Below, in pieces: positions 1-64,000 of a DNA stretch of 64,000 nucleotides (the first letter of the stretch is position 1; every line of letters starts with the position of its first letter). The stretch spans positions 16,802,001 through 16,866,000 of the forward strand of contig NC_091285.1 in NCBI RefSeq assembly GCF_032444005.1. Reading direction: 5' to 3'. Position numbers and translations under genes: made by a program. The DNA is from Ranitomeya imitator. Taxonomy: Eukaryota. The notes under the pieces are model-generated. The model ran no database searches. It was not told where the DNA came from and saw only the letters and a list, made by a program, of their open reading frames with translations.

Positions 1-323
1 CACATCAGACAGGATTTAACAGCAGGTACCGGAGAGTCCACACAGTAAGTGCAGAAGATCCCGATTTCTGTCTGCGTCGGTGGAGTAAACAAGAAATTCT
101 CCATGATGTTACGTAGAGCTATGTTCCTCATCAGTGCCGGCCGCTCCTGAAAATCTTCTCTGCAATCAGGACAGGAATAAACTCCAGAGTCGTCCTGTGT
201 ATCCAGCACACGATCAATACAGACCCGGCAGAAGTTGTGTCCACATCTCAGCGTTACAGGGTCTCTAAAAATGTCCAAGCAGATGGAACAGTCGAGCTCG
301 TCTCTCAGAACAGCAGACGCCAT
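1..323 (-). CDS. TRIM-family E3 ligase paralogue A, 5' part (RING + start of B-box1); runs off the window edge
   Basis: Minus-strand translation from ATG at 323: MASAVLRDELDCSICLDIFRDPVTLRCGHNFCRVCIDRVLDTQDDSGVYSCPDCREDFQERPAL...FCTYCVDSPVPAVKSCLM. C3HC4 RING. Acceptor-like TTTTCCTTCACACTTTCAG lies 2 nt before the ATG. Not in the ORF track, probably because it is open at the edge. Confidence 0.9.
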   Translation of the reverse strand, partial: MASAVLRDELDCSICLDIFRDPVTLRCGHNFCRVCIDRVLDTQDDSGVYSCPDCREDFQERPALMRNIALRNIMENFLFTPPTQTEIGIFCTYCVDSPVPAVKSCLM

Positions 324-810
324 GACTGAAAGTGTGAAGGAAAACACTGCACCTCTTAGGTGCACACCCTACTCCACGCCTGTGTGGTTTCCAAATAAAC
401 CCTGACCTTTATTCTGTGCTCAGCTCACAAAAAACCTGTTTCTCCACCTGCAAGATTTGTCTGTGGATCTCTTGGTGAGAACATAAATGATTGTTTCCTT
501 CTGATCTACTTGATTTAAGGTTCATACAGACATCCGTGCAACTCGGTCCTATCATACGGACTGGCATGGAGGTCTGCATGAGCCTTAGGTTGGCACACAA
601 TTGAGGGGCTGAATTTTAAAAAAAATTATTTTTATTCACTGTCCCCAAGTCTAGTACAGAGTGTCCGCTCCCAGTGTCGAAGCTCTGATGTCACGTGGAC
701 AGCGAGGCAGCTAATCGATGGGCTCAGTGGCTCCGAGCAGAGCGCTCAGTCTACATGAGCAGAGCAGCTGAGCTCACGGACTGGCTTCAGAACTGTTGAC
801 TTGACGTTAG

Positions 811-1101
811 TAGTGATGAGCAAGTGTACTCGTTGCTCGGATGGTCTCCGAGTATTTGTAACTGCTCAGAGGTTTAGTTTTCATCGCCTCAGCTGAATGA
901 TTTACAACTGCAACCCAGCCTGAGTACATGTGGGGGTTCCCTGTTTGCTAGGGAATCCCCACATGTGTTCAAGCTGTCTAGTAGCTGCAAATCATGCTGC
1001 TGAGGCAATGAAAACTTAATCTACGAGCAGTCATAAATACTCGGGGACCACCCGAGCGTGCTCGGGAAAACCCGAACAACGAGTACACTCGCTCATCACT
1101 A
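811..1101. mobile_element. Non-autonomous inverted-repeat element (MITE)
   Basis: Terminal inverted repeats TAGTGATGAGCAAGTGTACTCGTTGCTCGG ... CCGAACAACGAGTACACTCGCTCATCACTA, with a partly palindromic interior. Superfamily not assigned. Confidence 0.75.
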
Positions 1102-1652
1102 GTGGAGACTCATCGCAGAACAGTTGGGTTGAGCTCCTGCTGTAGTTGTTTTATGCCCTAGGTTGAGGACAATCTCTATAAGGGCCAGTGTAAATGGAAC
1201 CGATATCGGAACGCAATGTTCGGACTGGCCAGACCAGAGTGTGACAGCTGCATAGAATTTTATAAATCTGTCACGCTGGAGTAGGAAGGCCCACCAGCCA
1301 GTCCGAGCATTGCCTTCTGACCTCTGTCTAATTTATATGTCTGTCCGATGGAGCCATAACAGTGTAAAGGCCTCCAAAAATGATCCCAAACACTGGCTGC
1401 AGAGTTTCAGGTTTGTACGGAGCCCCAACACAACATGTTGGTTTTTTTTTGCAAAGATGACCTCAAAGTCTAGCTGAAGTAACCGCTACACAAATGATCT
1501 CTGATGACCCCATTGTGGCCCATTGTTGAGGAGCCAACAGCAGAGACCTTCAGGAAAGTTTGAGCAGGTCGACCTACTAGTTATCTGCCTTTTCCAATCC
1601 TATACTTCCCTTTTCCTCCCGATCTGAGATATTTGAGGACCTCAACATCCAC

Positions 1653-3720
1653 CTCAGAAATGAGAATACAGATAATAAATGGGAAATGTTTAAGAACATC
1701 CTAAATAGGCAGTGTAAGCGGTTTATACCTTGTGGGAATAAAAGGACTAGAAATAGGAAAAACCCAATGTGGCTAAACAAAGAAGTAAGACAGGCAATTA
1801 ACAGTAAAAAGAAAGCATTTGCACTACTAAAGCAGGATGGCACCATTGAAGCTCTAAAAAACTATAGGGAGAAAAATACTTTATCTAAAAAACTAATTAA
1901 AGCTGCCAAAAAGGAAACAGAGAAGCACATTGCTAAGGAGAGTAAAACTAATCCCAAACTGTTCTTCAACTATATCAATAGTAAAAGAATAAAAACTGAA
2001 AATGTAGGCCCCTTAAAAAATAGTGAGGAAAGAATGGTTGTAGATGACGAGGAAAAAGCTAACATATTAAACACCTTCTTCTCCACGGTATTCACGGTGG
2101 AAAATGAAATGCTAGGTGAAATCCCAAGAAACAATGAAAACCCTATATTAAGGGTCACCAATCTAACCCAAGAAGAGGTGCGAAACCGGCTAAATAAGAT
2201 TAAAATAGATAAATCTCCGGGTCCGGATGGCATACACCCACGAGTACTAAGAGAACTAAGTAATGTAATAGATAAACCATTATTTCTTATTTTTAGTGAC
2301 TCTATAGCGACAGGGTCTGTTCCGCAGGACTGGCGCATAGCAAATGTGGTGCCAATATTCAAAAAGGGCTCTAAAAGTGAACCTGGAAATTATAGGCCAG
2401 TAAGTCTAACCTCTATTGTTGGTAAAATATTTGAAGGGTTTCTGAGGGATGTTATTCTGGATTATCTCAATGAGAATAACTGTTTAACTCCATATCAGCA
2501 TGGGTTTATGAGAAATCGCTCCTGTCAAACCAATCTAATCAGTTTTTATGAAGAGGTAAGCTATAGGCTGGACCACGGTGAGTCATTGGACGTGGTATAT
2601 CTCGATTTTTCCAAAGCGTTTGATACCGTGCCGCACAAGAGGTTGGTACACAAAATGAGAATGCTTGGTCTGGGGGAAAATGTGTGTAAATGGGTTAGTA
2701 ACTGGCTTAGTGATAGAAAGCAGAGGGTGGTTATAAATGGTATTGTCTCTAACTGGGTCGCTGTGACCAGTGGGGTACCGCAGGGGTCAGTATTGGGACC
2801 TGTTCTCTTCAACATATTCATTAATGATCTGGTAGAAGGTTTACACAGTAAAATATCGATATTTGCAGATGATACAAAACTATGTAAAGCAGTTAATACA
2901 AGAGAAGATAGTATTCTGCTACAGATGGATCTGGATAAGTTGGAAACTTGGGCTGAAAGGTGGCAGATGAGGTTTAACAATGATAAATGTAAGGTTATAC
3001 ACATGGGAAGAGGGAATCAATATCACCATTACACACTGAACGGGAAACCACTGGGTAAATCTGACAGGGAGAAGGACTTGGGGATCCTAGTTAATGATAA
3101 ACTTACCTGGAGCAGCCAGTGCCAGGCAGCAGCTGCCAAGGCAAACAGGATCATGGGGTGCATTAAAAGAGGTCTGGATACACATGATGAGAGCATTATA
3201 CTGCCTCTGTACAAATCCCTAGTTAGACCGCACATGGAGTACTGTGTCCAGTTTTGGGCACCGGTGCTCAGGAAGGATATAATGGAACTAGAGAGAGTAC
3301 AAAGGAGGGCAACAAAATAAATAAAGGGGATGGGAGAACTACAATACCCAGATAGATTAGCGAAATTAGGATTATTTAGTCTAGAAAAAAGACGACTGAG
3401 GGGCGATCTAATAACCATGTATAAGTATATAAGGGGACAATACAAATATCTCGCTGAGGATCTGTTTATACCAAGGAAGGTGACGGGCACAAGGGGGCAT
3501 TCTTTGCGTCTGGAGGAGAGAAGGTTTTTCCACCAACATAGAAGAGGATTCTTTACTGTTAGGGCAGTGAGAATCTGGAATTGCTTGCCTGAGGAGGTGG
3601 TGATGGCGAACTCAGTCGAGGGGTTCAAGAGAGGCCTGGATGTCTTCCTGGAGCAGAACAATATTGTATCATACAATTATTAGGTTCTGTAGAAGGACGT
3701 AGATCTGGGTATTTATTATA
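1653..3720 (+). mobile_element. CR1 LINE ORF2 fragment (RT), 5'-truncated, with one premature stop
   Basis: ORF 1686-3320 has CR1 RT motifs (KSPGPDGIHP, YRPVSLTS, YLDFSKAFD, GVPQGSVLGP, FADD). TAA at 3318-3320 interrupts the frame, which resumes as IKGMGELQY...LEKRRLRGDLI to 3683. No terminal microsatellite tail. Confidence 0.93.
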
Positions 3721-3721
3721 A

Positions 3722-3846
3722 TTTTAATGTGTGTGCAGGATCTGTTTGCCTATAGGCTTTGTGGGGGCTTATACCTCATATAGGGGGCAATGTGAGGGTT
3801 CATGCTGTATATAGAGGGGCTATGTGAGGGGACTGTATGGGGCGTC
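3722..3846 (+). repeat. 125-bp duplicate of 32940-33064
   Basis: Direct comparison shows near identity (one substitution seen). Confidence 0.9.
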
Positions 3847-5545
3847 CATTATGTACGGTAGCGCCCCCTGCTGGCGACTCGGGGTGGTGACTCCAATCAC
3901 ACCATTATGTACGGCAGAGTCCCCTGCTGGCGCCTCGTGTTGGCGACTCCAATCACACCATTATGTACGGCAGAGCCCCCTGCTGGCGCCTCGGGGTGGG
4001 GACTCCCATCACACCATTATATACAGCAGCGCCCCCTGCTGGAGCCTCGGGGTGGTGACTCCGATCACACCATTATGGACAGCAGCGCCCCCTGCTGGCA
4101 CCTCGGGGTGGTGACTCCGATCACACCATTATGTACAGCAGCGCCCCCTGCTGGAGCCTCGGGGTGGTGACTCCGATCACACCATTATGGACAGCAGCGC
4201 CCCCTGCTGGCACCTCGGGGTGGTGACTCCGATCACACCATTATGTACGGCAGCGCCCCCTGCTGGAGCCTCAGGGTGGTGACTCCTATTACACCATTAT
4301 GTACAGCAGTGCCCCCTGCTGGCGCCTCGGGGTGGTGACTCCTATCACACCATTATGTACAGCAGCGCCCCCTGCTGGAGCCTCGGGGTGGTGACTCCTA
4401 TCACACTATTATGTACAGCAGCGCCCCCTGCTGGCGCCTCGGGGTTGTGACTCTGATCACACCATTATGTACAGCAGGGCCCCCTGCTGGCGCCTCGGGG
4501 TGGTAACTCCTATCACACCATTGTGTACAGCAGTGCCCCCTGCTGGCGCCTGGGGGTGGTGACTCCTATCACACCATTATGGACAGCAGCGCCCCCTGCT
4601 GGCGCCTCGGGGTGGTGACTCCGATCACACCATTATGTACGGCAGTGCCCCCTGCTGGCGCCTCGGGGTGGTGACTCCTATCACACCATTATGGACAGCA
4701 GCGCCCCCTGCTGGCGCCTCGGGGTGGTGACTCCGATCACACCATTATGTACGGCAGCGCCCTCTGATGGCCCCTCGGGGTGGTGACTCCGATCACACCA
4801 TTATGTACAGCAGCGCTCCCTGCTGGCGCCTCGGGGTGGTGACTCCGATCACACCATTATGTACGGCAGCGCCCTCTGATGGCCCCTCGGGGTGGTGACT
4901 CCGATCACACCATTATGTACAGCAGCGCTCCCTGCTGGCGCCTCGGGGTGGTGACTCCGATCACACCATTATGTACAGCAGCGCCCTCTGATGGCCCCTC
5001 GGGGTGGTGACTCCGATCACACCATTATGTACAGCAGCGCTCCCTGCTGGCGCCTCGGGGTGGTGACTCCGATCACACCATTATGTACGGCAGCGCCCTC
5101 TGATGGCCCCTCGGGGTGGTGACTCCGATCACACCATTATGTACAGCAGCGCTCCCTGCTGGCGCCTCGGGGTGGTGACTCCGATCACACCATTATGTAC
5201 GGCAGCGCCCTCTGATGGCCCCTCGGGGTGGTGACTCCGATCACACCATTATGTACAGCAGCGCTCCCTGCTGGCGCCTCGGGGTGGTGACTCCGATCAC
5301 ACCATTATGGACGGCAGTGCCCCCTGCTGGTGCCTCGGGGTGGTGACTCCGATCACACCATTATGTACAGCAGCGCCCCCTGCTGGAGCCTCGGGGTGGT
5401 GACTCCGATCACACCATTATGTATGGCAGCGCCCCCTGCTGGCACCTCGGGGTGGTGACTCCGATCACACCATTATGTACAGCAGCGCCCCCTCCTGGCA
5501 CCTCGGGGTGGTGACTACGATCACACCATTATGTACAGCAGCGTC
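3847..5545. repeat. 56-bp minisatellite, about 30 units, CTCF-motif bearing
   Basis: Unit CCCCCTGCTGGCGCCTCGGGGTGGTGACTCCGATCACACCATTATGTACAGCAGCG. Minus strand reads CCAGCAGGGGGCGC. Confidence 0.95.
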
Positions 5546-5800
5546 AGCATTGCTTTATTAATCCAGTAGTATAAAAGGCACGAAAAATGGTTGTACACAA
5601 CAGCACAAAAACTGACTTGACGAAGGACCCTGAAGGTCTGAAACATGTTCCTTGCGAGCGCAGCGAATATTTCTTTTCTGCTTTTTTTATTTTTGTGCTG
5701 TTGTGTTCAACTATTTTATTTGTGCCTTTTATACTACCGGATCAATAAAGAAATTGGTTTAAGAAGATGTAAGTGCCGGCTATCATTTCGACTGCTGCTT
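5546..5800 (+). mobile_element. Possible Penelope-like terminal-repeat remnant
   Basis: TTGACGA-A-GGACC/GGTCT-GAAACATGT hammerhead-like core followed by T-rich sequence and AATAAA. No coding evidence. Confidence 0.3.
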
Positions 5801-5875
5801 GGAAAGACGTTTATAGTAAATTTACTTAAAAATTGCTGAAAATTAGAAACAAAAAATACAGCAAATTGCTTAACT

Positions 5876-5881
5876 TTTATT
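5876..5881 (-). terminator. Candidate poly(A) signal of TRIM paralogue B
   Basis: AATAAA on the minus strand about 260 nt after the stop at 6140. Confidence 0.4.
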
Positions 5882-6139
5882 TATGATCAAATACAACACA
5901 TCAGAAATTACATTCAATAGTGAATATTACCGGCATGGTCAATTACAGCTAGTGTGAATGTCCACGTACGATCTACAGTTGGACCCGGCATCAGGAGAGG
6001 TGAGGACCCGAACACCTGCTCTATATAAAGGAGGGCCCTGGTCTAGGGTCTACACTAATTTTAGGGATATGTTATTGAAATTATACAATTGGTCTATATA
6101 AATGGGCAGTATGGCAAAAAAACAAAGCAATTTATATTG

Positions 6140-7393
6140 CTATTTATGAACCCGAAAAAAATTACCATCTAGACTAGATTTTATAGCATAGTCCATAGGA
6201 TTAAAGGCCATGTTTGGGCCTGGTGTTTTTTGCGCAATAGTAACCTTTTTAGGTTTGGCTTCAGTCACCTTCTCATTTTCGACAGCTGAAGCCAAAGACA
6301 ATTTGTCTAACCTTATACTAAGATCCTTACTTCCCTTCACATAAAATTTTGACATGGATTCAGTCAAAATACTAAGTAATCCCATGTGTAACTTATTAGA
6401 CATCACAGCCATATCCAGGTCATCTCCACCATGGAGCTGTTTATCATGTCCTCCTGTGTCACCATCACCTCCATCCTTCTTAGGATCACACAAGTCACCA
6501 ATGTTAGGATCCTGCAAGACAGTCAGTGGATCCGTCATGTTACACAGCTCCTCAATGTGTCTCATCTTCCTGGACAGCTCGTCCTTCTTTATTTCCAGCT
6601 GATGGATCAGAGCAGACAGTGACAGTGACATCTTCTCTTCCTGACTGGAGATCTCACTCAGGACTCTCTTCTCCAGGTCATCAAGCCGTCTCCTGATGTC
6701 TGTACACAGGGCAGTCACTTTCCCCGCTTGTACAGCTGCTTTTTCTTGAGCTTTTCTCCTTTGCTCCTCCAGATTCTTGACTTGTTCCTCAGTCTTCTCT
6801 CTCTTTGTGGTCAATTTCTGGAGAACATTTCTGAGTTTCTCCTTCTTCTTCTCAGAGGCCTCATCCAGCGTTTCCACCCGATGTCCCCGATGTTCTCCGG
6901 CCAAACTGCAGGACACACAGATACAAGAATCGTCCTTAGTGCAGTAATATTCTAGGATCTTCTTATGGACAGAACATTTCCTTTTCTCCAGAGAAGTGCT
7001 GGGATCAGATAAGACGTGTTCTGCTGCCTTATTGTGAACTCTCAGGTGTTTATCACACAGAGAAGCCTCACACAGTAGACAGGACTTAACAGCAGGTAAC
7101 GGAGAGTCCACACAGTAAGTGCAGCAGATCTTGGTGGCCTCCTTACTTGGTTCAACACGCAGAAAATTCTTCATGATCTTACACAGAGCCAAACATCTCA
7201 TCAGTGCCGGCCGCTCCTGAAACTCTTCTCTGCAGTCAGGACAGGAATAAACTCCAGACCCGTCCTGTGTATCCAGCACACGATCAATACAGACCCGGCA
7301 GAAGTTGTGTCCACATCTCAGCATTACAGGATCTGTATAAGTGCTCAGACAGATGGAGCAGTCCAGCTCCTCTCTCAGATCAGCGGACGCCAT
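6140..7393 (-). CDS. TRIM-family E3 ligase paralogue B, single coding exon: RING-Bbox1-Bbox2-coiled coil, no B30.2; 417 aa
   Basis: Open frame from GCCATGG (MASADLREELDCSIC...). RING, two B-boxes (CTYC..C..C..CDKH..H; CSVH..C..C..C..H..H) and a long coiled coil. Acceptor TCTTCCTCTGTCAG sits 2 nt before the ATG; the ORF-track start at 7417 is a TTG. Confidence 0.9.
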   Translation of the reverse strand: MASADLREELDCSICLSTYTDPVMLRCGHNFCRVCIDRVLDTQDGSGVYSCPDCREEFQERPALMRCLALCKIMKNFLRVEPSKEATKICCTYCVDSPLPAVKSCLLCEASLCDKHLRVHNKAAEHVLSDPSTSLEKRKCSVHKKILEYYCTKDDSCICVSCSLAGEHRGHRVETLDEASEKKKEKLRNVLQKLTTKREKTEEQVKNLEEQRRKAQEKAAVQAGKVTALCTDIRRRLDDLEKRVLSEISSQEEKMSLSLSALIHQLEIKKDELSRKMRHIEELCNMTDPLTVLQDPNIGDLCDPKKDGGDGDTGGHDKQLHGGDDLDMAVMSNKLHMGLLSILTESMSKFYVKGSKDLSIRLDKLSLASAVENEKVTEAKPKKVTIAQKTPGPNMAFNPMDYAIKSSLDGNFFRVHK

Positions 7394-8301
7394 GGCTGAC
7401 AGAGGAAGAGAATCCAAACAGGAAGTCTTTTTTTTTTTTTGTGCCTCTGTGAAATGGGAGGTTGGGCGGAGGGAATACTTCCATTAGTCTCCACCCTTGC
7501 CAGCTGTGCTGCTACATTGAGAACTGTCCCATTTTTTCTTGGTTGACAAAGCAACTAAAACATCAGACTTACGGGGGCGGCCTTTTGACTAAGATCAAGT
7601 GTAGTATCTTCCGAAAAGGTGGCCTGCTCCTTGATACACAATACAAACTGGGTTGGTGCACTTGCCAGTATGCCAGGAGGCTGATACAGTCATTTGGTGG
7701 AAACCATGGCCCCCCAGGATCGAAGGTTACTAGACTGGGTAAGTGTGAAGGCTTATGGTGCAATGTGCCCCAGAAGTGGTCGCCCTGGTGGGAGTCTGAG
7801 CTTAATTGGAGTGAGATCCCAGATAAGTCTTGGACTCCGTAGCAGGCTGCACCATGCCTTTCATACTTTCTTGAGCACCTTATCTATTCCTGGCCTTTGG
7901 GTCAGGAAGGGGAATTTTTATAAACCCGGTCGAAGGTCCGGTCAGCTTTGGGCTGAGAAACCAACACGACACAGGGTTCCCAGCTCCACTAGGGTGAGAG
8001 TCTGGTTGGATGCTGGGAGCACGAAAAGGTCTCTACCCGGCCTTGGCTAGGGAGAGCATCGAAGATCCGTGACTCTTGTAGCGACCTTCTGGCTTGGAGG
8101 GAAGGGGATGATTTATTGGTGACCCTCACCCCTGTCCACATGAATCCTCGCCTTGTGCGCTGTTTTGGTGTGACTTCGGTCACATTTTTCAGCCTTGGAT
8201 ATTGCTTCAATAAAAAAATCAGACTTCAGGGGGCAGCGACCTGGTGTATGTGGAGAAGATTGCAGAGGATGAAAGCCAGAGCGGCCATTACAGTTAGGGC
8301 T

Positions 8302-9491
8302 TGTCACGATATTGTATGAAATATAATATGATGTTGTAGCTTTGTCCTTCAGCCCATGCTGGGGGCTAAAACCCCCCTTCTCTCTCTGGCTCTCTTTGTT
8401 TCTCTGTGTGCTTCGGAATGTATGGTAGAAGGGGGTTTTATTGGCCAGGCCATAAATTCCAGCCTCGAAGAAATTTACTCGCCCCCTCCCAACTGCACCA
8501 GCAGAAACTGGTATAGAAGCTTCCAGAATCCATGAGAGTCTTTGCTCTATTATTGTAAGATATTGGGCTAACGATTTAGGCTAGAAAAAGGAAAGTATCT
8601 ACTCTTAACGTCCCTCGGCGGATCGGTCAACCGCTGTAAACACGAGCTTCTAACTCCATCAGGTAAAAAGTAGGGATTTCTCTGTAATTATGCATCACAA
8701 ATAGGACATATTTGATCTCATTAGAATGCCAATGTTAATACGAGATGAATGCTGGGTTTGTTATGACTATGACATGTTCTGTAGCGGAGATACAGGCATT
8801 AGACAAACTTGTGTTAAATCTAGTAAGACTGAAGAGGTAGGACGGACTGGGTAAACCAACCCCTTTTAGTGATGTCACCAGGCTGAGCTATAAGTGTTAT
8901 ACCAGACCCCAGCAGGGAGTCTGTCTGCTGGAGCCTATGTGAGGCTGACTTGAAGAGCTGTTCCTAACCAGTGTCCTGATGCACTGGGACAGATGAAAAC
9001 ACCACTAGCCTGGTTGCCCCACATGATCTGAACACATGTAAGTGTTATTTCTCATTTAACCCCTGTTATTTTTATAATTACCATGTACATATTTTCAAAC
9101 TCTCATATTGTAACACCATTATATAACTTTTTATAAACACTGCCTTCTTTAGGAGTAAAAATATATAAATTACTAGTTTTCTTTCTTCCTGCTCTAAAAC
9201 GTACCCTATGTCTCCTGAAGGGAATTACGCTACTTTTTTGGGTTAGCTTCGGACCCGTTTAATCGAAGCTGGTGGCAGCATACATTTGTGCAGGCCTTTG
9301 GGTGTCGTTGTAGCAACTGCGGCGTTGATACTTATTGTTCCTGCCTGAGTTGGAGTAGTTTATCACGTCGCTGCAGCGTGCCCAATAGCCAGTACATAGC
9401 AGGCAGCCTTTCTGGAGACTAATTACCCCAGGTGCCTAAAGTCACCCCGACCCGTGACGTGGGGGTGACGGTCACGGTGTGAATCGTGACA
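8302..9491 (+). repeat. 5' LTR of element A
   Basis: TGTCACGA...TCGTGACA; matches 29833-31254 apart from a ~235-bp gap and scattered differences (roughly 97% by eye). Confidence 0.93.
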
Positions 9492-9494
9492 TAT

Positions 9495-9512
9495 TGGTGG
9501 CAGCGGTGGGAT
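9495..9512 (+). promoter_or_regulatory. Primer-binding site, tRNA-Leu type
   Basis: TGGTGGCAGCGGTGGGAT, 3 nt after the LTR, is complementary to the recalled vertebrate tRNA-Leu(AAG/TAG) 3' end ...ATCCCACCGCTGCCA-CCA. Confidence 0.8.
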
Positions 9513-9705
9513 ATCTTAGAGCATTAGTGATTTGGTTTGAGCAATCATTCCTCTCATTAAAACTTGCAAAGTTCTTGCGAGGACTCTGCGCAAATAAGTT
9601 TGGAGAACAAACTCAGTGTTTATTAGTCCTGAGACAATTGTGTGTACTGGTAATTATTTCTTCCCTTTCTCTTCGTTTTTCTGTCCTATCTTTTATTTGG
9701 CAACC

Positions 9706-10556
9706 ATGGTTGTGCTGGGAGAAACCTTTTATAAGAAGCAGTCCAAGGACACTCTTATGGCCTTGTGCATGTCACAGCAGATTGACTGTGCGGGCAAGAC
9801 CAAGGCTCAAATGGTCACTGAACTGGTGCAATTTGAAGCAGACCAAGCCAGGCCACAGAGCCCAGAGGCCGCAGAAGCCAGCACAAGCGAACATGGTGCT
9901 GCAGCAGAGGTCCAACCATTGAATACGGGCCCGACTAGCAACTAGGGCGAATTGGACCCCACTTGCAGGCGGCCTTGAAAGAATTCCCCACTGACGACCA
10001 TGAGAGACGTCGGCAGCTGATTCAGCAATACCGGCAGGAGGCCGAGGCCCGAGCCGAGCGGCAAGCGGAGTGGGAGTACCAGCTGCAGATGGCCCGACTG
10101 CAAATGCAGGGGTCGTCCCAGTCCAGCCGTGAGCCTAGCAGCGCTCAGACACCGAAGCCCCGGCCCGAGCACTTTCCTGTGATGGAAAAGGATGGGGACT
10201 TGGACACTTTTCTGCGGGCATTTGAGAAAGCCTGCAGACAGTACCGTCTGCCTGCAGATGAATGGGCACGATACCCGACCCCAGGGCTGAGAGGCAAAGC
10301 TCTGGAGGCGTTTGCTGCCCTCCCTCAAGAACAAGATGGCGACTATGAGGCCATCAAGCAGGCTCTGATAGCCAAGTACCAGCTTACACCTGAGGTTTAC
10401 CGCAGAAAGTTCCGGAACCTCCAACGTGGCCCACACGACAGTTAGTGATGTGGCGCATGGACTGGGGACCCACTTTGACCAGTGGACCCAAGGTCTGTCA
10501 GTGACCACCTTTGCACAGCTGCGAGACCTGATCAAAGACCAGTTCTTACATCTTTG
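9706..10556 (+). pseudogene. Element A gag, 5' part (SCAN-like capsid region), with stop and frameshifts
   Basis: MVVLGETFYKKQSKDTL... stops at 9943. Next frame: FLRAFEKAC...GLRGKALEAF...YEAIKQALIAKYQLTPEVYRRKFR. DQFLHL joins CPAEVRQF at 17136 once the L2 is removed. Confidence 0.85.
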
Positions 10557-11322
10557 TAAGAACCACATCTTTGTGGCTGCTCACTATCCCCAGTCCCACA
10601 CGCCCAGTGGCTCGGGGTGATCCTCGACTCTGCCCTCTCTTTCAAGCCACATATACAAGCCCTTGCCTCCTCCTGTCGTCTCAAACTCAAAAATATTTCC
10701 CGGATCCGTGCTTTCCTTGACCGCAACACTGCAAAAACGCTAGTGCATGCCCTTATCATCTCCCGCCTCGACTACTGCAACCTCCTACTCTCTGGACTCC
10801 CCTCTAGCACTCTGGCACCACTCCAATCCATCCTACACTCTGCTGCCCGACTAATCCACCTGTCCCCCCGCTATTCCCCAGCCTCTCCCCTGTGTCAAGC
10901 CCTTCACTGGCTTCCTATCGGCCAGAGACTTCAGTTCAAAACCCTCATACTGACATACAAAGCCATCCACAACCTGTCTCCTCCATACATCTGTGACATA
11001 GTCTCCCGGTACCTACCTACATGCAACCTCCGATCCTCTCAAGACCTCCTTCTCTACTCCCCTCTCATCTCTTCTTCCCATAACCGCATCCAAGACTTCT
11101 CCCGTGCTTCCCCCATACTCTGGAACTCTCTACCCCAACACATCAGACTCGCGACTACCATAGAAACCTTCAAAAAGAACCTGAAGACTCATCTCTTCCG
11201 ACAAGCCTACAGCCTGCAGTGATCCTCAACCTACTGAACAGCCGCACATCCAGCTCTTCCCTCTCCTAGTGTATCCTCACCCACCCCCTGCAGACTGTGA
11301 GCCCTCGCGGGCAGGGTCCTCC

Positions 11323-14300
11323 TGTTATGGCTGGCAATCAGGCAACACAGCGTGCAGTAATCAGCGCACATACAGAGATCTGGCAATAACCAAAAACAAT
11401 AGGACGAGCTCTGAGACGTGGAATCTCTGTAGACTGCAGTACCTGATCTATCCTCACACAACTATAAGCAGCAGTGGATTGCGCCTAACAACTACCTATG
11501 CAACTCGGCACTGCCTGAGGAGCTGACTAGCCTGAAGATAGAAATACAAGCCTGACTTACCTCAGAGAAATACCCCAAAGGAATAGGCAGCCCCCCACAT
11601 ATAATGACTGTTAGCAAGATGAAAAGACAAACGTAGGAATGAAATAGATTCAGCAAAGTGAGGCCCGATATTCTAGACAGAGCGAGGATAGCAAAGAGAA
11701 CTATGCAGTCTACAAAAAACCCTAAAACGAAAACCACGCAAAGGGGCAAAAAGACCCACCGTGCCGAACTAACAGCACGGCGGTGCACCCCTCTGCTTCT
11801 CAGAGCTTCCAGCAAAAGATAATAGCAAGCTGGACAGAAAAAACAGAAAACAAACTAGAAGCACTTATCTAGCAGAGCAGCAGGCCCAAGGAAAGATGCA
11901 GTAGCTCAGATCCAACACTGGAACATTGACAAGGAGCAAGGAAGACAGACTCAGGTGGAGCTAAATAGCAAGGCAGCCAACGAGCTCACCAAAACACCTG
12001 AGGGAGGAAGCCCAGAGACTGCAATACCACTTGTGACCACAGAAGTGAACTCAGCCACAGAATTCACAACAGTTCCCCCCCCTTGAGGAGGGGTCACCGA
12101 ACCCTCACCAGAACCCCCAGGCCGACCAGGATGAGCCACATGAAAGGCACGAACAAGATCTGGGGCATGGACATCAGAGGCAAAAACCCAGGAATTATCT
12201 TCCTGAGCATAACCCTTCCATTTGACCAGATACTGGAGTTTCCGTCTAGAGACACGAGAATCCAAAATCTTCTCCACAATATACTCCAATTCCCCCTCCA
12301 CCAAAACAGGGCCAGGAGGCTCCACAGATGGAACCATAGGTGCCACGTATCTCCTCAACAACGACCTATGGAATACATTATGTATGGAAAAGGAGTCTGG
12401 GAGGGTCAGACGAAAAGACACCGGATTGAGAATCTCAGAAATCCTATACGGACCAATAAAACGAGGTTTAAATTTAGGAGAGGAAACCTTCATAGGAATA
12501 TGACGAGAAGATAACCAAACCAAATCCCCAACACGAAGTCGGGGTCCCACACGGCGTCTGCGATTAGCGAAAAGCTGAGCCTTCTCCTGGGACAAGGTCA
12601 AATTGTCCACTACCTGAGTCCAGATCTGCTGCAACCTGTCCACCACAGAATCCACACCAGGACAGTCCGAAGACTCAACCTGTCCTGAAGAGAAACGAGG
12701 ATGGAACCCAGAATTGCAGAAAAATGGAGAGACCAAGGTAGCCGAGCTGGCCCGATTATTAAGGGCGAACTCAGCCAACGGCAAAAATGACACCCAATCA
12801 TCCTGGTCAGCGGAAACAAAACATCTCAGATATGTTTCCAAGGTCTGATTGGTTCGTTCGGTCTGGCCATTAGTCTGAGGATGGAAGGCCGAGGAGAAAG
12901 ATAGGTCAATGCCCATCCTACCACAAAAGGCTCGCCAGAACCTCGAGACAAACTGGGAACCTCTGTCAGAAACAATATTCTCAGGAATGCCATGTAAACG
13001 AACCACATGCTGGAAGAACAAAGGCACCAAATCAGAGGAGGAAGGCAATTTAACCAAGGGCACCAGATGGACCATTTTAGAAAAGCGATCACAGACCACC
13101 CAAATGACCGACATTTTTTGAGAAACGGGAAGGTCAGAAATGAAATCCATCGAAATATGTGTCCAAGGCCTCTTCGGGACCGGCAAGGGCAAAAGCAACC
13201 CACTGGCACGTGAACAGCAGGGCTTAGCCCTAGCACAAATTCCACAGGACTGCACAAAAGCACGCACATCCCGTGACAGAGATGGCCACCAGAAGGATCT
13301 AGCAACCAACTCCCTGGTACCAAAGATTCCTGGATGACCGGCCAGCACCGAACAATGAAGTTCAGAGATAACTTTACTAGTCCACCTATCAGGGACGAAC
13401 AGTTTCTCGGCCGGACAACGATCAGGTTTATTAGCCTGAAATTTCTGCAACACTCTCCGCAAATCAGGGGAGATGGCAGACACAATGACTCCTTCCTTGA
13501 GGATACTCGCCGGCTCAGATAACCCCGGAGAGTCGGGCACAAAACTCCTAGACAGAGCATCCGCCTTCACATTTTTAGAGCCCGGAAGGTATGAAATCAC
13601 AAAATCAAAACGAGCAAAAAATAACGACCAACGGGCCTGTCTAGGATTCAAGCGCTTGGCAGACTCGAGATAAGTCAAGTTCTTATGATCAGTCAATACC
13701 ACCACGCGATGCTTAGCACCCTCAAGCCAATGACGCCACTCCTCGAATGCCCACTTCATGGCCAGCAACTCTCGGTTGCCCACATCATAATTACGCTCAG
13801 CAGCAGAAAATTTCCTGGAAAAGAAAGCACATGGTTTGAACACTGAGCAACCAGAACCTCTCTGTGACAAAACCGCCCCTGCACCAATCTCAGAAGCATC
13901 AACCTCGACCTGGAACGGAAGAGAAACATCAGGTTGACACAACACAGGGGCACAGCAAAAACGACGCTTCAACTCCTGAAAAGCTTCCACGGCAGCAGAA
14001 GACCAATTAACCAAATCAGCACCCTTCTTGGTCAAATCGGTCAATGGTCTGGCAATGCTAGAAAAATTACAGATGAAGCGACGATAAAAATTAGCAAAGC
14101 CCAGGAATTTCTGCAGACTTTTTAGAGATGTCGGCTGAGTCCAATCCTGGATGGCCTGAACCTTAACCGGATCCATCTCGATAGTAGAAGGGGAAAAGAT
14201 GAACCCCAAAAATGAAACTTTCTGCACACCGAAGAGACACTTTGATCCCTTCACGAACAAGGAATTAGCACGCAGTACCTGGAAAACCATTCTGACTTGC

Positions 14301-16996
14301 TTCACATGAGACTCCCAATCATCTGAGAAGATCAAAATGTCATCCAAGTAAACAATCAAGAATTTATCCAGATACTCACGGAAAATGTCATGCATAAAAG
14401 ACTGAAAAACAGATGGAGCATTGGCAAGTCCGAACGGCATCACCAGATACTCAAAATGACCCTCGGGCGTATTAAATGCCGTTTTCCATTCATCTCCCTG
14501 CCTGATTCTCACCAGATTATACGCACCACGAAGATCAATCTTAGTAAACCAACTAGCCCCCTTAATCCGAGCAAACAAGTCAGAAATCAATGGCAAGGGA
14601 TACTGAAACTTAACAGTGATCTTATTAAGAAGGCGGTAATCAATACACGGTCTTAGCGAACCATCCTTCTTGGCTACAAAAAAGAACCCTGCTCCCAATC
14701 GTGACGACGATGGGCGAATATGTCCCTTCTCCAGGGACTCCTTCACATAACTGCGCATAGCGGTGTGTTCAGGTACGGACAAATTAAATAAACGACCCTT
14801 AGGGAATTTACTACCAGGAATCAAATCGATAGCACAATCACAATTCCTATGCGGAGGTAGGGCATCACACTTGGACTCTTCAAATACATCCTGAAAGTCC
14901 GACAAGAACTCTGGGATGTCAGAAGGAATGGATGACGAAATAGACAAAAATGGAACATCACCATGTACTCCCTGACAACCCCAGCTGGTTACCGACATAG
15001 AGTTCCAATCCAATACTGGATTATGGGTTTGTAGCCATGGCAACCCCAACACGACCACATCATGCAAATTATGCAGTACCAGAAAGCGAATAACTTCCTG
15101 ATGTGCAGGAGCCATGCACATGGTCAGCTGGGCCCAGTACTGAGGCTTATTCTTGGCCAAAGGTGTAGCATCAATTCCTCTCAACGGAATAGGACACCGC
15201 AAAGGCTCCAAGAAAAATCCACAACGTTTAGCATAATCCAAATCCATCAGATTCAGGGCAGCGCCTGAATCCACAAACGCCATGACAGAATACGATGACA
15301 AAGAGCACATTAAGGTAATGGACAAAAGGAATTTGGACTGTACAGTACCAATAACGGCAGAGCTATCGAACCGCCTAGTGCGTTTAGGACAATTAGAAAT
15401 AGCATGAGTAGAATCACCACAATAGAAACACAGTCTGTTCAGACGTCTGTGTTCTTGCCGTTCTACTTTAGTCATAGTCCTGTCGCACTGCATAGGCTCA
15501 GGTTTACTCTCAGGCAGTACCGCCAGATGGTGCACAGATTTACGCTCGCGCAAGCGACGACCGATCTGAATGGCCAAGGACATAGACTCATTCAAACCAG
15601 CAGGCATAGGAAATCCCACCATTACATCCTTAAGAGCTTCAGAGAGACCCTTTCTGAACAAAGCCGCTAGTGCAGATTCATTCCACAGAGTGAGTACTGA
15701 CCATTTCCTAAATTTCTGACAATATACTTCTACATCATCCTGACCCTGGCATAAAGCCAGCAGATTTTTCTCAGCCTGATCCACTGAATTAGGCTCATCG
15801 TAAAGCAATCCGAGCGCCAGGAAAAATGCATCAACATTACTCAATGCAGAATCTCCTGGTGCAAGAGAAAACGCCCAGTCCTGTGGGTCGCCGCGCAAAA
15901 AAGAAATAATAATCAAAACCTGTTGAATAGGATTACCAGAAGAATGAGGTTTCAAGGCCAAAAATAGCTTACAATTATTTCTGAAGCTCAGGAACTTAGT
16001 TCTGTCACCAAAAAACAAATCAGGAATCGGAATTCTTGGTTCTAGCATCGATTTCTGATCAATAGTATCTTGAATCTTTTGTACATTTACAACGAGATTA
16101 TCCATTGAGGAGCACAGAGCCTGAATATCCATGTCCACAGCTGTGTCCTGAAGCACTCTAATGTCTAGGGGAAAAAAAAGACTGAAGACAGAGCTAAGAA
16201 AAAAAAATGATGTCAGGATTTCTTTTTTCCCTCTATTGGGAATCATTTGTTTGGCTCCTTGTACTGTTATGGCTGGCAATCAGGCAACACAGCGTGCAGT
16301 AATCAGCGCACATACAGAGATCTGGCAATAACCAAAAACAATAGGACGAGCTCTGAGACGTGGAATCTCTGTAGACTGCAGTACCTGATCTATCCTCACA
16401 CAACTATAAGCAGCAGTGGATTGCGCCTAACAACTACCTATGCAACTCGGCACTGCCTGAAGATAGAAATACAAGCCTGACTTACCTCAGAGAAATACCC
16501 CAAAGGAATAGGCAGCCCCCCACATATAATGACTGTTAGCAAGATGAAAAGACAAACGTAGGAATGAAATAGATTCAGCAAAGTGAGGCCCGATATTCTA
16601 GACAGAGCGAGGATAGCAAAGAGAACTATGCAGTCTACAAAAAACCCTAAAACGAAAACCACGCAAAGGGGCAAAAAGACCCACCGTGCCGAACTAACAG
16701 CACGGCGGTGCACCCCTCTGCTTCTCAGAGCTTCCAGCAAAAGATAATAGCAAGCTGGACAGAAAAAACAGAAAACAAACTAGAAGCACTTATCTAGCAG
16801 AGCAGCAGGCCCAAGGAAAGATGCAGTAGCTCAGATCCAACACTGGAACATTGACAAGGAGCAAGGAAGACAGACTCAGGTGGAGCTAAATAGCAAGGCA
16901 GCCAACGAGCTCACCAAAACACCTGAGGGAGGAAGCCCAGAGACTGCAATACCACTTGTGACCACAGAAGTGAACTCAGCCACAGAATTCACAACA
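11323..16996 (-). mobile_element. Chromovirus (sushi/Tf1-like gypsy) LTR retrotransposon B, apparently intact
   Basis: 5' LTR 16265-16996 and 3' LTR 11323-12071 look identical apart from a 17-bp indel. 6-bp TSD TCCTCC. PPT adjoins 12072. One uninterrupted polyprotein ORF. Confidence 0.95.
11951..16132 (-). CDS. Element B gag-pol polyprotein, 1393 aa (capsid, CCHC, PR, RT, RH, IN, chromodomain)
   Basis: CFYCGDSTHAISNC knuckle, FVDSGA protease, YLDD RT, HHCC and D-D-E integrase, YLVKWKGY chromodomain. Likely start is MDIQAL at 16132; the stop lies inside the 3' LTR. Confidence 0.93.
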   Translation of the reverse strand: MDIQALCSSMDNLVVNVQKIQDTIDQKSMLEPRIPIPDLFFGDRTKFLSFRNNCKLFLALKPHSSGNPIQQVLIIISFLRGDPQDWAFSLAPGDSALSNVDAFFLALGLLYDEPNSVDQAEKNLLALCQGQDDVEVYCQKFRKWSVLTLWNESALAALFRKGLSEALKDVMVGFPMPAGLNESMSLAIQIGRRLRERKSVHHLAVLPESKPEPMQCDRTMTKVERQEHRRLNRLCFYCGDSTHAISNCPKRTRRFDSSAVIGTVQSKFLLSITLMCSLSSYSVMAFVDSGAALNLMDLDYAKRCGFFLEPLRCPIPLRGIDATPLAKNKPQYWAQLTMCMAPAHQEVIRFLVLHNLHDVVVLGLPWLQTHNPVLDWNSMSVTSWGCQGVHGDVPFLSISSSIPSDIPEFLSDFQDVFEESKCDALPPHRNCDCAIDLIPGSKFPKGRLFNLSVPEHTAMRSYVKESLEKGHIRPSSSRLGAGFFFVAKKDGSLRPCIDYRLLNKITVKFQYPLPLISDLFARIKGASWFTKIDLRGAYNLVRIRQGDEWKTAFNTPEGHFEYLVMPFGLANAPSVFQSFMHDIFREYLDKFLIVYLDDILIFSDDWESHVKQVRMVFQVLRANSLFVKGSKCLFGVQKVSFLGFIFSPSTIEMDPVKVQAIQDWTQPTSLKSLQKFLGFANFYRRFICNFSSIARPLTDLTKKGADLVNWSSAAVEAFQELKRRFCCAPVLCQPDVSLPFQVEVDASEIGAGAVLSQRGSGCSVFKPCAFFSRKFSAAERNYDVGNRELLAMKWAFEEWRHWLEGAKHRVVVLTDHKNLTYLESAKRLNPRQARWSLFFARFDFVISYLPGSKNVKADALSRSFVPDSPGLSEPASILKEGVIVSAISPDLRRVLQKFQANKPDRCPAEKLFVPDRWTSKVISELHCSVLAGHPGIFGTRELVARSFWWPSLSRDVRAFVQSCGICARAKPCCSRASGLLLPLPVPKRPWTHISMDFISDLPVSQKMSVIWVVCDRFSKMVHLVPLVKLPSSSDLVPLFFQHVVRLHGIPENIVSDRGSQFVSRFWRAFCGRMGIDLSFSSAFHPQTNGQTERTNQTLETYLRCFVSADQDDWVSFLPLAEFALNNRASSATLVSPFFCNSGFHPRFSSGQVESSDCPGVDSVVDRLQQIWTQVVDNLTLSQEKAQLFANRRRRVGPRLRVGDLVWLSSRHIPMKVSSPKFKPRFIGPYRISEILNPVSFRLTLPDSFSIHNVFHRSLLRRYVAPMVPSVEPPGPVLVEGELEYIVEKILDSRVSRRKLQYLVKWKGYAQEDNSWVFASDVHAPDLVRAFHVAHPGRPGGSGEGSVTPPQGGGTVVNSVAEFTSVVTSGIAVSGLPPSGVLVSSLAALLFSST

Positions 16997-17134
16997 TCCT
17001 CCCTCCTTATGTACTCGTGTGCCTTGTTATCTGCTCATGTTTAATGTATTTGTCTATATTTGCCCCGTATTCACATGTAAAGCGCCATGGAATAAATGGC
17101 GCTATTAAAATGTATAATAATAATAATAATAATA

Positions 17135-19059
17135 TTTGCCCAGCTGAGGTGCGACAGTTCGTGATGGACAGAGAACCCAAAGACGTGACGAAAGCAGCGC
17201 AGATTGCCGATGCCTATGAGGCCAACCGTAGATCGGAAGTGCGGAAGCCGGTCACCACCAGCTGGAGAGGGGGTAAGCCTGCAACCAACGCCAGTACCCC
17301 TGCCAGCCAACCCCCCAGAGGTCCTGTCCCCATGGCCAACAGCACCAGACCTACCACCGACCCTCGCCAGTGTTTCCACTGCAAGCGGCCTGGTCATATC
17401 AGTCACTACTGTCCAGACAAGCCGAAGAACCCCCCAGCCAATGCCCCAGGGCCTAATGCAGCAGTTCTTTTGGTGGGTGGTGTGGTTAGGAGGGTGTGTG
17501 ACAATGTACAGCATGTCACGGTGGGAGGCCATGTTGCTACAGGCCTCAAGGACACCAGGGCTGAACGAACCCTCATCCGACCCAAACTAGCGGCCCCTGA
17601 AGAAATCATTCCGGGGAAAACCCTAACTGTCACTGGGATTGGGGGCATCAGCTGTCCCTTACCAATGGCCCGGGTTTATATTGATTGGGGTGCCGGGAGC
17701 GGGGTGAAGGAAGTGGGGCTGTCTGATAATTTGCCCACTGATGTTTTGTTGGGGACTGATTTGGGGAGGATGGTTGCATACTACGTCCCTGACACCCCTC
17801 CCCAATCTACTAATGAGGGTAACAATAACCCTGATGATGATGATGGGAAATCGCATTTGTTACCTGACCATGCTTTATCTTGTAATGATGCATCTGATAA
17901 CCATTTTTTCCCTAGGATTGATGGTGAAAATGTTGTACCTGTGCCAACTGAACCTGATAACCATTTTTCTGCAAAGGTTAATGTGTCCATAGGTACAGGC
18001 GTGCCCAGCCACGTCGCTCTGCGGAGTAAGACGGCTGAGGAACCCCTAGCAGGGGCAAGTGTCGGTGCTACAAGAAATGGGGAGATACATGGGAACCGTG
18101 AGAAAGGTGATGCCATGCAATTGACCAGTGCCAACGAGGAAGGTAACTGGCCCATAAATAGCAATGCTCCTGAGGTAATGGGGGTGGATGGGGAGGTAGA
18201 CCCCATAGCAGCGTCAGCTGATGGGTCTGTAGAAATCCCCGGGGAGACAGCCTACGTAGCTGCTGTCACCCGCAGTCAGAGTGCTCGGAACGCAGATGTC
18301 TGCTTTCCGGACCCTCCTCAGTCATCATTGTGACTGAACCAGAGGTGGACCCAGAGCAGGTCCAAGAGGGTTCCCGTGGGGAAGGGACCCTAACGTCACT
18401 TCTGGCTTCCCCTAGCCAGGAGTTTCAGGCCACTCTGCGCGCAGATGCGAGCCTAGAGAGTTTGAGACAACTCGCCGAGACGCCCACCTCCGTGACTGAT
18501 AAGGAGAGGGTGTTCTGGGAACGAGGAAGGTTGTACTGGGAGACAGTACCCGGAGAATCACAAAAGGAGTGGCTGAGGGAAAGACAGCTGGTCCTCCCGC
18601 AGTAAATTCCGGGGTGAGTTGTTACGGATTGCCCATGAGATCCCGCTAGCTGGACACTTGGGGATCAGCAAAACTAAGGCCCGGCTGTCTCAACACTTCT
18701 ATTGGCCTAAGATGGGGACAGATGTGTCAAACTACTGCCGCTCCTGTATCACCTGTCAACGAGTGGGGAAGGCGGGGCCTGCTCTTAAGGCTCCCCTGAT
18801 CCCTTTGCCAGTGATAGAGGAGCCTTTCCAGAGGATCGCGGTGGACATTGTGGGCCCGCTGGCTGTCCCCAGCAGCTCTGGAAAGCAATATATCCTTACT
18901 GTGGTAGACTACGCTACCCGGCACCCAGAGGCAGTAGCTCTGTCGTTAACTACAGCAGATAAGGTGATGGATGCTCTGTTGGCTATCTTTTCACGTGTAG
19001 GATTTCCCAGAGAGATGCTTACTGATCAAGGGACCCAATTTATGTCTCGCCTAATGGAG
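17135..19059 (+). pseudogene. Element A gag 3' part, protease and integrase N-terminus
   Basis: CFHCKRPGHISHYC knuckle; protease site altered to KDTRA; stops at 18331 and 18603; AHEIPLAGHLG...CRSCITC zinc motif; VDIVGP and TDQGTQF core motifs. Confidence 0.88.
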
Positions 19060-19983
19060 TGTTGTGAATTCTGTGGTCGAGCTCCCTCCTGTGGTCACAA
19101 GTGGTACTTCGGCTGATTCTGTCTATGAGCTTCCGTTGGTGGATGTGAGTGGTACTGCGGCTTCTAAGTTTCCTTCCTCAGGTGATGTGGTGAAGTCGTT
19201 AGGTGCTGCTCTATTTAACTCCACCTAGTGCTTTGCTCATGGCCTCCAGTCAATGTTCTAGTGTGGATCTTGCTCTCTCCTGGATCGTTCCTGTGGCCTG
19301 TCTTTCCTGCATAAGCTAAGTTTTGCTGGTGTTACTTTTGTTGCTATATTTTCTGTCCAGCTTGCGATATTGGTTTTTCTTGCTTGCTGGAAGCTCTGGG
19401 ACGCAGAGGGGGTACCTCCGTACCGTTAGTCGGTGCGGAGGGTCTTTTTGCACCCCCTGCGTGGTTGTTTGTAGGGTTTTGTGTTGACCGCAAAGCAATC
19501 TTTCCTATCTTCGGTCTGTTCAGTCAGTCGGGCCTCACTTTGCTAAAATCTATTTAATCTCTGTGTTTGTACTTTCATCTCAACTCACAGTCATTATATG
19601 TGGGGGGCTGCCTTTTCCTTTGGGGAATTTCTCTGAGGCAAGGTAGGCTTATTTTTCTCTCTTAGGGCTAGCTAGTTTCTCAGGCTGTGCTCGAGGCGCC
19701 TAGGCCTGGACAGGAGCGCTCCACGGCTACCTCTAGTGTGGTATGATAGGATTAGGGATTGCGGTCAGCAGAGTTCCCACGTCTCAGAGCTCGTCCTTGT
19801 TATTGGTAACTGTCAGGTCACCTTGTGTGTTCTTAACCACTAGACCCATTGTGGTTCTGAATTACCTGTTCATAACAGTACTGGAGGCCCAAAGTACTAA
19901 TGCTTCTCAATAGAGGGAAAAAAGAAGTTCTGAGACCATTTTTTTTTCTTTGCACTGTGTTTTTCCTTTTTTTCCCCCTAGAC

Positions 19984-22900
19984 CAGTGGTTCTCAACCTT
20001 TCTAATGCCGTGACCCCGCAATACAGTTCCTCATGTTGCGGTGACCCCCAACCCAAAAAATAATTTTGGTGGCTACTTTAAAACTGTAATTTTATTAGTT
20101 ATGATTCGGAATGTAAATATCTGATATGCATTATGTATTGTATTCTCATTGCTACAAATCAAACATAATAAATAATCACAAAAACAATTACCGTATATAC
20201 TCGAGGAGGCTGCGGCACCACTATACCAAGACCAATAATATCACATACAGGAAGAAACACCACCACACCATGACCAGACCACATAGGGACCAAATAATAC
20301 TATATACAAGGGACAAATACCGCCTCACCATGACCAGATCACATATTACCACCACTTGGTGACCAAATAGCACATACAAGGGACAAATACCACAACACCA
20401 TTTCCACACCAAATATTATCACCACATAGTGACTGAATACTACAATACTGATCAGTAATAAAAAAAACACAATACTATCACCATAAGTGCCATTATACAC
20501 AGGAGATCTGTACTTAGTATGCAGTGTCTGTGTAGAGGTAATACAGAGATCACTGGTGACATTATACACAGGACCTCTATATAGTATACAGTGTATAGTG
20601 TCAGTGTATAGGTAACACTGACTCACCAGTGACGTCTCTAGGTGAAGTCCTTCATCTTTCATCCAGCACAGACCGCCATCATTTCTTCTAGCCAGGACTC
20701 GTTTCTGCAGGAAATAACAGTTATCTCGAGCTCCGCTTGTAGAACACATTACTTAATTTTTAACAACTTCTACATTACACCACGAAGAAAAAAAAGGCGA
20801 TATAGTGTCACTCTGCACAGTAACAGGACCGCCCCCCATTTAAAACAGTATACTCAAAAAATAAAATAAATACATCACTGCAGTAATAATATCCCTTAAT
20901 TAGCCCCTATGGTAATAATATTCCCCACCCTGGCCCCGTTTATCTCATTCCTGGCTCCAGCCATATGTTCTCCCATCCTGCCCTCATGAGTATCCATTCT
21001 ACCCCATATGATCTCCCCATCCTGCCCCATCAGTCTCCATCGTATCCATCCTGCTCCATGTCTTTCATTCTGCCCCGTGTCTCCAATCATGCCCCGTATC
21101 TACATTCTGCCCATGCCTCAAGTCCTGCCTCCAGTGTGTCCAGCAATCTGCCCCAGTGTGTCCAGCAATCTGCCCCAGTGTGTCCAGCAATCTGCCCCAG
21201 TGTGTCCAGCATATTACCCCCAGTGTGTCCAGCAATCTGCCCCAGTATTTCCAGCATTGCCCCAGTGTGTCCAGAAATCTGCCCCAGGGTCTCCAGCATT
21301 GCCCCAGTGTGTCCAGCATTGCCCCAGTGTGTCCAGCATTGTCCCAGTGTGTCCAGCATTGCCGCCAGTGTGTCCAGCAATCTGCCCCAGTGTCCAGCAT
21401 TGCCCCAGCGTATCCAGCAAATTGCCCCAGTGTCCAGCATTGCCCCAGTGTCCAGAAATCTGTCCCAGGGTCTCCAGCATTGCCCAGTGTGTCCAGAAAT
21501 CTGCCCCAGGGTCTCCAGCATTGCCCAGTGTGTCCAGCACTCTGCCCCCAGTGTGCCCAGCAATCTGCCCCAGGGTCTCCAGCATTGCCCAGTGTGTCAA
21601 GCACTCTGCCCCCAGTGTGCCCAGCAATCTGCCCCAGGGTCTCCAGCATTGCCCAGTGTGTCCAGCACTCTGCCCCCAGTGTGCCCAGCAATCTGCCCCA
21701 GGGTCTCCAGCATTGCCCCAGTGTGTCCAGCATTGCCCCAGTGTGTCCAGCATTGCCGCCAGTGTGTCCAGCAATCTGCCCCAGTGTCCAGCATTGCCCC
21801 AGCGTGTCCAGCAATCTGCCCCAGTGTCCAGCATTGCCCCAGCGTGTCCAGCAATCTGCCCCAGTGTCCAGCATTGCCCCAGCGTGTCCAGCAATCTGCC
21901 CCAGTGTCCAGCATTGCCCCAGTGTCCAGAAATCTGCCCCAGTGTCCAGCATTGCCCAGTGTGTCCAGAAATCTGCCCCAGTCTGTCCAGAAATCTGCCC
22001 CAGTGTCAAGCATTGCCCAGTGTGTCCAGACATCTGCCCCAGTCTGTCCAGAAATCTGCCCCAGTCTGTCCAGAAATCTGCCCCAGTGTCCAGCATTGCC
22101 CAGTGTGTCCAGAAATCTGCCCCAGTGTCCAGCATTGCCCAGTGTGTCCAGAAATCTGCCCCAGTCTGTCCAGAAATCTGCCCCAGTCTGTCCAGAAATC
22201 TGCCCCAGTCTGTCCAGCATTGCCCAGTGTGTCCAGAAATCTGCCCTAGTCTGTCCAGAAATCTGCCCCAGTGTGCCCAGCAATCTGCCCCAGGGTCTCC
22301 AGCATTGCCCCAGTGTGTCCAGCATTGCCCCAGTGCGTCCAGCATTGCCGCCAGTGTGTCCAGCAATCTGCCCCAGTGTCCAGCATTGCCCCAGCGTGTC
22401 CAGCAATCTGCCCCAGTGTCCAGCATTGCCCCAGCGTGTCCAGCAATCTGCCCCAGTGTCCAGCATTGCCCCAGCGTGTCCAGCAATCTGCCCCAGTGTC
22501 CAGCATTGCCCCAGTGTCCAGAAATCTGCCCCAGTGTCCAGCATTGCCCAGTGTGTCCAGAAATCTGCCCCAGTCTGTCCAGAAATCTGCCCCAGTCTGT
22601 CCAGAAATCTGCCCCAGGGTCTCCAGCATTGCCCCCAGACAGACATAAAGAAAAAAAAAAAAAAGTAAAATCCTCACCTCTCCCGTTCCCAGTGCAGGTC
22701 CGGTGCAGTCAGCGTCTCTCCGGCTCTGCAACGCTCAAGACAGAGAGGCAGAGCGCGCAGTGATGACGTCATCGCACCCTCTGCCCTGAGACGTCGCAGA
22801 GTCAGAGGGCGCTGAAGACGCTGGCTGCAGCTACCGCGCAGCCGCAGGAACCAGGAGAGGTGAGTATTAGCACTGGCACCGGGGGAAGGGGGCGGGCGCC

Positions 22901-23120
22901 CGAAGACTTAAAGGGCCCACGGGGTGTTTTTTTTCTCCTCCTTCTGCAGCGCCGGCCGCCCCGCCCCCCGCAGTGTGCCGCCCGGGGCGGCCCGCCTTCC
23001 CCCGCACCCCCCTTCCTACGCCACTGGGAAGGTGGATGGGGAGGTGAGAGAGGTGGCGACCCCTGTGTTTTGGTCGTTCGACCCCCCTCGGGGTCGCGAC
23101 CCCCAGGTTGAGAACCGCTG
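19984..23120. mobile_element. Non-autonomous hAT transposon with SPIN/URR1-like ends
   Basis: TIRs CAGTGGTTCTCAACC / GGTTGAGAACCGCTG. 8-bp TSD CCCTAGAC at 19976-19983 and 23121-23128. The homologous site in element B is empty. Confidence 0.9.
21131..22637. repeat. Compound short-unit minisatellite inside the hAT
   Basis: Interleaved units CCAGCAATCTGCCCCAGTGT(GT), CCAGCATTGCCCCAGTGT and CCAGAAATCTGCCCCAGT. Confidence 0.9.
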
Positions 23121-23158
23121 CCCTAGACATTTGGGTGGTTCAGGACACAGGTGTAGTG

Positions 23159-26100
23159 ATGGACATTAAAAGTCTGTCTTCATGTGTGGATCATCTCACT
23201 GCAAGAGTACAAAATATTCAAGACTTTGTGGCTCAGAATTCTATGTTAGAACCAAAAATTCCTATTCCTGATTTGTTTTCTGGAGATAGAGCTAAATTTC
23301 TGAGTTTCAAAAATAATTGTAAACTTTTTCTGGCTTTGAAACCTCGCTCCTCTGGTGACCCAGTTCAACAAGTTAAGATCATTATTTCTTTATTACGTGG
23401 CGACCCTCAAAACTGGGCATTTTCCCTTGCGCCAGGAGATCCTCCATTATGTAATATTGATGCGTTTTTTCTGGCGCTCGGATTGCTGTATGAAGAACCT
23501 AATTCAGTGGATCAGGCAGAGAAAAATTTGTTGGCTCTGTGTCAGGGTCAGGATGAGGTAGAGGTATATTGTCAGAGGTTTAGGAAGTGGTCTGTGCTCA
23601 CTCAGTGGAATGAATGTGCGCTGGCAGCGATTTTCAGAAAGGGTCTCTCTGAAGCCCTTAAAGATGTCATGGTGGGATTTCCTATGCCTGCTGGTTTGAA
23701 TGAGTCTATGTCTTTGGCCATTCAGATCGGTCGACGCTTGCGTGAGCGTAAATCTGTGCACCATTTGGCGGTATTATCCGAGCATAAACCTGAGCCTATG
23801 CAGTGCGATAGGACTTTGACCAGAGCTGAACGGCAAGAACACAGACGTCAGAATGGGCTGTGTTTCTACTGTGGTGATTCCACTCATGCTATCTCCAATT
23901 GTCCTAAGCGCACTAAGCGGTTCGCTAGGTCTGCCACCATTGGTACGGTACAGTCAAAATTTCTTTTGTCTGTTACTTTGATCTGCTCTTTGTCATCTTA
24001 TTCTGTCATGGCATTTGTGGATTCAGGCGCTGCCCTGAATTTGATGGACTTGGAGTTTGCCAGGCGTTGTGGGTTTTTCTTGGAGCCCTTGCAGTGTCCT
24101 ATTCCATTGAGAGGAATTGATGCTACGCCTTTGGCCAAGAATAAGCCTCAGTACTGGACCCAGCTGACCATGTGCATGGCTCCTGCACATCAGGAGGATA
24201 TTCGCTTTCTGGTGTTGCATAATCTGCATGATGTGGTCGTGTTGGGGTTGCCATGGCTACAAGTCCATAACCCAGTATTGGATTGGAAATCAATGTCTGT
24301 GTCCAGCTGGGGTTGTCAGGGGGTACATGGCGATGTCCCATTTCTGTCTATTTCGTCATCCACCCCTTCTGAGGTCCAAGAGTTCTTGTCAGATTACCGG
24401 GATGTATTTAATGAGCCCAAGTCCAATGCCCTACCTCCGCATAGGGATTGTGATTGTGCTATCGATTTGATTCCTGGTAGTAAGTTTCCTAAAGGTCGAC
24501 TGTTTAATTTATCTGTGCCTGAGCACGCCGCTATGCGGAGTTACGTAAAAGAATCCTTGGAGAAGGGTCATATTCGCCCGTCATCATCGCCATTGGGAGC
24601 AGGGTTCTTTTTTGTGGCCAAGAAGGATGGTTCGCTGAGACCTTGTATTGATTACCGCCTTCTAAATAAAATCACGGTCAAATTTCAGTACCCCTTGCCG
24701 CTGCTATCTGATTTGTTTGCTCGGATTAAGGGGGCTAGTTGGTTCACCAAGATAGATCTTCGTGGTGCGTATAATCTTGTGCGTATTAAACGGGGCGATG
24801 AATGGAAAACTGCATTTAATACGCCCGAGGGCCATTTTGAGTACCTGGTTATGCCATTCGGACTTGCCAATGCTCCATCAGTATTTCAGTCCTTTATGCA
24901 TGACATCTTCCGAGAGTACCTAGATAAATTCCTGATTGTATACTTGGATGATATTTTGGTCTTCTCGGATGATTGGGAGTCTCATGTGAAGCAGGTCAGA
25001 ATGGTGTTCCAGGTCCTGCGTGCTAATTCTTTGTTTGTGAAGGGATCAAAGTGTCTCTTTGGTGTTCAGAAGGTTTCATTTTTGGGGTTCATTTTTTCCC
25101 CTTCTACTATCGAGATGGACCCTGTTAAGGTCCAGGCCATTTATGATTGGACTCAGCCGACATCTCTGAAGAGTCTGCAAAAGTTCCTGGGCTTTGCTAA
25201 TTTTTATCGTCGCTTCATCTGTAATTTTTCTAGTATTGCTAAACCATTGACCGATTTGACCAAGAAGGGTGCTGATGTGGTCAATTGGTCTTCTGTTGCT
25301 GTGGAAGCTTTTCAAGAGTTAAAGCATCGTTTTTCTTCTGCCCCTGTGTTGTGTCAACCAGATGTTTCGCTTCCGTTCCAGGTCGAGGTTGATGCTTCTG
25401 AAATTGGAGCGGGGGCTGTTTTGTCGCAAAGAGGTTCTGATTGCTCGGTGATGAAGCCATGCGCCTTCTTTTCCAGGAAGTTTTCGCCTGCTGAGCGAAA
25501 TTATGATGTTGGCAATCGAGAGTTGCTGGCCATGAAGTGGGCATTCGAGGAGTGGCGTCATTGGCTTGAAGGAGCTAAGCATCGCGTGGTGGTCTTGACT
25601 GATCACAAGAACTTGACTTATCTCGAGTCTGCCAAACGGTTGAATCCTAGACAGGCTCGTTGGTCGCTGTTTTTCTCCCGTTTTGACTTTGTGGTTTCGT
25701 ACCTTCCGGGCTCTAAAAATGTGAAGGCGGATGCCCTGTCTAGGAGTTTTGTGCCCGACTCTCCGGGTTTGCCTGAGCCGGCGGGTATTCTCAAAGAGGG
25801 AGTAATTTTGTCTGCCATCTCCCCTGATTTGCGGCGGGTGCTGCAAAAATTTCAGGCTAATAAACCTGATCGTTGCCCAGCGGAGAAACTGTTTGTCCCT
25901 GATAGGTGGACGAATAAAGTTATCTCTGAGGTTCATTGTTCGGTGTTGGCTGGTCATCCTGGAATCTTTGGTACCAGAGATTTAGTGGCTAGATCCTTTT
26001 GGTGGCCGTCTCTGTCGCGGGATGTGCGTTCTTTTGTGCAGTCCTGTGGGATTTGTGCTCGGGCTAAGCCCTGCTGTTCTCGTGCCAGTGGGTTGCTTTT

Positions 26101-27022
26101 GCCCTTTGTTTCTGCTGATCAGGATGATTGGGTGTCCTTTTTGCCGTTGGCTGTGTTCGCCCTTAATAATCCGGCCAGCTCGGCTACCTTGGTTTCGACG
26201 TTTTTCTGCAATTCTGGGTTCCATCCTCGTTTCTCTTCAGGGCAGGTTGAGTCTTCGGACTGTCCTGGTGTGGATACTGTGGTGGACAGGTTGCAGCAGA
26301 TTTGGACTCATGTAGTGGACAATTTGACCTTGTCCCAGGAGAAGGCTCAACGTTTCGCTAATCGCAGACGCTGTGTGGGTCCCCGACTTCGTGTTGGGGA
26401 TTTGGTTTGGTTGTCATCTCGTTATATTCCTATGAAGGTTTCCTCTCCTAAATTTAAGCCTCGTTTCATTGGTCCGTATAGGATTTCTGAGGTTCTTAAT
26501 CCTGTGTCTTTTCGTTTGACCCTTCCAGATTCTTTTTCCATCCATAACGTATTTCATAGGTCATTGTTGCGGAGATACGTGGCACCTATGGTTCCATCTG
26601 TTGATCCTCCTGCCCCGGTTTTGGTGGAGGGGGAGTTGGAGTACATAGTGGAGAAGATTTTGGATTCTCGTGTTTCGAGACGGAAACTCCAGTATCTGGT
26701 TAAGTGGAAGGGTTATGGTCAGGAAGATAATTCCTGGGTCTTTGCCTCTGATGTCCATGCTGCCGATCTTGTTCGTGCCTTTCATATGGCTCATCCTGGT
26801 CGGCTTGGGGGCTCTGGTGAGGGTTCGGTGACCCCTCCTCAAGGGGGGGGTACTGTTGTGAATTCTGTGGTCGAGCTCCCTCCTGTGGTCACAAGTGGTA
26901 CTTCGGCTGATTCTGTCTATGAGCTTCCGTTGGTGGATGTGAGTGGTACTGCGGCTTCTAAGTTTCCTTCCTCAGGTGATGTGGTGAAGTCGTTAGGTGC
27001 TGCTCTATTTAACTCCACCTAG
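23159..27022 (+). CDS. Element C gag-pol ORF, open but lacking the integrase catalytic core
   Basis: Collinear with B. RASGLLLP joins directly to FVSADQDD, an in-frame loss of 122 codons relative to B. Confidence 0.88.
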   Translation: MDIKSLSSCVDHLTARVQNIQDFVAQNSMLEPKIPIPDLFSGDRAKFLSFKNNCKLFLALKPRSSGDPVQQVKIIISLLRGDPQNWAFSLAPGDPPLCNIDAFFLALGLLYEEPNSVDQAEKNLLALCQGQDEVEVYCQRFRKWSVLTQWNECALAAIFRKGLSEALKDVMVGFPMPAGLNESMSLAIQIGRRLRERKSVHHLAVLSEHKPEPMQCDRTLTRAERQEHRRQNGLCFYCGDSTHAISNCPKRTKRFARSATIGTVQSKFLLSVTLICSLSSYSVMAFVDSGAALNLMDLEFARRCGFFLEPLQCPIPLRGIDATPLAKNKPQYWTQLTMCMAPAHQEDIRFLVLHNLHDVVVLGLPWLQVHNPVLDWKSMSVSSWGCQGVHGDVPFLSISSSTPSEVQEFLSDYRDVFNEPKSNALPPHRDCDCAIDLIPGSKFPKGRLFNLSVPEHAAMRSYVKESLEKGHIRPSSSPLGAGFFFVAKKDGSLRPCIDYRLLNKITVKFQYPLPLLSDLFARIKGASWFTKIDLRGAYNLVRIKRGDEWKTAFNTPEGHFEYLVMPFGLANAPSVFQSFMHDIFREYLDKFLIVYLDDILVFSDDWESHVKQVRMVFQVLRANSLFVKGSKCLFGVQKVSFLGFIFSPSTIEMDPVKVQAIYDWTQPTSLKSLQKFLGFANFYRRFICNFSSIAKPLTDLTKKGADVVNWSSVAVEAFQELKHRFSSAPVLCQPDVSLPFQVEVDASEIGAGAVLSQRGSDCSVMKPCAFFSRKFSPAERNYDVGNRELLAMKWAFEEWRHWLEGAKHRVVVLTDHKNLTYLESAKRLNPRQARWSLFFSRFDFVVSYLPGSKNVKADALSRSFVPDSPGLPEPAGILKEGVILSAISPDLRRVLQKFQANKPDRCPAEKLFVPDRWTNKVISEVHCSVLAGHPGIFGTRDLVARSFWWPSLSRDVRSFVQSCGICARAKPCCSRASGLLLPFVSADQDDWVSFLPLAVFALNNPASSATLVSTFFCNSGFHPRFSSGQVESSDCPGVDTVVDRLQQIWTHVVDNLTLSQEKAQRFANRRRCVGPRLRVGDLVWLSSRYIPMKVSSPKFKPRFIGPYRISEVLNPVSFRLTLPDSFSIHNVFHRSLLRRYVAPMVPSVDPPAPVLVEGELEYIVEKILDSRVSRRKLQYLVKWKGYGQEDNSWVFASDVHAADLVRAFHMAHPGRLGGSGEGSVTPPQGGGTVVNSVVELPPVVTSGTSADSVYELPLVDVSGTAASKFPSSGDVVKSLGAALFNST

Positions 27023-27677
27023 TGCTTTGCTCATGGCCTCCAGTCAATGTTCTAGTGTGGATCTTGCTCTCTCCTGGATCGTTCCTGTGGCCTGTCTTTC
27101 CTGCATAAGCTAAGTTTTGCTGGTGTTACTTTTGTTGCTATATTTTCTGTCCAGCTTGCGATATTGGTTTTTCTTGCTTGCTGGAAGCTCTGGGACGCAG
27201 AGGGGGTACCTCCGTACCGTTAGTCGGTGCGGAGGGTCTTTTTGCACCCCCTGCGTGGTTGTTTGTAGGGTTTTGTGTTGACCGCAAAGCAATCTTTCCT
27301 ATCTTCGGTCTATTCAGTCAGTCGGGCCTCACTTTGCTAAAATCTATTTCATCTCTGTGTTTGTACTTTCATCTCAACTCACAGTCATTATATGTGGGGG
27401 GCTGCCTTTTCCTTTGGGGAATTTCTCTGAGGCAAGGTAGGCTTATTTTTCTCTCTTAGGGCTAGCTAGTTTCTCAGGCTGTGCTCGAGGCGCCTAGGCC
27501 TGGACAGGAGCGCTCCACGGCTACCTCTAATGTGGTATGATAGGATTAGGGATTGCGGTCAGCAGAGTTCCCACGTCTCAGAGTTTGTCCTTGTTATTGG
27601 TAACTGTCAGGTCACCTTGTGTGTTCTTAACCACTAGACCCATTGTGGTTCTGAATTACCTGTTCATAACAATGGAG

Positions 27678-29812
27678 GCTCTCTGTAAGAGAATGCAGGT
27701 GAAGCACCTGGTATCGAGTGCGTATCACCCACAGACCAATGGCTTGTGTGAACGCTTCAATGGTACCCTCAAACAAATGCTACGCATGCTGGTTGAGACC
27801 CAAGGGCGCGACTGGGAGCGGTACCTCCCACACCTGCTATTTGCTTACCGAGAGGTTCCGCAGGCCTCGACGGGGTTCTCCCCCTTCGAGCTCCTGTACG
27901 TGAGGCGAGTCCGGGGACCCCTTGGGTTGGTAAGAGAATCCTAGGAAGAGGAGCCGAACCCTTCTGAAGTGTCCATAGTGGAGTATGTCATGCGCTTCCG
28001 TGACAAGATGCAGACCTTGACGCAGTTGGTGCATGACATGGCGCAGGCTCAGGCTGACCAGAAGCACTGGTACGACCAGAACGCCCGGGAGCAGACCTAC
28101 CACGTGGGTCAAAAGGTGTGGGTGCTGGTCCCCGTACCAAAGGATAACCTTCAGGCAGCCTGGGAGGGCCCGTACGTCGTCCACCAAGAGCTCAACCCGG
28201 TCACCTATGTGGTCATGCTTGACCACGCTCGGGGTAGGCGAAAGGCCTTTCACGTCAACATGATGAAGGCTCATCACGAACGTGAACCTTTCGTCCTACC
28301 GGTCTGCAGCTTACCCGAAGACAGGGAGGAAGACACCCTCCTGGACATGCTGGCCCAAGCCAAGGCCGGTGGGTCCATCGAAGATGTGGAGGTAAGCGCC
28401 TCGTTAACTGAACCCCAGCGGTTGCATTTGCAAACCACACTGGAACCCTTCCGGGTCATGTTCTCCAACAGACCTGGGAGGACTGATTTATTAGTCCACG
28501 AGGTGGACACCGGGAATCACGCCCCACTACGGCGAACACCCCATCGAATCTCCGACCAGGTGCAGCAGGTTATGTGCGAGGAGATCGATGAGATGTTACA
28601 GCTGGGGGTGATTTGACGGTCAAAGAGCGCGTGGGCCTCACCTGTAGTTCTCGTGCCAAAGAAGGACCGGACAACCCGGTTCTGCGTGGACTACAGGGGG
28701 CTCAACGCCATCACAGCCTCTGACGCGCTCCCAATGCCACGCATTGAGGAGCTGCTTGAGAGGTTAGCTGGCACAAAATACCTGACAATAATGGATCTGA
28801 GTCGAGGATACTGGCAGATTCCCCTGAGCCCCGAGGCGCAGGAGAAGTCCGCCTTTATCACACCCTTTGGACTGTACGAGTCCACGGTCATGCCCCTGCC
28901 ACTTTCCAGCGGATGGTTAACCTCCTGCTTCAGGGACTGGAGAAGTACGCAGTGGCGTACTTGGATGACATTGCCATCTTCAGTCCCTCCTGGGAGGAAC
29001 ACCTGCAGCATCTCGAGGAGGTGCTCAGGCGAATTCACCAAGCAGGACTGACTATCAAGCCCGGAAAGTGCCAGATGGGCATGAGGGAGGTCCACTACCT
29101 GGGGCACTGGGTAGGCAGAGGCACCCTAAAGCCCGAGCCTGAGAAAGTGGGCGCGATCGTGAACTGGCCCACTCCCGGGACCAAGAAACAAGTGATGTCC
29201 TTCCTGGGCACTGCAGGGTACTATAGGCGCTTCGTACAGCACTATAGTAGCCTGGCAAAACCCTTGACTGACCTCACCAGGAAGAAGCTACCCCACATCG
29301 TCAACTGGACCGATGGCTGTGAGGGGGCCTTCCAGGCATTGAAAACAGCACTGTGCAACGCCCCTGTGTTGAAAGCAGTCGACAGCAGTCGACCGTTCTT
29401 GGTGCAGACCGACGCCAGCGAGTTTGGCCTTGGTGCTGTGCTCAGCCAGGTTGACCCGGAGGACCAAGAGCACTCCGTGTTATACCTGAGCCGGAAACTT
29501 TTGCCGAGGGAAGTGGCCTACTCCACCATCGAGAAGAAGTGCCTGGCCATAGTCTGGGCCCTGCAGCGCTCTCAGCCCTACTTGTACGGTCGCACCTTCA
29601 CCGTGGTGACCGACCACAACCCTCTGCGCTGGCTAAACGCCATGTGTGGAACCAATGGCAGGTTGCTACTCTGGAGCCTTGCCCTTCAGCAGTTTGACTT
29701 CACCATTGAACACAAAACAGGCAGGGAGCATGGAAATGCAGATGGGCTGTCCTGCCAGGGTGAACCTACTGAGGTGCGCATGGAGGCATACCGAGGGGTT
29801 CTACCTCCGTAG
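27678..29812 (+). pseudogene. Element A integrase C-terminus, RT and RNase H, broken by stops and a frameshift
   Basis: YHPQTNGLCERFNGTLK, then FCVDYRGLN, YWQIPL, YLDD, FLGTAGYYRRF, VQTDAS and VTDHNPL. IN precedes RT. Confidence 0.9.
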
Positions 29813-29832
29813 CGCACACCAAAAGGGGGAGG

Positions 29833-31254
29833 TGTCACGATATTGTATGAAATATAATATGATGTTGTAGCTTTGTCCTTCAGCCCATGCTGGGGGCTAA
29901 AACTGCCCTTCTCTCTCTGGCTCTCTTTGTTTCTCTGTGTGCTTCGGAATGTATGGTAGAAGGGGGTTTTATTGCCCGGGCCATAAATTCCAGGCTCGAA
30001 GAAAGTTACTCGCCCCCCTCCCAACTGCACCAGCAGAAACTGGTATAGAAGCTTCCAGAATCCATGAGAGTCTTTGTTCTATTATTGTAAGATATTGGGC
30101 TAACGATTTAGGCTAGAAAAAGGAAAATACCTACTCTTAACGTCCCTCGGCGGATTGGTCAACCGCTGTAAACACGAGCTTCTAACTCCATCAGGTAAAA
30201 AGTAGGGATTTCTCTGTAATTATGCATCACAAATAGGACATATTTGATCTCATTAGAATGCCAATGTTAATACGAGATGAATGCTGGGTTTGTTATGACT
30301 ATGACATGTTCTGTAGCGGAGATACAGGCATTAGACAAACTTGTGTTAAATCTAGTAAGACTGAAGAGGTAGGACGGACTGGGTAAACCAACCCCTTTTA
30401 GTGATGTCACCAGGCTGAGCTATAAGTGTTATACCAGACCCCAGCAGGGAGTCTGTCTGCTGGAGCCTATGTGAGGCTGACTTGAAGAGCTGTTCCTAAC
30501 CAGTGTCCTGATGCACTGGGACAGATGGAAACACCACTAGCCTGGTTGCCCCACATGATCTGAACACATGTAAGTGTTATTTCTCATTTAACCCCTGTTA
30601 TTTTTATAATTACCTTGTACATATTTTCAATTGTCTCATATTGTAACACCATTATATAACTTTTTATAAACACTGCCTTCTTTCGGAGTAAAAATATATA
30701 AATTACTAGTTTTCTTTCTTCCTGCTCTAAAACGTGCCCTATGTCTCCTGAAGGGAATTACGCTGTTTTGGGTTAGCTTCGGACCCGTTTAATCGAAGTT
30801 GGTGGCAGCATACATTTGTGCAGGCCTTTGGGTGTCGTAGCGGCTGCGGCGTTGATAATTATTGTTCCTGCCTGAGTGGGAGGAGTTTATCGCGTCACTG
30901 CAGCGTGCCCAATAGCCAGTACATAGCAGGCAGCCTTTCTGGCGACTAATTACCCCCGGTGCAGTACCTAATCTGACCTGAAAGGGGGGCGCCAGAGAGC
31001 TGCAAGTTTTAAGTGGAACTGTAAGCGGGATATACATAAATCCCTGCAGCTCATGGTATATTGAAGAGCAGTGGGATACCTAGAATAAGCCCCTGCTGTA
31101 AACTAAGAGGTCAATAGCCTTGTGCGTGTTTTTTTCATCGCATTGTGGAGGGATAATTAAGATAAGCCCCCCTGCACATGTGATAGCCGTCTGTTGGCCT
31201 AAAGTCACCCCGACCCGTGACGTGGGGGTGACGGTCACGGAGTGAATCGTGACA
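29833..31254 (+). repeat. 3' LTR of element A
   Basis: Follows PPT AAAAGGGGGAGG; matches the 5' LTR with an extra segment at about 30962-31197. Confidence 0.93.
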
Positions 31255-32123
31255 GGGCTCATTTCCACTTGCGAGAAACACATCCGTGTCTCGCATGTGA
31301 AAACCAAGCTTTGGCGCCGGCACTCCAGAGCGGAACGTGCGGCCGCATAGAAACACATGGAGCCGCACGCTCCACTCCAAAGTGCCGGCGCCAAAGCTTG
31401 GTTTTCACATGCGAGACACGGACGTGTTTCTCGCAAGTGGAAATGAGCCCTTAGGGTTTGTTTCCACGTTCAGGAAACGCTGCGTTTTTGACGCAGCGTC
31501 CATATGTTACAGCATAGTGGAGGGGATTTAATGAAATCCCGTCTCCATTATGCAGTAAGAGACGCATGCGGCAGACCTGCGGAAACGCACATGCGGTGCA
31601 TCTTTTAAGAACGCAGCATGTCCTTACATTGCAGAAAAAACGCAAGGACAACACAGGTGACCTGCCAGTGACCTCAGGTGCAGATTTGTTCAGGATTTTA
31701 CCTGCATAAAATCCTGACCAAATCCTGAACGTGGACACATACCCTCAGGGTACGTGTCCAACTCAGGATGGCCGGCGGTTTGGACGGAGCGGCAAACTCG
31801 CTCCCCCCCCTTCTGGGGATGCGATGATCCCGGATGTGTTCATTGCACACATCCGGTATCATTGCACCCCACACATAGGGCCCTGTGTTATACCTTGCGG
31901 CGGCGCAGCGTCGCCGCAAGGTAAACGGACATGCTGCGATCTAAAAAGACGCGCCGCATGTCCGGAATCGCAGGGACGCCGGGTGCGTGTTACCACGCAT
32001 AGTGGAGACGGGATTTCATTAAATCCCCTCCACTATGCTGTAACATCTGGATGCTGCATGTTTGACGCTGCGTCTCTCTGCAGCGTCAAACACACAGCGT
32101 TTCCTGAACATGGAAACATACCC
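31255..32123. mobile_element. Three abutting Harbinger-type MITEs (31255-31450, 31454-31744, 31748-32123)
   Basis: GGG...CCC terminal inverted repeats separated only by 3-bp TTA/TCA. The first MITE's TTA-GGGCT end also lies at 8294-8301. Confidence 0.75.
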
Positions 32124-32129
32124 TTAGAG

Positions 32130-32939
32130 GGAATCTGTACTTTGTTAGTTGTAATCACACACAGCTCTGCAGTGAGATCAGGAGAGCAGACTGTCAGTCA
32201 CTACATAAAACATATGAAAAAAATGGAGTAAAAAGTCCAAAAGTAATACAAAATTCAATTTATTAAGAAAATCATAAGTAATACAACAGGTAAATAGACT
32301 AGGACCAGGTAATAACAGGACACACAAATCCTGATCAAAGGATGTTAAATATACAACATGGGTAAGGTGCCCAAGTGCCACAGAGAGAGACCGAGAAGTC
32401 CGGAATACATTGGTAACCAGGTAAGTCTGCGTGCTTTACCATTCCAAGGACTAGGTCCCAAACTAAGTAAATTGCTTACCCATGCTCATAGTGTGTCAGG
32501 ATCAGTGTCCACGCCGCCACCGACGCGCGTTTCGTCTCTTTCTCAAGGTGACCACACCTGTCATGAATGCTTTCTTCTCTCTGTACAAACACCACCTGCG
32601 TCCTTTACCCTCCATGGTACTTTCCTCCCGATAGCTTGGTCTGTGTTATGTGGCTTTCCCTCCTCTCTTCACTTTATACTAGACTGGGGCAAATGTATCC
32701 TGCTGGCTCCCCTGGATGTTACCTATGGGTCGTACCATACAACCACCCTCCCCCACCCGGCACCCCGATGTCACCATTATATACGTCCTCAGGATACAGG
32801 GAGCGGTGAATACAATGGTGGCTCCTTCCATAATTCAGAGTGTGCGACAGACGGCAAAAGTCACGACATTGCGTGCGGAGCAGTGTGCCAGAGCACACAG
32901 CGAAGTCGGGAGCAGAGCGTCAGGAGTGAGGTGTTTGAT
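32130..32939 (-). mobile_element. Probable Penelope-like terminal-repeat remnant
   Basis: Carries a hammerhead-like motif followed by T-rich sequence and AATAAA on the minus strand. No ORF recognised. Confidence 0.4.
32516..32552 (-). ncRNA. Minimal type I hammerhead ribozyme variant
   Basis: GUCACC-UUGAGAA-A-G(AGA)C-GAAAC-GCGC-GUC-GGUGGC: 6-bp stem I, U3-A8 core variant, palindromic stem III. Confidence 0.5.
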
Positions 32940-33629
32940 TTTTAATGTGTGTGCAGGATCTGTTTGCCTATAGGCTTTGTGGGGGCTTATACCTCATATA
33001 GGGGGCAATGTGAGGGTTCATGCTGTATATAGAGGGGCTATGTGAGGGGACTGTCTGGGGCGTCTATGTGATGTCTTATAGTATATACAGGGGGCCTTAT
33101 ACTGTATATAGAGGACTCCTACTGTATACAGGGAGGCCGTGAGGGCTCATACTTTATATAGGAGCAATGTGTGTGGGCTCATACTATAAATAGGGGGTTC
33201 TGTGTGGAAGCTCATGCTGTATATAGGGGGATATAGGATTGTTCATACTGTAAATAAGGGGCTATGTGCGTGTCATACTATATATAGGGGGCTGTGTGTG
33301 GGATACTGTGTTATAGGGGTGTAGTGTGGGTACATACTGTATAAAGAGGGATTGTGTGTGGGGGCTTTCACAATATTTAGGGGGTACTGTGTGTGGACAC
33401 ATACTGTATATAGGGGGCAGCATACTTAATATTACATGATATAATAATTATATGCTAATGAGGGACATCCAGTGCAGTGACCCCGGTAGCGGCCGGCTGT
33501 GTGAGGCACGAGGTCTGCGCAGGTTTCGCATAATCAGTAACATTTCTATTCACTGACAACAAGCAGAGATCCTGACAACTGAGGATGCTACAGATCCGTT
33601 TATTACAAATATGAAACGTTATTCTCTCC

Positions 33630-35396
33630 TCAGCTGAAGAAAATCTCCCGGACGTATTTTAGGGGGTCGTCGTCCGGGTCGTCAGAGTCATTACATGATG
33701 GCGGCTTAGTCCGCGGTTTCTCGGATCCGGCGGCAGTCGGAGGCGTCTCCTCACGGCCGGCAGAGGGGGAGGCCGCCTCGTTTTTGCTCTTCTCCTCTTC
33801 TCTCTGTACTTTACTCTAGAAGGAGAAATGATAAAAGCCTCACAGCAGGAACAATATTGGGGGTTGTAGTAGGTGTGAAATTGCTTGAGAAAACCTCAAT
33901 GCCTACAATCAGGCAGAGACCATGTGGGATGATGCGCCCCCTGCTGGAGCCTCGGGGTGGTGACTCCGATCACACCATTATGTACGGCAGCGCCCCCTGC
34001 TGGAGCCTCGGGGTGGTGGCTCCGATCACACCATTATGTACAGCAGCGCCCCCTGCTGGCACCTCGGGGTGGTGACTCCGATCACACCATTATGTACGGC
34101 AGCGCCCCCTGCTGGCGCCTCGGGGTGGTGACTCCGATCACACCATTATGTACGGCAGCGCCCCCTGCTGGAGCCTCGGGGTGGTGACTCCGATCACACC
34201 ATTATGTACAGCAGCGCCCTCTGCTGGAGCCTCGGGGTGGTGACTCCGATCACACCATTATGTACGGCAGCGCCCCCTGCTGGAGCCTCGGGGTGGCGGC
34301 TCCGATCACACCATTATGTACGGCAGCGCCCCCTGCTGGAGCCTCGGGGTGGCGACTCCGATCACACCATTATGTACGGCAGCGCCCCCTGCTGGAGCCT
34401 CGGGGTGGCGACTCCGATCACACCATTATGTACGGCAGCGCCCCCTGCTGGAGCCTCGGGGTGGCGACTCCGATCACACCATTATGTACGGCAGCGCCCC
34501 CTGCTGGAGCCTCGGGGTGGCGACTTCGATCACACCATTATGTACGGCAGCGCCCCCTGCTGGAGCCTCGGGGTGGTGACTCCGATCACACCATTATGTA
34601 CAGCAGGGCCCCATGCTGGAGCTTCGGGGTGGTGACTCCGATCACACCATTATGTACGGCAGCGCCCCCTGCTGGCGCCTCGGGGTGGTGACTCCGATCA
34701 CACCATTATGTACGGCAGCGCCCCCTGCTGGAGCCTCGGGGTGGTGACTCCGATCACACCATTATGTACGGCAGCGCCCCCTGCTGGAGCCTCGGGGTGG
34801 TGACTCCGATCACACCATTATGTACAGCAGCGCCCTCTGCTGGAGCCTCGGGGTGGTGACTCCGATCACACCATTATGTACGGCAGCGCCCCCTGCTGGA
34901 GCCTCGGGGTGGTGACTCCGATCACACCATTATGTACGGCAGCGCCCCCTGCTGGAGCCTCGGGGTGGTGACTCCGTTCACACCATTATGTACGGCAGCG
35001 CCCCCTGCTGGAGCCTCGGGGTGGTGACTCCGATCACACCATTATGTACAGCAGCGCCCTCCAGTGGCTCGGACCCCTCGCGGCGCAGTACCTGGCTCAG
35101 CACCTCCAGGGCGCACTCCACCAGCTCCCGCTCATTCATACAATACACCGTCCTCTTCCTGGAAGAAACCGAACTAAAACAGAAATAAAAAGCAAAGTCA
35201 GAACAGCAGCGGCAGAGGCCCCTGCAGCCACTAACACTGGAGGGTCCGTGTAACTACAGTCAGAGACCCCCATATCTCACACTTGTGTCTTCCTCCTCCG
35301 CGGTTCTGCGCTGTGCGGCTTTTTGGGCGCGGAGTTATCATCTGTCATCCAGGAGGGGAGCAGCCGCCTCTTCACTGCGGAGCCAGCGGCGTCCAT
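33630..35396 (-). CDS. CYREN: CYREN/MRI, cell cycle regulator of NHEJ; 3 coding exons, 122 aa
   Basis: Exons 35396-35281, 35158-35092 and 33815-33630 with GT-AG sites and matching phases. Motifs KRRLLPSWM (Ku-binding), RTVYCMNERELVECAL and PLKYVREIFFS-stop (XLF-like). AATAAA at 33599-33604. Adjacent to WDR91 as in human. Confidence 0.92.
33934..35060. repeat. 56-bp CTCF-motif minisatellite, about 20 units, in CYREN intron 2
   Basis: Same unit and orientation as 3847-5545. Confidence 0.95.
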
Positions 35397-36051
35397 GTCA
35401 CTAACAGACGACTGTTATTAATGCCTCGCCCACAACAATGGCGGCCACAGCGCCCATCACTAAAGTGCCCCCATAATACAGTGCCCCCATAATAACTACA
35501 GCACCGCCATCACTACAGTGCCCCCATAATAATTACAGTGCCCCCATAATGGTTACAGTGCCTCCATAATTACTGCACCCTCGTAACTACAGCACTCAAT
35601 TACAGCGCTCCTAACTACTGCACCCCATAATTACAGCGCCCCATAACAATTCTAGCACCCCCATCTTAAAGCCCCCAAAATTACAGCATCCACCTCCATC
35701 ATTACCACAGCGCTCCATAATTAGAGCCCCCCTATTATAAGCACAGCACCCCATCTTAATCCCACTGCTCCAGTCACAGCGCCCCCATCAGGTCCCCAGC
35801 CCCCTCCCATCACCGCCATGTACCTGTAATTAACCAGTTCGCTGCCTCATACTTATGTTTCCACAGGTTAGTGAGCGCGCACAGGGTGAGTCAGTGCAGG
35901 ACCCGCAGCCTCACAGCTGAAGCCCCTCATGCTCACACCCGGATCGGGCGACTTCCTCAATTTAGCAAGAACTACATTCCCCAAACTGCAGCGCGCTACC
36001 AGCCGGAAGGCGGCACCAGTACATTATTACATCCGCAGTAACCACGAGTGA

Positions 36052-36136
36052 CCGCTAGATGGCGCTGCTGCACTAGGAACTTATGAAAGGATCTATTATC
36101 CACTGCGCAGCACGTCTATTTACCACCAGGTGGCGC
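36052..36136 (+). promoter_or_regulatory. Two CTCF consensus sites (36052-36065, 36123-36136)
   Basis: CCGCTAGATGGCGC and CCACCAGGTGGCGC fit CCRSYAGRKGGCRS. The first has an upstream GCAGTAACC resembling the ZF9-11 upstream motif. Confidence 0.6.
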
Positions 36137-36832
36137 TGGCTGCAATAGAAAGTCCTCAGGAGTTCTCCACTTACTGCTCTTATTGTGGGGGGCAGCTTTA
36201 TACTGGGGGGGTCCCTGGTGATCAGGAGGAGCTGGCTGATAATGTTACAGTCCGGCAGAACTTATTTTCCCAATGTTTCTCCTGTGCAGCTGCTGTTAGC
36301 AACTGGGACCCTATTCTGGCACAGGTGGGTACTAGTAGCAGGGGCCTAACTACAGCGGGGGCAGCGCACGAGCGCCAGAAGCCTAAGCGAGACCCTCGAT
36401 GAGGAGGAATACTGTTAAAGATCCTTATAGTTGTGGCCAGGGTGGAGAGTTTCCGCGAGAGTCAGGCAGCGACATTCCCTTTAAGAGGCAAGGTCCATTT
36501 TTCTATAAGATCCTGACTTTGGTAGGTGGTCCCTTGACTAAGCTGCACCCCCTTAGCGGATAAGCTCCTCCCTACCATCACACCTTTTGATAAGCCCCTC
36601 CTCCCCACACTGACTCCTCCTCCCCACACTGACTCCTCCTCCCCACACCGATCTGCCGGTTGTCAGCGCGTTTTGTCACCATTGTTGTCAGATTGCAGGA
36701 ATTTACCACACACTTTGTGATTCTCTTAGATGCGCCGTGTCCCCATATAACCCTCATCACCACCGCCCCTTTAAGGACATCTATAAATAAGAGGCGGAGT
36801 CAGGACCGGGGGAGGGGAACACCACATTTGGG

Positions 36833-36838
36833 TTTATT
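36833..36838 (-). terminator. Candidate WDR91 poly(A) signal
   Basis: AATAAA on the minus strand about 205 nt after the stop. Confidence 0.45.
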
Positions 36839-37043
36839 GGAGTAATACGGTAACACATTAATACTGCGCTCGGTGCTGGACTGTGCGGCGGCCATGATGG
36901 CGTCTGCTACGGCCTGAGAGGGGTCCTGGAGCACGCTGTGTACCGGAGCTTACGATTGGTCCCTGGCGGTCGTCCGTCGTGTTGTCTAAATATATCGGAC
37001 CCTCGAACTAAAAGGAGAATTCACAGGTGCTCGGATCCCCCCG

Positions 37044-40000
37044 CTATTTCTGGGCCAGCAGAGTGGTCAGCCGGATTTTTCCGTCCATGGAGGCCGTTAA
37101 GCAGGTGCCACATTCCACGGCCGTGCTCCAGTCCACAGTGACCACCGGGGCCCGGTGCCCCCCGAGGGACAGACAGTTCTCCAGCGTGCTGCCGTCACTG
37201 TTCAGCTGCAGGAAACAGAGCAAAGCGTGAGGACGGAGCGACCAAAGCAGCACAGTCGGCTCTGCTACACCGGAGTCTATACAGAGCAAAAAGCAGCACA
37301 GTCGGCTCTGCTACACCAGAGTCTATACAGAGCAAAAAGCAGCACAGTCGGCTCTGCTACACCGGAGTCTATACAGAGCAAAAAGCAGCACAGTCGGCTC
37401 TGCTACACCAGAGTCTATACAGAGCAAAAAGCAGCACAGTCGGCTCTGCTACACCAGAGTCTATACAGAGCAAAAAGCAGCACAGTCGGCTCTGCTACAC
37501 CAGAGTCTATACAGAGCAAAAAGCAGCACAGTCAGCTCTGCTACATAGGAGTCTATACAGAGCAAAAAGCAGCACAGTCAGCTCTGCTACATAGGAGTCT
37601 ATACAGAGCAAAAAGCAGCACAGTCGGCTCTGCTACACCAGAGTCTATACAGAGCAAAAAGCAGCACAGTCGGCTCTGCTACATAGGAGTCTATACAGAG
37701 CAAAAAGCAGCACAGTCGGCTCTGCTACACCGGAGTCTATACAGAGCAAAAAGCAGCACAGTCGGCTCTGCTACACCGGAGTCTATACAGAGCAAAAAGC
37801 AGCACAGTCGGCTCTGCTACACCAGAGTCTATACAGAGCAAAAAGCGACACAGTCAGCTCTGCTACACCGGAGTCTATACAGAGCAAAAAGCAGCACAGT
37901 CAGCTCTGCTACACCGGAGTCTATTCAGAGCAAAAAGCAGCACAGTCAGCTCTGCTACATAGGAGTCTATACAGAGCAAAAAGCAGCACAGTCGGCTCTG
38001 CTACACCAGAGTCTATACAGAGCAAAAAGCGACACAGTCGGCTCTGCTACACCGGAGTCTATACAGAGCAAAAAGCAGCAGACGGCTCTGCTACACCGGA
38101 GTCTATACAGAGCAAAAAGCAGCACAGTCGGCTCTGCTACACCAGAGTCTATACAGAGCAAAAAGCAGCACAGTCGGCTCTGCTACACCGGAGTCTATAC
38201 AGAGCAAAAAGCAGCACAGTCGGCTCTGCTACACCAGAGTCTATACAGAGCAAAAAGCGACACAGTCAGCTCTGCTACACCGGAGTCTATACAGAGCAAA
38301 AAGCAGCACAGTCAGCTCTGCTACATAGGAGTCTATACAAAGCAAAAAGCAGCACAGTCAGCTCTGCTACATAGGAGTCTATACAGAGCAAAAAGCAGCA
38401 CAGTCGGCTCTGCTACACCAGAGTCTATACAGAGCAAAAAGCGACACAGTCGGCTCTGCTACACCAGAGTCTATACAGAGCAAAAAGCAGCACAGTCAGC
38501 TCTGCTACATAGGAGTCTATACAGAGCAAAAAGCAGCACAGTCGGCTCTGCTACACCAGAGTCTATACAGAGCAAAAAGCAGCACAGTCAGCTCTGCTAC
38601 ATAGGAGTCTATACAGAGCAAAAAGCAGCACAGTCGGCTCTGCTACACCAGAGTCTATACAGAGCAAAAAGCAGCACAGTCAGCTCTGCTACATAGGAGT
38701 CTATACAGAGCAAAAAGCAGCATAGTCGGCTCTGCTACACCGGAGTCTATACAGAGCAAAAAGCAGCACAGTCGGCTCTGCTACACCAGAGTCTATACAG
38801 AGCAAAAAGCAGCACAGTCGGCTCTGCTACACCGGAGTCTATACAGAGCAAAAAGCAGCACAGTCGGCTCTGCTACATAGGAGTCTATACAGAGCAAAAA
38901 GCAGCAGTCGGCTCTGCTACACCGGAGTCTATACAGAGCAAAAAGCAGCACAGTCAGCTCTGCTACATAGGAGTCTATACAGAGCAAAAAGCAGCACAGT
39001 CGGCTCTGCTACACCAGAGTCTATACAGAGCAAAAAGCGACACAGTCAGCTCTGCTACACCGGAGTCTATACAGAGCAAAAAGCAGCACAGTCAGCTCTG
39101 CTACATAGGAGTCTATACAGAGCAAAAAGCAGCACAGTCGGCTCTGCTACACCAGAGTCTATACAGAGCAAAAAGCGACACAGTCGGCTCTGCTACACCG
39201 GAGTCTATACAGAGCAAAAAGCAGCACAGTCGGCTCTGCTACACCGGAGTCTATACAGAGCAAAAAGCAGCACAGTCGGCTCTGCTACACCAGAGTCTAT
39301 ACAGAGCAAAAAGCAGCACAGTCGGCTCTGCTACATAGGAGTCTATACAGAGCAAAAAGCAGCACAGTCGGCTCTGCTACACCGGAGTCTATACAGAGCA
39401 AAAAGCAGCACAGTCGGCTCTGCTACACCAGAGTCTATACAGAGCAAAAAGCAGCACAGTCGGCTCTGCTACACCAGAGTCTATACAGAGCAAAAAGCAG
39501 CAGACGGCTCTGCTACACCAGCGTCTGAGGAGTCTATACAGAGCAAAAAGCGACAGTCGGCTCTGCTACACCGGTGTGTGAGGAGTCTATAGGGACCAGA
39601 GAGCGGCACAGTCGGCTCTGCTACACCGGGGTCTGAGGAGTCTATAGGGACCAGAGAGCGGCACAGTCGGCTCTGCTACACCGGCGTGTGAGGAGACTAT
39701 AGGGACCAGAGAGCGGCACAGTCGGCTCTGCTACACCGGTGTGTGAGGAGTCTATAGGGACCAGAGAGCGGCACAGTCGGCTCTGCTACACTGGCATGTG
39801 AGGCGTCTATAGGGACCAGAGAGCGGCACAGTCGGCTCTGCTACACCGGGGTCTGAGGAGTCTATAGGGACCAGAGAGCGGCACAGTCGGCTCTGCTACA
39901 CCGGCACCGCTATCACAACCCGTGAATACAGCAGACGTTCCCGGCCGCGACCCTCGGGATCCTCTCACCTTATAAATGACTCCGCCGGTGCTGGAGCACG

Positions 40001-43000
40001 TCAGCATGTAGTTTCCTTCCGAGTCGAAAGCGAAGAGTCGTCCGCGAGGAAACTGCACCTGTTTGTAGCCCGAGTAGCCGGACAGCATGAAGGGCCCCGT
40101 GGCGTCAGGAGGCAGCGAGTACTCCGACACTTTCTGGCCGCTCTTGTGAATGTTCCACTGAATAAACTGGAGAGAAAAAAAAATGTTATTCCCCGACTTC
40201 AGGAAGTGGAAACAGTCAGCAAGCTGGTGAAGCCAGGGACACTTGGCGATCAGCGGGGACATTGTTCAGATGCGTTTATATGTAAAATACAACTCAGCGA
40301 CTCGTCCTCATTAAAAAACAGCGATGCTCGTTTTGTGTATACAGCTCCTGTACAGATCTATGTGTATCCATGGTAACAGACTACAAAGAAACTGTGTAGT
40401 CAGATCCTGCAGTTATAGGGGAGCGCAGGATAGGACTACAACCCCCAGCATGCGCCGCTCACCTTCCCATCCTCTCCGATGCTGTACACAGCGTTCTCAT
40501 CGTAGCAGAAGTCTACAGAGTACACCTCCCCCCGGTGCGCCTCCCAACTCATCGCACACTGGTGCTGCTGCATGTCTGCGGAGCAAAGACACCAACTGTA
40601 CGTCCAGCATGCACAAGGACACGTCACTTAAAAGGGACAGTGCACCCGAGCATGAAAAGGAAAAAACCAAGAAGGACAGCGCCCTCTACTGATGAGAAGG
40701 AAATATAACACCACACACTGCGCCACTTACCAAAGAGCCGAATCACACCGTCAGCGGCACCGGTCACCAGCAGATTGCCATTATGGTTGAATGAGGTGCA
40801 GTTCACAGCGATGGGAACGGGCTCCAGAGAGAACTGCAGCTGTGGAGGGAAAAACGGGGACGTAGTAATGTAATGTGTGTACACAGGGACTGCACCAGCA
40901 GAATAGTGAGTGCAGCTCTGGAGTATAATACAGGATGTAACTCAGGATCAGTAATGTACGTACACAGTGACTGCACCAGCAGAATAGTGAGTGCAGCTCT
41001 GGAGTATAATACAGGAGGTAACTCAGGATCAGTAATGTAATGTATGTACACAGTGACTGCACCAGCAGAATAGTGAGTGCAGCTCTGGGGTATAATACAG
41101 GATGTAACTCAGGATCAGTAATGTAATGTATGTACACAGGGACTGCACCAGCAGAATAGTGAGTGCAGCTCTGGGGTATAATACAGGATGTAACTCAGGA
41201 TCAGTAATGTACGTACACAGTGACTGCACCAGCAGAATAGTGAGTGCAGCTCTGGAGTATAATACAGGAGGTAACTCAGGATCAGTAATGTAATGTATGT
41301 ACACAGTGACTGCACCAGCAGAATAGTGAGTGCAGCTCTGGAGTATAATACAGGAGGTAACTCAGGATCAGTAATGTAATGTATGTACACAGTGACTGCA
41401 CCAGCAGAATAGTGAGTGCAGCTCTGGAGTATAATACAGGAGGTAACTCAGGATCAGTAATGTAATGTATGTACACAGTGACTGCACCAGCAGAATAGTG
41501 AGTGCAGCTCTGGAGTATAATACAGGAGGTAACTCAGGATCAGTAATGTAATGTATGTACACAGACACTGCACCAGCAAAATAGTGAGTGCAGCTCTGGA
41601 GTATAATACAGGAGGTAACTCAGGATCAGTAATGTATGTACACAGTGACTGCACCAGCAGAATAGTGAGTGCAGCTCTGGAGTATAATACAGGATGTAAC
41701 TCAGGATCAGTAATGTAAGTACACAGTGACTGCACCAGCAGAATAGTGAGCGCAGCTCTGGAGTAACACCCTATACCAGGCTTCTTACTTGCTGTTTCAT
41801 GGTCTTGGTGTCCCACAGTAGCAGTCGTCCCGGCACTTGGTTGCCGCCGTTCTCTCCGGTCCCGGGGATGGGAAGCTCTGGGGCCGATGATGGGGCTGCG
41901 GCTGAACACACGAAGGACGTCCCGCTGGGGTTACAGGCCAGTGAGAGGATCCTAGGAGCACAGAGATCCTCGGTGTCACATACCGCACAGGTCGGTGACC
42001 CCGGACCCCCGTAGGGCGGCGCTCACCTCGGCATGTCGTCACAGATCCCGATCTCACAGAGGTTTTTCTTGGCTTCGGTGTCATACAGGCGAACGGTGCC
42101 GACCTCACTGCCCAGCAAGAGCTGCGCTCGGGGAGAAGAACAGAGTGGTGACGTGGGCTCCGCAGGCTCCGAGGGTGCGGGGCCCCTGTACGCCGCCCGT
42201 ACTCACCAGTCGGTCCCGCTTAGTCGCCCACTCCAGGGACAGGAGCGCAGATTTGGATATGGCCGACGCCTTGGTCTGCATGATACCGTCGATGGACCAA
42301 ACCTTGATAACCCCGTCCACGTCCAGGCTGGCGACACGTCGGCCCGAGCAGTCGACCCTGGAAGGCAAGAAAACAGCGGAGTCAGAGCGACCACCCATAA
42401 ACCTCCGTCCACTGCTGACAGTTTGTTACAATGTATCAGGAAGTCCCGAGGACCTGCAGTGCATGATGGAGGAGTGGTGCTCTCCATACTCGTCCTGGCT
42501 GAGCACGATGAACGGCTGCTCCGCTTTCTCCCCTCCTCCGCCCGACGAGACCCCCTTCACCCCTCTCATCAGAGCGTCCACCGGGTCATGCGGGGTCTCG
42601 GGGCGAAGCTCGGACTCAGCGTCTGATGTCTCCGACTTCTTGTCCAGGCTTTGCTGTAAGAGACGACACATCTTCAGGTTTCCTCTCGTGCTGCCCCTAT
42701 TCTCTAGAATGCTCTTTCTAGGCTCAGACTTGCCCAAATTAAAAAAAAAGTCTTAATAGTCCTTCAAAGCCGACCTGTCCACTTCCCTCCCCCCATTTAG
42801 AGTCTCATTCCCTCTTTTCGTAAATGTCTCCTCACCTGTGACTGCGTCTTGGAGAACAGCTCCTTCCTCTCCTGGAGGCGCCGCTGCCTCTGCTGCACCA
42901 TACTGACCTCAGGGACGGCCGGGGCGCCGAGGACACTGGTCACACTCTTCACCTCCTTAGTCACACACAGGGTCTCTTTCGTTTTCTGGGCCTGAAAAAA

Positions 43001-46000
43001 GAAACGTTTAACTGGTATTGTTCTCTGTTATCAGCCATGTCAGGCTACAAAGAGGCCGAGATCACACGGTCCGGACACAAACGGCAAATCAATACCTGAC
43101 TGTTCCCCGGATCTTTCTTCAGGGGAAGACCAGCGGCGCTCTGTGTCGGAGAGGAGATGGCGGCTGGGGGAGGCTTGGGGACTTTCTTGCTCTGTGGCAG
43201 CAAAGAAGAGAGGAACCCGGTGGTCTTCTGGGACTGGACAGCGGATCCGGAGGTCCTCTGACTGGAGATCATGGTACTGCGAATGTGAGCACAACATTAC
43301 GTCACAGCAGCATTATAGCAGTTATATTCTTGTACATAGGAGCAGTATTATAGTAGTTATATTCTTGTACATAGGGGCTGTATTATAGTAGTTATATTCT
43401 TTTACATAGGGGCAGTATTATAGTAGTTATATTCTTGTACATAGGGGCAGTATTATAGTAGTTATATTCTTGTACATAGGGGGCAGTATTATAGTAGTTA
43501 TATTCTTGCACATAGGGGGCAGTATTATAGTAGTTATATTCTTGCACATAGGGGGCAGTATTATAGTAGTTATATTCTTGCACATAGGGGGCAGTATTAT
43601 AGTAGTTATATTCTTGTATATAGGGGCAGTATTATAGTAGTTATATTCTTGCACATAGGGGGCAGTATTATAGTAGTTATATTCTTGTATATAGGGGCAG
43701 TATTATAGCAGTTATATTATTGTACATAGGGGCAGTATTATAGTAGTTATATTCCTGTACATAGGAACAGTATTATAGTAGTTATATTCTTGTACATAGG
43801 AGCAGTATTATAGTAGTTATATTCTTGTACATAGGGGCAGTATTGTAGTTATATTCTTGTACATAGGGGCAGTATTATAGTAGTTATACTCTTGTACATA
43901 GGGGCAGTATTATAGTAGTTATATTCCTGTACATAGGGGCAGTATTATAGTAGTTATATTCTTGTACATAGGGGGCAGTATTATAGTAGTTATATTCTTG
44001 TACATAGGGGGCAGTATTATAGTAGTTATATTCTTATACATAGGAGGCAGTATTATAGTAGTTATATTCTTGTACATAGGAGCAGTATTATAGTAGTTAT
44101 ATTCTTGTACATAGGGGGCAGTATTATAGTAGTTATATTCTTGTACATAGGGGCAGTATTATAGTAGTTATATTCTTGTACATAGGGGCAGTATTATAGC
44201 AGTTATATGTATTGGTGTTGTCCTGATGTCACTCACAGCTCGGAGTCTCCCAGACGATCCATGTTGGAGACGTAGTGCGGCAGCTTATGGTGAACCATAG
44301 GGCCGTCATCCCCCTCTTTTTTCAGCCGGTGCGCCTCTGCCTGAAGAGCAAAGAGCTAAGAAAACAACAGATGTAGTCATGGAAAGAAGAAAATAAAAAT
44401 GTAAAATGGCATTTCCCTCTGGACCCTGACACTCGCCCTTCTTTCGCTCCTCCTCTCCCACCTTCTGTCTCAGCGCCTCGTTCTCCTCTTGTACATGGAA
44501 GATTCTCTGACATTCCGCATCAAAGTTCAGGATAGTTGGGATCGGTGCAGGTTAAAGTTAAAGGAAAACTCCGTCTCCAATAAACTTACATAAATTACAT
44601 TTCTATTTCTAAGATTAAATTCATACAATATGGAACATTCTGTACTGGTTTTACATTAAATTATGTTTTTCTTCTCTAGTCGCCCCAAAACTAAACTGTG
44701 GATTTAACAGGTTCCTTTTACCAAGGTACAAACGGCATTGTGGGAGTCTGATACATTACACATCAAGGCATTCGATGTGCAGACACCGAACAAGCAGGAG
44801 ATCTGCACAATTGTATCCGCAGACACTGAACAAGCAGGAATACTGGGGGATTTGCACAATTGTATCCGCAGACACTGAACAAGCAGGAATAATGAGGGAT
44901 TTACACAATTGTATCCACAGACACTGAACAAGCAGGAATACTGGGGGATTTGCACAATTGTATCCGCAGACACTGAACAAGCAGGAATACTGGGGGATTT
45001 ACACAATTGTATCCGCAGACACCGAACAAGCAGGAATACTGGGGGATTTACACAATTGTATCCACAGACACTGAACAAGCAGGAATACTGAGGGATTTAC
45101 ACAATTGTATCCACAGACACTGAACAAGCAGGAATACTGGGGGATTTACACAATTGTATCCACAGACACTGAACAAGCAGGAATACTGAGGGATTTACAC
45201 AATTGTATCCACAGACACTGAACAAGCTGGAATACTGGGGGATCAATTGTATCCGCAGACACTGAACAAGCAGGAATACTGGGGGATTTACACAATTGTA
45301 TCCGCAGACACTGAACAAGCAGGAATACTGGGGGATTTACACAATTGTATCCACAGACACTGAACAAGCAGGAATACTGAGGGATTTACACAATTGTATC
45401 CACAGACACTGAACAAGCTGGAATACTGGGGGATTTACACAATTGTATCCGCAGACACTGAACAAGCAGGAATACTGGGGGATTTACACAATTGTATCCG
45501 CAGACACTGAACAAGCAGGAATACTGGGGGATTTACACAATTGTTTATTTCGGGAGAGTTTATCTCGCACCCTATATTTTGCTTTCCCAGTAAGGATATG
45601 CATGCACTGGAAGAGGACGCTGAGGAAGTTGTGCAGAGACACGGTGAAGGTGTCTGCCCACTGCCGGGAGAAGTACGTGGAGAAGGTCGGGTTGACATCG
45701 GGCGCAGGAAGAAAAGGAAGCGCGAACCATTCCTTCCATTCGGCCTGGTTCTGCAGCTCCGGCGCCTGCTTCTGGAAGAAGTCGTGCGCTTTGTCCGTCC
45801 GGCTGCTCTGTAATAGAATATTACGTACGGAGGGATTAACAGTTGTACGCCGCTGACACCTAGTGGCCAAAGTGGCGCAACTACAGACAGGTTTAAAAAA
45901 CAAAATCTCACTTTACAGCCTACAGCAAAGTGTCTTAGGAGGATTAAGGAATATGTGTCAGGACCCGTACCTGTATGGTGCACACCAGGTAATAGCGGAA

Positions 46001-47028
46001 CAGGCTGGTCTTCAGCTTGATAACCGTCGGCCGATAGACGTCTTCCAATCGGCTGAAGAGCCGCCGCTCCAGGTAACTCCAATAATCCACCAGCCCGTTC
46101 AGGTCATAACTCTGGATAAACTGCAGCAATTGCTCCACGATGCGATCCACCTTAAGAAAAAAAAAAAAAAAGTCATATTTGACCAGGTGCCATGTCCCTC
46201 CCCCATACTTTATACTGCGGCAATTACAGATTTTGCAAACCTTTATGGACAATTAAATACCAGATTAATGGAAGATAAATGAAGCAATGGGACGTAAAAA
46301 GATTAGGTTTACAGGCGAACTACATCAAGATCCCATCTGGCTCCATTATGTGGTGTTTTCTCAAGGCTGGGTCCAGGCACATGAAGGATCTTGAGGGACA
46401 GAGTGCATAACAAACTCAATGAATCAACCATTGCTCAAAAAGCATGTGATAATGCTTTTATACATAATCATTTTGACTTGACCTCCCCTTTAAGGAGGAC
46501 CTGTCACTTGCCATAAATATTTAATTATTTTACCCGGTGTAAATGTCGCTGTTCTCCTGAATCCGGAGTTGTTTTTCTTTTGATCCTGCGCCTCTCCGTT
46601 CCTGAGATATGGCCTCCTCTTTCCAGTATTTAAATCGCGTCTTGTTACAAATGTGGGTGTGGCCCTAAGAGAAGAGTCAGGAACCACGCCCACTTGCCTT
46701 ATAAGGCCAGATTTATATACAGGGAAAAAGGGGCCATATCTCAGGAACGGAGAGGCGCAGAAAGAAAAGAAAAACATCGCCGGATTCAGGAGAACAGCGG
46801 CATTTACATCAGGTAAAAAAAAAAAAACATGTTAAGGGCAAGTGACAGGAAATGTAAAAAAACCTATAGAACGATAAGACAAGAAATGTCCGGACTGGAA
46901 CTTACACGAAAACCTTTCTCCTTATCCACTTTAATATCCGCCTCAAAATGCTTCAAGGTGTTGGTGAAGCCCCTGAAGGTCAGGTACTCCCGCACCAGGT
47001 CATTCGTGCGCTCCACCGCCGACGTCAT
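37044..47028 (-). CDS. WDR91: WD repeat-containing protein 91; 15 coding exons, 746 aa
   Basis: Exons 47028-46906, 46150-45971, 45807-45600, 44544-44462, 44355-44237, 43276-43096, 42991-42836, 42653-42454, 42357-42207, 42121-42027, 41951-41789, 40839-40731, 40575-40463, 40166-39969 and 37205-37044; total 2241 nt, phases consistent. N-terminus [22 protein letters not shown]-terminus [16 protein letters not shown]. Confidence 0.96.
37244..39905. repeat. 46-bp minisatellite (longer ~54-bp variant at right end), WDR91 intron 14
   Basis: Unit GCAGCACAGTCGGCTCTGCTACACCGGAGTCTATACAGAGCAAAAA. Confidence 0.95.
40864..41764. repeat. 86-bp minisatellite, WDR91 intron 11
   Basis: Unit GTAATGTAATGTATGTACACAGTGACTGCACCAGCAGAATAGTGAGTGCAGCTCTGGAGTATAATACAGGAGGTAACTCAGGATCA; same family as the STRA8 arrays. 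Confidence 0.95.
43308..44208. repeat. 35-36-bp minisatellite, WDR91 intron 5
   Basis: Unit GCAGTATTATAGTAGTTATATTCTTGTACATAGGG(G). Confidence 0.95.
44545..45599 (-). other. U12-type AT-AC intron (WDR91 coding intron 3)
   Basis: 5' end ATATCCTTA; branch site TTCCTTTAAC at 44566-44557; 3' end AC. The splice restores [12 protein letters not shown] in frame, and no GT-AG alternative was found. Confidence 0.9.
44779..45544. repeat. 49-bp minisatellite inside the U12 intron
   Basis: Unit GCAGACACTGAACAAGCAGGAATACTGGGGGATTTACACAATTGTATCC. Confidence 0.93.
46490..46850. mobile_element. TTAA-type (T2/Kolobok-like) MITE, right end clipped
   Basis: TTAAGGAGGACCTGTCACTTGCC ... GGCAAGTGACAGG inverted ends with palindromic subtermini. 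Confidence 0.55.
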
Positions 47029-47667
47029 CCCTAACGTCTTAACATAGGAGAAACAAAAATAAGTATTAAAGAACATTAACAGATGGGAAGGTCCGCAACG
47101 ATGGATCCATCACACGCCGATCCCCAGCGGTGACTTATAACGCTGTCCGCCGGGGCCTGCTCTGCCATACTATACACAGATGCTCCACTGTATGTGATCC
47201 GCCTCCGCGGTACATGATGGCGGTTATATCCCTAGAGGTTAGATCACAGCACTGGCCATTATTAGCTGCTGCTAATCAGTGACATCTAAGGGGTTAAACT
47301 GCTGCGATCGCAGCTGGATGGGTTACACTCCGGTGCCGGCTGTAGGACGCAGCTTCCATACATGTACAGAGGATGTCGCCCACTGATATCGGAGGGCTCC
47401 CCGCTACACGCCCGGGCCTGATCACACTGTGTGCGCTGCAAAAAAAGACATTATGCTGGGTGTACAAGTCAGGAGGAGGCGGTCCCGTATGTCAGCCCCC
47501 CTCACATCACAATGGGACCCCTATAGTTTTGGCGCAAAGAACAGTTTATGGGATCTGCATTGGAAAGTGTTTTCAGTCTCCTGACCGATCAGTGGGGGAG
47601 GGGATGCAGATTTTGACCTCACTTACAAGACCCCATCTATATTCTCTGCATCCCCACCATTAGTGAA

Positions 47668-48188
47668 CAATGGGGCCCCCATACGATGTGGGGGCCCCAT
47701 ACGGCGTGGATGTCTGTGGGGACCCCATGCGGCGTGGATGTCGGGGCCCCATGCGGCGTGGAAGTGGGGGCCCCATGCGGCGTGGATGTGGGGGCCCCAT
47801 GCGGCGTGGATGTGGGGGCCCCATGCGGCGTGGATGTGGGGGGCCCATGCGGCGTGGATGTGGGGGCCCCATGCGGCGTGGATGTGGGGGCCCCATGCGG
47901 CGTGGATGTGGGGGCCCCATGCGGCGTGGATGTGGGGGCCCCATGCGGCGTGGATGTGGGGGCCCCATGCGGCGTGGATGTGGGGGCCCCATGCCGCGTG
48001 GATGTGGGGGCCCCATGCCGCGTGGATGTGGGGGCCCCATGCGGCGTGGATGTGGAGGGCCCATATGAAGTGGGGGCCCCATATGGTGTGGATGTGGGGG
48101 CCCCACACGGTGTGGATGTAGAGGGCCCATATGAAGTGGGGGCCCCATATGGTGTGGATGTAGAGGGCCCATATGAAGTGGGGGCCCT
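47668..48188. repeat. 24-bp GC-rich minisatellite upstream of the WDR91 start codon
   Basis: Unit CCCCATGCGGCGTGGATGTGGGGG. Confidence 0.92.
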
Positions 48189-48368
48189 GCAGTGTGATCC
48201 CAGGGCTTCCTCTGCATTGGATGGCTGCAGTCTGTATACTATATGTCCCCGGATCACACAACGTTCCATCAGATTCTCTTAGCCCCGCCCACGTTCCATC
48301 CCCCACGTGCAACGTTCCATCCGCGCTTCCTTCCCCCAGAAGCCTGCCGCCCCCCAGCCGGCTCTTAC

Positions 48369-48460
48369 CTCCCGGGGACCCCCGCTCTGCCGCTGCTGTC
48401 ACCGTGGATAATGCAGGCGGTCTGGTCACATGACAAAGCAGGAAGCGCCGGTCACGAGGG
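48369..48460 (-). promoter_or_regulatory. Candidate WDR91 non-coding first exon and promoter
   Basis: GC-rich; donor GAG/GTAAGA at 48368; GTCACATGAC at 48425-48434 and a nearby GGAAG. An acceptor-like tract precedes the ATG exon. Confidence 0.45.
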
Positions 48461-49403
48461 GATGTGAAAGTCCCCTATACTTCAGCAGAGTGTGCGCCAC
48501 AGATAGAGCCTTTTCACATCCGCCATGTTGGAATGAAAGCGAGGCTGACACACTCCCCAACCGCTTATTCCGCTGTTCTCTGCGGCCGTAATCCACCGCC
48601 TGTCGTTAGGAAGTGTTTACAGTGTGATGTGTTTATACAGCAATTACAATAAAACAAGCTTTATTGAAAGTGACGTTGTAATACAGTGTAGTCCGTACTG
48701 TACATAACGTCTCACCATGTGTTCCATTACCTTGCATTAGGCCGCATTCACATGTTCAGTATTTGGTCAGTATTTTGTAGACACTTGCCATGACAGCTGG
48801 GGGTCTGCTGATGACCAGTCCCCTGTACCTGCTATGATCTTCCTGTGAACGTCAGCCTGAAGCCGTCGTTCATAGACCGTGATTTTCACTCTACATAGCT
48901 GCCCTGATGCCTCGCTACGTCTAGCACAAGCAATCAGACGATCGCAGCTACCAGTCCCCTAAGGGGACTATTAAATACCGTAAAAATAAAAAAAAAATAT
49001 ATAAAAAACCCCTTAAAAGTTCAAATCACCCCCCTTTTGAACCATTAATTATTATTTTTTTAAACACACATATTTGGTATCGGCGCATTCAGAAACTCCC
49101 GATCTATAAAAATATAAAATAGATTAATCCGATCGGTAAATGGTGTAACAAGAAAAAAAAAAACATCGGAATGAAGGTTTTTTTGGTCGACGCAATATTG
49201 CAATTAAATGCGATAACGAGCCATCAAAATATTGTCTCTACAACAAGATGGTATCAATAAAAATGTCAGCTCAGGGCGCAAAAAAACAAGATGTCACCCG
49301 GCCCCAGATCTCAGAAAATGGAGACGCTATGGGTCTCGGAAAATGGCGACATAGGCGAACACTTTTTTTTTGTGTGAAAATTTTCTAACTTTTTTCACCC
49401 TTA

Positions 49404-49599
49404 GGGCTTGTTTTCACTTGCGAGGAACACGTCCGTGTCTCGCATGTGGAAACGAAGCTCTGGCGCCGGCACTGTGGAGCGGAGCGTGCGGCCGCATAGC
49501 AACACATGGAGCCGCACGCTCCGCTCCGGAGTGCCGGCACCAGAGCTTCGTTTCCACATGTGAGACACGGACGTGTTCCTCGCAAGTGAAAACAAGCCC
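49404..49599. mobile_element. Harbinger-type palindromic MITE (same family as 31255-31450)
   Basis: GGGCTTGTTTTCACTTGCGAG ... CTCGCAAGTGAAAACAAGCCC with TTA TSD on both sides. Confidence 0.85.
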
Positions 49600-50228
49600 T
49601 TAAAGGGACACTGTCACCTGAATTTGGATGGAACAATTTTCAGCCATAGGGGCGGGGTTTTCGGGTGTTTGATTCACCCTTTCCTTACCCGCTGGCTGCA
49701 TGCTGGCTGCAATATTGGATTGAAATTCATTCTCTGTCCTCCATAGTAGGCAATGCCACACTGACACACGTAAACCCATTCATGTCTCCGTGTTTTCACG
49801 GACCGTGTGTCCGTGTGCAAAACACGGAGACATGTCCGCTTTTCTACGGCAGCACGTACCGCAATACGTCCCGCACACGTGCACACGGAGAACAGTGTGC
49901 ACTCTCCTCCGTGTGCACGTACATAAGGCCCGCAGGAGAGACAGCGCTACAGTTAAGCGCTGTCCCCTGCTTTTGGTGCTGAAGCCGGCATTCATTCCTT
50001 CTCCCCAGCAGCGTTCGCTCGAGAGAAGGAATGAAAAATCAAGGTTTTTTTTGTGTGTTAAAAATAAAGTTTGTGGGTCACCTCCCGCCTCCCATCCCCT
50101 GTGCGCCCGCCCGCTTGCCGAGAAATACCCAGCTCCTGCGATGTAAGCTCTCAGCGCCGGCAGCAGGTCCTGTGTGAGCGGTCACATAGTACCGCTCATT
50201 ACAGTGATGAATATGCGCATATTCATCA

Positions 50229-51019
50229 CTGTCGGTACTGTCATGGCGACACTGTGCTCGGTACTGTCATAGCGACATTGTGTTCGGCACGGTCACGGCG
50301 ACACTGTGCTCGGTACTGTCATAGCGACACTGTGGTCAGTACTGTTATGGCGACACTGTGCTCGGTACTGTCATAGCGACACTGTGCTCTGTACTGTCAT
50401 AGCGACACTGTGGTCGGTACTGTTATGGCAACACTGTGCTCGGTACTGTCACGGCGACACTGTGGTCGGTACTGTCACGGCGACACTGTGCTCGGTACTG
50501 TCATAGCGACACTGTGCTCGGTACTGTCACGGCGACACTGTGTTCGGTACTGTCACGGCGACACTGTGCTTGGTACTGTCATAGCGACACTGTGGTCAGT
50601 ACTGTTATGGCGACACTATGCTCGTTACTGTCATAGCGACACTGTGCTCTGTACTATCATGGCGACACTGTGCTCAGTACTGTCATAGCGACACTGTGCT
50701 CGGTACTGTCACGGCGACACTGTGCTCGGTACTGTCATAGCGACACTGTGGTCAGTACTGTTATGGCGACACTATGCTCATTACTGTCATAGCGACACTG
50801 TGCTCTGTACTATCATGGCGACACTGTGCTCGGTACTGTCATAGCGACACTGTGCTCGGTACTGTCATAGCGACACTGTGCTCGGTACTGTCATAGCGAC
50901 ACTGTGCTCTGTACTATCATGGCGACACTGTGCTCGGTACTGTCATAGCGACACTGTGCTCGGTACTGTCATAGCGACACTGTGCTCGGTACTGTCATAG
51001 CGACACTGTGCTCGGTACT
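50229..51019. repeat. 26-bp minisatellite, probably internal to a truncated DNA element ending near 51243
   Basis: Unit GCGACACTGTGCTCGGTACTGTCATA. Confidence 0.9.
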
Positions 51020-51764
51020 CTCTCTCTTTCTCTCTCTCTCTCTCTCTATGTCATCACTCTGCCCACGCCCCTTCATTGGCTGAAAAAAATGGCGCCAAGC
51101 GCGTCATACGAAACGCGACTTTGGCGCGAAAGTCGCGTACCGCATGGCCGACCCCACACAGGGATCGGGTCGGGTTTCATGAAACCCGACTTTGCCAAAA
51201 GTCGGCGACTTTTGAAAATGAACGATCCGTTTCGCTCAACCCTATTGGGGAATATGGCGCACAGTACGGCAGACACCCTGCGCATTACAGTGCCTGGCAG
51301 GGCTGTCTCAGACCCTTGTGCCCATCAGGTGTGGATAGGACTGGTGCCAGCACCGCCGACCGTGGACCAACCGCACCAAAAGTCAGAATCAAAATGGCGA
51401 TGATAGGGGGAAATCGATGATAGGGAAAATCGAAAGCGAACAGGGGCCCCAAGGGGCCACATAAACCTGGGTATGGCACTGGATATAGGGTTGAACCTAA
51501 TATGGCGAGTACTTTCTCGGGGTCACTGTGTCAGCGCTTATAGAACTTTCACATAAGATTTATTTGGACACTTATAGGCCAATGGCCGCCTCTTCTGGGC
51601 CCCTGTATGAGGGGAGGTCACAGAAGCCTCCTGTCTGTGAGGAGGAGGGGGCTCCCATTATTTTACTACATGTCCAGTCACGTTCTCCCGCCCTTTTTTC
51701 CCATTAGAATCCTGCCCTCCTGGCCTCCGCAGTACGTGATACAGTTCTCCTCATTTCCTCTCAT

Positions 51765-51940
51765 CTGATTGGTTGCCGAGAGCGCCGATTGGGTTCTTCT
51801 TCCTTCCGATTGGTCGGATTCGTTGCTGGAGCGTAAAGTGATTGGTCTCCGCTGCAGCAGCTTCTAGTCAGCTGTGGATGGAATTCCGCGGCCTGAGGAG
51901 TCGGGAGAGCGACCCTGGTGTGCGGGCCGGTCCTAGCGCA
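51765..51940 (+). promoter_or_regulatory. Candidate STRA8 promoter and non-coding first exon
   Basis: Four ATTGG (inverted CCAAT) at 51768, 51788, 51809 and 51841, followed by a GC-rich stretch ending at donor GCA/GTAAGT (51940). Confidence 0.5.
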
Positions 51941-52779
51941 GTAAGTTGTGGGGAGACCCCCGTCATGTGCGGGGTCAGGAAGACCCCTTTATCTAGGAGT
52001 GCACTGATATCCATCAACAAGCCAAGGGAAAACTCCTATGGAAGCCCCCTTAAAGGGGAAGCTACCCAGGAGAGTGGAGACCAGAAGTGTTGTCAGTTTC
52101 CCATAATAAAACCCATCAGCTGAGACCCTGGAGAGACCTCAGGCCTTAACCTGTTCAAAATGCTGATCCCTCCTCCCCACCCCACCCCCCCCAAAAAAAA
52201 ACTATTTACAATAACTATAATTTCTTTCTTTTTAGGAGGGGGGTAAGGACGTTTAAATTTTTTTTACATCTTATGTTTTTTGTTTTTTTTTTTGTTATTT
52301 TTCTCGCATTTTTTTTACGTTTACCACGTGGTATAAAAGACCAGATAACTTTATTCCACGGTTCAGTCCGAGTGCGACAACACCAAATATATTTAGTACT
52401 TTCTTTTCAGGCCACGTTTTATTTTTATTTTTTTTTTACATTTTATGGTGTTTTTTTATTGTTATTTTTCTCTCATGTTTTTTTTTTACATTCACCATGT
52501 GGTATAAACAAGCGAATAACGTTACTCCCTTCATTTCACGGCTCGATCAGAGCGCGACAACAGCAAATCTGTTTATTTTTTTATTTTACATTTAAAAAAA
52601 TTCCTTTGATTTTGTGTTGCTTTTTTAGTATTATTTTGGGGGATTAAATATGACTTTTTTTTATCACTTTTTATTTATTTTTTTTAATAGGGGAATAAAA
52701 TAATATATAATTTTTTTTATTCACTTTTTTACTGTGTTCCACATGTGTGTGAATTACCAACATCAATTTATACTTTGAG

Positions 52780-54600
52780 TCATTGCGGGTTTATTTTATT
52801 TTTTTCCTTTTTTTTATTTTTAGTCTTTTTTTCTCCTATAAAGCTTTTTTTTTTTTTTTTTTACTATTTTTTAGCCCTTTCATCTATAAATATTTTTTTT
52901 TTTTACTTTTTCTTATTTTTTAGTTCTTCTTTCATCTATAAAGATTTGTTTTTTACTTTTCTCTTATTTTTTAGTCCTTTCATCTATAAAGTTTTTTTAC
53001 TTTTTCTTATTTTTTGGTTCTTTCATCTATAAAGATTTGTTTTTTACTTTTCTCTTATTTTTTAGTCCTTTCATCTATAAAGTTTTTTTTACTTTTTCTT
53101 ATTTTTTAGTCCTTTCATCTATAAAGATTTATTTTTTGCTTTTCTCTTATTTTTTAATCCTTTTTATCTATAAAGTTTTTTTACTTTTTTCGTATTTTTT
53201 TAGTCCTTTCATCTATAGAGATTTTTTTTTTACTTTTTCTTATTTTTTTAGTCCTTCTTTCATCTATAAAGATTTTTTTTTTTTACTTATTCTTATTTTT
53301 TCTAGTCCTTTCTCTAAGGGCTCTTTCGTACGTCCTGATATTTCCGATACTGGGAAAAACAGTACTGGAGATGTCCGTGTGTTAAATACTTGTGTCACAT
53401 CAGTGTCACACGTACTGGCACCTGGGAATCAGCGGTACTGTTCGTGCTGTTCCCCAGTGCTTGGTGCTGAAGACGGCTCACATCACCGTCCACTGCTCAC
53501 ACTTGCAGGGAAGAATGTTGAGAGTTGTATTCAACTGTTAACAGCGAGAGCAGGCGGCGGCTGATGGCAGCTGATGGAGCCGTCGCCTGCGCTATGAATA
53601 ATTTTACAAAAATGATGGGTTTCTTTGTATTATTGATAACCAGCCAGGTAAAACTGACAGCTGCGGGCTGCAACCTTCAGCTGTCAGCTTCAGCAAGGCT
53701 GGTTATCAAGAATAGAGGGGTCCCCACACTGATTTTTTAAATTAGTTAAATATATAATTTTAAAAAATGACGTGGGGTCTCCCCCATTTTTGACAAGCAG
53801 CCAAGCTAAAGCAGACAGCTGTGGGCTGGTAGTCTCAGGCTGGTAAGGGGCCATGGATATTGGCTCCCACATCCTAAATAAAGCAGCCTCCTAGAAAAGG
53901 CACATCTATTCTGGCACTTGGCCTGTAGCAGTAGCAATTGGGGTTCATATTTGTGGGGTTGATGTCACCTTTGTATTGACTGGTGACATCAAGCCCAACG
54001 GCTTAGTAATGGAGACTGGAGAGTAAGTGTCAGTGACCGGCGGTGACGTCATTGAGGTTACCCCCGGTCACCGAGGCTGCATTCCCAGGCGGGCTGAACT
54101 GCGGTGACCTCAGCACCATGGGAAGAAGTTACTGAATTCATCGCAGATTTCTTACAACAGAACGACGGACAGATGAGGAATGCGGTTGTTGTTTTTTATT
54201 TTGGTTTTATTCCAAAATTATTTTTTAGTCCTTTCTCCTACAAAGCTTTTTTATATATAGTTTTTTCCCCTCTAAACCTTTTTTTTTTTTACTTTTTCTT
54301 ATTTTTTTCAATCCTTTCTCTTATAAAGCCATTTTGTCTATTCATTTTTTTAGTCCTTTCTCCTATAAAGCTTTTTTTTTTTTTACTTATTTTTTAATTT
54401 TTTTTGTCCTAGAAACCTTTTTTTCTTTTTTTTTTTTTACTTTTTCTGTCTCCTATAATGTTATTTTTACTTTTTTGTTATTTTTTTAAGTCCTTTCTCC
54501 TATAAAGCTTTTATTTTTCTTGTTTTTTATTTCTTCTGCCTCCTATAATGTTATTTTTTACTTTTTTGTTATTTTTTTTAGTCCTTTATTTTTCCTCCTA
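52780..54600. repeat. Degenerate T-rich tandem repeat (AGTCCTTTCATCTATAAAG-type), split by a DNA-element fragment at about 53315-54200
   Basis: Recurrent TTTTTAGTCCTTTC(A/TCC)TCTATAAAG blocks. Confidence 0.7.
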
Positions 54601-55009
54601 TAATACCATACTTGTATATTATGCCTCTCACAGATCAGAATAGGTAAAAGACGGCCGACCCTTTCATTATTAAGTCCCCGTACCCTATCAGGGGCTTATG
54701 AGGCGACACAAAACTTCTTCAGTCCGTCTAACCGCTTAGATGCTGCAGTTGGTTTTCACCGCTGCATCTAAAGGGGTTAAACGACTGGGATTGGAGTTAT
54801 CTCTGATCCTGACCGCAGGCAGCTGTCATAGACATTCTTATGTGCCATTCACTAAGGGGTTAAAGGATTACTCTTGGGTAAGGTGTGATGCTGACAAGTG
54901 GGCGGGGCATGACATAAGCTCCACCTCTTCAGGAAGGAACGGATGCTGGTGTACTATGCTATGTGTTACTATTTGATCCAGATATACATGAAGGACGTGT
55001 GCGGGCTGG

Positions 55010-55871
55010 ATGGACGCGGCAGGTGAAGGCGGCAGCCAAAAAGGGAGAAACAGCGGCAAGAGACCAGCAGCGAGGAAGCGGAAAGCGAGAACCCCGAGCT
55101 CCACATCCGTCCCGCAGCTCATCCAGAGACTACGGGACCTCGTGTTCCCCGAACCTGATACAAAAGCCACCAGGGTAGGGGGGGGCAAAGATTCCTCGCC
55201 CTAGGGCGCAATTCACACCCCCCACCTCAATTCTGATGTGTTGTTTTATCGACATTTCTCATAATCCAGAAAGAGGTTCTGCAGCAGGCGAAGCAGTACA
55301 TCCTGCAGCTGGAGAGCACTCTGGACTCCCTGCTGAAAATGAAAGGTGAGCGTACAAAGAACGAAGCGTAATGTGAACATGCACCGATCCAACGTAACAT
55401 TAACCCCTGCAGGACACGACGTTTTCTTCATTTTTTGGGGGGTGGGGGGAACCTTTTTTTTTTTTTTTTTTTTTTTTTTACTAATAACTAGAAAACTTTT
55501 TGAGTCGCCAGAACTTTTATTTTTATATTTTATTTTTTTAAGTTGACATAGCGACAGGACAGATTATTTAATTTGCAGGTTAAATTGCATTTTGCATTGC
55601 GTTTTCATTGGGAACATCCAAAACTTGATACCAAGTTTTTAAATAATTTTTATTTTTTTATGTTTTTTTCCGTAATAACAAAAAAAAAAAAATTATGGAG
55701 ACTGAAAAATAAAGATGATCGGCTACAGTATTTAAAAAAAAAAACAAAAAACCTATTTTAGAGGCCCCGGTGCTGACCCTGTGGATATGACTGTTAATCA
55801 TTTTTTTTTCTGAAAATAGCAATTCTGAATTTTTTTTTTGTCTTTTTTTTGTGATCCCAGCTGTGTATTTT

Positions 55872-55948
<77 letters not shown>

Positions 55949-58900
55949 CAAAGTGTCAGGAATAAAAATTAGATTTATTTAGCAATTTTTCATTATTACA
56001 AAATATTTTATATAGTACAAGAAATCAAAATAATCTAGGGGCACAAAAAAAAGGAAAATTAAAAAAAAAAAGTAATAAAAAAGTAAAGGTTTTAAAAATA
56101 TTTATAAAAAATTAAGAAAACATAAACATTGGAATCACCCATACAAAAAGAAATAAAGTGTTAACAAAAGAATATTAGAAGTGAAAAAAAGTTATGGCTC
56201 TTGGAAGAAGGAGAGGAGAAAAAAAGGAAAAGCGCAATAATGAAAATTGTCCCTGTCTTTAAGGGGTTAATGTTAATGCAATGGTTAATTGGTGCATGTG
56301 CCGTGGCCCCGTGTGTTATAATGTGGCTGCCTTGTCCCTCAGCTGACATTTTCCTGGAGCACAGCGCCCCCTACACCCTGGAGGACGTCAGGGAGGAATT
56401 CTTACATCTGGTCAGTAGCGAGGAGGGGTAAGTGACAGAGACTAATGCAACCCATTTGGCCACCAGAGTAATGTTTGGATGGGAGGCTATTTTTTTGGTT
56501 GCTCTCCATTCTGGATGATAGAGGGGTGTCCCGGATGTTGGGCACCTTTTAAAAGATGTCATTCAACAGAAAATAAAGGAGGACACATTGAGTACAACCC
56601 ACTGTGAGGTTTTGTTTTGCCACTGACCCTTCACAAACTTATAATTCCAATTTTAGAGGCCCCACTGCTGACCCTGTGGATATCGATGACATCGACCCTG
56701 TGCTCCTGTACATGCAACCGGAAATTCAAGAAGACCTGGATGAAACAGTGGAAGAATTGAAAATCGCAAATACTGGAGAGCCATTTTCCTCACCAGAGCT
56801 GATGGAATTCGAAAAGTAAGTAACATTTAGGCCATGTTCACACAGTGCGTTTTTTACTGCGGAACCGCAGCGGTTTTCCATGCAGGGTACATAACAATGT
56901 AACCCTATGGAAAACAGTCACTGCTGTGCACATGATCCGGAATTTCGTTTAAAAAGCCGCGCAGAATAGCTGCGGCAAAAAAGAAGGAGCATGTCACTTC
57001 TTTTTCCTGAACCGCAGCGGTTCTGCACCCATAGACCTCCATTGTGAGGTCAAAACCGCAGTAAAACCCGCAGATCAAAAATATATCTGCGGGTTTTACT
57101 GCGATTTGATGTGCAGAACCGCTGCAGCAGGAAGTGCGGGGGAGCAGGCGAAAGTGCGTGGGCGGAGTGTGGCTGCCCCCCCGTGCTCCGATCCCGCCCC
57201 CCGTGCTCCGATGCCCCCCCCCCCCCCGTGCTCCGATGCCCCCCCCCCAGTGCTCCGATGCTCCCCCCGTGCCCTTATCTCCCCCCCTTATACTTACCCG
57301 GTGTCCGTCCGGCCGTCTTCTCCCTGGGCGCCGCCATCTTGCAAAATGGCGGGCGCATGCGCAGTGCGCCCGCCGAATCTGCCGGCCGGCAGATTCGCTC
57401 CAAAGTGCATTTTGATCACTGAGATATAACCTATCTCAGTGATCAAAATAAAAAAATAGTAAATGACACCCCCCCACACTTTGTCACCCCCATTGGTAGA
57501 GACAATAAAAAAATTAAGAATTTTTTTTTTTTTTTTCACTAAGGTTAGAATAGGGGTAGGGGTAGGGTTAGGGTTAGGGTTAGAAAACTGCATAAAAAAA
57601 AAGGATCAAAAAACGCATCAAAAAAGGACCAAAAAAAGGACCTGCGTTTTCTGCCAAGAGCTGCAGTTTTTTAAAAAAACAGTCCTGAAAAAAAAAGGAT
57701 GGAAATCCTGAACGTGTGAACATACCCTTACAGTATGTAAAGCAAATGTATTATACTCCAGAGCTGCACTCACTATTCTGCTGGTGCAGTCACTGTGTAC
57801 ATACATTACATTACTGATCCTGAGTTACCTCCTGTATTATACCCCAGAGCTGCACTCACTATTCTGCTGGTGCAGTCACTGTGCACATACATTACATTAC
57901 TGATCCTGAGTTACATCCTTTATTATACCCCAGAGCTGCACTCACTATTGTGCTGGTGCAGTCACTCTGCACATACATTACATTACTGATCCTGAGTTAC
58001 ATCCTGCGTTATACTCCAGAGCTGTACTCACTATTCTGCTGGTGCAGTCACTGTGTACATACATTACATTACTGATCCTGAGTTACATCCTGTATTATAC
58101 CTCAGAGCTGCACTCACTATTCTGCTGGTGCAGTCACTGTGTACATACATTATATTACTGATCCTGAGTTACATCCTGTATTATACTCCAGAGCTGCACT
58201 CACTATTCTGCTGGTGCAGTCACTGTGTACATACATTACATTACTGATCCTGAGTTACATCCTGTATTATACCTCAGAGCTGCACTCACTATTCTGCTGG
58301 TGCAGTCACTGTGTACATACATTATATTACTGATCCTGAGTTACATCCTGTATTATACTCCAGAGCTGCACTCACTATTCTGCTGGTGCAGTCACTGTGT
58401 ACATACATTACATTACTGATCCTGAGTTACATCCTGTATTATACCCCAGAGCTGCACTCACTATTCTGCTGGTGCAGTCACTGTGTATATACATTACATT
58501 ACTGCTCCTGAGTTACATCCTGTATTATACCCCAGAGCTGCACTCACTATTCTGCTGGTGCAGTCACTGTGTACATACATTACATTACTGATCCTGAGTT
58601 ACATCCTGTATTATACCCCAGAGCTGCACTCACTATTCTGCTGGTGCAGTCACTGTGTATATACATTACATTACTGCTCCTGAGTTACATCCTGTATTAT
58701 ACCCCAGAGCTGCACTCACTATTCTGCTGGTGCAGTCACTGTGTACATACATTTCATTACTGTATTATACTCCGGAGCTGCGCTCTATGTCACACATATA
58801 TATATATTTCCCCCAGGTATCTGCGCTTCTACAAGCAGACGGTGGACCTTCTGGTGGAGAGCAGGGTGGTGTCTCAGGCGCAGGTGACGCTTCCTGTGGT

Positions 58901-60390
58901 GTCCAAGGCCATCTCCAATCTGTGGCAGGAGCTTCTCCAGAGCGGGAAAACCAACAATTATCAGAATTACTTTTCCCAAGACCGGACCGCCGCCTCCTGC
59001 TCCTTCTCCTCCCCCCCGGACACCGGCTGCCCCAACGGGCACATAAGAGACAGCGGGGCAGAGAGTCAGGAGGCCACCAGCTCGTTCCTGTCCTCCACCC
59101 CTGAAGATGTGAGTGATGGAGGTGGTCGGGCTCCTGGGAGACTCCTCGTCCGCCACTGATCATCGCTTCCTTTTTCTGTCTTTAGATCCTGTTGGACGAT
59201 GCGTTCGAATTGGCGGCTGTATTTCTAGATCAAAGAGCAAACCGGATGACGTCCAGCCCGGGGTAAGACGCCATCGCTGCAGACATGGAGGGACAAAGCT
59301 CTGGACAGCACAGCCCGGGGAACGTGGGGGACTGTGCACACAAGCCCTACTCCAATCACAGCCAAAGCTGCAACAGCCCCTGCAATACAAGTGCATTTGT
59401 CTTTCATTGACCTCTTAAAAACAAACAAAAAGTAATTATGTATAAAGTTACTGCACCAGCAGAATAGTGAGTGCAGCTCTGGGGTATAATACAGGAGGTA
59501 ACTCAGGATCAGTAATGTAATGTATGTACACAGTGACTGCACCAGCAGAATAGTGAGTGCAGCTCTTGGTTATAATACAGGATGTAACTCAGGATCAGTA
59601 ATGTAATGTATGTACACAGTGACTGCACCAGCAGAATAGTGAGTGCAGCTCTGGGGTATAATACAGGATGTTACTCAGGAGCAGTAATGTAATGTATGTA
59701 CACAGTGACTGCACCAGCAGAATAGTGAGTGCAGCTCTGGGGTATAATACAGGATGTAACTCAGGATCAGTAATGTAATGTATGTAGACAGTGACTGCAC
59801 CAGCAGAATAGTGAGTGCAGCTCTGGGGTATAATACAGGAGGTAACTCAGGATCAGTAATGTAATGTATGTACACAGTGACTGCACCAGCAGAATAGTGA
59901 GTGCAGCTTTGGAGTATAATACAGGAGGTAACTCAGGATCACTAATGTAATGTATGTACACAGTGACAGCAGAATAGTGAGTGCAGCTCTGGAGTATAAT
60001 ACATGAGGTAACTCAGGATCACTAATGTAATGTATGTACACAGTGACAGCAGAATAGTGAGTGCAGCTCTGGGGTATAATGCAGCAGGTAACCTATGACA
60101 CCTGGTTTCTCGCATTGCAGCAGTCCTACACCTGACGTTTCCCTATGGAGCAGTCCACAAGGTGAGGAGCAGCTGCACCAATGTGTCTCTGATTTCTTGA
60201 GGCGGAAGTTCTCTCTTTGCCCCCAGGTAGGTGTGTGTATAGTGGGGTGTCCGTGTGGCCGGCGCTGTGCCCGTGATTCGTACAGGAATATAACGCCTCC
60301 TCTGTTATTTAGGCCTCCGCTCCGCAGTACGATTACGAGACGCTGATGCTGAGATGCACAGAGAACTTCGATGACTTGGACGACCTCTGA
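55010..60390 (+). CDS. STRA8: Stimulated by retinoic acid 8; 8 coding exons, 345 aa
   Basis: Exons 55010-55174, 55270-55345, 56343-56427, 56657-56815, 58817-59108, 59186-59262, 60121-60226 and 60313-60390; total 1038 nt, phases consistent. Motifs QAKQYILQLESTLDSLLKMK, LMEFEKYLRFYKQTVDLL, ILLDDAF and LMLRCTENFDDL-stop. Head-to-head with WDR91 as in human. Confidence 0.92.
55872..55944. repeat. (AT)n microsatellite
   Basis: Near-pure AT dinucleotide run. Confidence 0.95.
56830..57727. mobile_element. Harbinger-type non-autonomous element in a STRA8 intron
   Basis: Ends GGCCATGTTCACAC / GTGTGAACATACCC, flanked by TTA on both sides. Confidence 0.75.
57747..58785 (-). repeat. 86-bp minisatellite, reverse orientation
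   Basis: Reverse complement of the unit at 40864 and 59450. Confidence 0.95.
59450..60095 (+). repeat. 86-bp minisatellite, forward orientation
   Basis: Same family as 57747-58785, inverted relative to it. Confidence 0.95.
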
Positions 60391-62129
60391 GGATCGGAGC
60401 GCCGCCGTCCTATACTGTTTGCCACTTCTGCCTCCCGAATAGGTCAACGTTTCCGTCCATCGTCTCGGGGAAGTTCGCTTATTTCATAGTTATATAATTA
60501 TCTGGGAAAGCCGAGTGAAAACCTCTCTCCGAGGATTCGTATCAGTTATCGCCCGGCTTTTCTAAATGCAGACATTGCGCCAAATACCCCGCAGCGTACA
60601 GTCCGTGTGAGCGGGAAATGCAAGGGTTAAAAGAACAAAGCGAAGGACAGAATCCGGTCACATGACCTCCGACAACCATCCGTCACATACGTCCCTGTAG
60701 TTGTCAGTCAGTTGAAGAGTATTATTATTTATTATAGGATTATTTTTGTGATTTATGGGAAAAATAAGAAAAACTTTTAAGATAAATATTTATTAAAAAA
60801 AAAGTTTATATTTGTTACACTGTTATTAATGTTCAGTATTTTAATCACTCCCCCTAAAAAACATTGAAAAAAAAAATGCTGCACAAGTAGGCAGATTTGC
60901 CTTTCAGGGTCTGGAAAAGCTGGGTAGAATGCCACATCAGTCATTCAGTTTTTCCTCCCCCCAAAAAAGTATAAGCAAGATTTGTGATGTCTGGGGAGCG
61001 GCGATCTTAAATATTTGTGATGTTTTTTTTCATGTCTCGTTTACACTTTTGTTAAATATTATAATAAAATCTATTTATTGAGGAAATGTGCCGAGATTAT
61101 TGTTTTATAATGGACTTTTACTAGATCCGGTGCGAGAAAGTCGACTTCTGCAATTACCCATATACTGTCACTCCTGCAAAGAATGCAAATGGACTGTGAA
61201 GCTATATGTTCCCCAAGAGAAGATATTGTTCGTAGTAGTCTATTTTTTTTCTATTCACTTTTTTGATCTTTTTTTTTTTTTTTAAACATTTGCCATATTT
61301 TTTTCATGGCATTCATAGTATGGGTTAAGGTACAGTTTTATATCTGGGATCTAGAAACTGCATTTTTAGTGGTCAAATATTTTTCTATTTTTTCATACTT
61401 TTATTTTGAATTTTGTGTTTACTTTTTTTTTTTTTTATCCCCCAATTGGCCCCATACAGTAATATTGCCTAACAATTAGCGCCAGTACAGTAATTCTGGC
61501 CGACGTCTTGAAGTAATCCTGGTTTTTATACTGTAATAATGTTCCCATCCTGGTTTTTATACTGTAAGAATGTTCCCATCCTGATCCCTATTTTTGTAGT
61601 AATGTCCGTATCCTGAAGTAATGTCCCAACCTCATAGTAATGTCCTCATCTTGTAGTAATGTCCCCATCCGGGTCCCTTTCCTGTAATAAAGTACCCAAT
61701 CCTGGTCCTCATCTTGTAATGTCCCAATGCTGGTCCCTATATTTTAGTAGTGTACCCTACACTGGTTCTCAACTTGTAGTAATGTCCCCTTCTTGTAGTA
61801 ATGTCCTCATCCTGGTCCTCATCTTGTAGTAATGTCCCCATCCTGGTCCCTATCTTGTAATAATATCCCCATCTTGTAGTAATATCCCCATCCTGGTCCC
61901 CATCTTGTAGTAATAACCCCATCCTGGTCCACATCTTGTAGTAATATCCCCATCCTGGTCCACATCTTGTAGTAATGTCCACATCCTGGGCCCCATCTTG
62001 TAGTAATATCCCCATCTTGCAGTAATATCCCCATCCTGGTCCCTATGTTGTAGTAATATCCCCATGCTGGTCCCCATCTTGTAGTAATATCCCCATCCTG
62101 GTCCCCATCTTGTAGTAATAACCCCATCC

Positions 62130-63560
62130 AAATCAGTAGATTTGGTTTCCAGTACCATCTCTATGCTGACGACACCCAATTATACACTTCTGCTCCTGAT
62201 ATCACACCGACCTTTTTAGAAAACACCAGTGATTGTCTTACCGCTGTCTCTAACATCATGTCCTCCCTCTATCTGAAACTAAACCTGTCAAAAACTGAAC
62301 TCCTCGTGTTCTCTCCCTCTACTAACCTACCTTTGCCTGACATTGCCATCTCCGTGTGGTTCCACCATTACTCCAAAGCAACATGCCCGCTGCCTTGGGG
62401 TCATCCTTGATTCTGACCTTTCATTCACCCCCTACATCCGAACACTGGCTCGCTCTTCTTACCTGCATCTCAAAAACATTTCTAGAATTCGCCCTTTTCT
62501 TACTTTCGACTCTGCAAAAACTCTTACTGTTTCACTTATTCATTCTCGTCTGGACTATTGTAACTCTCTACTAATCGGTCTCCCTCTTGCAAAACTCTCC
62601 CCGCTCCAATCTGTCCTGAATGCTGCAGCCAGGATCATATTCCTCACCAACCGTTACACCGATGCCTCTACCTTGTGCCAGTCATTACACTGGTTACCCA
62701 TCCACTCCAGAATCCAGTACAAAACTACTACCCTCATCCACAAAGCACTCCATGGCTCAGCACCACCCTACATCTCCTCTCTGGTCTCAGTCTACCACCA
62801 TACCCGTGCCCTCCGCTCCGCTAATGACCTCAGGTTAGCATCCTCAATAATCAGAACCTCCCACTCCCATCTCCAAGACTTTACACGTGCTGCGCCGATT
62901 CTTTGGAATGCACTACCTAGGTTATTATTATTATTTATTTATATAGCACCATTGATTCCATGGTGCTGTACATGAGAAGGGGTTACATACAAGTTACAAA
63001 TATCACATACAGTAAACAAACTAACAATGACGGACTGATACAGAGGGGCGAGGACCCTGCCCTTGCGGGCTTACATTCTACAGGTTAATACGATTAATCC
63101 CCAATCCCCACAGTTTTAAGCGTGCCCTAAAAACTCATTTGTTCAGACTGGCCTACCGCCTCAATGCATTAACCTAACGATCCCTGTGTGGCCTATTTAT
63201 AATAAAAAAAAAAAGGTTCCTCGCATCATGTTCTCATACACTTTATGCAGTATTAGCCCTCTGTGTCTGTACTGCTACATACTTAGGCAGGTAACTGGTT
63301 CATGCAGCTTTACATGAACACCCGAGCCTTACACTATGGCTGGTCCGAATAACTAAAGCAATTGTTACCATCCACCTCTCGTGTCTCCCCTTTTCCCCAT
63401 AGTCTGTAAGCTTGCGAGCAGGGCCCTCATTCCTCCTGGTATCTGTTTTGAACTGTATTTCTGTTATGCTGTAATGTCTATTGTCTGTACAAGTCCCCTC
63501 TATAATTTGTAAAGCGCTGCGGAATATGTTGGCGCTATATAAATAAAAATTATTATTATT
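62130..63560 (+). mobile_element. L2-clade LINE 3' fragment
   Basis: YHLYADDTQLY RT motif, a frameshift near 62355, SRLDYCN, LHWLP and LWNALP; resumes at 63085 (FKRALKTHLF). 3' hairpin and (TAT)n tail. Confidence 0.92.
62922..63084 (-). mobile_element. Short antisense L2 3' end nested in the L2
   Basis: Reverse-oriented L2 3' UTR with GCACCAT-GGAATCA-ATGGTGC hairpin and (TAA)n tail. AGGTTA occurs at both junctions. Confidence 0.85.
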
Positions 63561-64000
63561 ATCCTGGTCCCTATCTTGTAGTAATGTCCCCATCTTGTAG
63601 TAATATCCCCATCTTGTCGTAATATCCCCATCTTGTAGTAATAACCACATCCTGGTCCCTATCTTGTAGTAATATCCCCATCCTGGTCCCCATCTTGTAG
63701 TAATATCCCCATCCTGGTCCCCATCTTGTAGTAGTATCCCCATCTTGTAGTAATATCCCCATCTTGTAGTAATATCCCCATCCTGGTCCCTATCTTGTAG
63801 TAATATCCCCATGCTGGTCCCCATCTTGTAGTAATATCCCCATCCTGGTCCCCATCTTGTAGTAATATCCCCATCCTAGTCCCCATCTTGTAGTAATGTC
63901 CACATCCTGGTCCTTATCTTGTAGTAATGTCCACATCATGGTCCTTATCTTGTAGTAATATCCCCATCCTGGTCCCCATCTTGTAGTAATGTCCACATCC

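What the first reader, a model, noticed from the sequence alone, without database searches (positions are those of the whole stretch)
33934..36136. Minisatellite-built CTCF super-site and divergent boundary around the CYREN 5' end
Most of the ~20 units in CYREN intron 2 carry CCAGCAGGGGGCGC, an exact fit to the CTCF core CCASYAGRKGGCRS, all on the minus strand (pointing towards the TE/TRIM zone). About 1 kb away, two single consensus sites point the other way. Reverse-then-forward is the canonical loop-domain boundary layout. Hypothesis: a copy-number-variable insulator shields CYREN/WDR91/STRA8 from the transposon nest, and its duplicate at 3.8-5.5 kb subdivides the TRIM cluster. Binding is not shown by sequence.
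Basis: partly seen in the sequence, partly recalled or inferred. Interest (0 to 1): 0.72.

Follow-up and report, generated by a model that had tools for sequence, protein, structure and literature searches.

The report
CTCF-motif minisatellite in frog CYREN intron
The last intron of a poison frog's CYREN gene is almost entirely a 20-copy repeat whose units each carry a strong landing motif for the genome-folding protein CTCF, but it looks like an ordinary young repeat expansion in very repeat-prone DNA, and nothing yet shows that it binds CTCF or insulates anything.

Summary
A 56-bp minisatellite (33934-35059, 20.1 units, 96% alike) fills 88% of the last intron of CYREN (minus strand). Its last exon matches Pfam MRI. 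Nineteen of 20 units fit the CTCF core CCASYAGRKGGCRS, 17 of them exactly as quoted, all on the minus strand. Two strong forward motifs lie 1.0-1.1 kb away (36123 exact; 36052 one mismatch). So the reverse-then-forward layout is real.

Function is untested. Tandem repeats cover 23% of the window (38% of its right half). Motif bases vary as much as the rest of the unit. The 30-unit array at 3846-5543 is best read as a young partial copy of the CYREN 3' region: it shares a 125-bp flank at 99.2% and several unit variants, and its junction has a TATGT microhomology. Only 16 of its 30 units still fit the strict core.

The only CpG in the array's core sits at position C12, where methylation does not block CTCF in vitro.

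Earlier notes of this scan report many similar CTCF-motif minisatellites elsewhere in this genome. Verdict: a plausible but unproven CTCF cluster, most likely a by-product of repeat expansion. Modest interest.

The parts
33934..35059 (-). Array B: 56-bp minisatellite, 20 units. Nineteen carry a CTCF core motif on the minus strand, which is the CYREN sense strand.
   Evidence: TRF; pattern matches; recalled-matrix scores 15.5 bits for the left-end unit (33932) and 18.7-21.6 bits for the other 18; unit table
35052..35070 (-). Hybrid edge motif (CCACTGGAGGGCGC, one mismatch) spanning the last array bases and unique intron sequence. Possibly a relic of a founder site.
   Evidence: 16.2 bits; similarity of the flank beyond 35060 to the unit is not above chance
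36049..36067 (+). Forward CTCF-type motif 1 (core 36052-36065, one mismatch to the IUPAC core; it has a CpG at the methylation-sensitive position C2)
   Evidence: 19.8 bits
36120..36138 (+). Forward CTCF-type motif 2 (core 36123-36136, exact fit)
   Evidence: 23.3 bits; outside the arrays, hits of 18 bits or more number 3 against 0.05 expected
35281..35396 (-). CYREN exon with the ATG (MDAAGSAVKRRLLPSWM...); donor GTGAGA at 35280
   Evidence: ORF list; sequence; splice sites read by eye (inference)
35092..35158 (-). CYREN middle exon (...KRTVYCMNERELVECALEVLSQ). Its donor CAG|GTACTG lies 32 nt from the array.
   Evidence: inference for the splice sites
33630..33815 (-). CYREN last coding exon, ending ...DPLKYVREIFFS and the stop codon. 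Its acceptor lies 118 nt from the array.
   Evidence: translation; Pfam PF15325 MRI, 35.1 bits, E 3e-8
3846..5543 (-). Array A: 30 units of the same 56-bp repeat. Sixteen fit the strict core and 13 more have one mismatch. It includes a 112-bp higher-order repeat at about 4757-5274.
3722..3846 (+). Left flank of array A, 99.2% identical to 32940-33064
   Evidence: self-BLAST; alignment
32940..33064 (+). Source copy of that flank, downstream of the CYREN stop codon and 870 bp left of array B
33116..33417 (+). Degenerate repeat of about 30 bp (CATACTGTATATAGGGGG type) between the shared flank and the CYREN last exon
35464..35800 (+). Degenerate repeat of about 20 bp (ACAGTGCCCCCATAATA type) between the ATG exon and the likely promoter
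35971..36009 (+). Promoter-like motifs: ACTACA...TCCCCAAACTGCAGCGCG (ZNF143/SBS-like) and CCGGAAG (ETS-like), 40-80 bp from forward motif 1
   Evidence: sequence; motif identities recalled from memory, not tested

Best explanation
This is a young, CpG-rich 56-bp minisatellite that expanded inside the last intron of CYREN. It occupies 1126 of the intron's 1276 nt, starting 32 nt from the splice donor. The surrounding DNA is exceptionally prone to minisatellites. Each unit happens to carry, or inherited from a resident site, a high-scoring CTCF motif, so expansion produced 19-20 co-oriented motifs at 56-bp spacing. Part of the CYREN 3' region (a downstream flank plus several array units) was later copied about 30 kb away. 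An 870-bp internal deletion at a TATGT microhomology removed the exon, which gave array A; that array has since drifted. The two forward motifs beside the likely CYREN promoter are ordinary single CTCF-type sites. By sequence the array could bind CTCF, and together with the forward sites it could behave as a divergent anchor cluster. It is best seen as a by-product of repeat turnover that may have been co-opted, not as a purpose-built insulator. Shown: the anatomy, the motif strength, the copy relationship and the repeat density. Inferred: the order of events and the lack of selection. Untested: binding, methylation, insulation and length polymorphism.
For: The array and motifs are real and far above chance. 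Gene placement follows. Tandem repeats cover 23.4% of the window and 37.6% of 33-64 kb, in about 15 unrelated unit families. Variant density inside the 14-bp motif does not differ from the rest of the unit (B 1.4% v 2.3%, A 5.7% v 4.4%; Fisher p 0.29-0.88). Arrays A and B share unit variants (C or CA at positions 15-16, A at 53) and a 125-bp flank at 99.2%. The A junction reads ...GGGGCGTC then CATTATGTACGG, where B continues TATGTGATG. No source of the unit was found in the window's transposons, and the unit forms no unusual hairpin. Frog minisatellite expansion in recombination-rich chromosome ends is described in PMC10794172. Earlier notes of this scan report many analogous arrays in this genome.
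Against: The motif matches are very strong (mostly 18.7-21.6 of a possible 26.5 bits; the left-end unit scores 15.5), and 17 units are identical in the core. The array sits exactly opposite two strong forward motifs, a layout typical of domain borders. Concerted evolution would hide selection on the motif, so the lack of a constraint signal is weak evidence. No population or cross-species data could be obtained.
Confidence: 0.6

Rival explanations
1. The array is a working, selected CTCF super-site. With the two forward sites it forms a divergent loop-domain boundary that shields CYREN and the genes beyond it from the transposon and TRIM zone, and repeat length tunes its strength.
For: Twenty co-oriented strong motifs sit opposite two forward motifs. 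Strong single motifs are enriched over shuffles. X. tropicalis is reported to use convergent CTCF motifs, and its TADs to need CTCF and Rad21 (PMC8270788). Tandem CTCF sites are reported to strengthen insulation (PMC7087399). The Dxz4 tandem CTCF array acts in an orientation-dependent way (bioRxiv 10.1101/165340). The core's only CpG is at the methylation-tolerant position C12 (PMC6222495).
Against: The motif shows no more constraint than the rest of the unit. The sister array is decaying, with only 16 of 30 strict fits. The boundary would cut through CYREN itself, with the last exon on one side and the promoter on the other. The array is one of many minisatellites here. There are no binding, methylation or Hi-C data.
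Confidence: 0.2
2. The 56-bp unit belongs to a dispersed, possibly transposon-derived, satellite family spread over the genome. Both arrays are then just two blocks of it, and the CTCF-like motif is a family trait, not a local feature.
For: Two arrays of the same unit lie 30 kb apart. Earlier notes describe a 57-bp CTCF-motif satellite with 100,000 to 800,000 units per genome 4.1 Mb away, and several other 57-bp arrays. Frog minisatellites often derive from transposon parts (PMC10794172).
Against: The two arrays are explained by one segmental copy that shares a unique flank. No unit-like sequence occurs in the window's CR1 or Ty3/gypsy elements. Identity with the 57-bp family could not be checked. 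Searches for array ORFs in public protein collections and for a 29-mer in metagenomes were blank, but those searches are weak tests.
Confidence: 0.15
3. The array is an intragenic CTCF cluster acting on CYREN itself. CTCF bound just downstream of the short middle exon would slow RNA polymerase II and favour inclusion of that exon, or would modulate use of the last exon.
For: The array starts 32 nt after the donor of a 67-nt exon and lies on the sense strand. CTCF-dependent pausing that promotes exon inclusion is known from CD45 (own knowledge, Shukla et al. 2011).
Against: The exon's splice sites look adequate. Twenty sites are not needed for such an effect.
Confidence: 0.05

Closest known systems
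DXZ4 / Dxz4 and similar CTCF-binding tandem arrays (PMC3491370; bioRxiv 10.1101/165340)
   Same: A tandem array carrying many co-oriented CTCF motifs. Array orientation is reported to direct long-range contacts, and copy number is variable.
   Different: DXZ4 units are kilobases long and binding is shown experimentally and is allele-specific. Here the unit is 56 bp, the array is 1.1 kb and intronic, and binding is untested.
Clustered or tandem CTCF sites at domain boundaries (PMC7087399), including divergent CTCF signatures of TAD borders (own knowledge, Gomez-Marin et al. 2015)
   Same: Several same-direction sites next to opposed sites, that is a reverse-then-forward layout.
   Different: Known clusters hold 2 to about 10 separate, individually diverged sites spread over kilobases, and they are often conserved. 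Here the sites are near-identical products of a recent repeat expansion at 56-bp spacing.
Frog minisatellite expansions in recombination-rich extended subtelomeres (PMC10794172)
   Same: Dense, lineage-specific G-rich minisatellites expanded by illegitimate recombination. The window is 23% tandem repeat.
   Different: Those described arise from SINE, CR1 or Kolobok parts. No transposon source was found for this unit, and the chromosomal position of the window is known only from earlier notes.
CTCF-motif-rich human satellites such as gamma satellite and rDNA (bioRxiv 10.64898/2026.07.18.739380)
   Same: Satellite units enriched in CTCF motifs, with partial methylation deciding accessibility.
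   Different: Those are large pericentromeric or acrocentric arrays, not a short intronic minisatellite.
Other CTCF-motif minisatellites noted by this scan in the same genome (s1-307380, s1-288135, s1-312563, s1-307388, s1-294706)
   Same: The same kind of object in the same genome: co-oriented consensus motifs in 26-57-bp units near or inside genes.
   Different: The sequence relation to this 56-bp unit is unknown. This one is notable for filling an intron, for its opposed promoter-side motifs and for a traceable partial copy.

Membership tests
Minisatellite / VNTR | Head-to-tail units of about 10-100 bp forming an array of 0.5 kb or more | tested here: met
   56 bp x 20.1 copies, 96% matches
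Minisatellite / VNTR | Copy number varies between individuals | not testable with these tools
CTCF binding site | Match to the core motif CCASYAGRKGGCRS or a high matrix score | tested here: met
   19 of 20 units fit exactly; 18 of them score 18.7-21.6 bits and the left-end unit 15.5 bits on a matrix recalled from memory
CTCF binding site | Occupancy by CTCF, with cohesin, in vivo | not testable with these tools
   No ChIP, CUT&RUN or read data available
CTCF binding site | Motif conserved at the orthologous position in related species | tested here: inconclusive
   No orthologous locus could be fetched: the exon-3 peptide found nothing by word search or by the HMMER search of representatives
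Divergent CTCF domain boundary | Reverse-oriented site(s) followed by forward-oriented site(s) within a few kb | tested here: met
   The minus-strand array ends at 35059; plus-strand motifs lie at 36049 and 36120
Divergent CTCF domain boundary | Drop in contact frequency across the site (insulation) | not testable with these tools
   No Hi-C or Micro-C data
DXZ4-type CTCF macrosatellite | Kilobase-sized unit with a CTCF site per unit | tested here: not met
   The unit is 56 bp
Dispersed or transposon-derived satellite family | Unit derived from a transposon, or present at many unrelated loci | tested here: inconclusive
   No source in the window's transposons. The two arrays share a unique flank, so they are one lineage. 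The genome-wide count could not be tested.
CYREN / MRI gene (host of the array) | Match to Pfam PF15325 above the curated cut-off, with the C-terminal ...KYVREIFFS end | tested here: met
   35.1 bits against a cut-off of 27, E 3e-8, profile positions 58-100 of 100; translation

The most novel reading that the evidence does not exclude
In this poison-frog lineage, CTCF sites themselves seed minisatellites. A bound CTCF/cohesin anchor is a site of fork stalling or TOP2B breakage (PMC5006368), and it would be repaired by short tandem duplication. Unequal exchange would then amplify it. Resident single sites, such as one just inside the CYREN last intron, would thus grow into arrays, giving a genome-wide natural series of 1 to hundreds of co-oriented CTCF sites whose length tunes boundary strength.
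Probability: 0.12. Interest if true: 0.75.

Novelty: new member of a known kind. Interest (0 to 1): 0.35.

Why it matters
If the array binds CTCF, it would be a compact natural test of how the number of co-oriented sites at fixed 56-bp spacing affects loop anchoring. The decaying sister array 30 kb away would serve as an internal comparison. The array might also link repeat instability to 3D genome evolution in a giant, repeat-rich frog genome. If it does not bind, it shows that consensus-motif counting greatly overstates insulators in minisatellite-rich genomes. It also shows that the motif's CpG position matters when methylation is used as a test.

Tried and rejected
2. Orthologous CYREN loci: the exon-3 peptide gave nothing by word search (the length filter excludes full-length proteins) and nothing at E <= 0.001 in the HMMER search of representatives.
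3. Other copies of the array: exact look-ups of 18 ORFs (14 from the arrays or their edges, 3 from the CYREN exon region and 1 TRIM exon) found none in the collection. A word search with a 44-aa array ORF found nothing. A metagenome scan for a 29-mer of the unit found nothing. These blanks are uninformative for a frog genome.
4. RNA families and tRNAs: no Rfam match anywhere in the window, so the unit is not a known RNA-derived repeat.
5. Hairpin-driven expansion: unit dimers fold no better than shuffles (z 0.1-0.9). Rejected.
6. Founder unit in the intron flank: similarity beyond 35060 equals the shuffle mean. Only the hybrid edge motif remains as a weak hint.
7. CpG-island reading: array B has CpG o/e 0.71 against a window average of 0.58, so it is not a distinct island.
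8. Array A as the original: rejected, because B has the conserved CYREN exon between the flank and the array.
9. WDR91 and STRA8 in the window: Pfam on ten ORFs right of CYREN gave nothing. Not confirmed.
10. Earlier findings searched by sequence or by place near the window: blank.

Full report
OBSERVATION. Tandem Repeats Finder reports a 56-bp array at 33934-35059 (20.1 copies, 96% matches, no indels) and a second array of the same unit at 3846-5543 (30.3 copies, 91%). The IUPAC core CCASYAGRKGGCRS has 36 exact matches in the 64-kb window, against 0.04 expected from dinucleotide shuffles. Nineteen lie in array B, 16 in array A and one at 36123-36136. All array matches are on the minus strand. 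Seventeen units of array B carry exactly CCAGCAGGGGGCGC, two carry CCAGCAGAGGGCGC, and one (34606) has lost the motif. With one mismatch allowed, further hits appear at 36052-36065 (plus strand, CCGCTAGATGGCGC) and at 35054-35067 on the array edge.

It gives 15.5 bits for the left-end unit at 33932 and 18.7-21.6 bits for the other 18 intact units of array B, out of a possible 26.5. The two forward motifs score 19.8 and 23.3 bits. Outside the arrays there are three hits of 18 bits or more, against 0.05 expected from composition-matched shuffles. The single sites are therefore not chance either. The small corrections are that only one of the two forward sites is an exact IUPAC fit, and that array A is much more degenerate than array B.

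GENE CONTEXT. The gene lies on the minus strand. The ORF at 35277-35396 starts MDAAGSAVKRRLLPSWM. The next exon encodes ...KRTVYCMNERELVECALEVLSQ and ends in CAG|GTACTG at 35092/35091. The last exon (33815-33630) ends ...DPLKYVREIFFS followed by the stop codon. That exon matches Pfam PF15325 (MRI, modulator of retrovirus infection, which is CYREN) at 35.1 bits against a cut-off of 27. Splice sites were read by eye.

The last intron runs from 35091 to 33816 (1276 nt). The array takes 1126 nt of it (88%), leaving 32 nt on the donor side and 118 nt on the acceptor side. 'Intron 2' is correct if the ATG exon is the first exon. A non-coding upstream exon is possible (a donor-like CAG|GTACAT lies near 35826) but was not tested.

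The forward motifs lie beside promoter-like motifs at 35971-36009: an ACTACA...TCCC...TGC...GCG element of ZNF143 type and a CCGGAAG element. Both identifications rest on my memory. Left of CYREN lie three Ty3/gypsy copies or fragments, a TRIM RING/B-box/coiled-coil exon (6140-7417, minus strand) and a CR1 reverse transcriptase. The 'TE/TRIM zone' is therefore real. WDR91 and STRA8 were not confirmed in the window.

RELATIONSHIP OF THE TWO ARRAYS. Self-comparison shows that the 125 bp immediately left of array A (3722-3846) are 99.2% identical to 32940-33064. That stretch lies downstream of the CYREN stop codon and 870 bp to the left of array B. The alignment shows identity up to ...GGGGCGTC. 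After that, A continues into a repeat unit (CATTATGTACGG...) while B continues TATGTGATG... Both continuations contain TATGT. The arrays also share unit variants: C or CA at unit positions 15-16, and A at position 53.

In B, the conserved CYREN last exon lies between the flank and the array. The only sensible order of events is therefore that a segment of the CYREN 3' region was copied to 3.7 kb and lost about 870 bp at a microhomology. The copy ends inside the array, 6 bp from a 206-bp foldback (5549-5754). Flank divergence (0.8%) is similar to that of the youngest LTR pair in the window (99.0%), so the copy is recent.

Array A has since acquired a 112-bp higher-order repeat whose two unit types each break the strict core (CCATCAGAGGGCGC and CCAGCAGGGAGCGC). 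Only 16 of its 30 units still fit the core. 'Subdivides the TRIM cluster' is true only as a statement of position: a second TRIM exon fragment lies at 1-342.

PURPOSE OR BY-PRODUCT.
- Tandem repeats cover 23.4% of the window and 37.6% of its right half, in about 15 unrelated unit families. The CTCF-motif array is one minisatellite among many.
- Within units, the 14 motif positions vary as often as the other 42 (Fisher p 0.29-0.88, with all or only distinct units). Concerted evolution makes this a weak test.
- Array B has CpG o/e 0.71 against 0.58 for the whole window, so it is not a distinct CpG island.
- No source of the unit was found in the window's transposons.
- The unit has no unusual single-strand structure.
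- No RNA family matches anywhere in the window.
- Sequence just beyond the array is not significantly unit-like. The hybrid motif CCACTGGAGGGCGC at the array edge is only a weak hint that a resident CTCF-type site seeded the repeat.

WHAT IS KNOWN.
- In Xenopus tropicalis, TAD borders show convergent CTCF motifs, and TADs need CTCF and Rad21 (PMC8270788). Mammalian rules can therefore reasonably be applied to a frog.
- Tandem CTCF sites insulate directionally (PMC7087399), and the Dxz4 tandem array acts in an orientation-dependent way (bioRxiv 10.1101/165340; PMC3491370).
- Frog chromosome ends are rich in lineage-specific minisatellites that are thought to expand by recombination (PMC10794172).
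- A review of the CTCF-DNA structures states that methylation at core position C2 impairs binding, whereas methylation at C12 does not (PMC6222495).
- In the array motif the only core CpG is C12-G13. The forward motif at 36052 also has a CpG at C2. 'Dense methylation of the motif CpG' would therefore not by itself refute binding to the array.
- Whether every 56-bp unit could be occupied at once depends on the CTCF footprint, which I recall as roughly 40-60 bp. That remains an inference.

WHAT COULD NOT BE DONE. This left no data on genome-wide copy number, length polymorphism, transcription or related species. Attempts to reach orthologous loci or other copies through protein collections and metagenomes were all blank. 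For a frog genome these blanks carry no weight.

Earlier notes of this scan are AI notes and I did not check them. They name the genome as the poison frog Ranitomeya imitator. They list many CTCF-motif minisatellites elsewhere in it, including a 57-bp satellite family 4.1 Mb away. So the scan has found this kind of object before on other DNA. Whether the 56-bp unit belongs to that family could not be tested.

VERDICT. The sequence observation is confirmed. The best explanation (confidence about 0.6) is a young intronic minisatellite whose units carry a consensus CTCF motif. It was generated by ordinary repeat turnover in very repeat-prone DNA, and it has one traceable partial copy. CTCF binding is plausible but unproven, and there is no sign of selection for an insulator role. 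A dispersed-satellite origin (about 0.15) and an effect on CYREN splicing (about 0.05) are the other rivals. The kind is known (tandem arrays of CTCF motifs; clustered divergent sites), and this is a new member of it. Interest is modest. The genome-wide recurrence of such arrays is the more interesting question.

Noticed in passing
window 19060-27679: An apparently intact young Ty3/gypsy element: LTRs at 19060-19888 and 26854-27679 are 99.0% identical, and there is a 1304-aa gag-pol ORF (23108-27022). It carries an internal 22/40-bp minisatellite of about 1.5 kb (21125-22635) between the 5' LTR and gag.
   Followed up: partly
window 5549-5754: A 206-bp foldback (arms of 39 and 28 nt, 87-93% complementary) starts 6 bp after the end of array A. 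It could mark the breakpoint of the segmental copy through template switching at a hairpin.
   Followed up: partly
window 33000-64000: Extreme minisatellite density: 37.6% of this half is tandem repeat, with units of 19-86 bp. The same 86-bp unit occurs in opposite orientations at 40864-41765 (+), 57747-58762 (inverted) and 59432-60092 (+).
   Followed up: partly
window 40677-40695 and 45851-45869: Two reverse-strand CTCF-type motifs (17.2 and 19.9 bits) lie 4.6 and 9.7 kb right of the forward pair, so they are convergent with it. Both sit next to unrelated minisatellites.
   Followed up: no
window 35971-36009: A ZNF143/SBS-like motif (ACTACATTCCCCAAACTGCAGCGCG) and an ETS-like CCGGAAG motif lie 40-80 bp from forward CTCF motif 1. 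This suggests the CYREN promoter, and perhaps a non-coding first exon ending near 35826.
   Followed up: no
window 1-342 and 6140-7417: A TRIM RING/B-box/coiled-coil exon (425-aa ORF, minus strand) and an 83% identical fragment of a second copy at the window start. No SPRY exon was found between them.
   Followed up: partly
window 53704-53796: ARAGORN calls a 93-nt tRNA-Lys(TTT) inside a T-rich repeat region. It may be a SINE or a tRNA-derived element and not a working gene.
   Followed up: no
window 8302-9435 and 29833-30962: A 1.1-kb direct repeat at 96.9% identity. The second copy directly follows a Ty3/gypsy RT/RNase H fragment, so it is probably an LTR and unrelated to the arrays.
   Followed up: no
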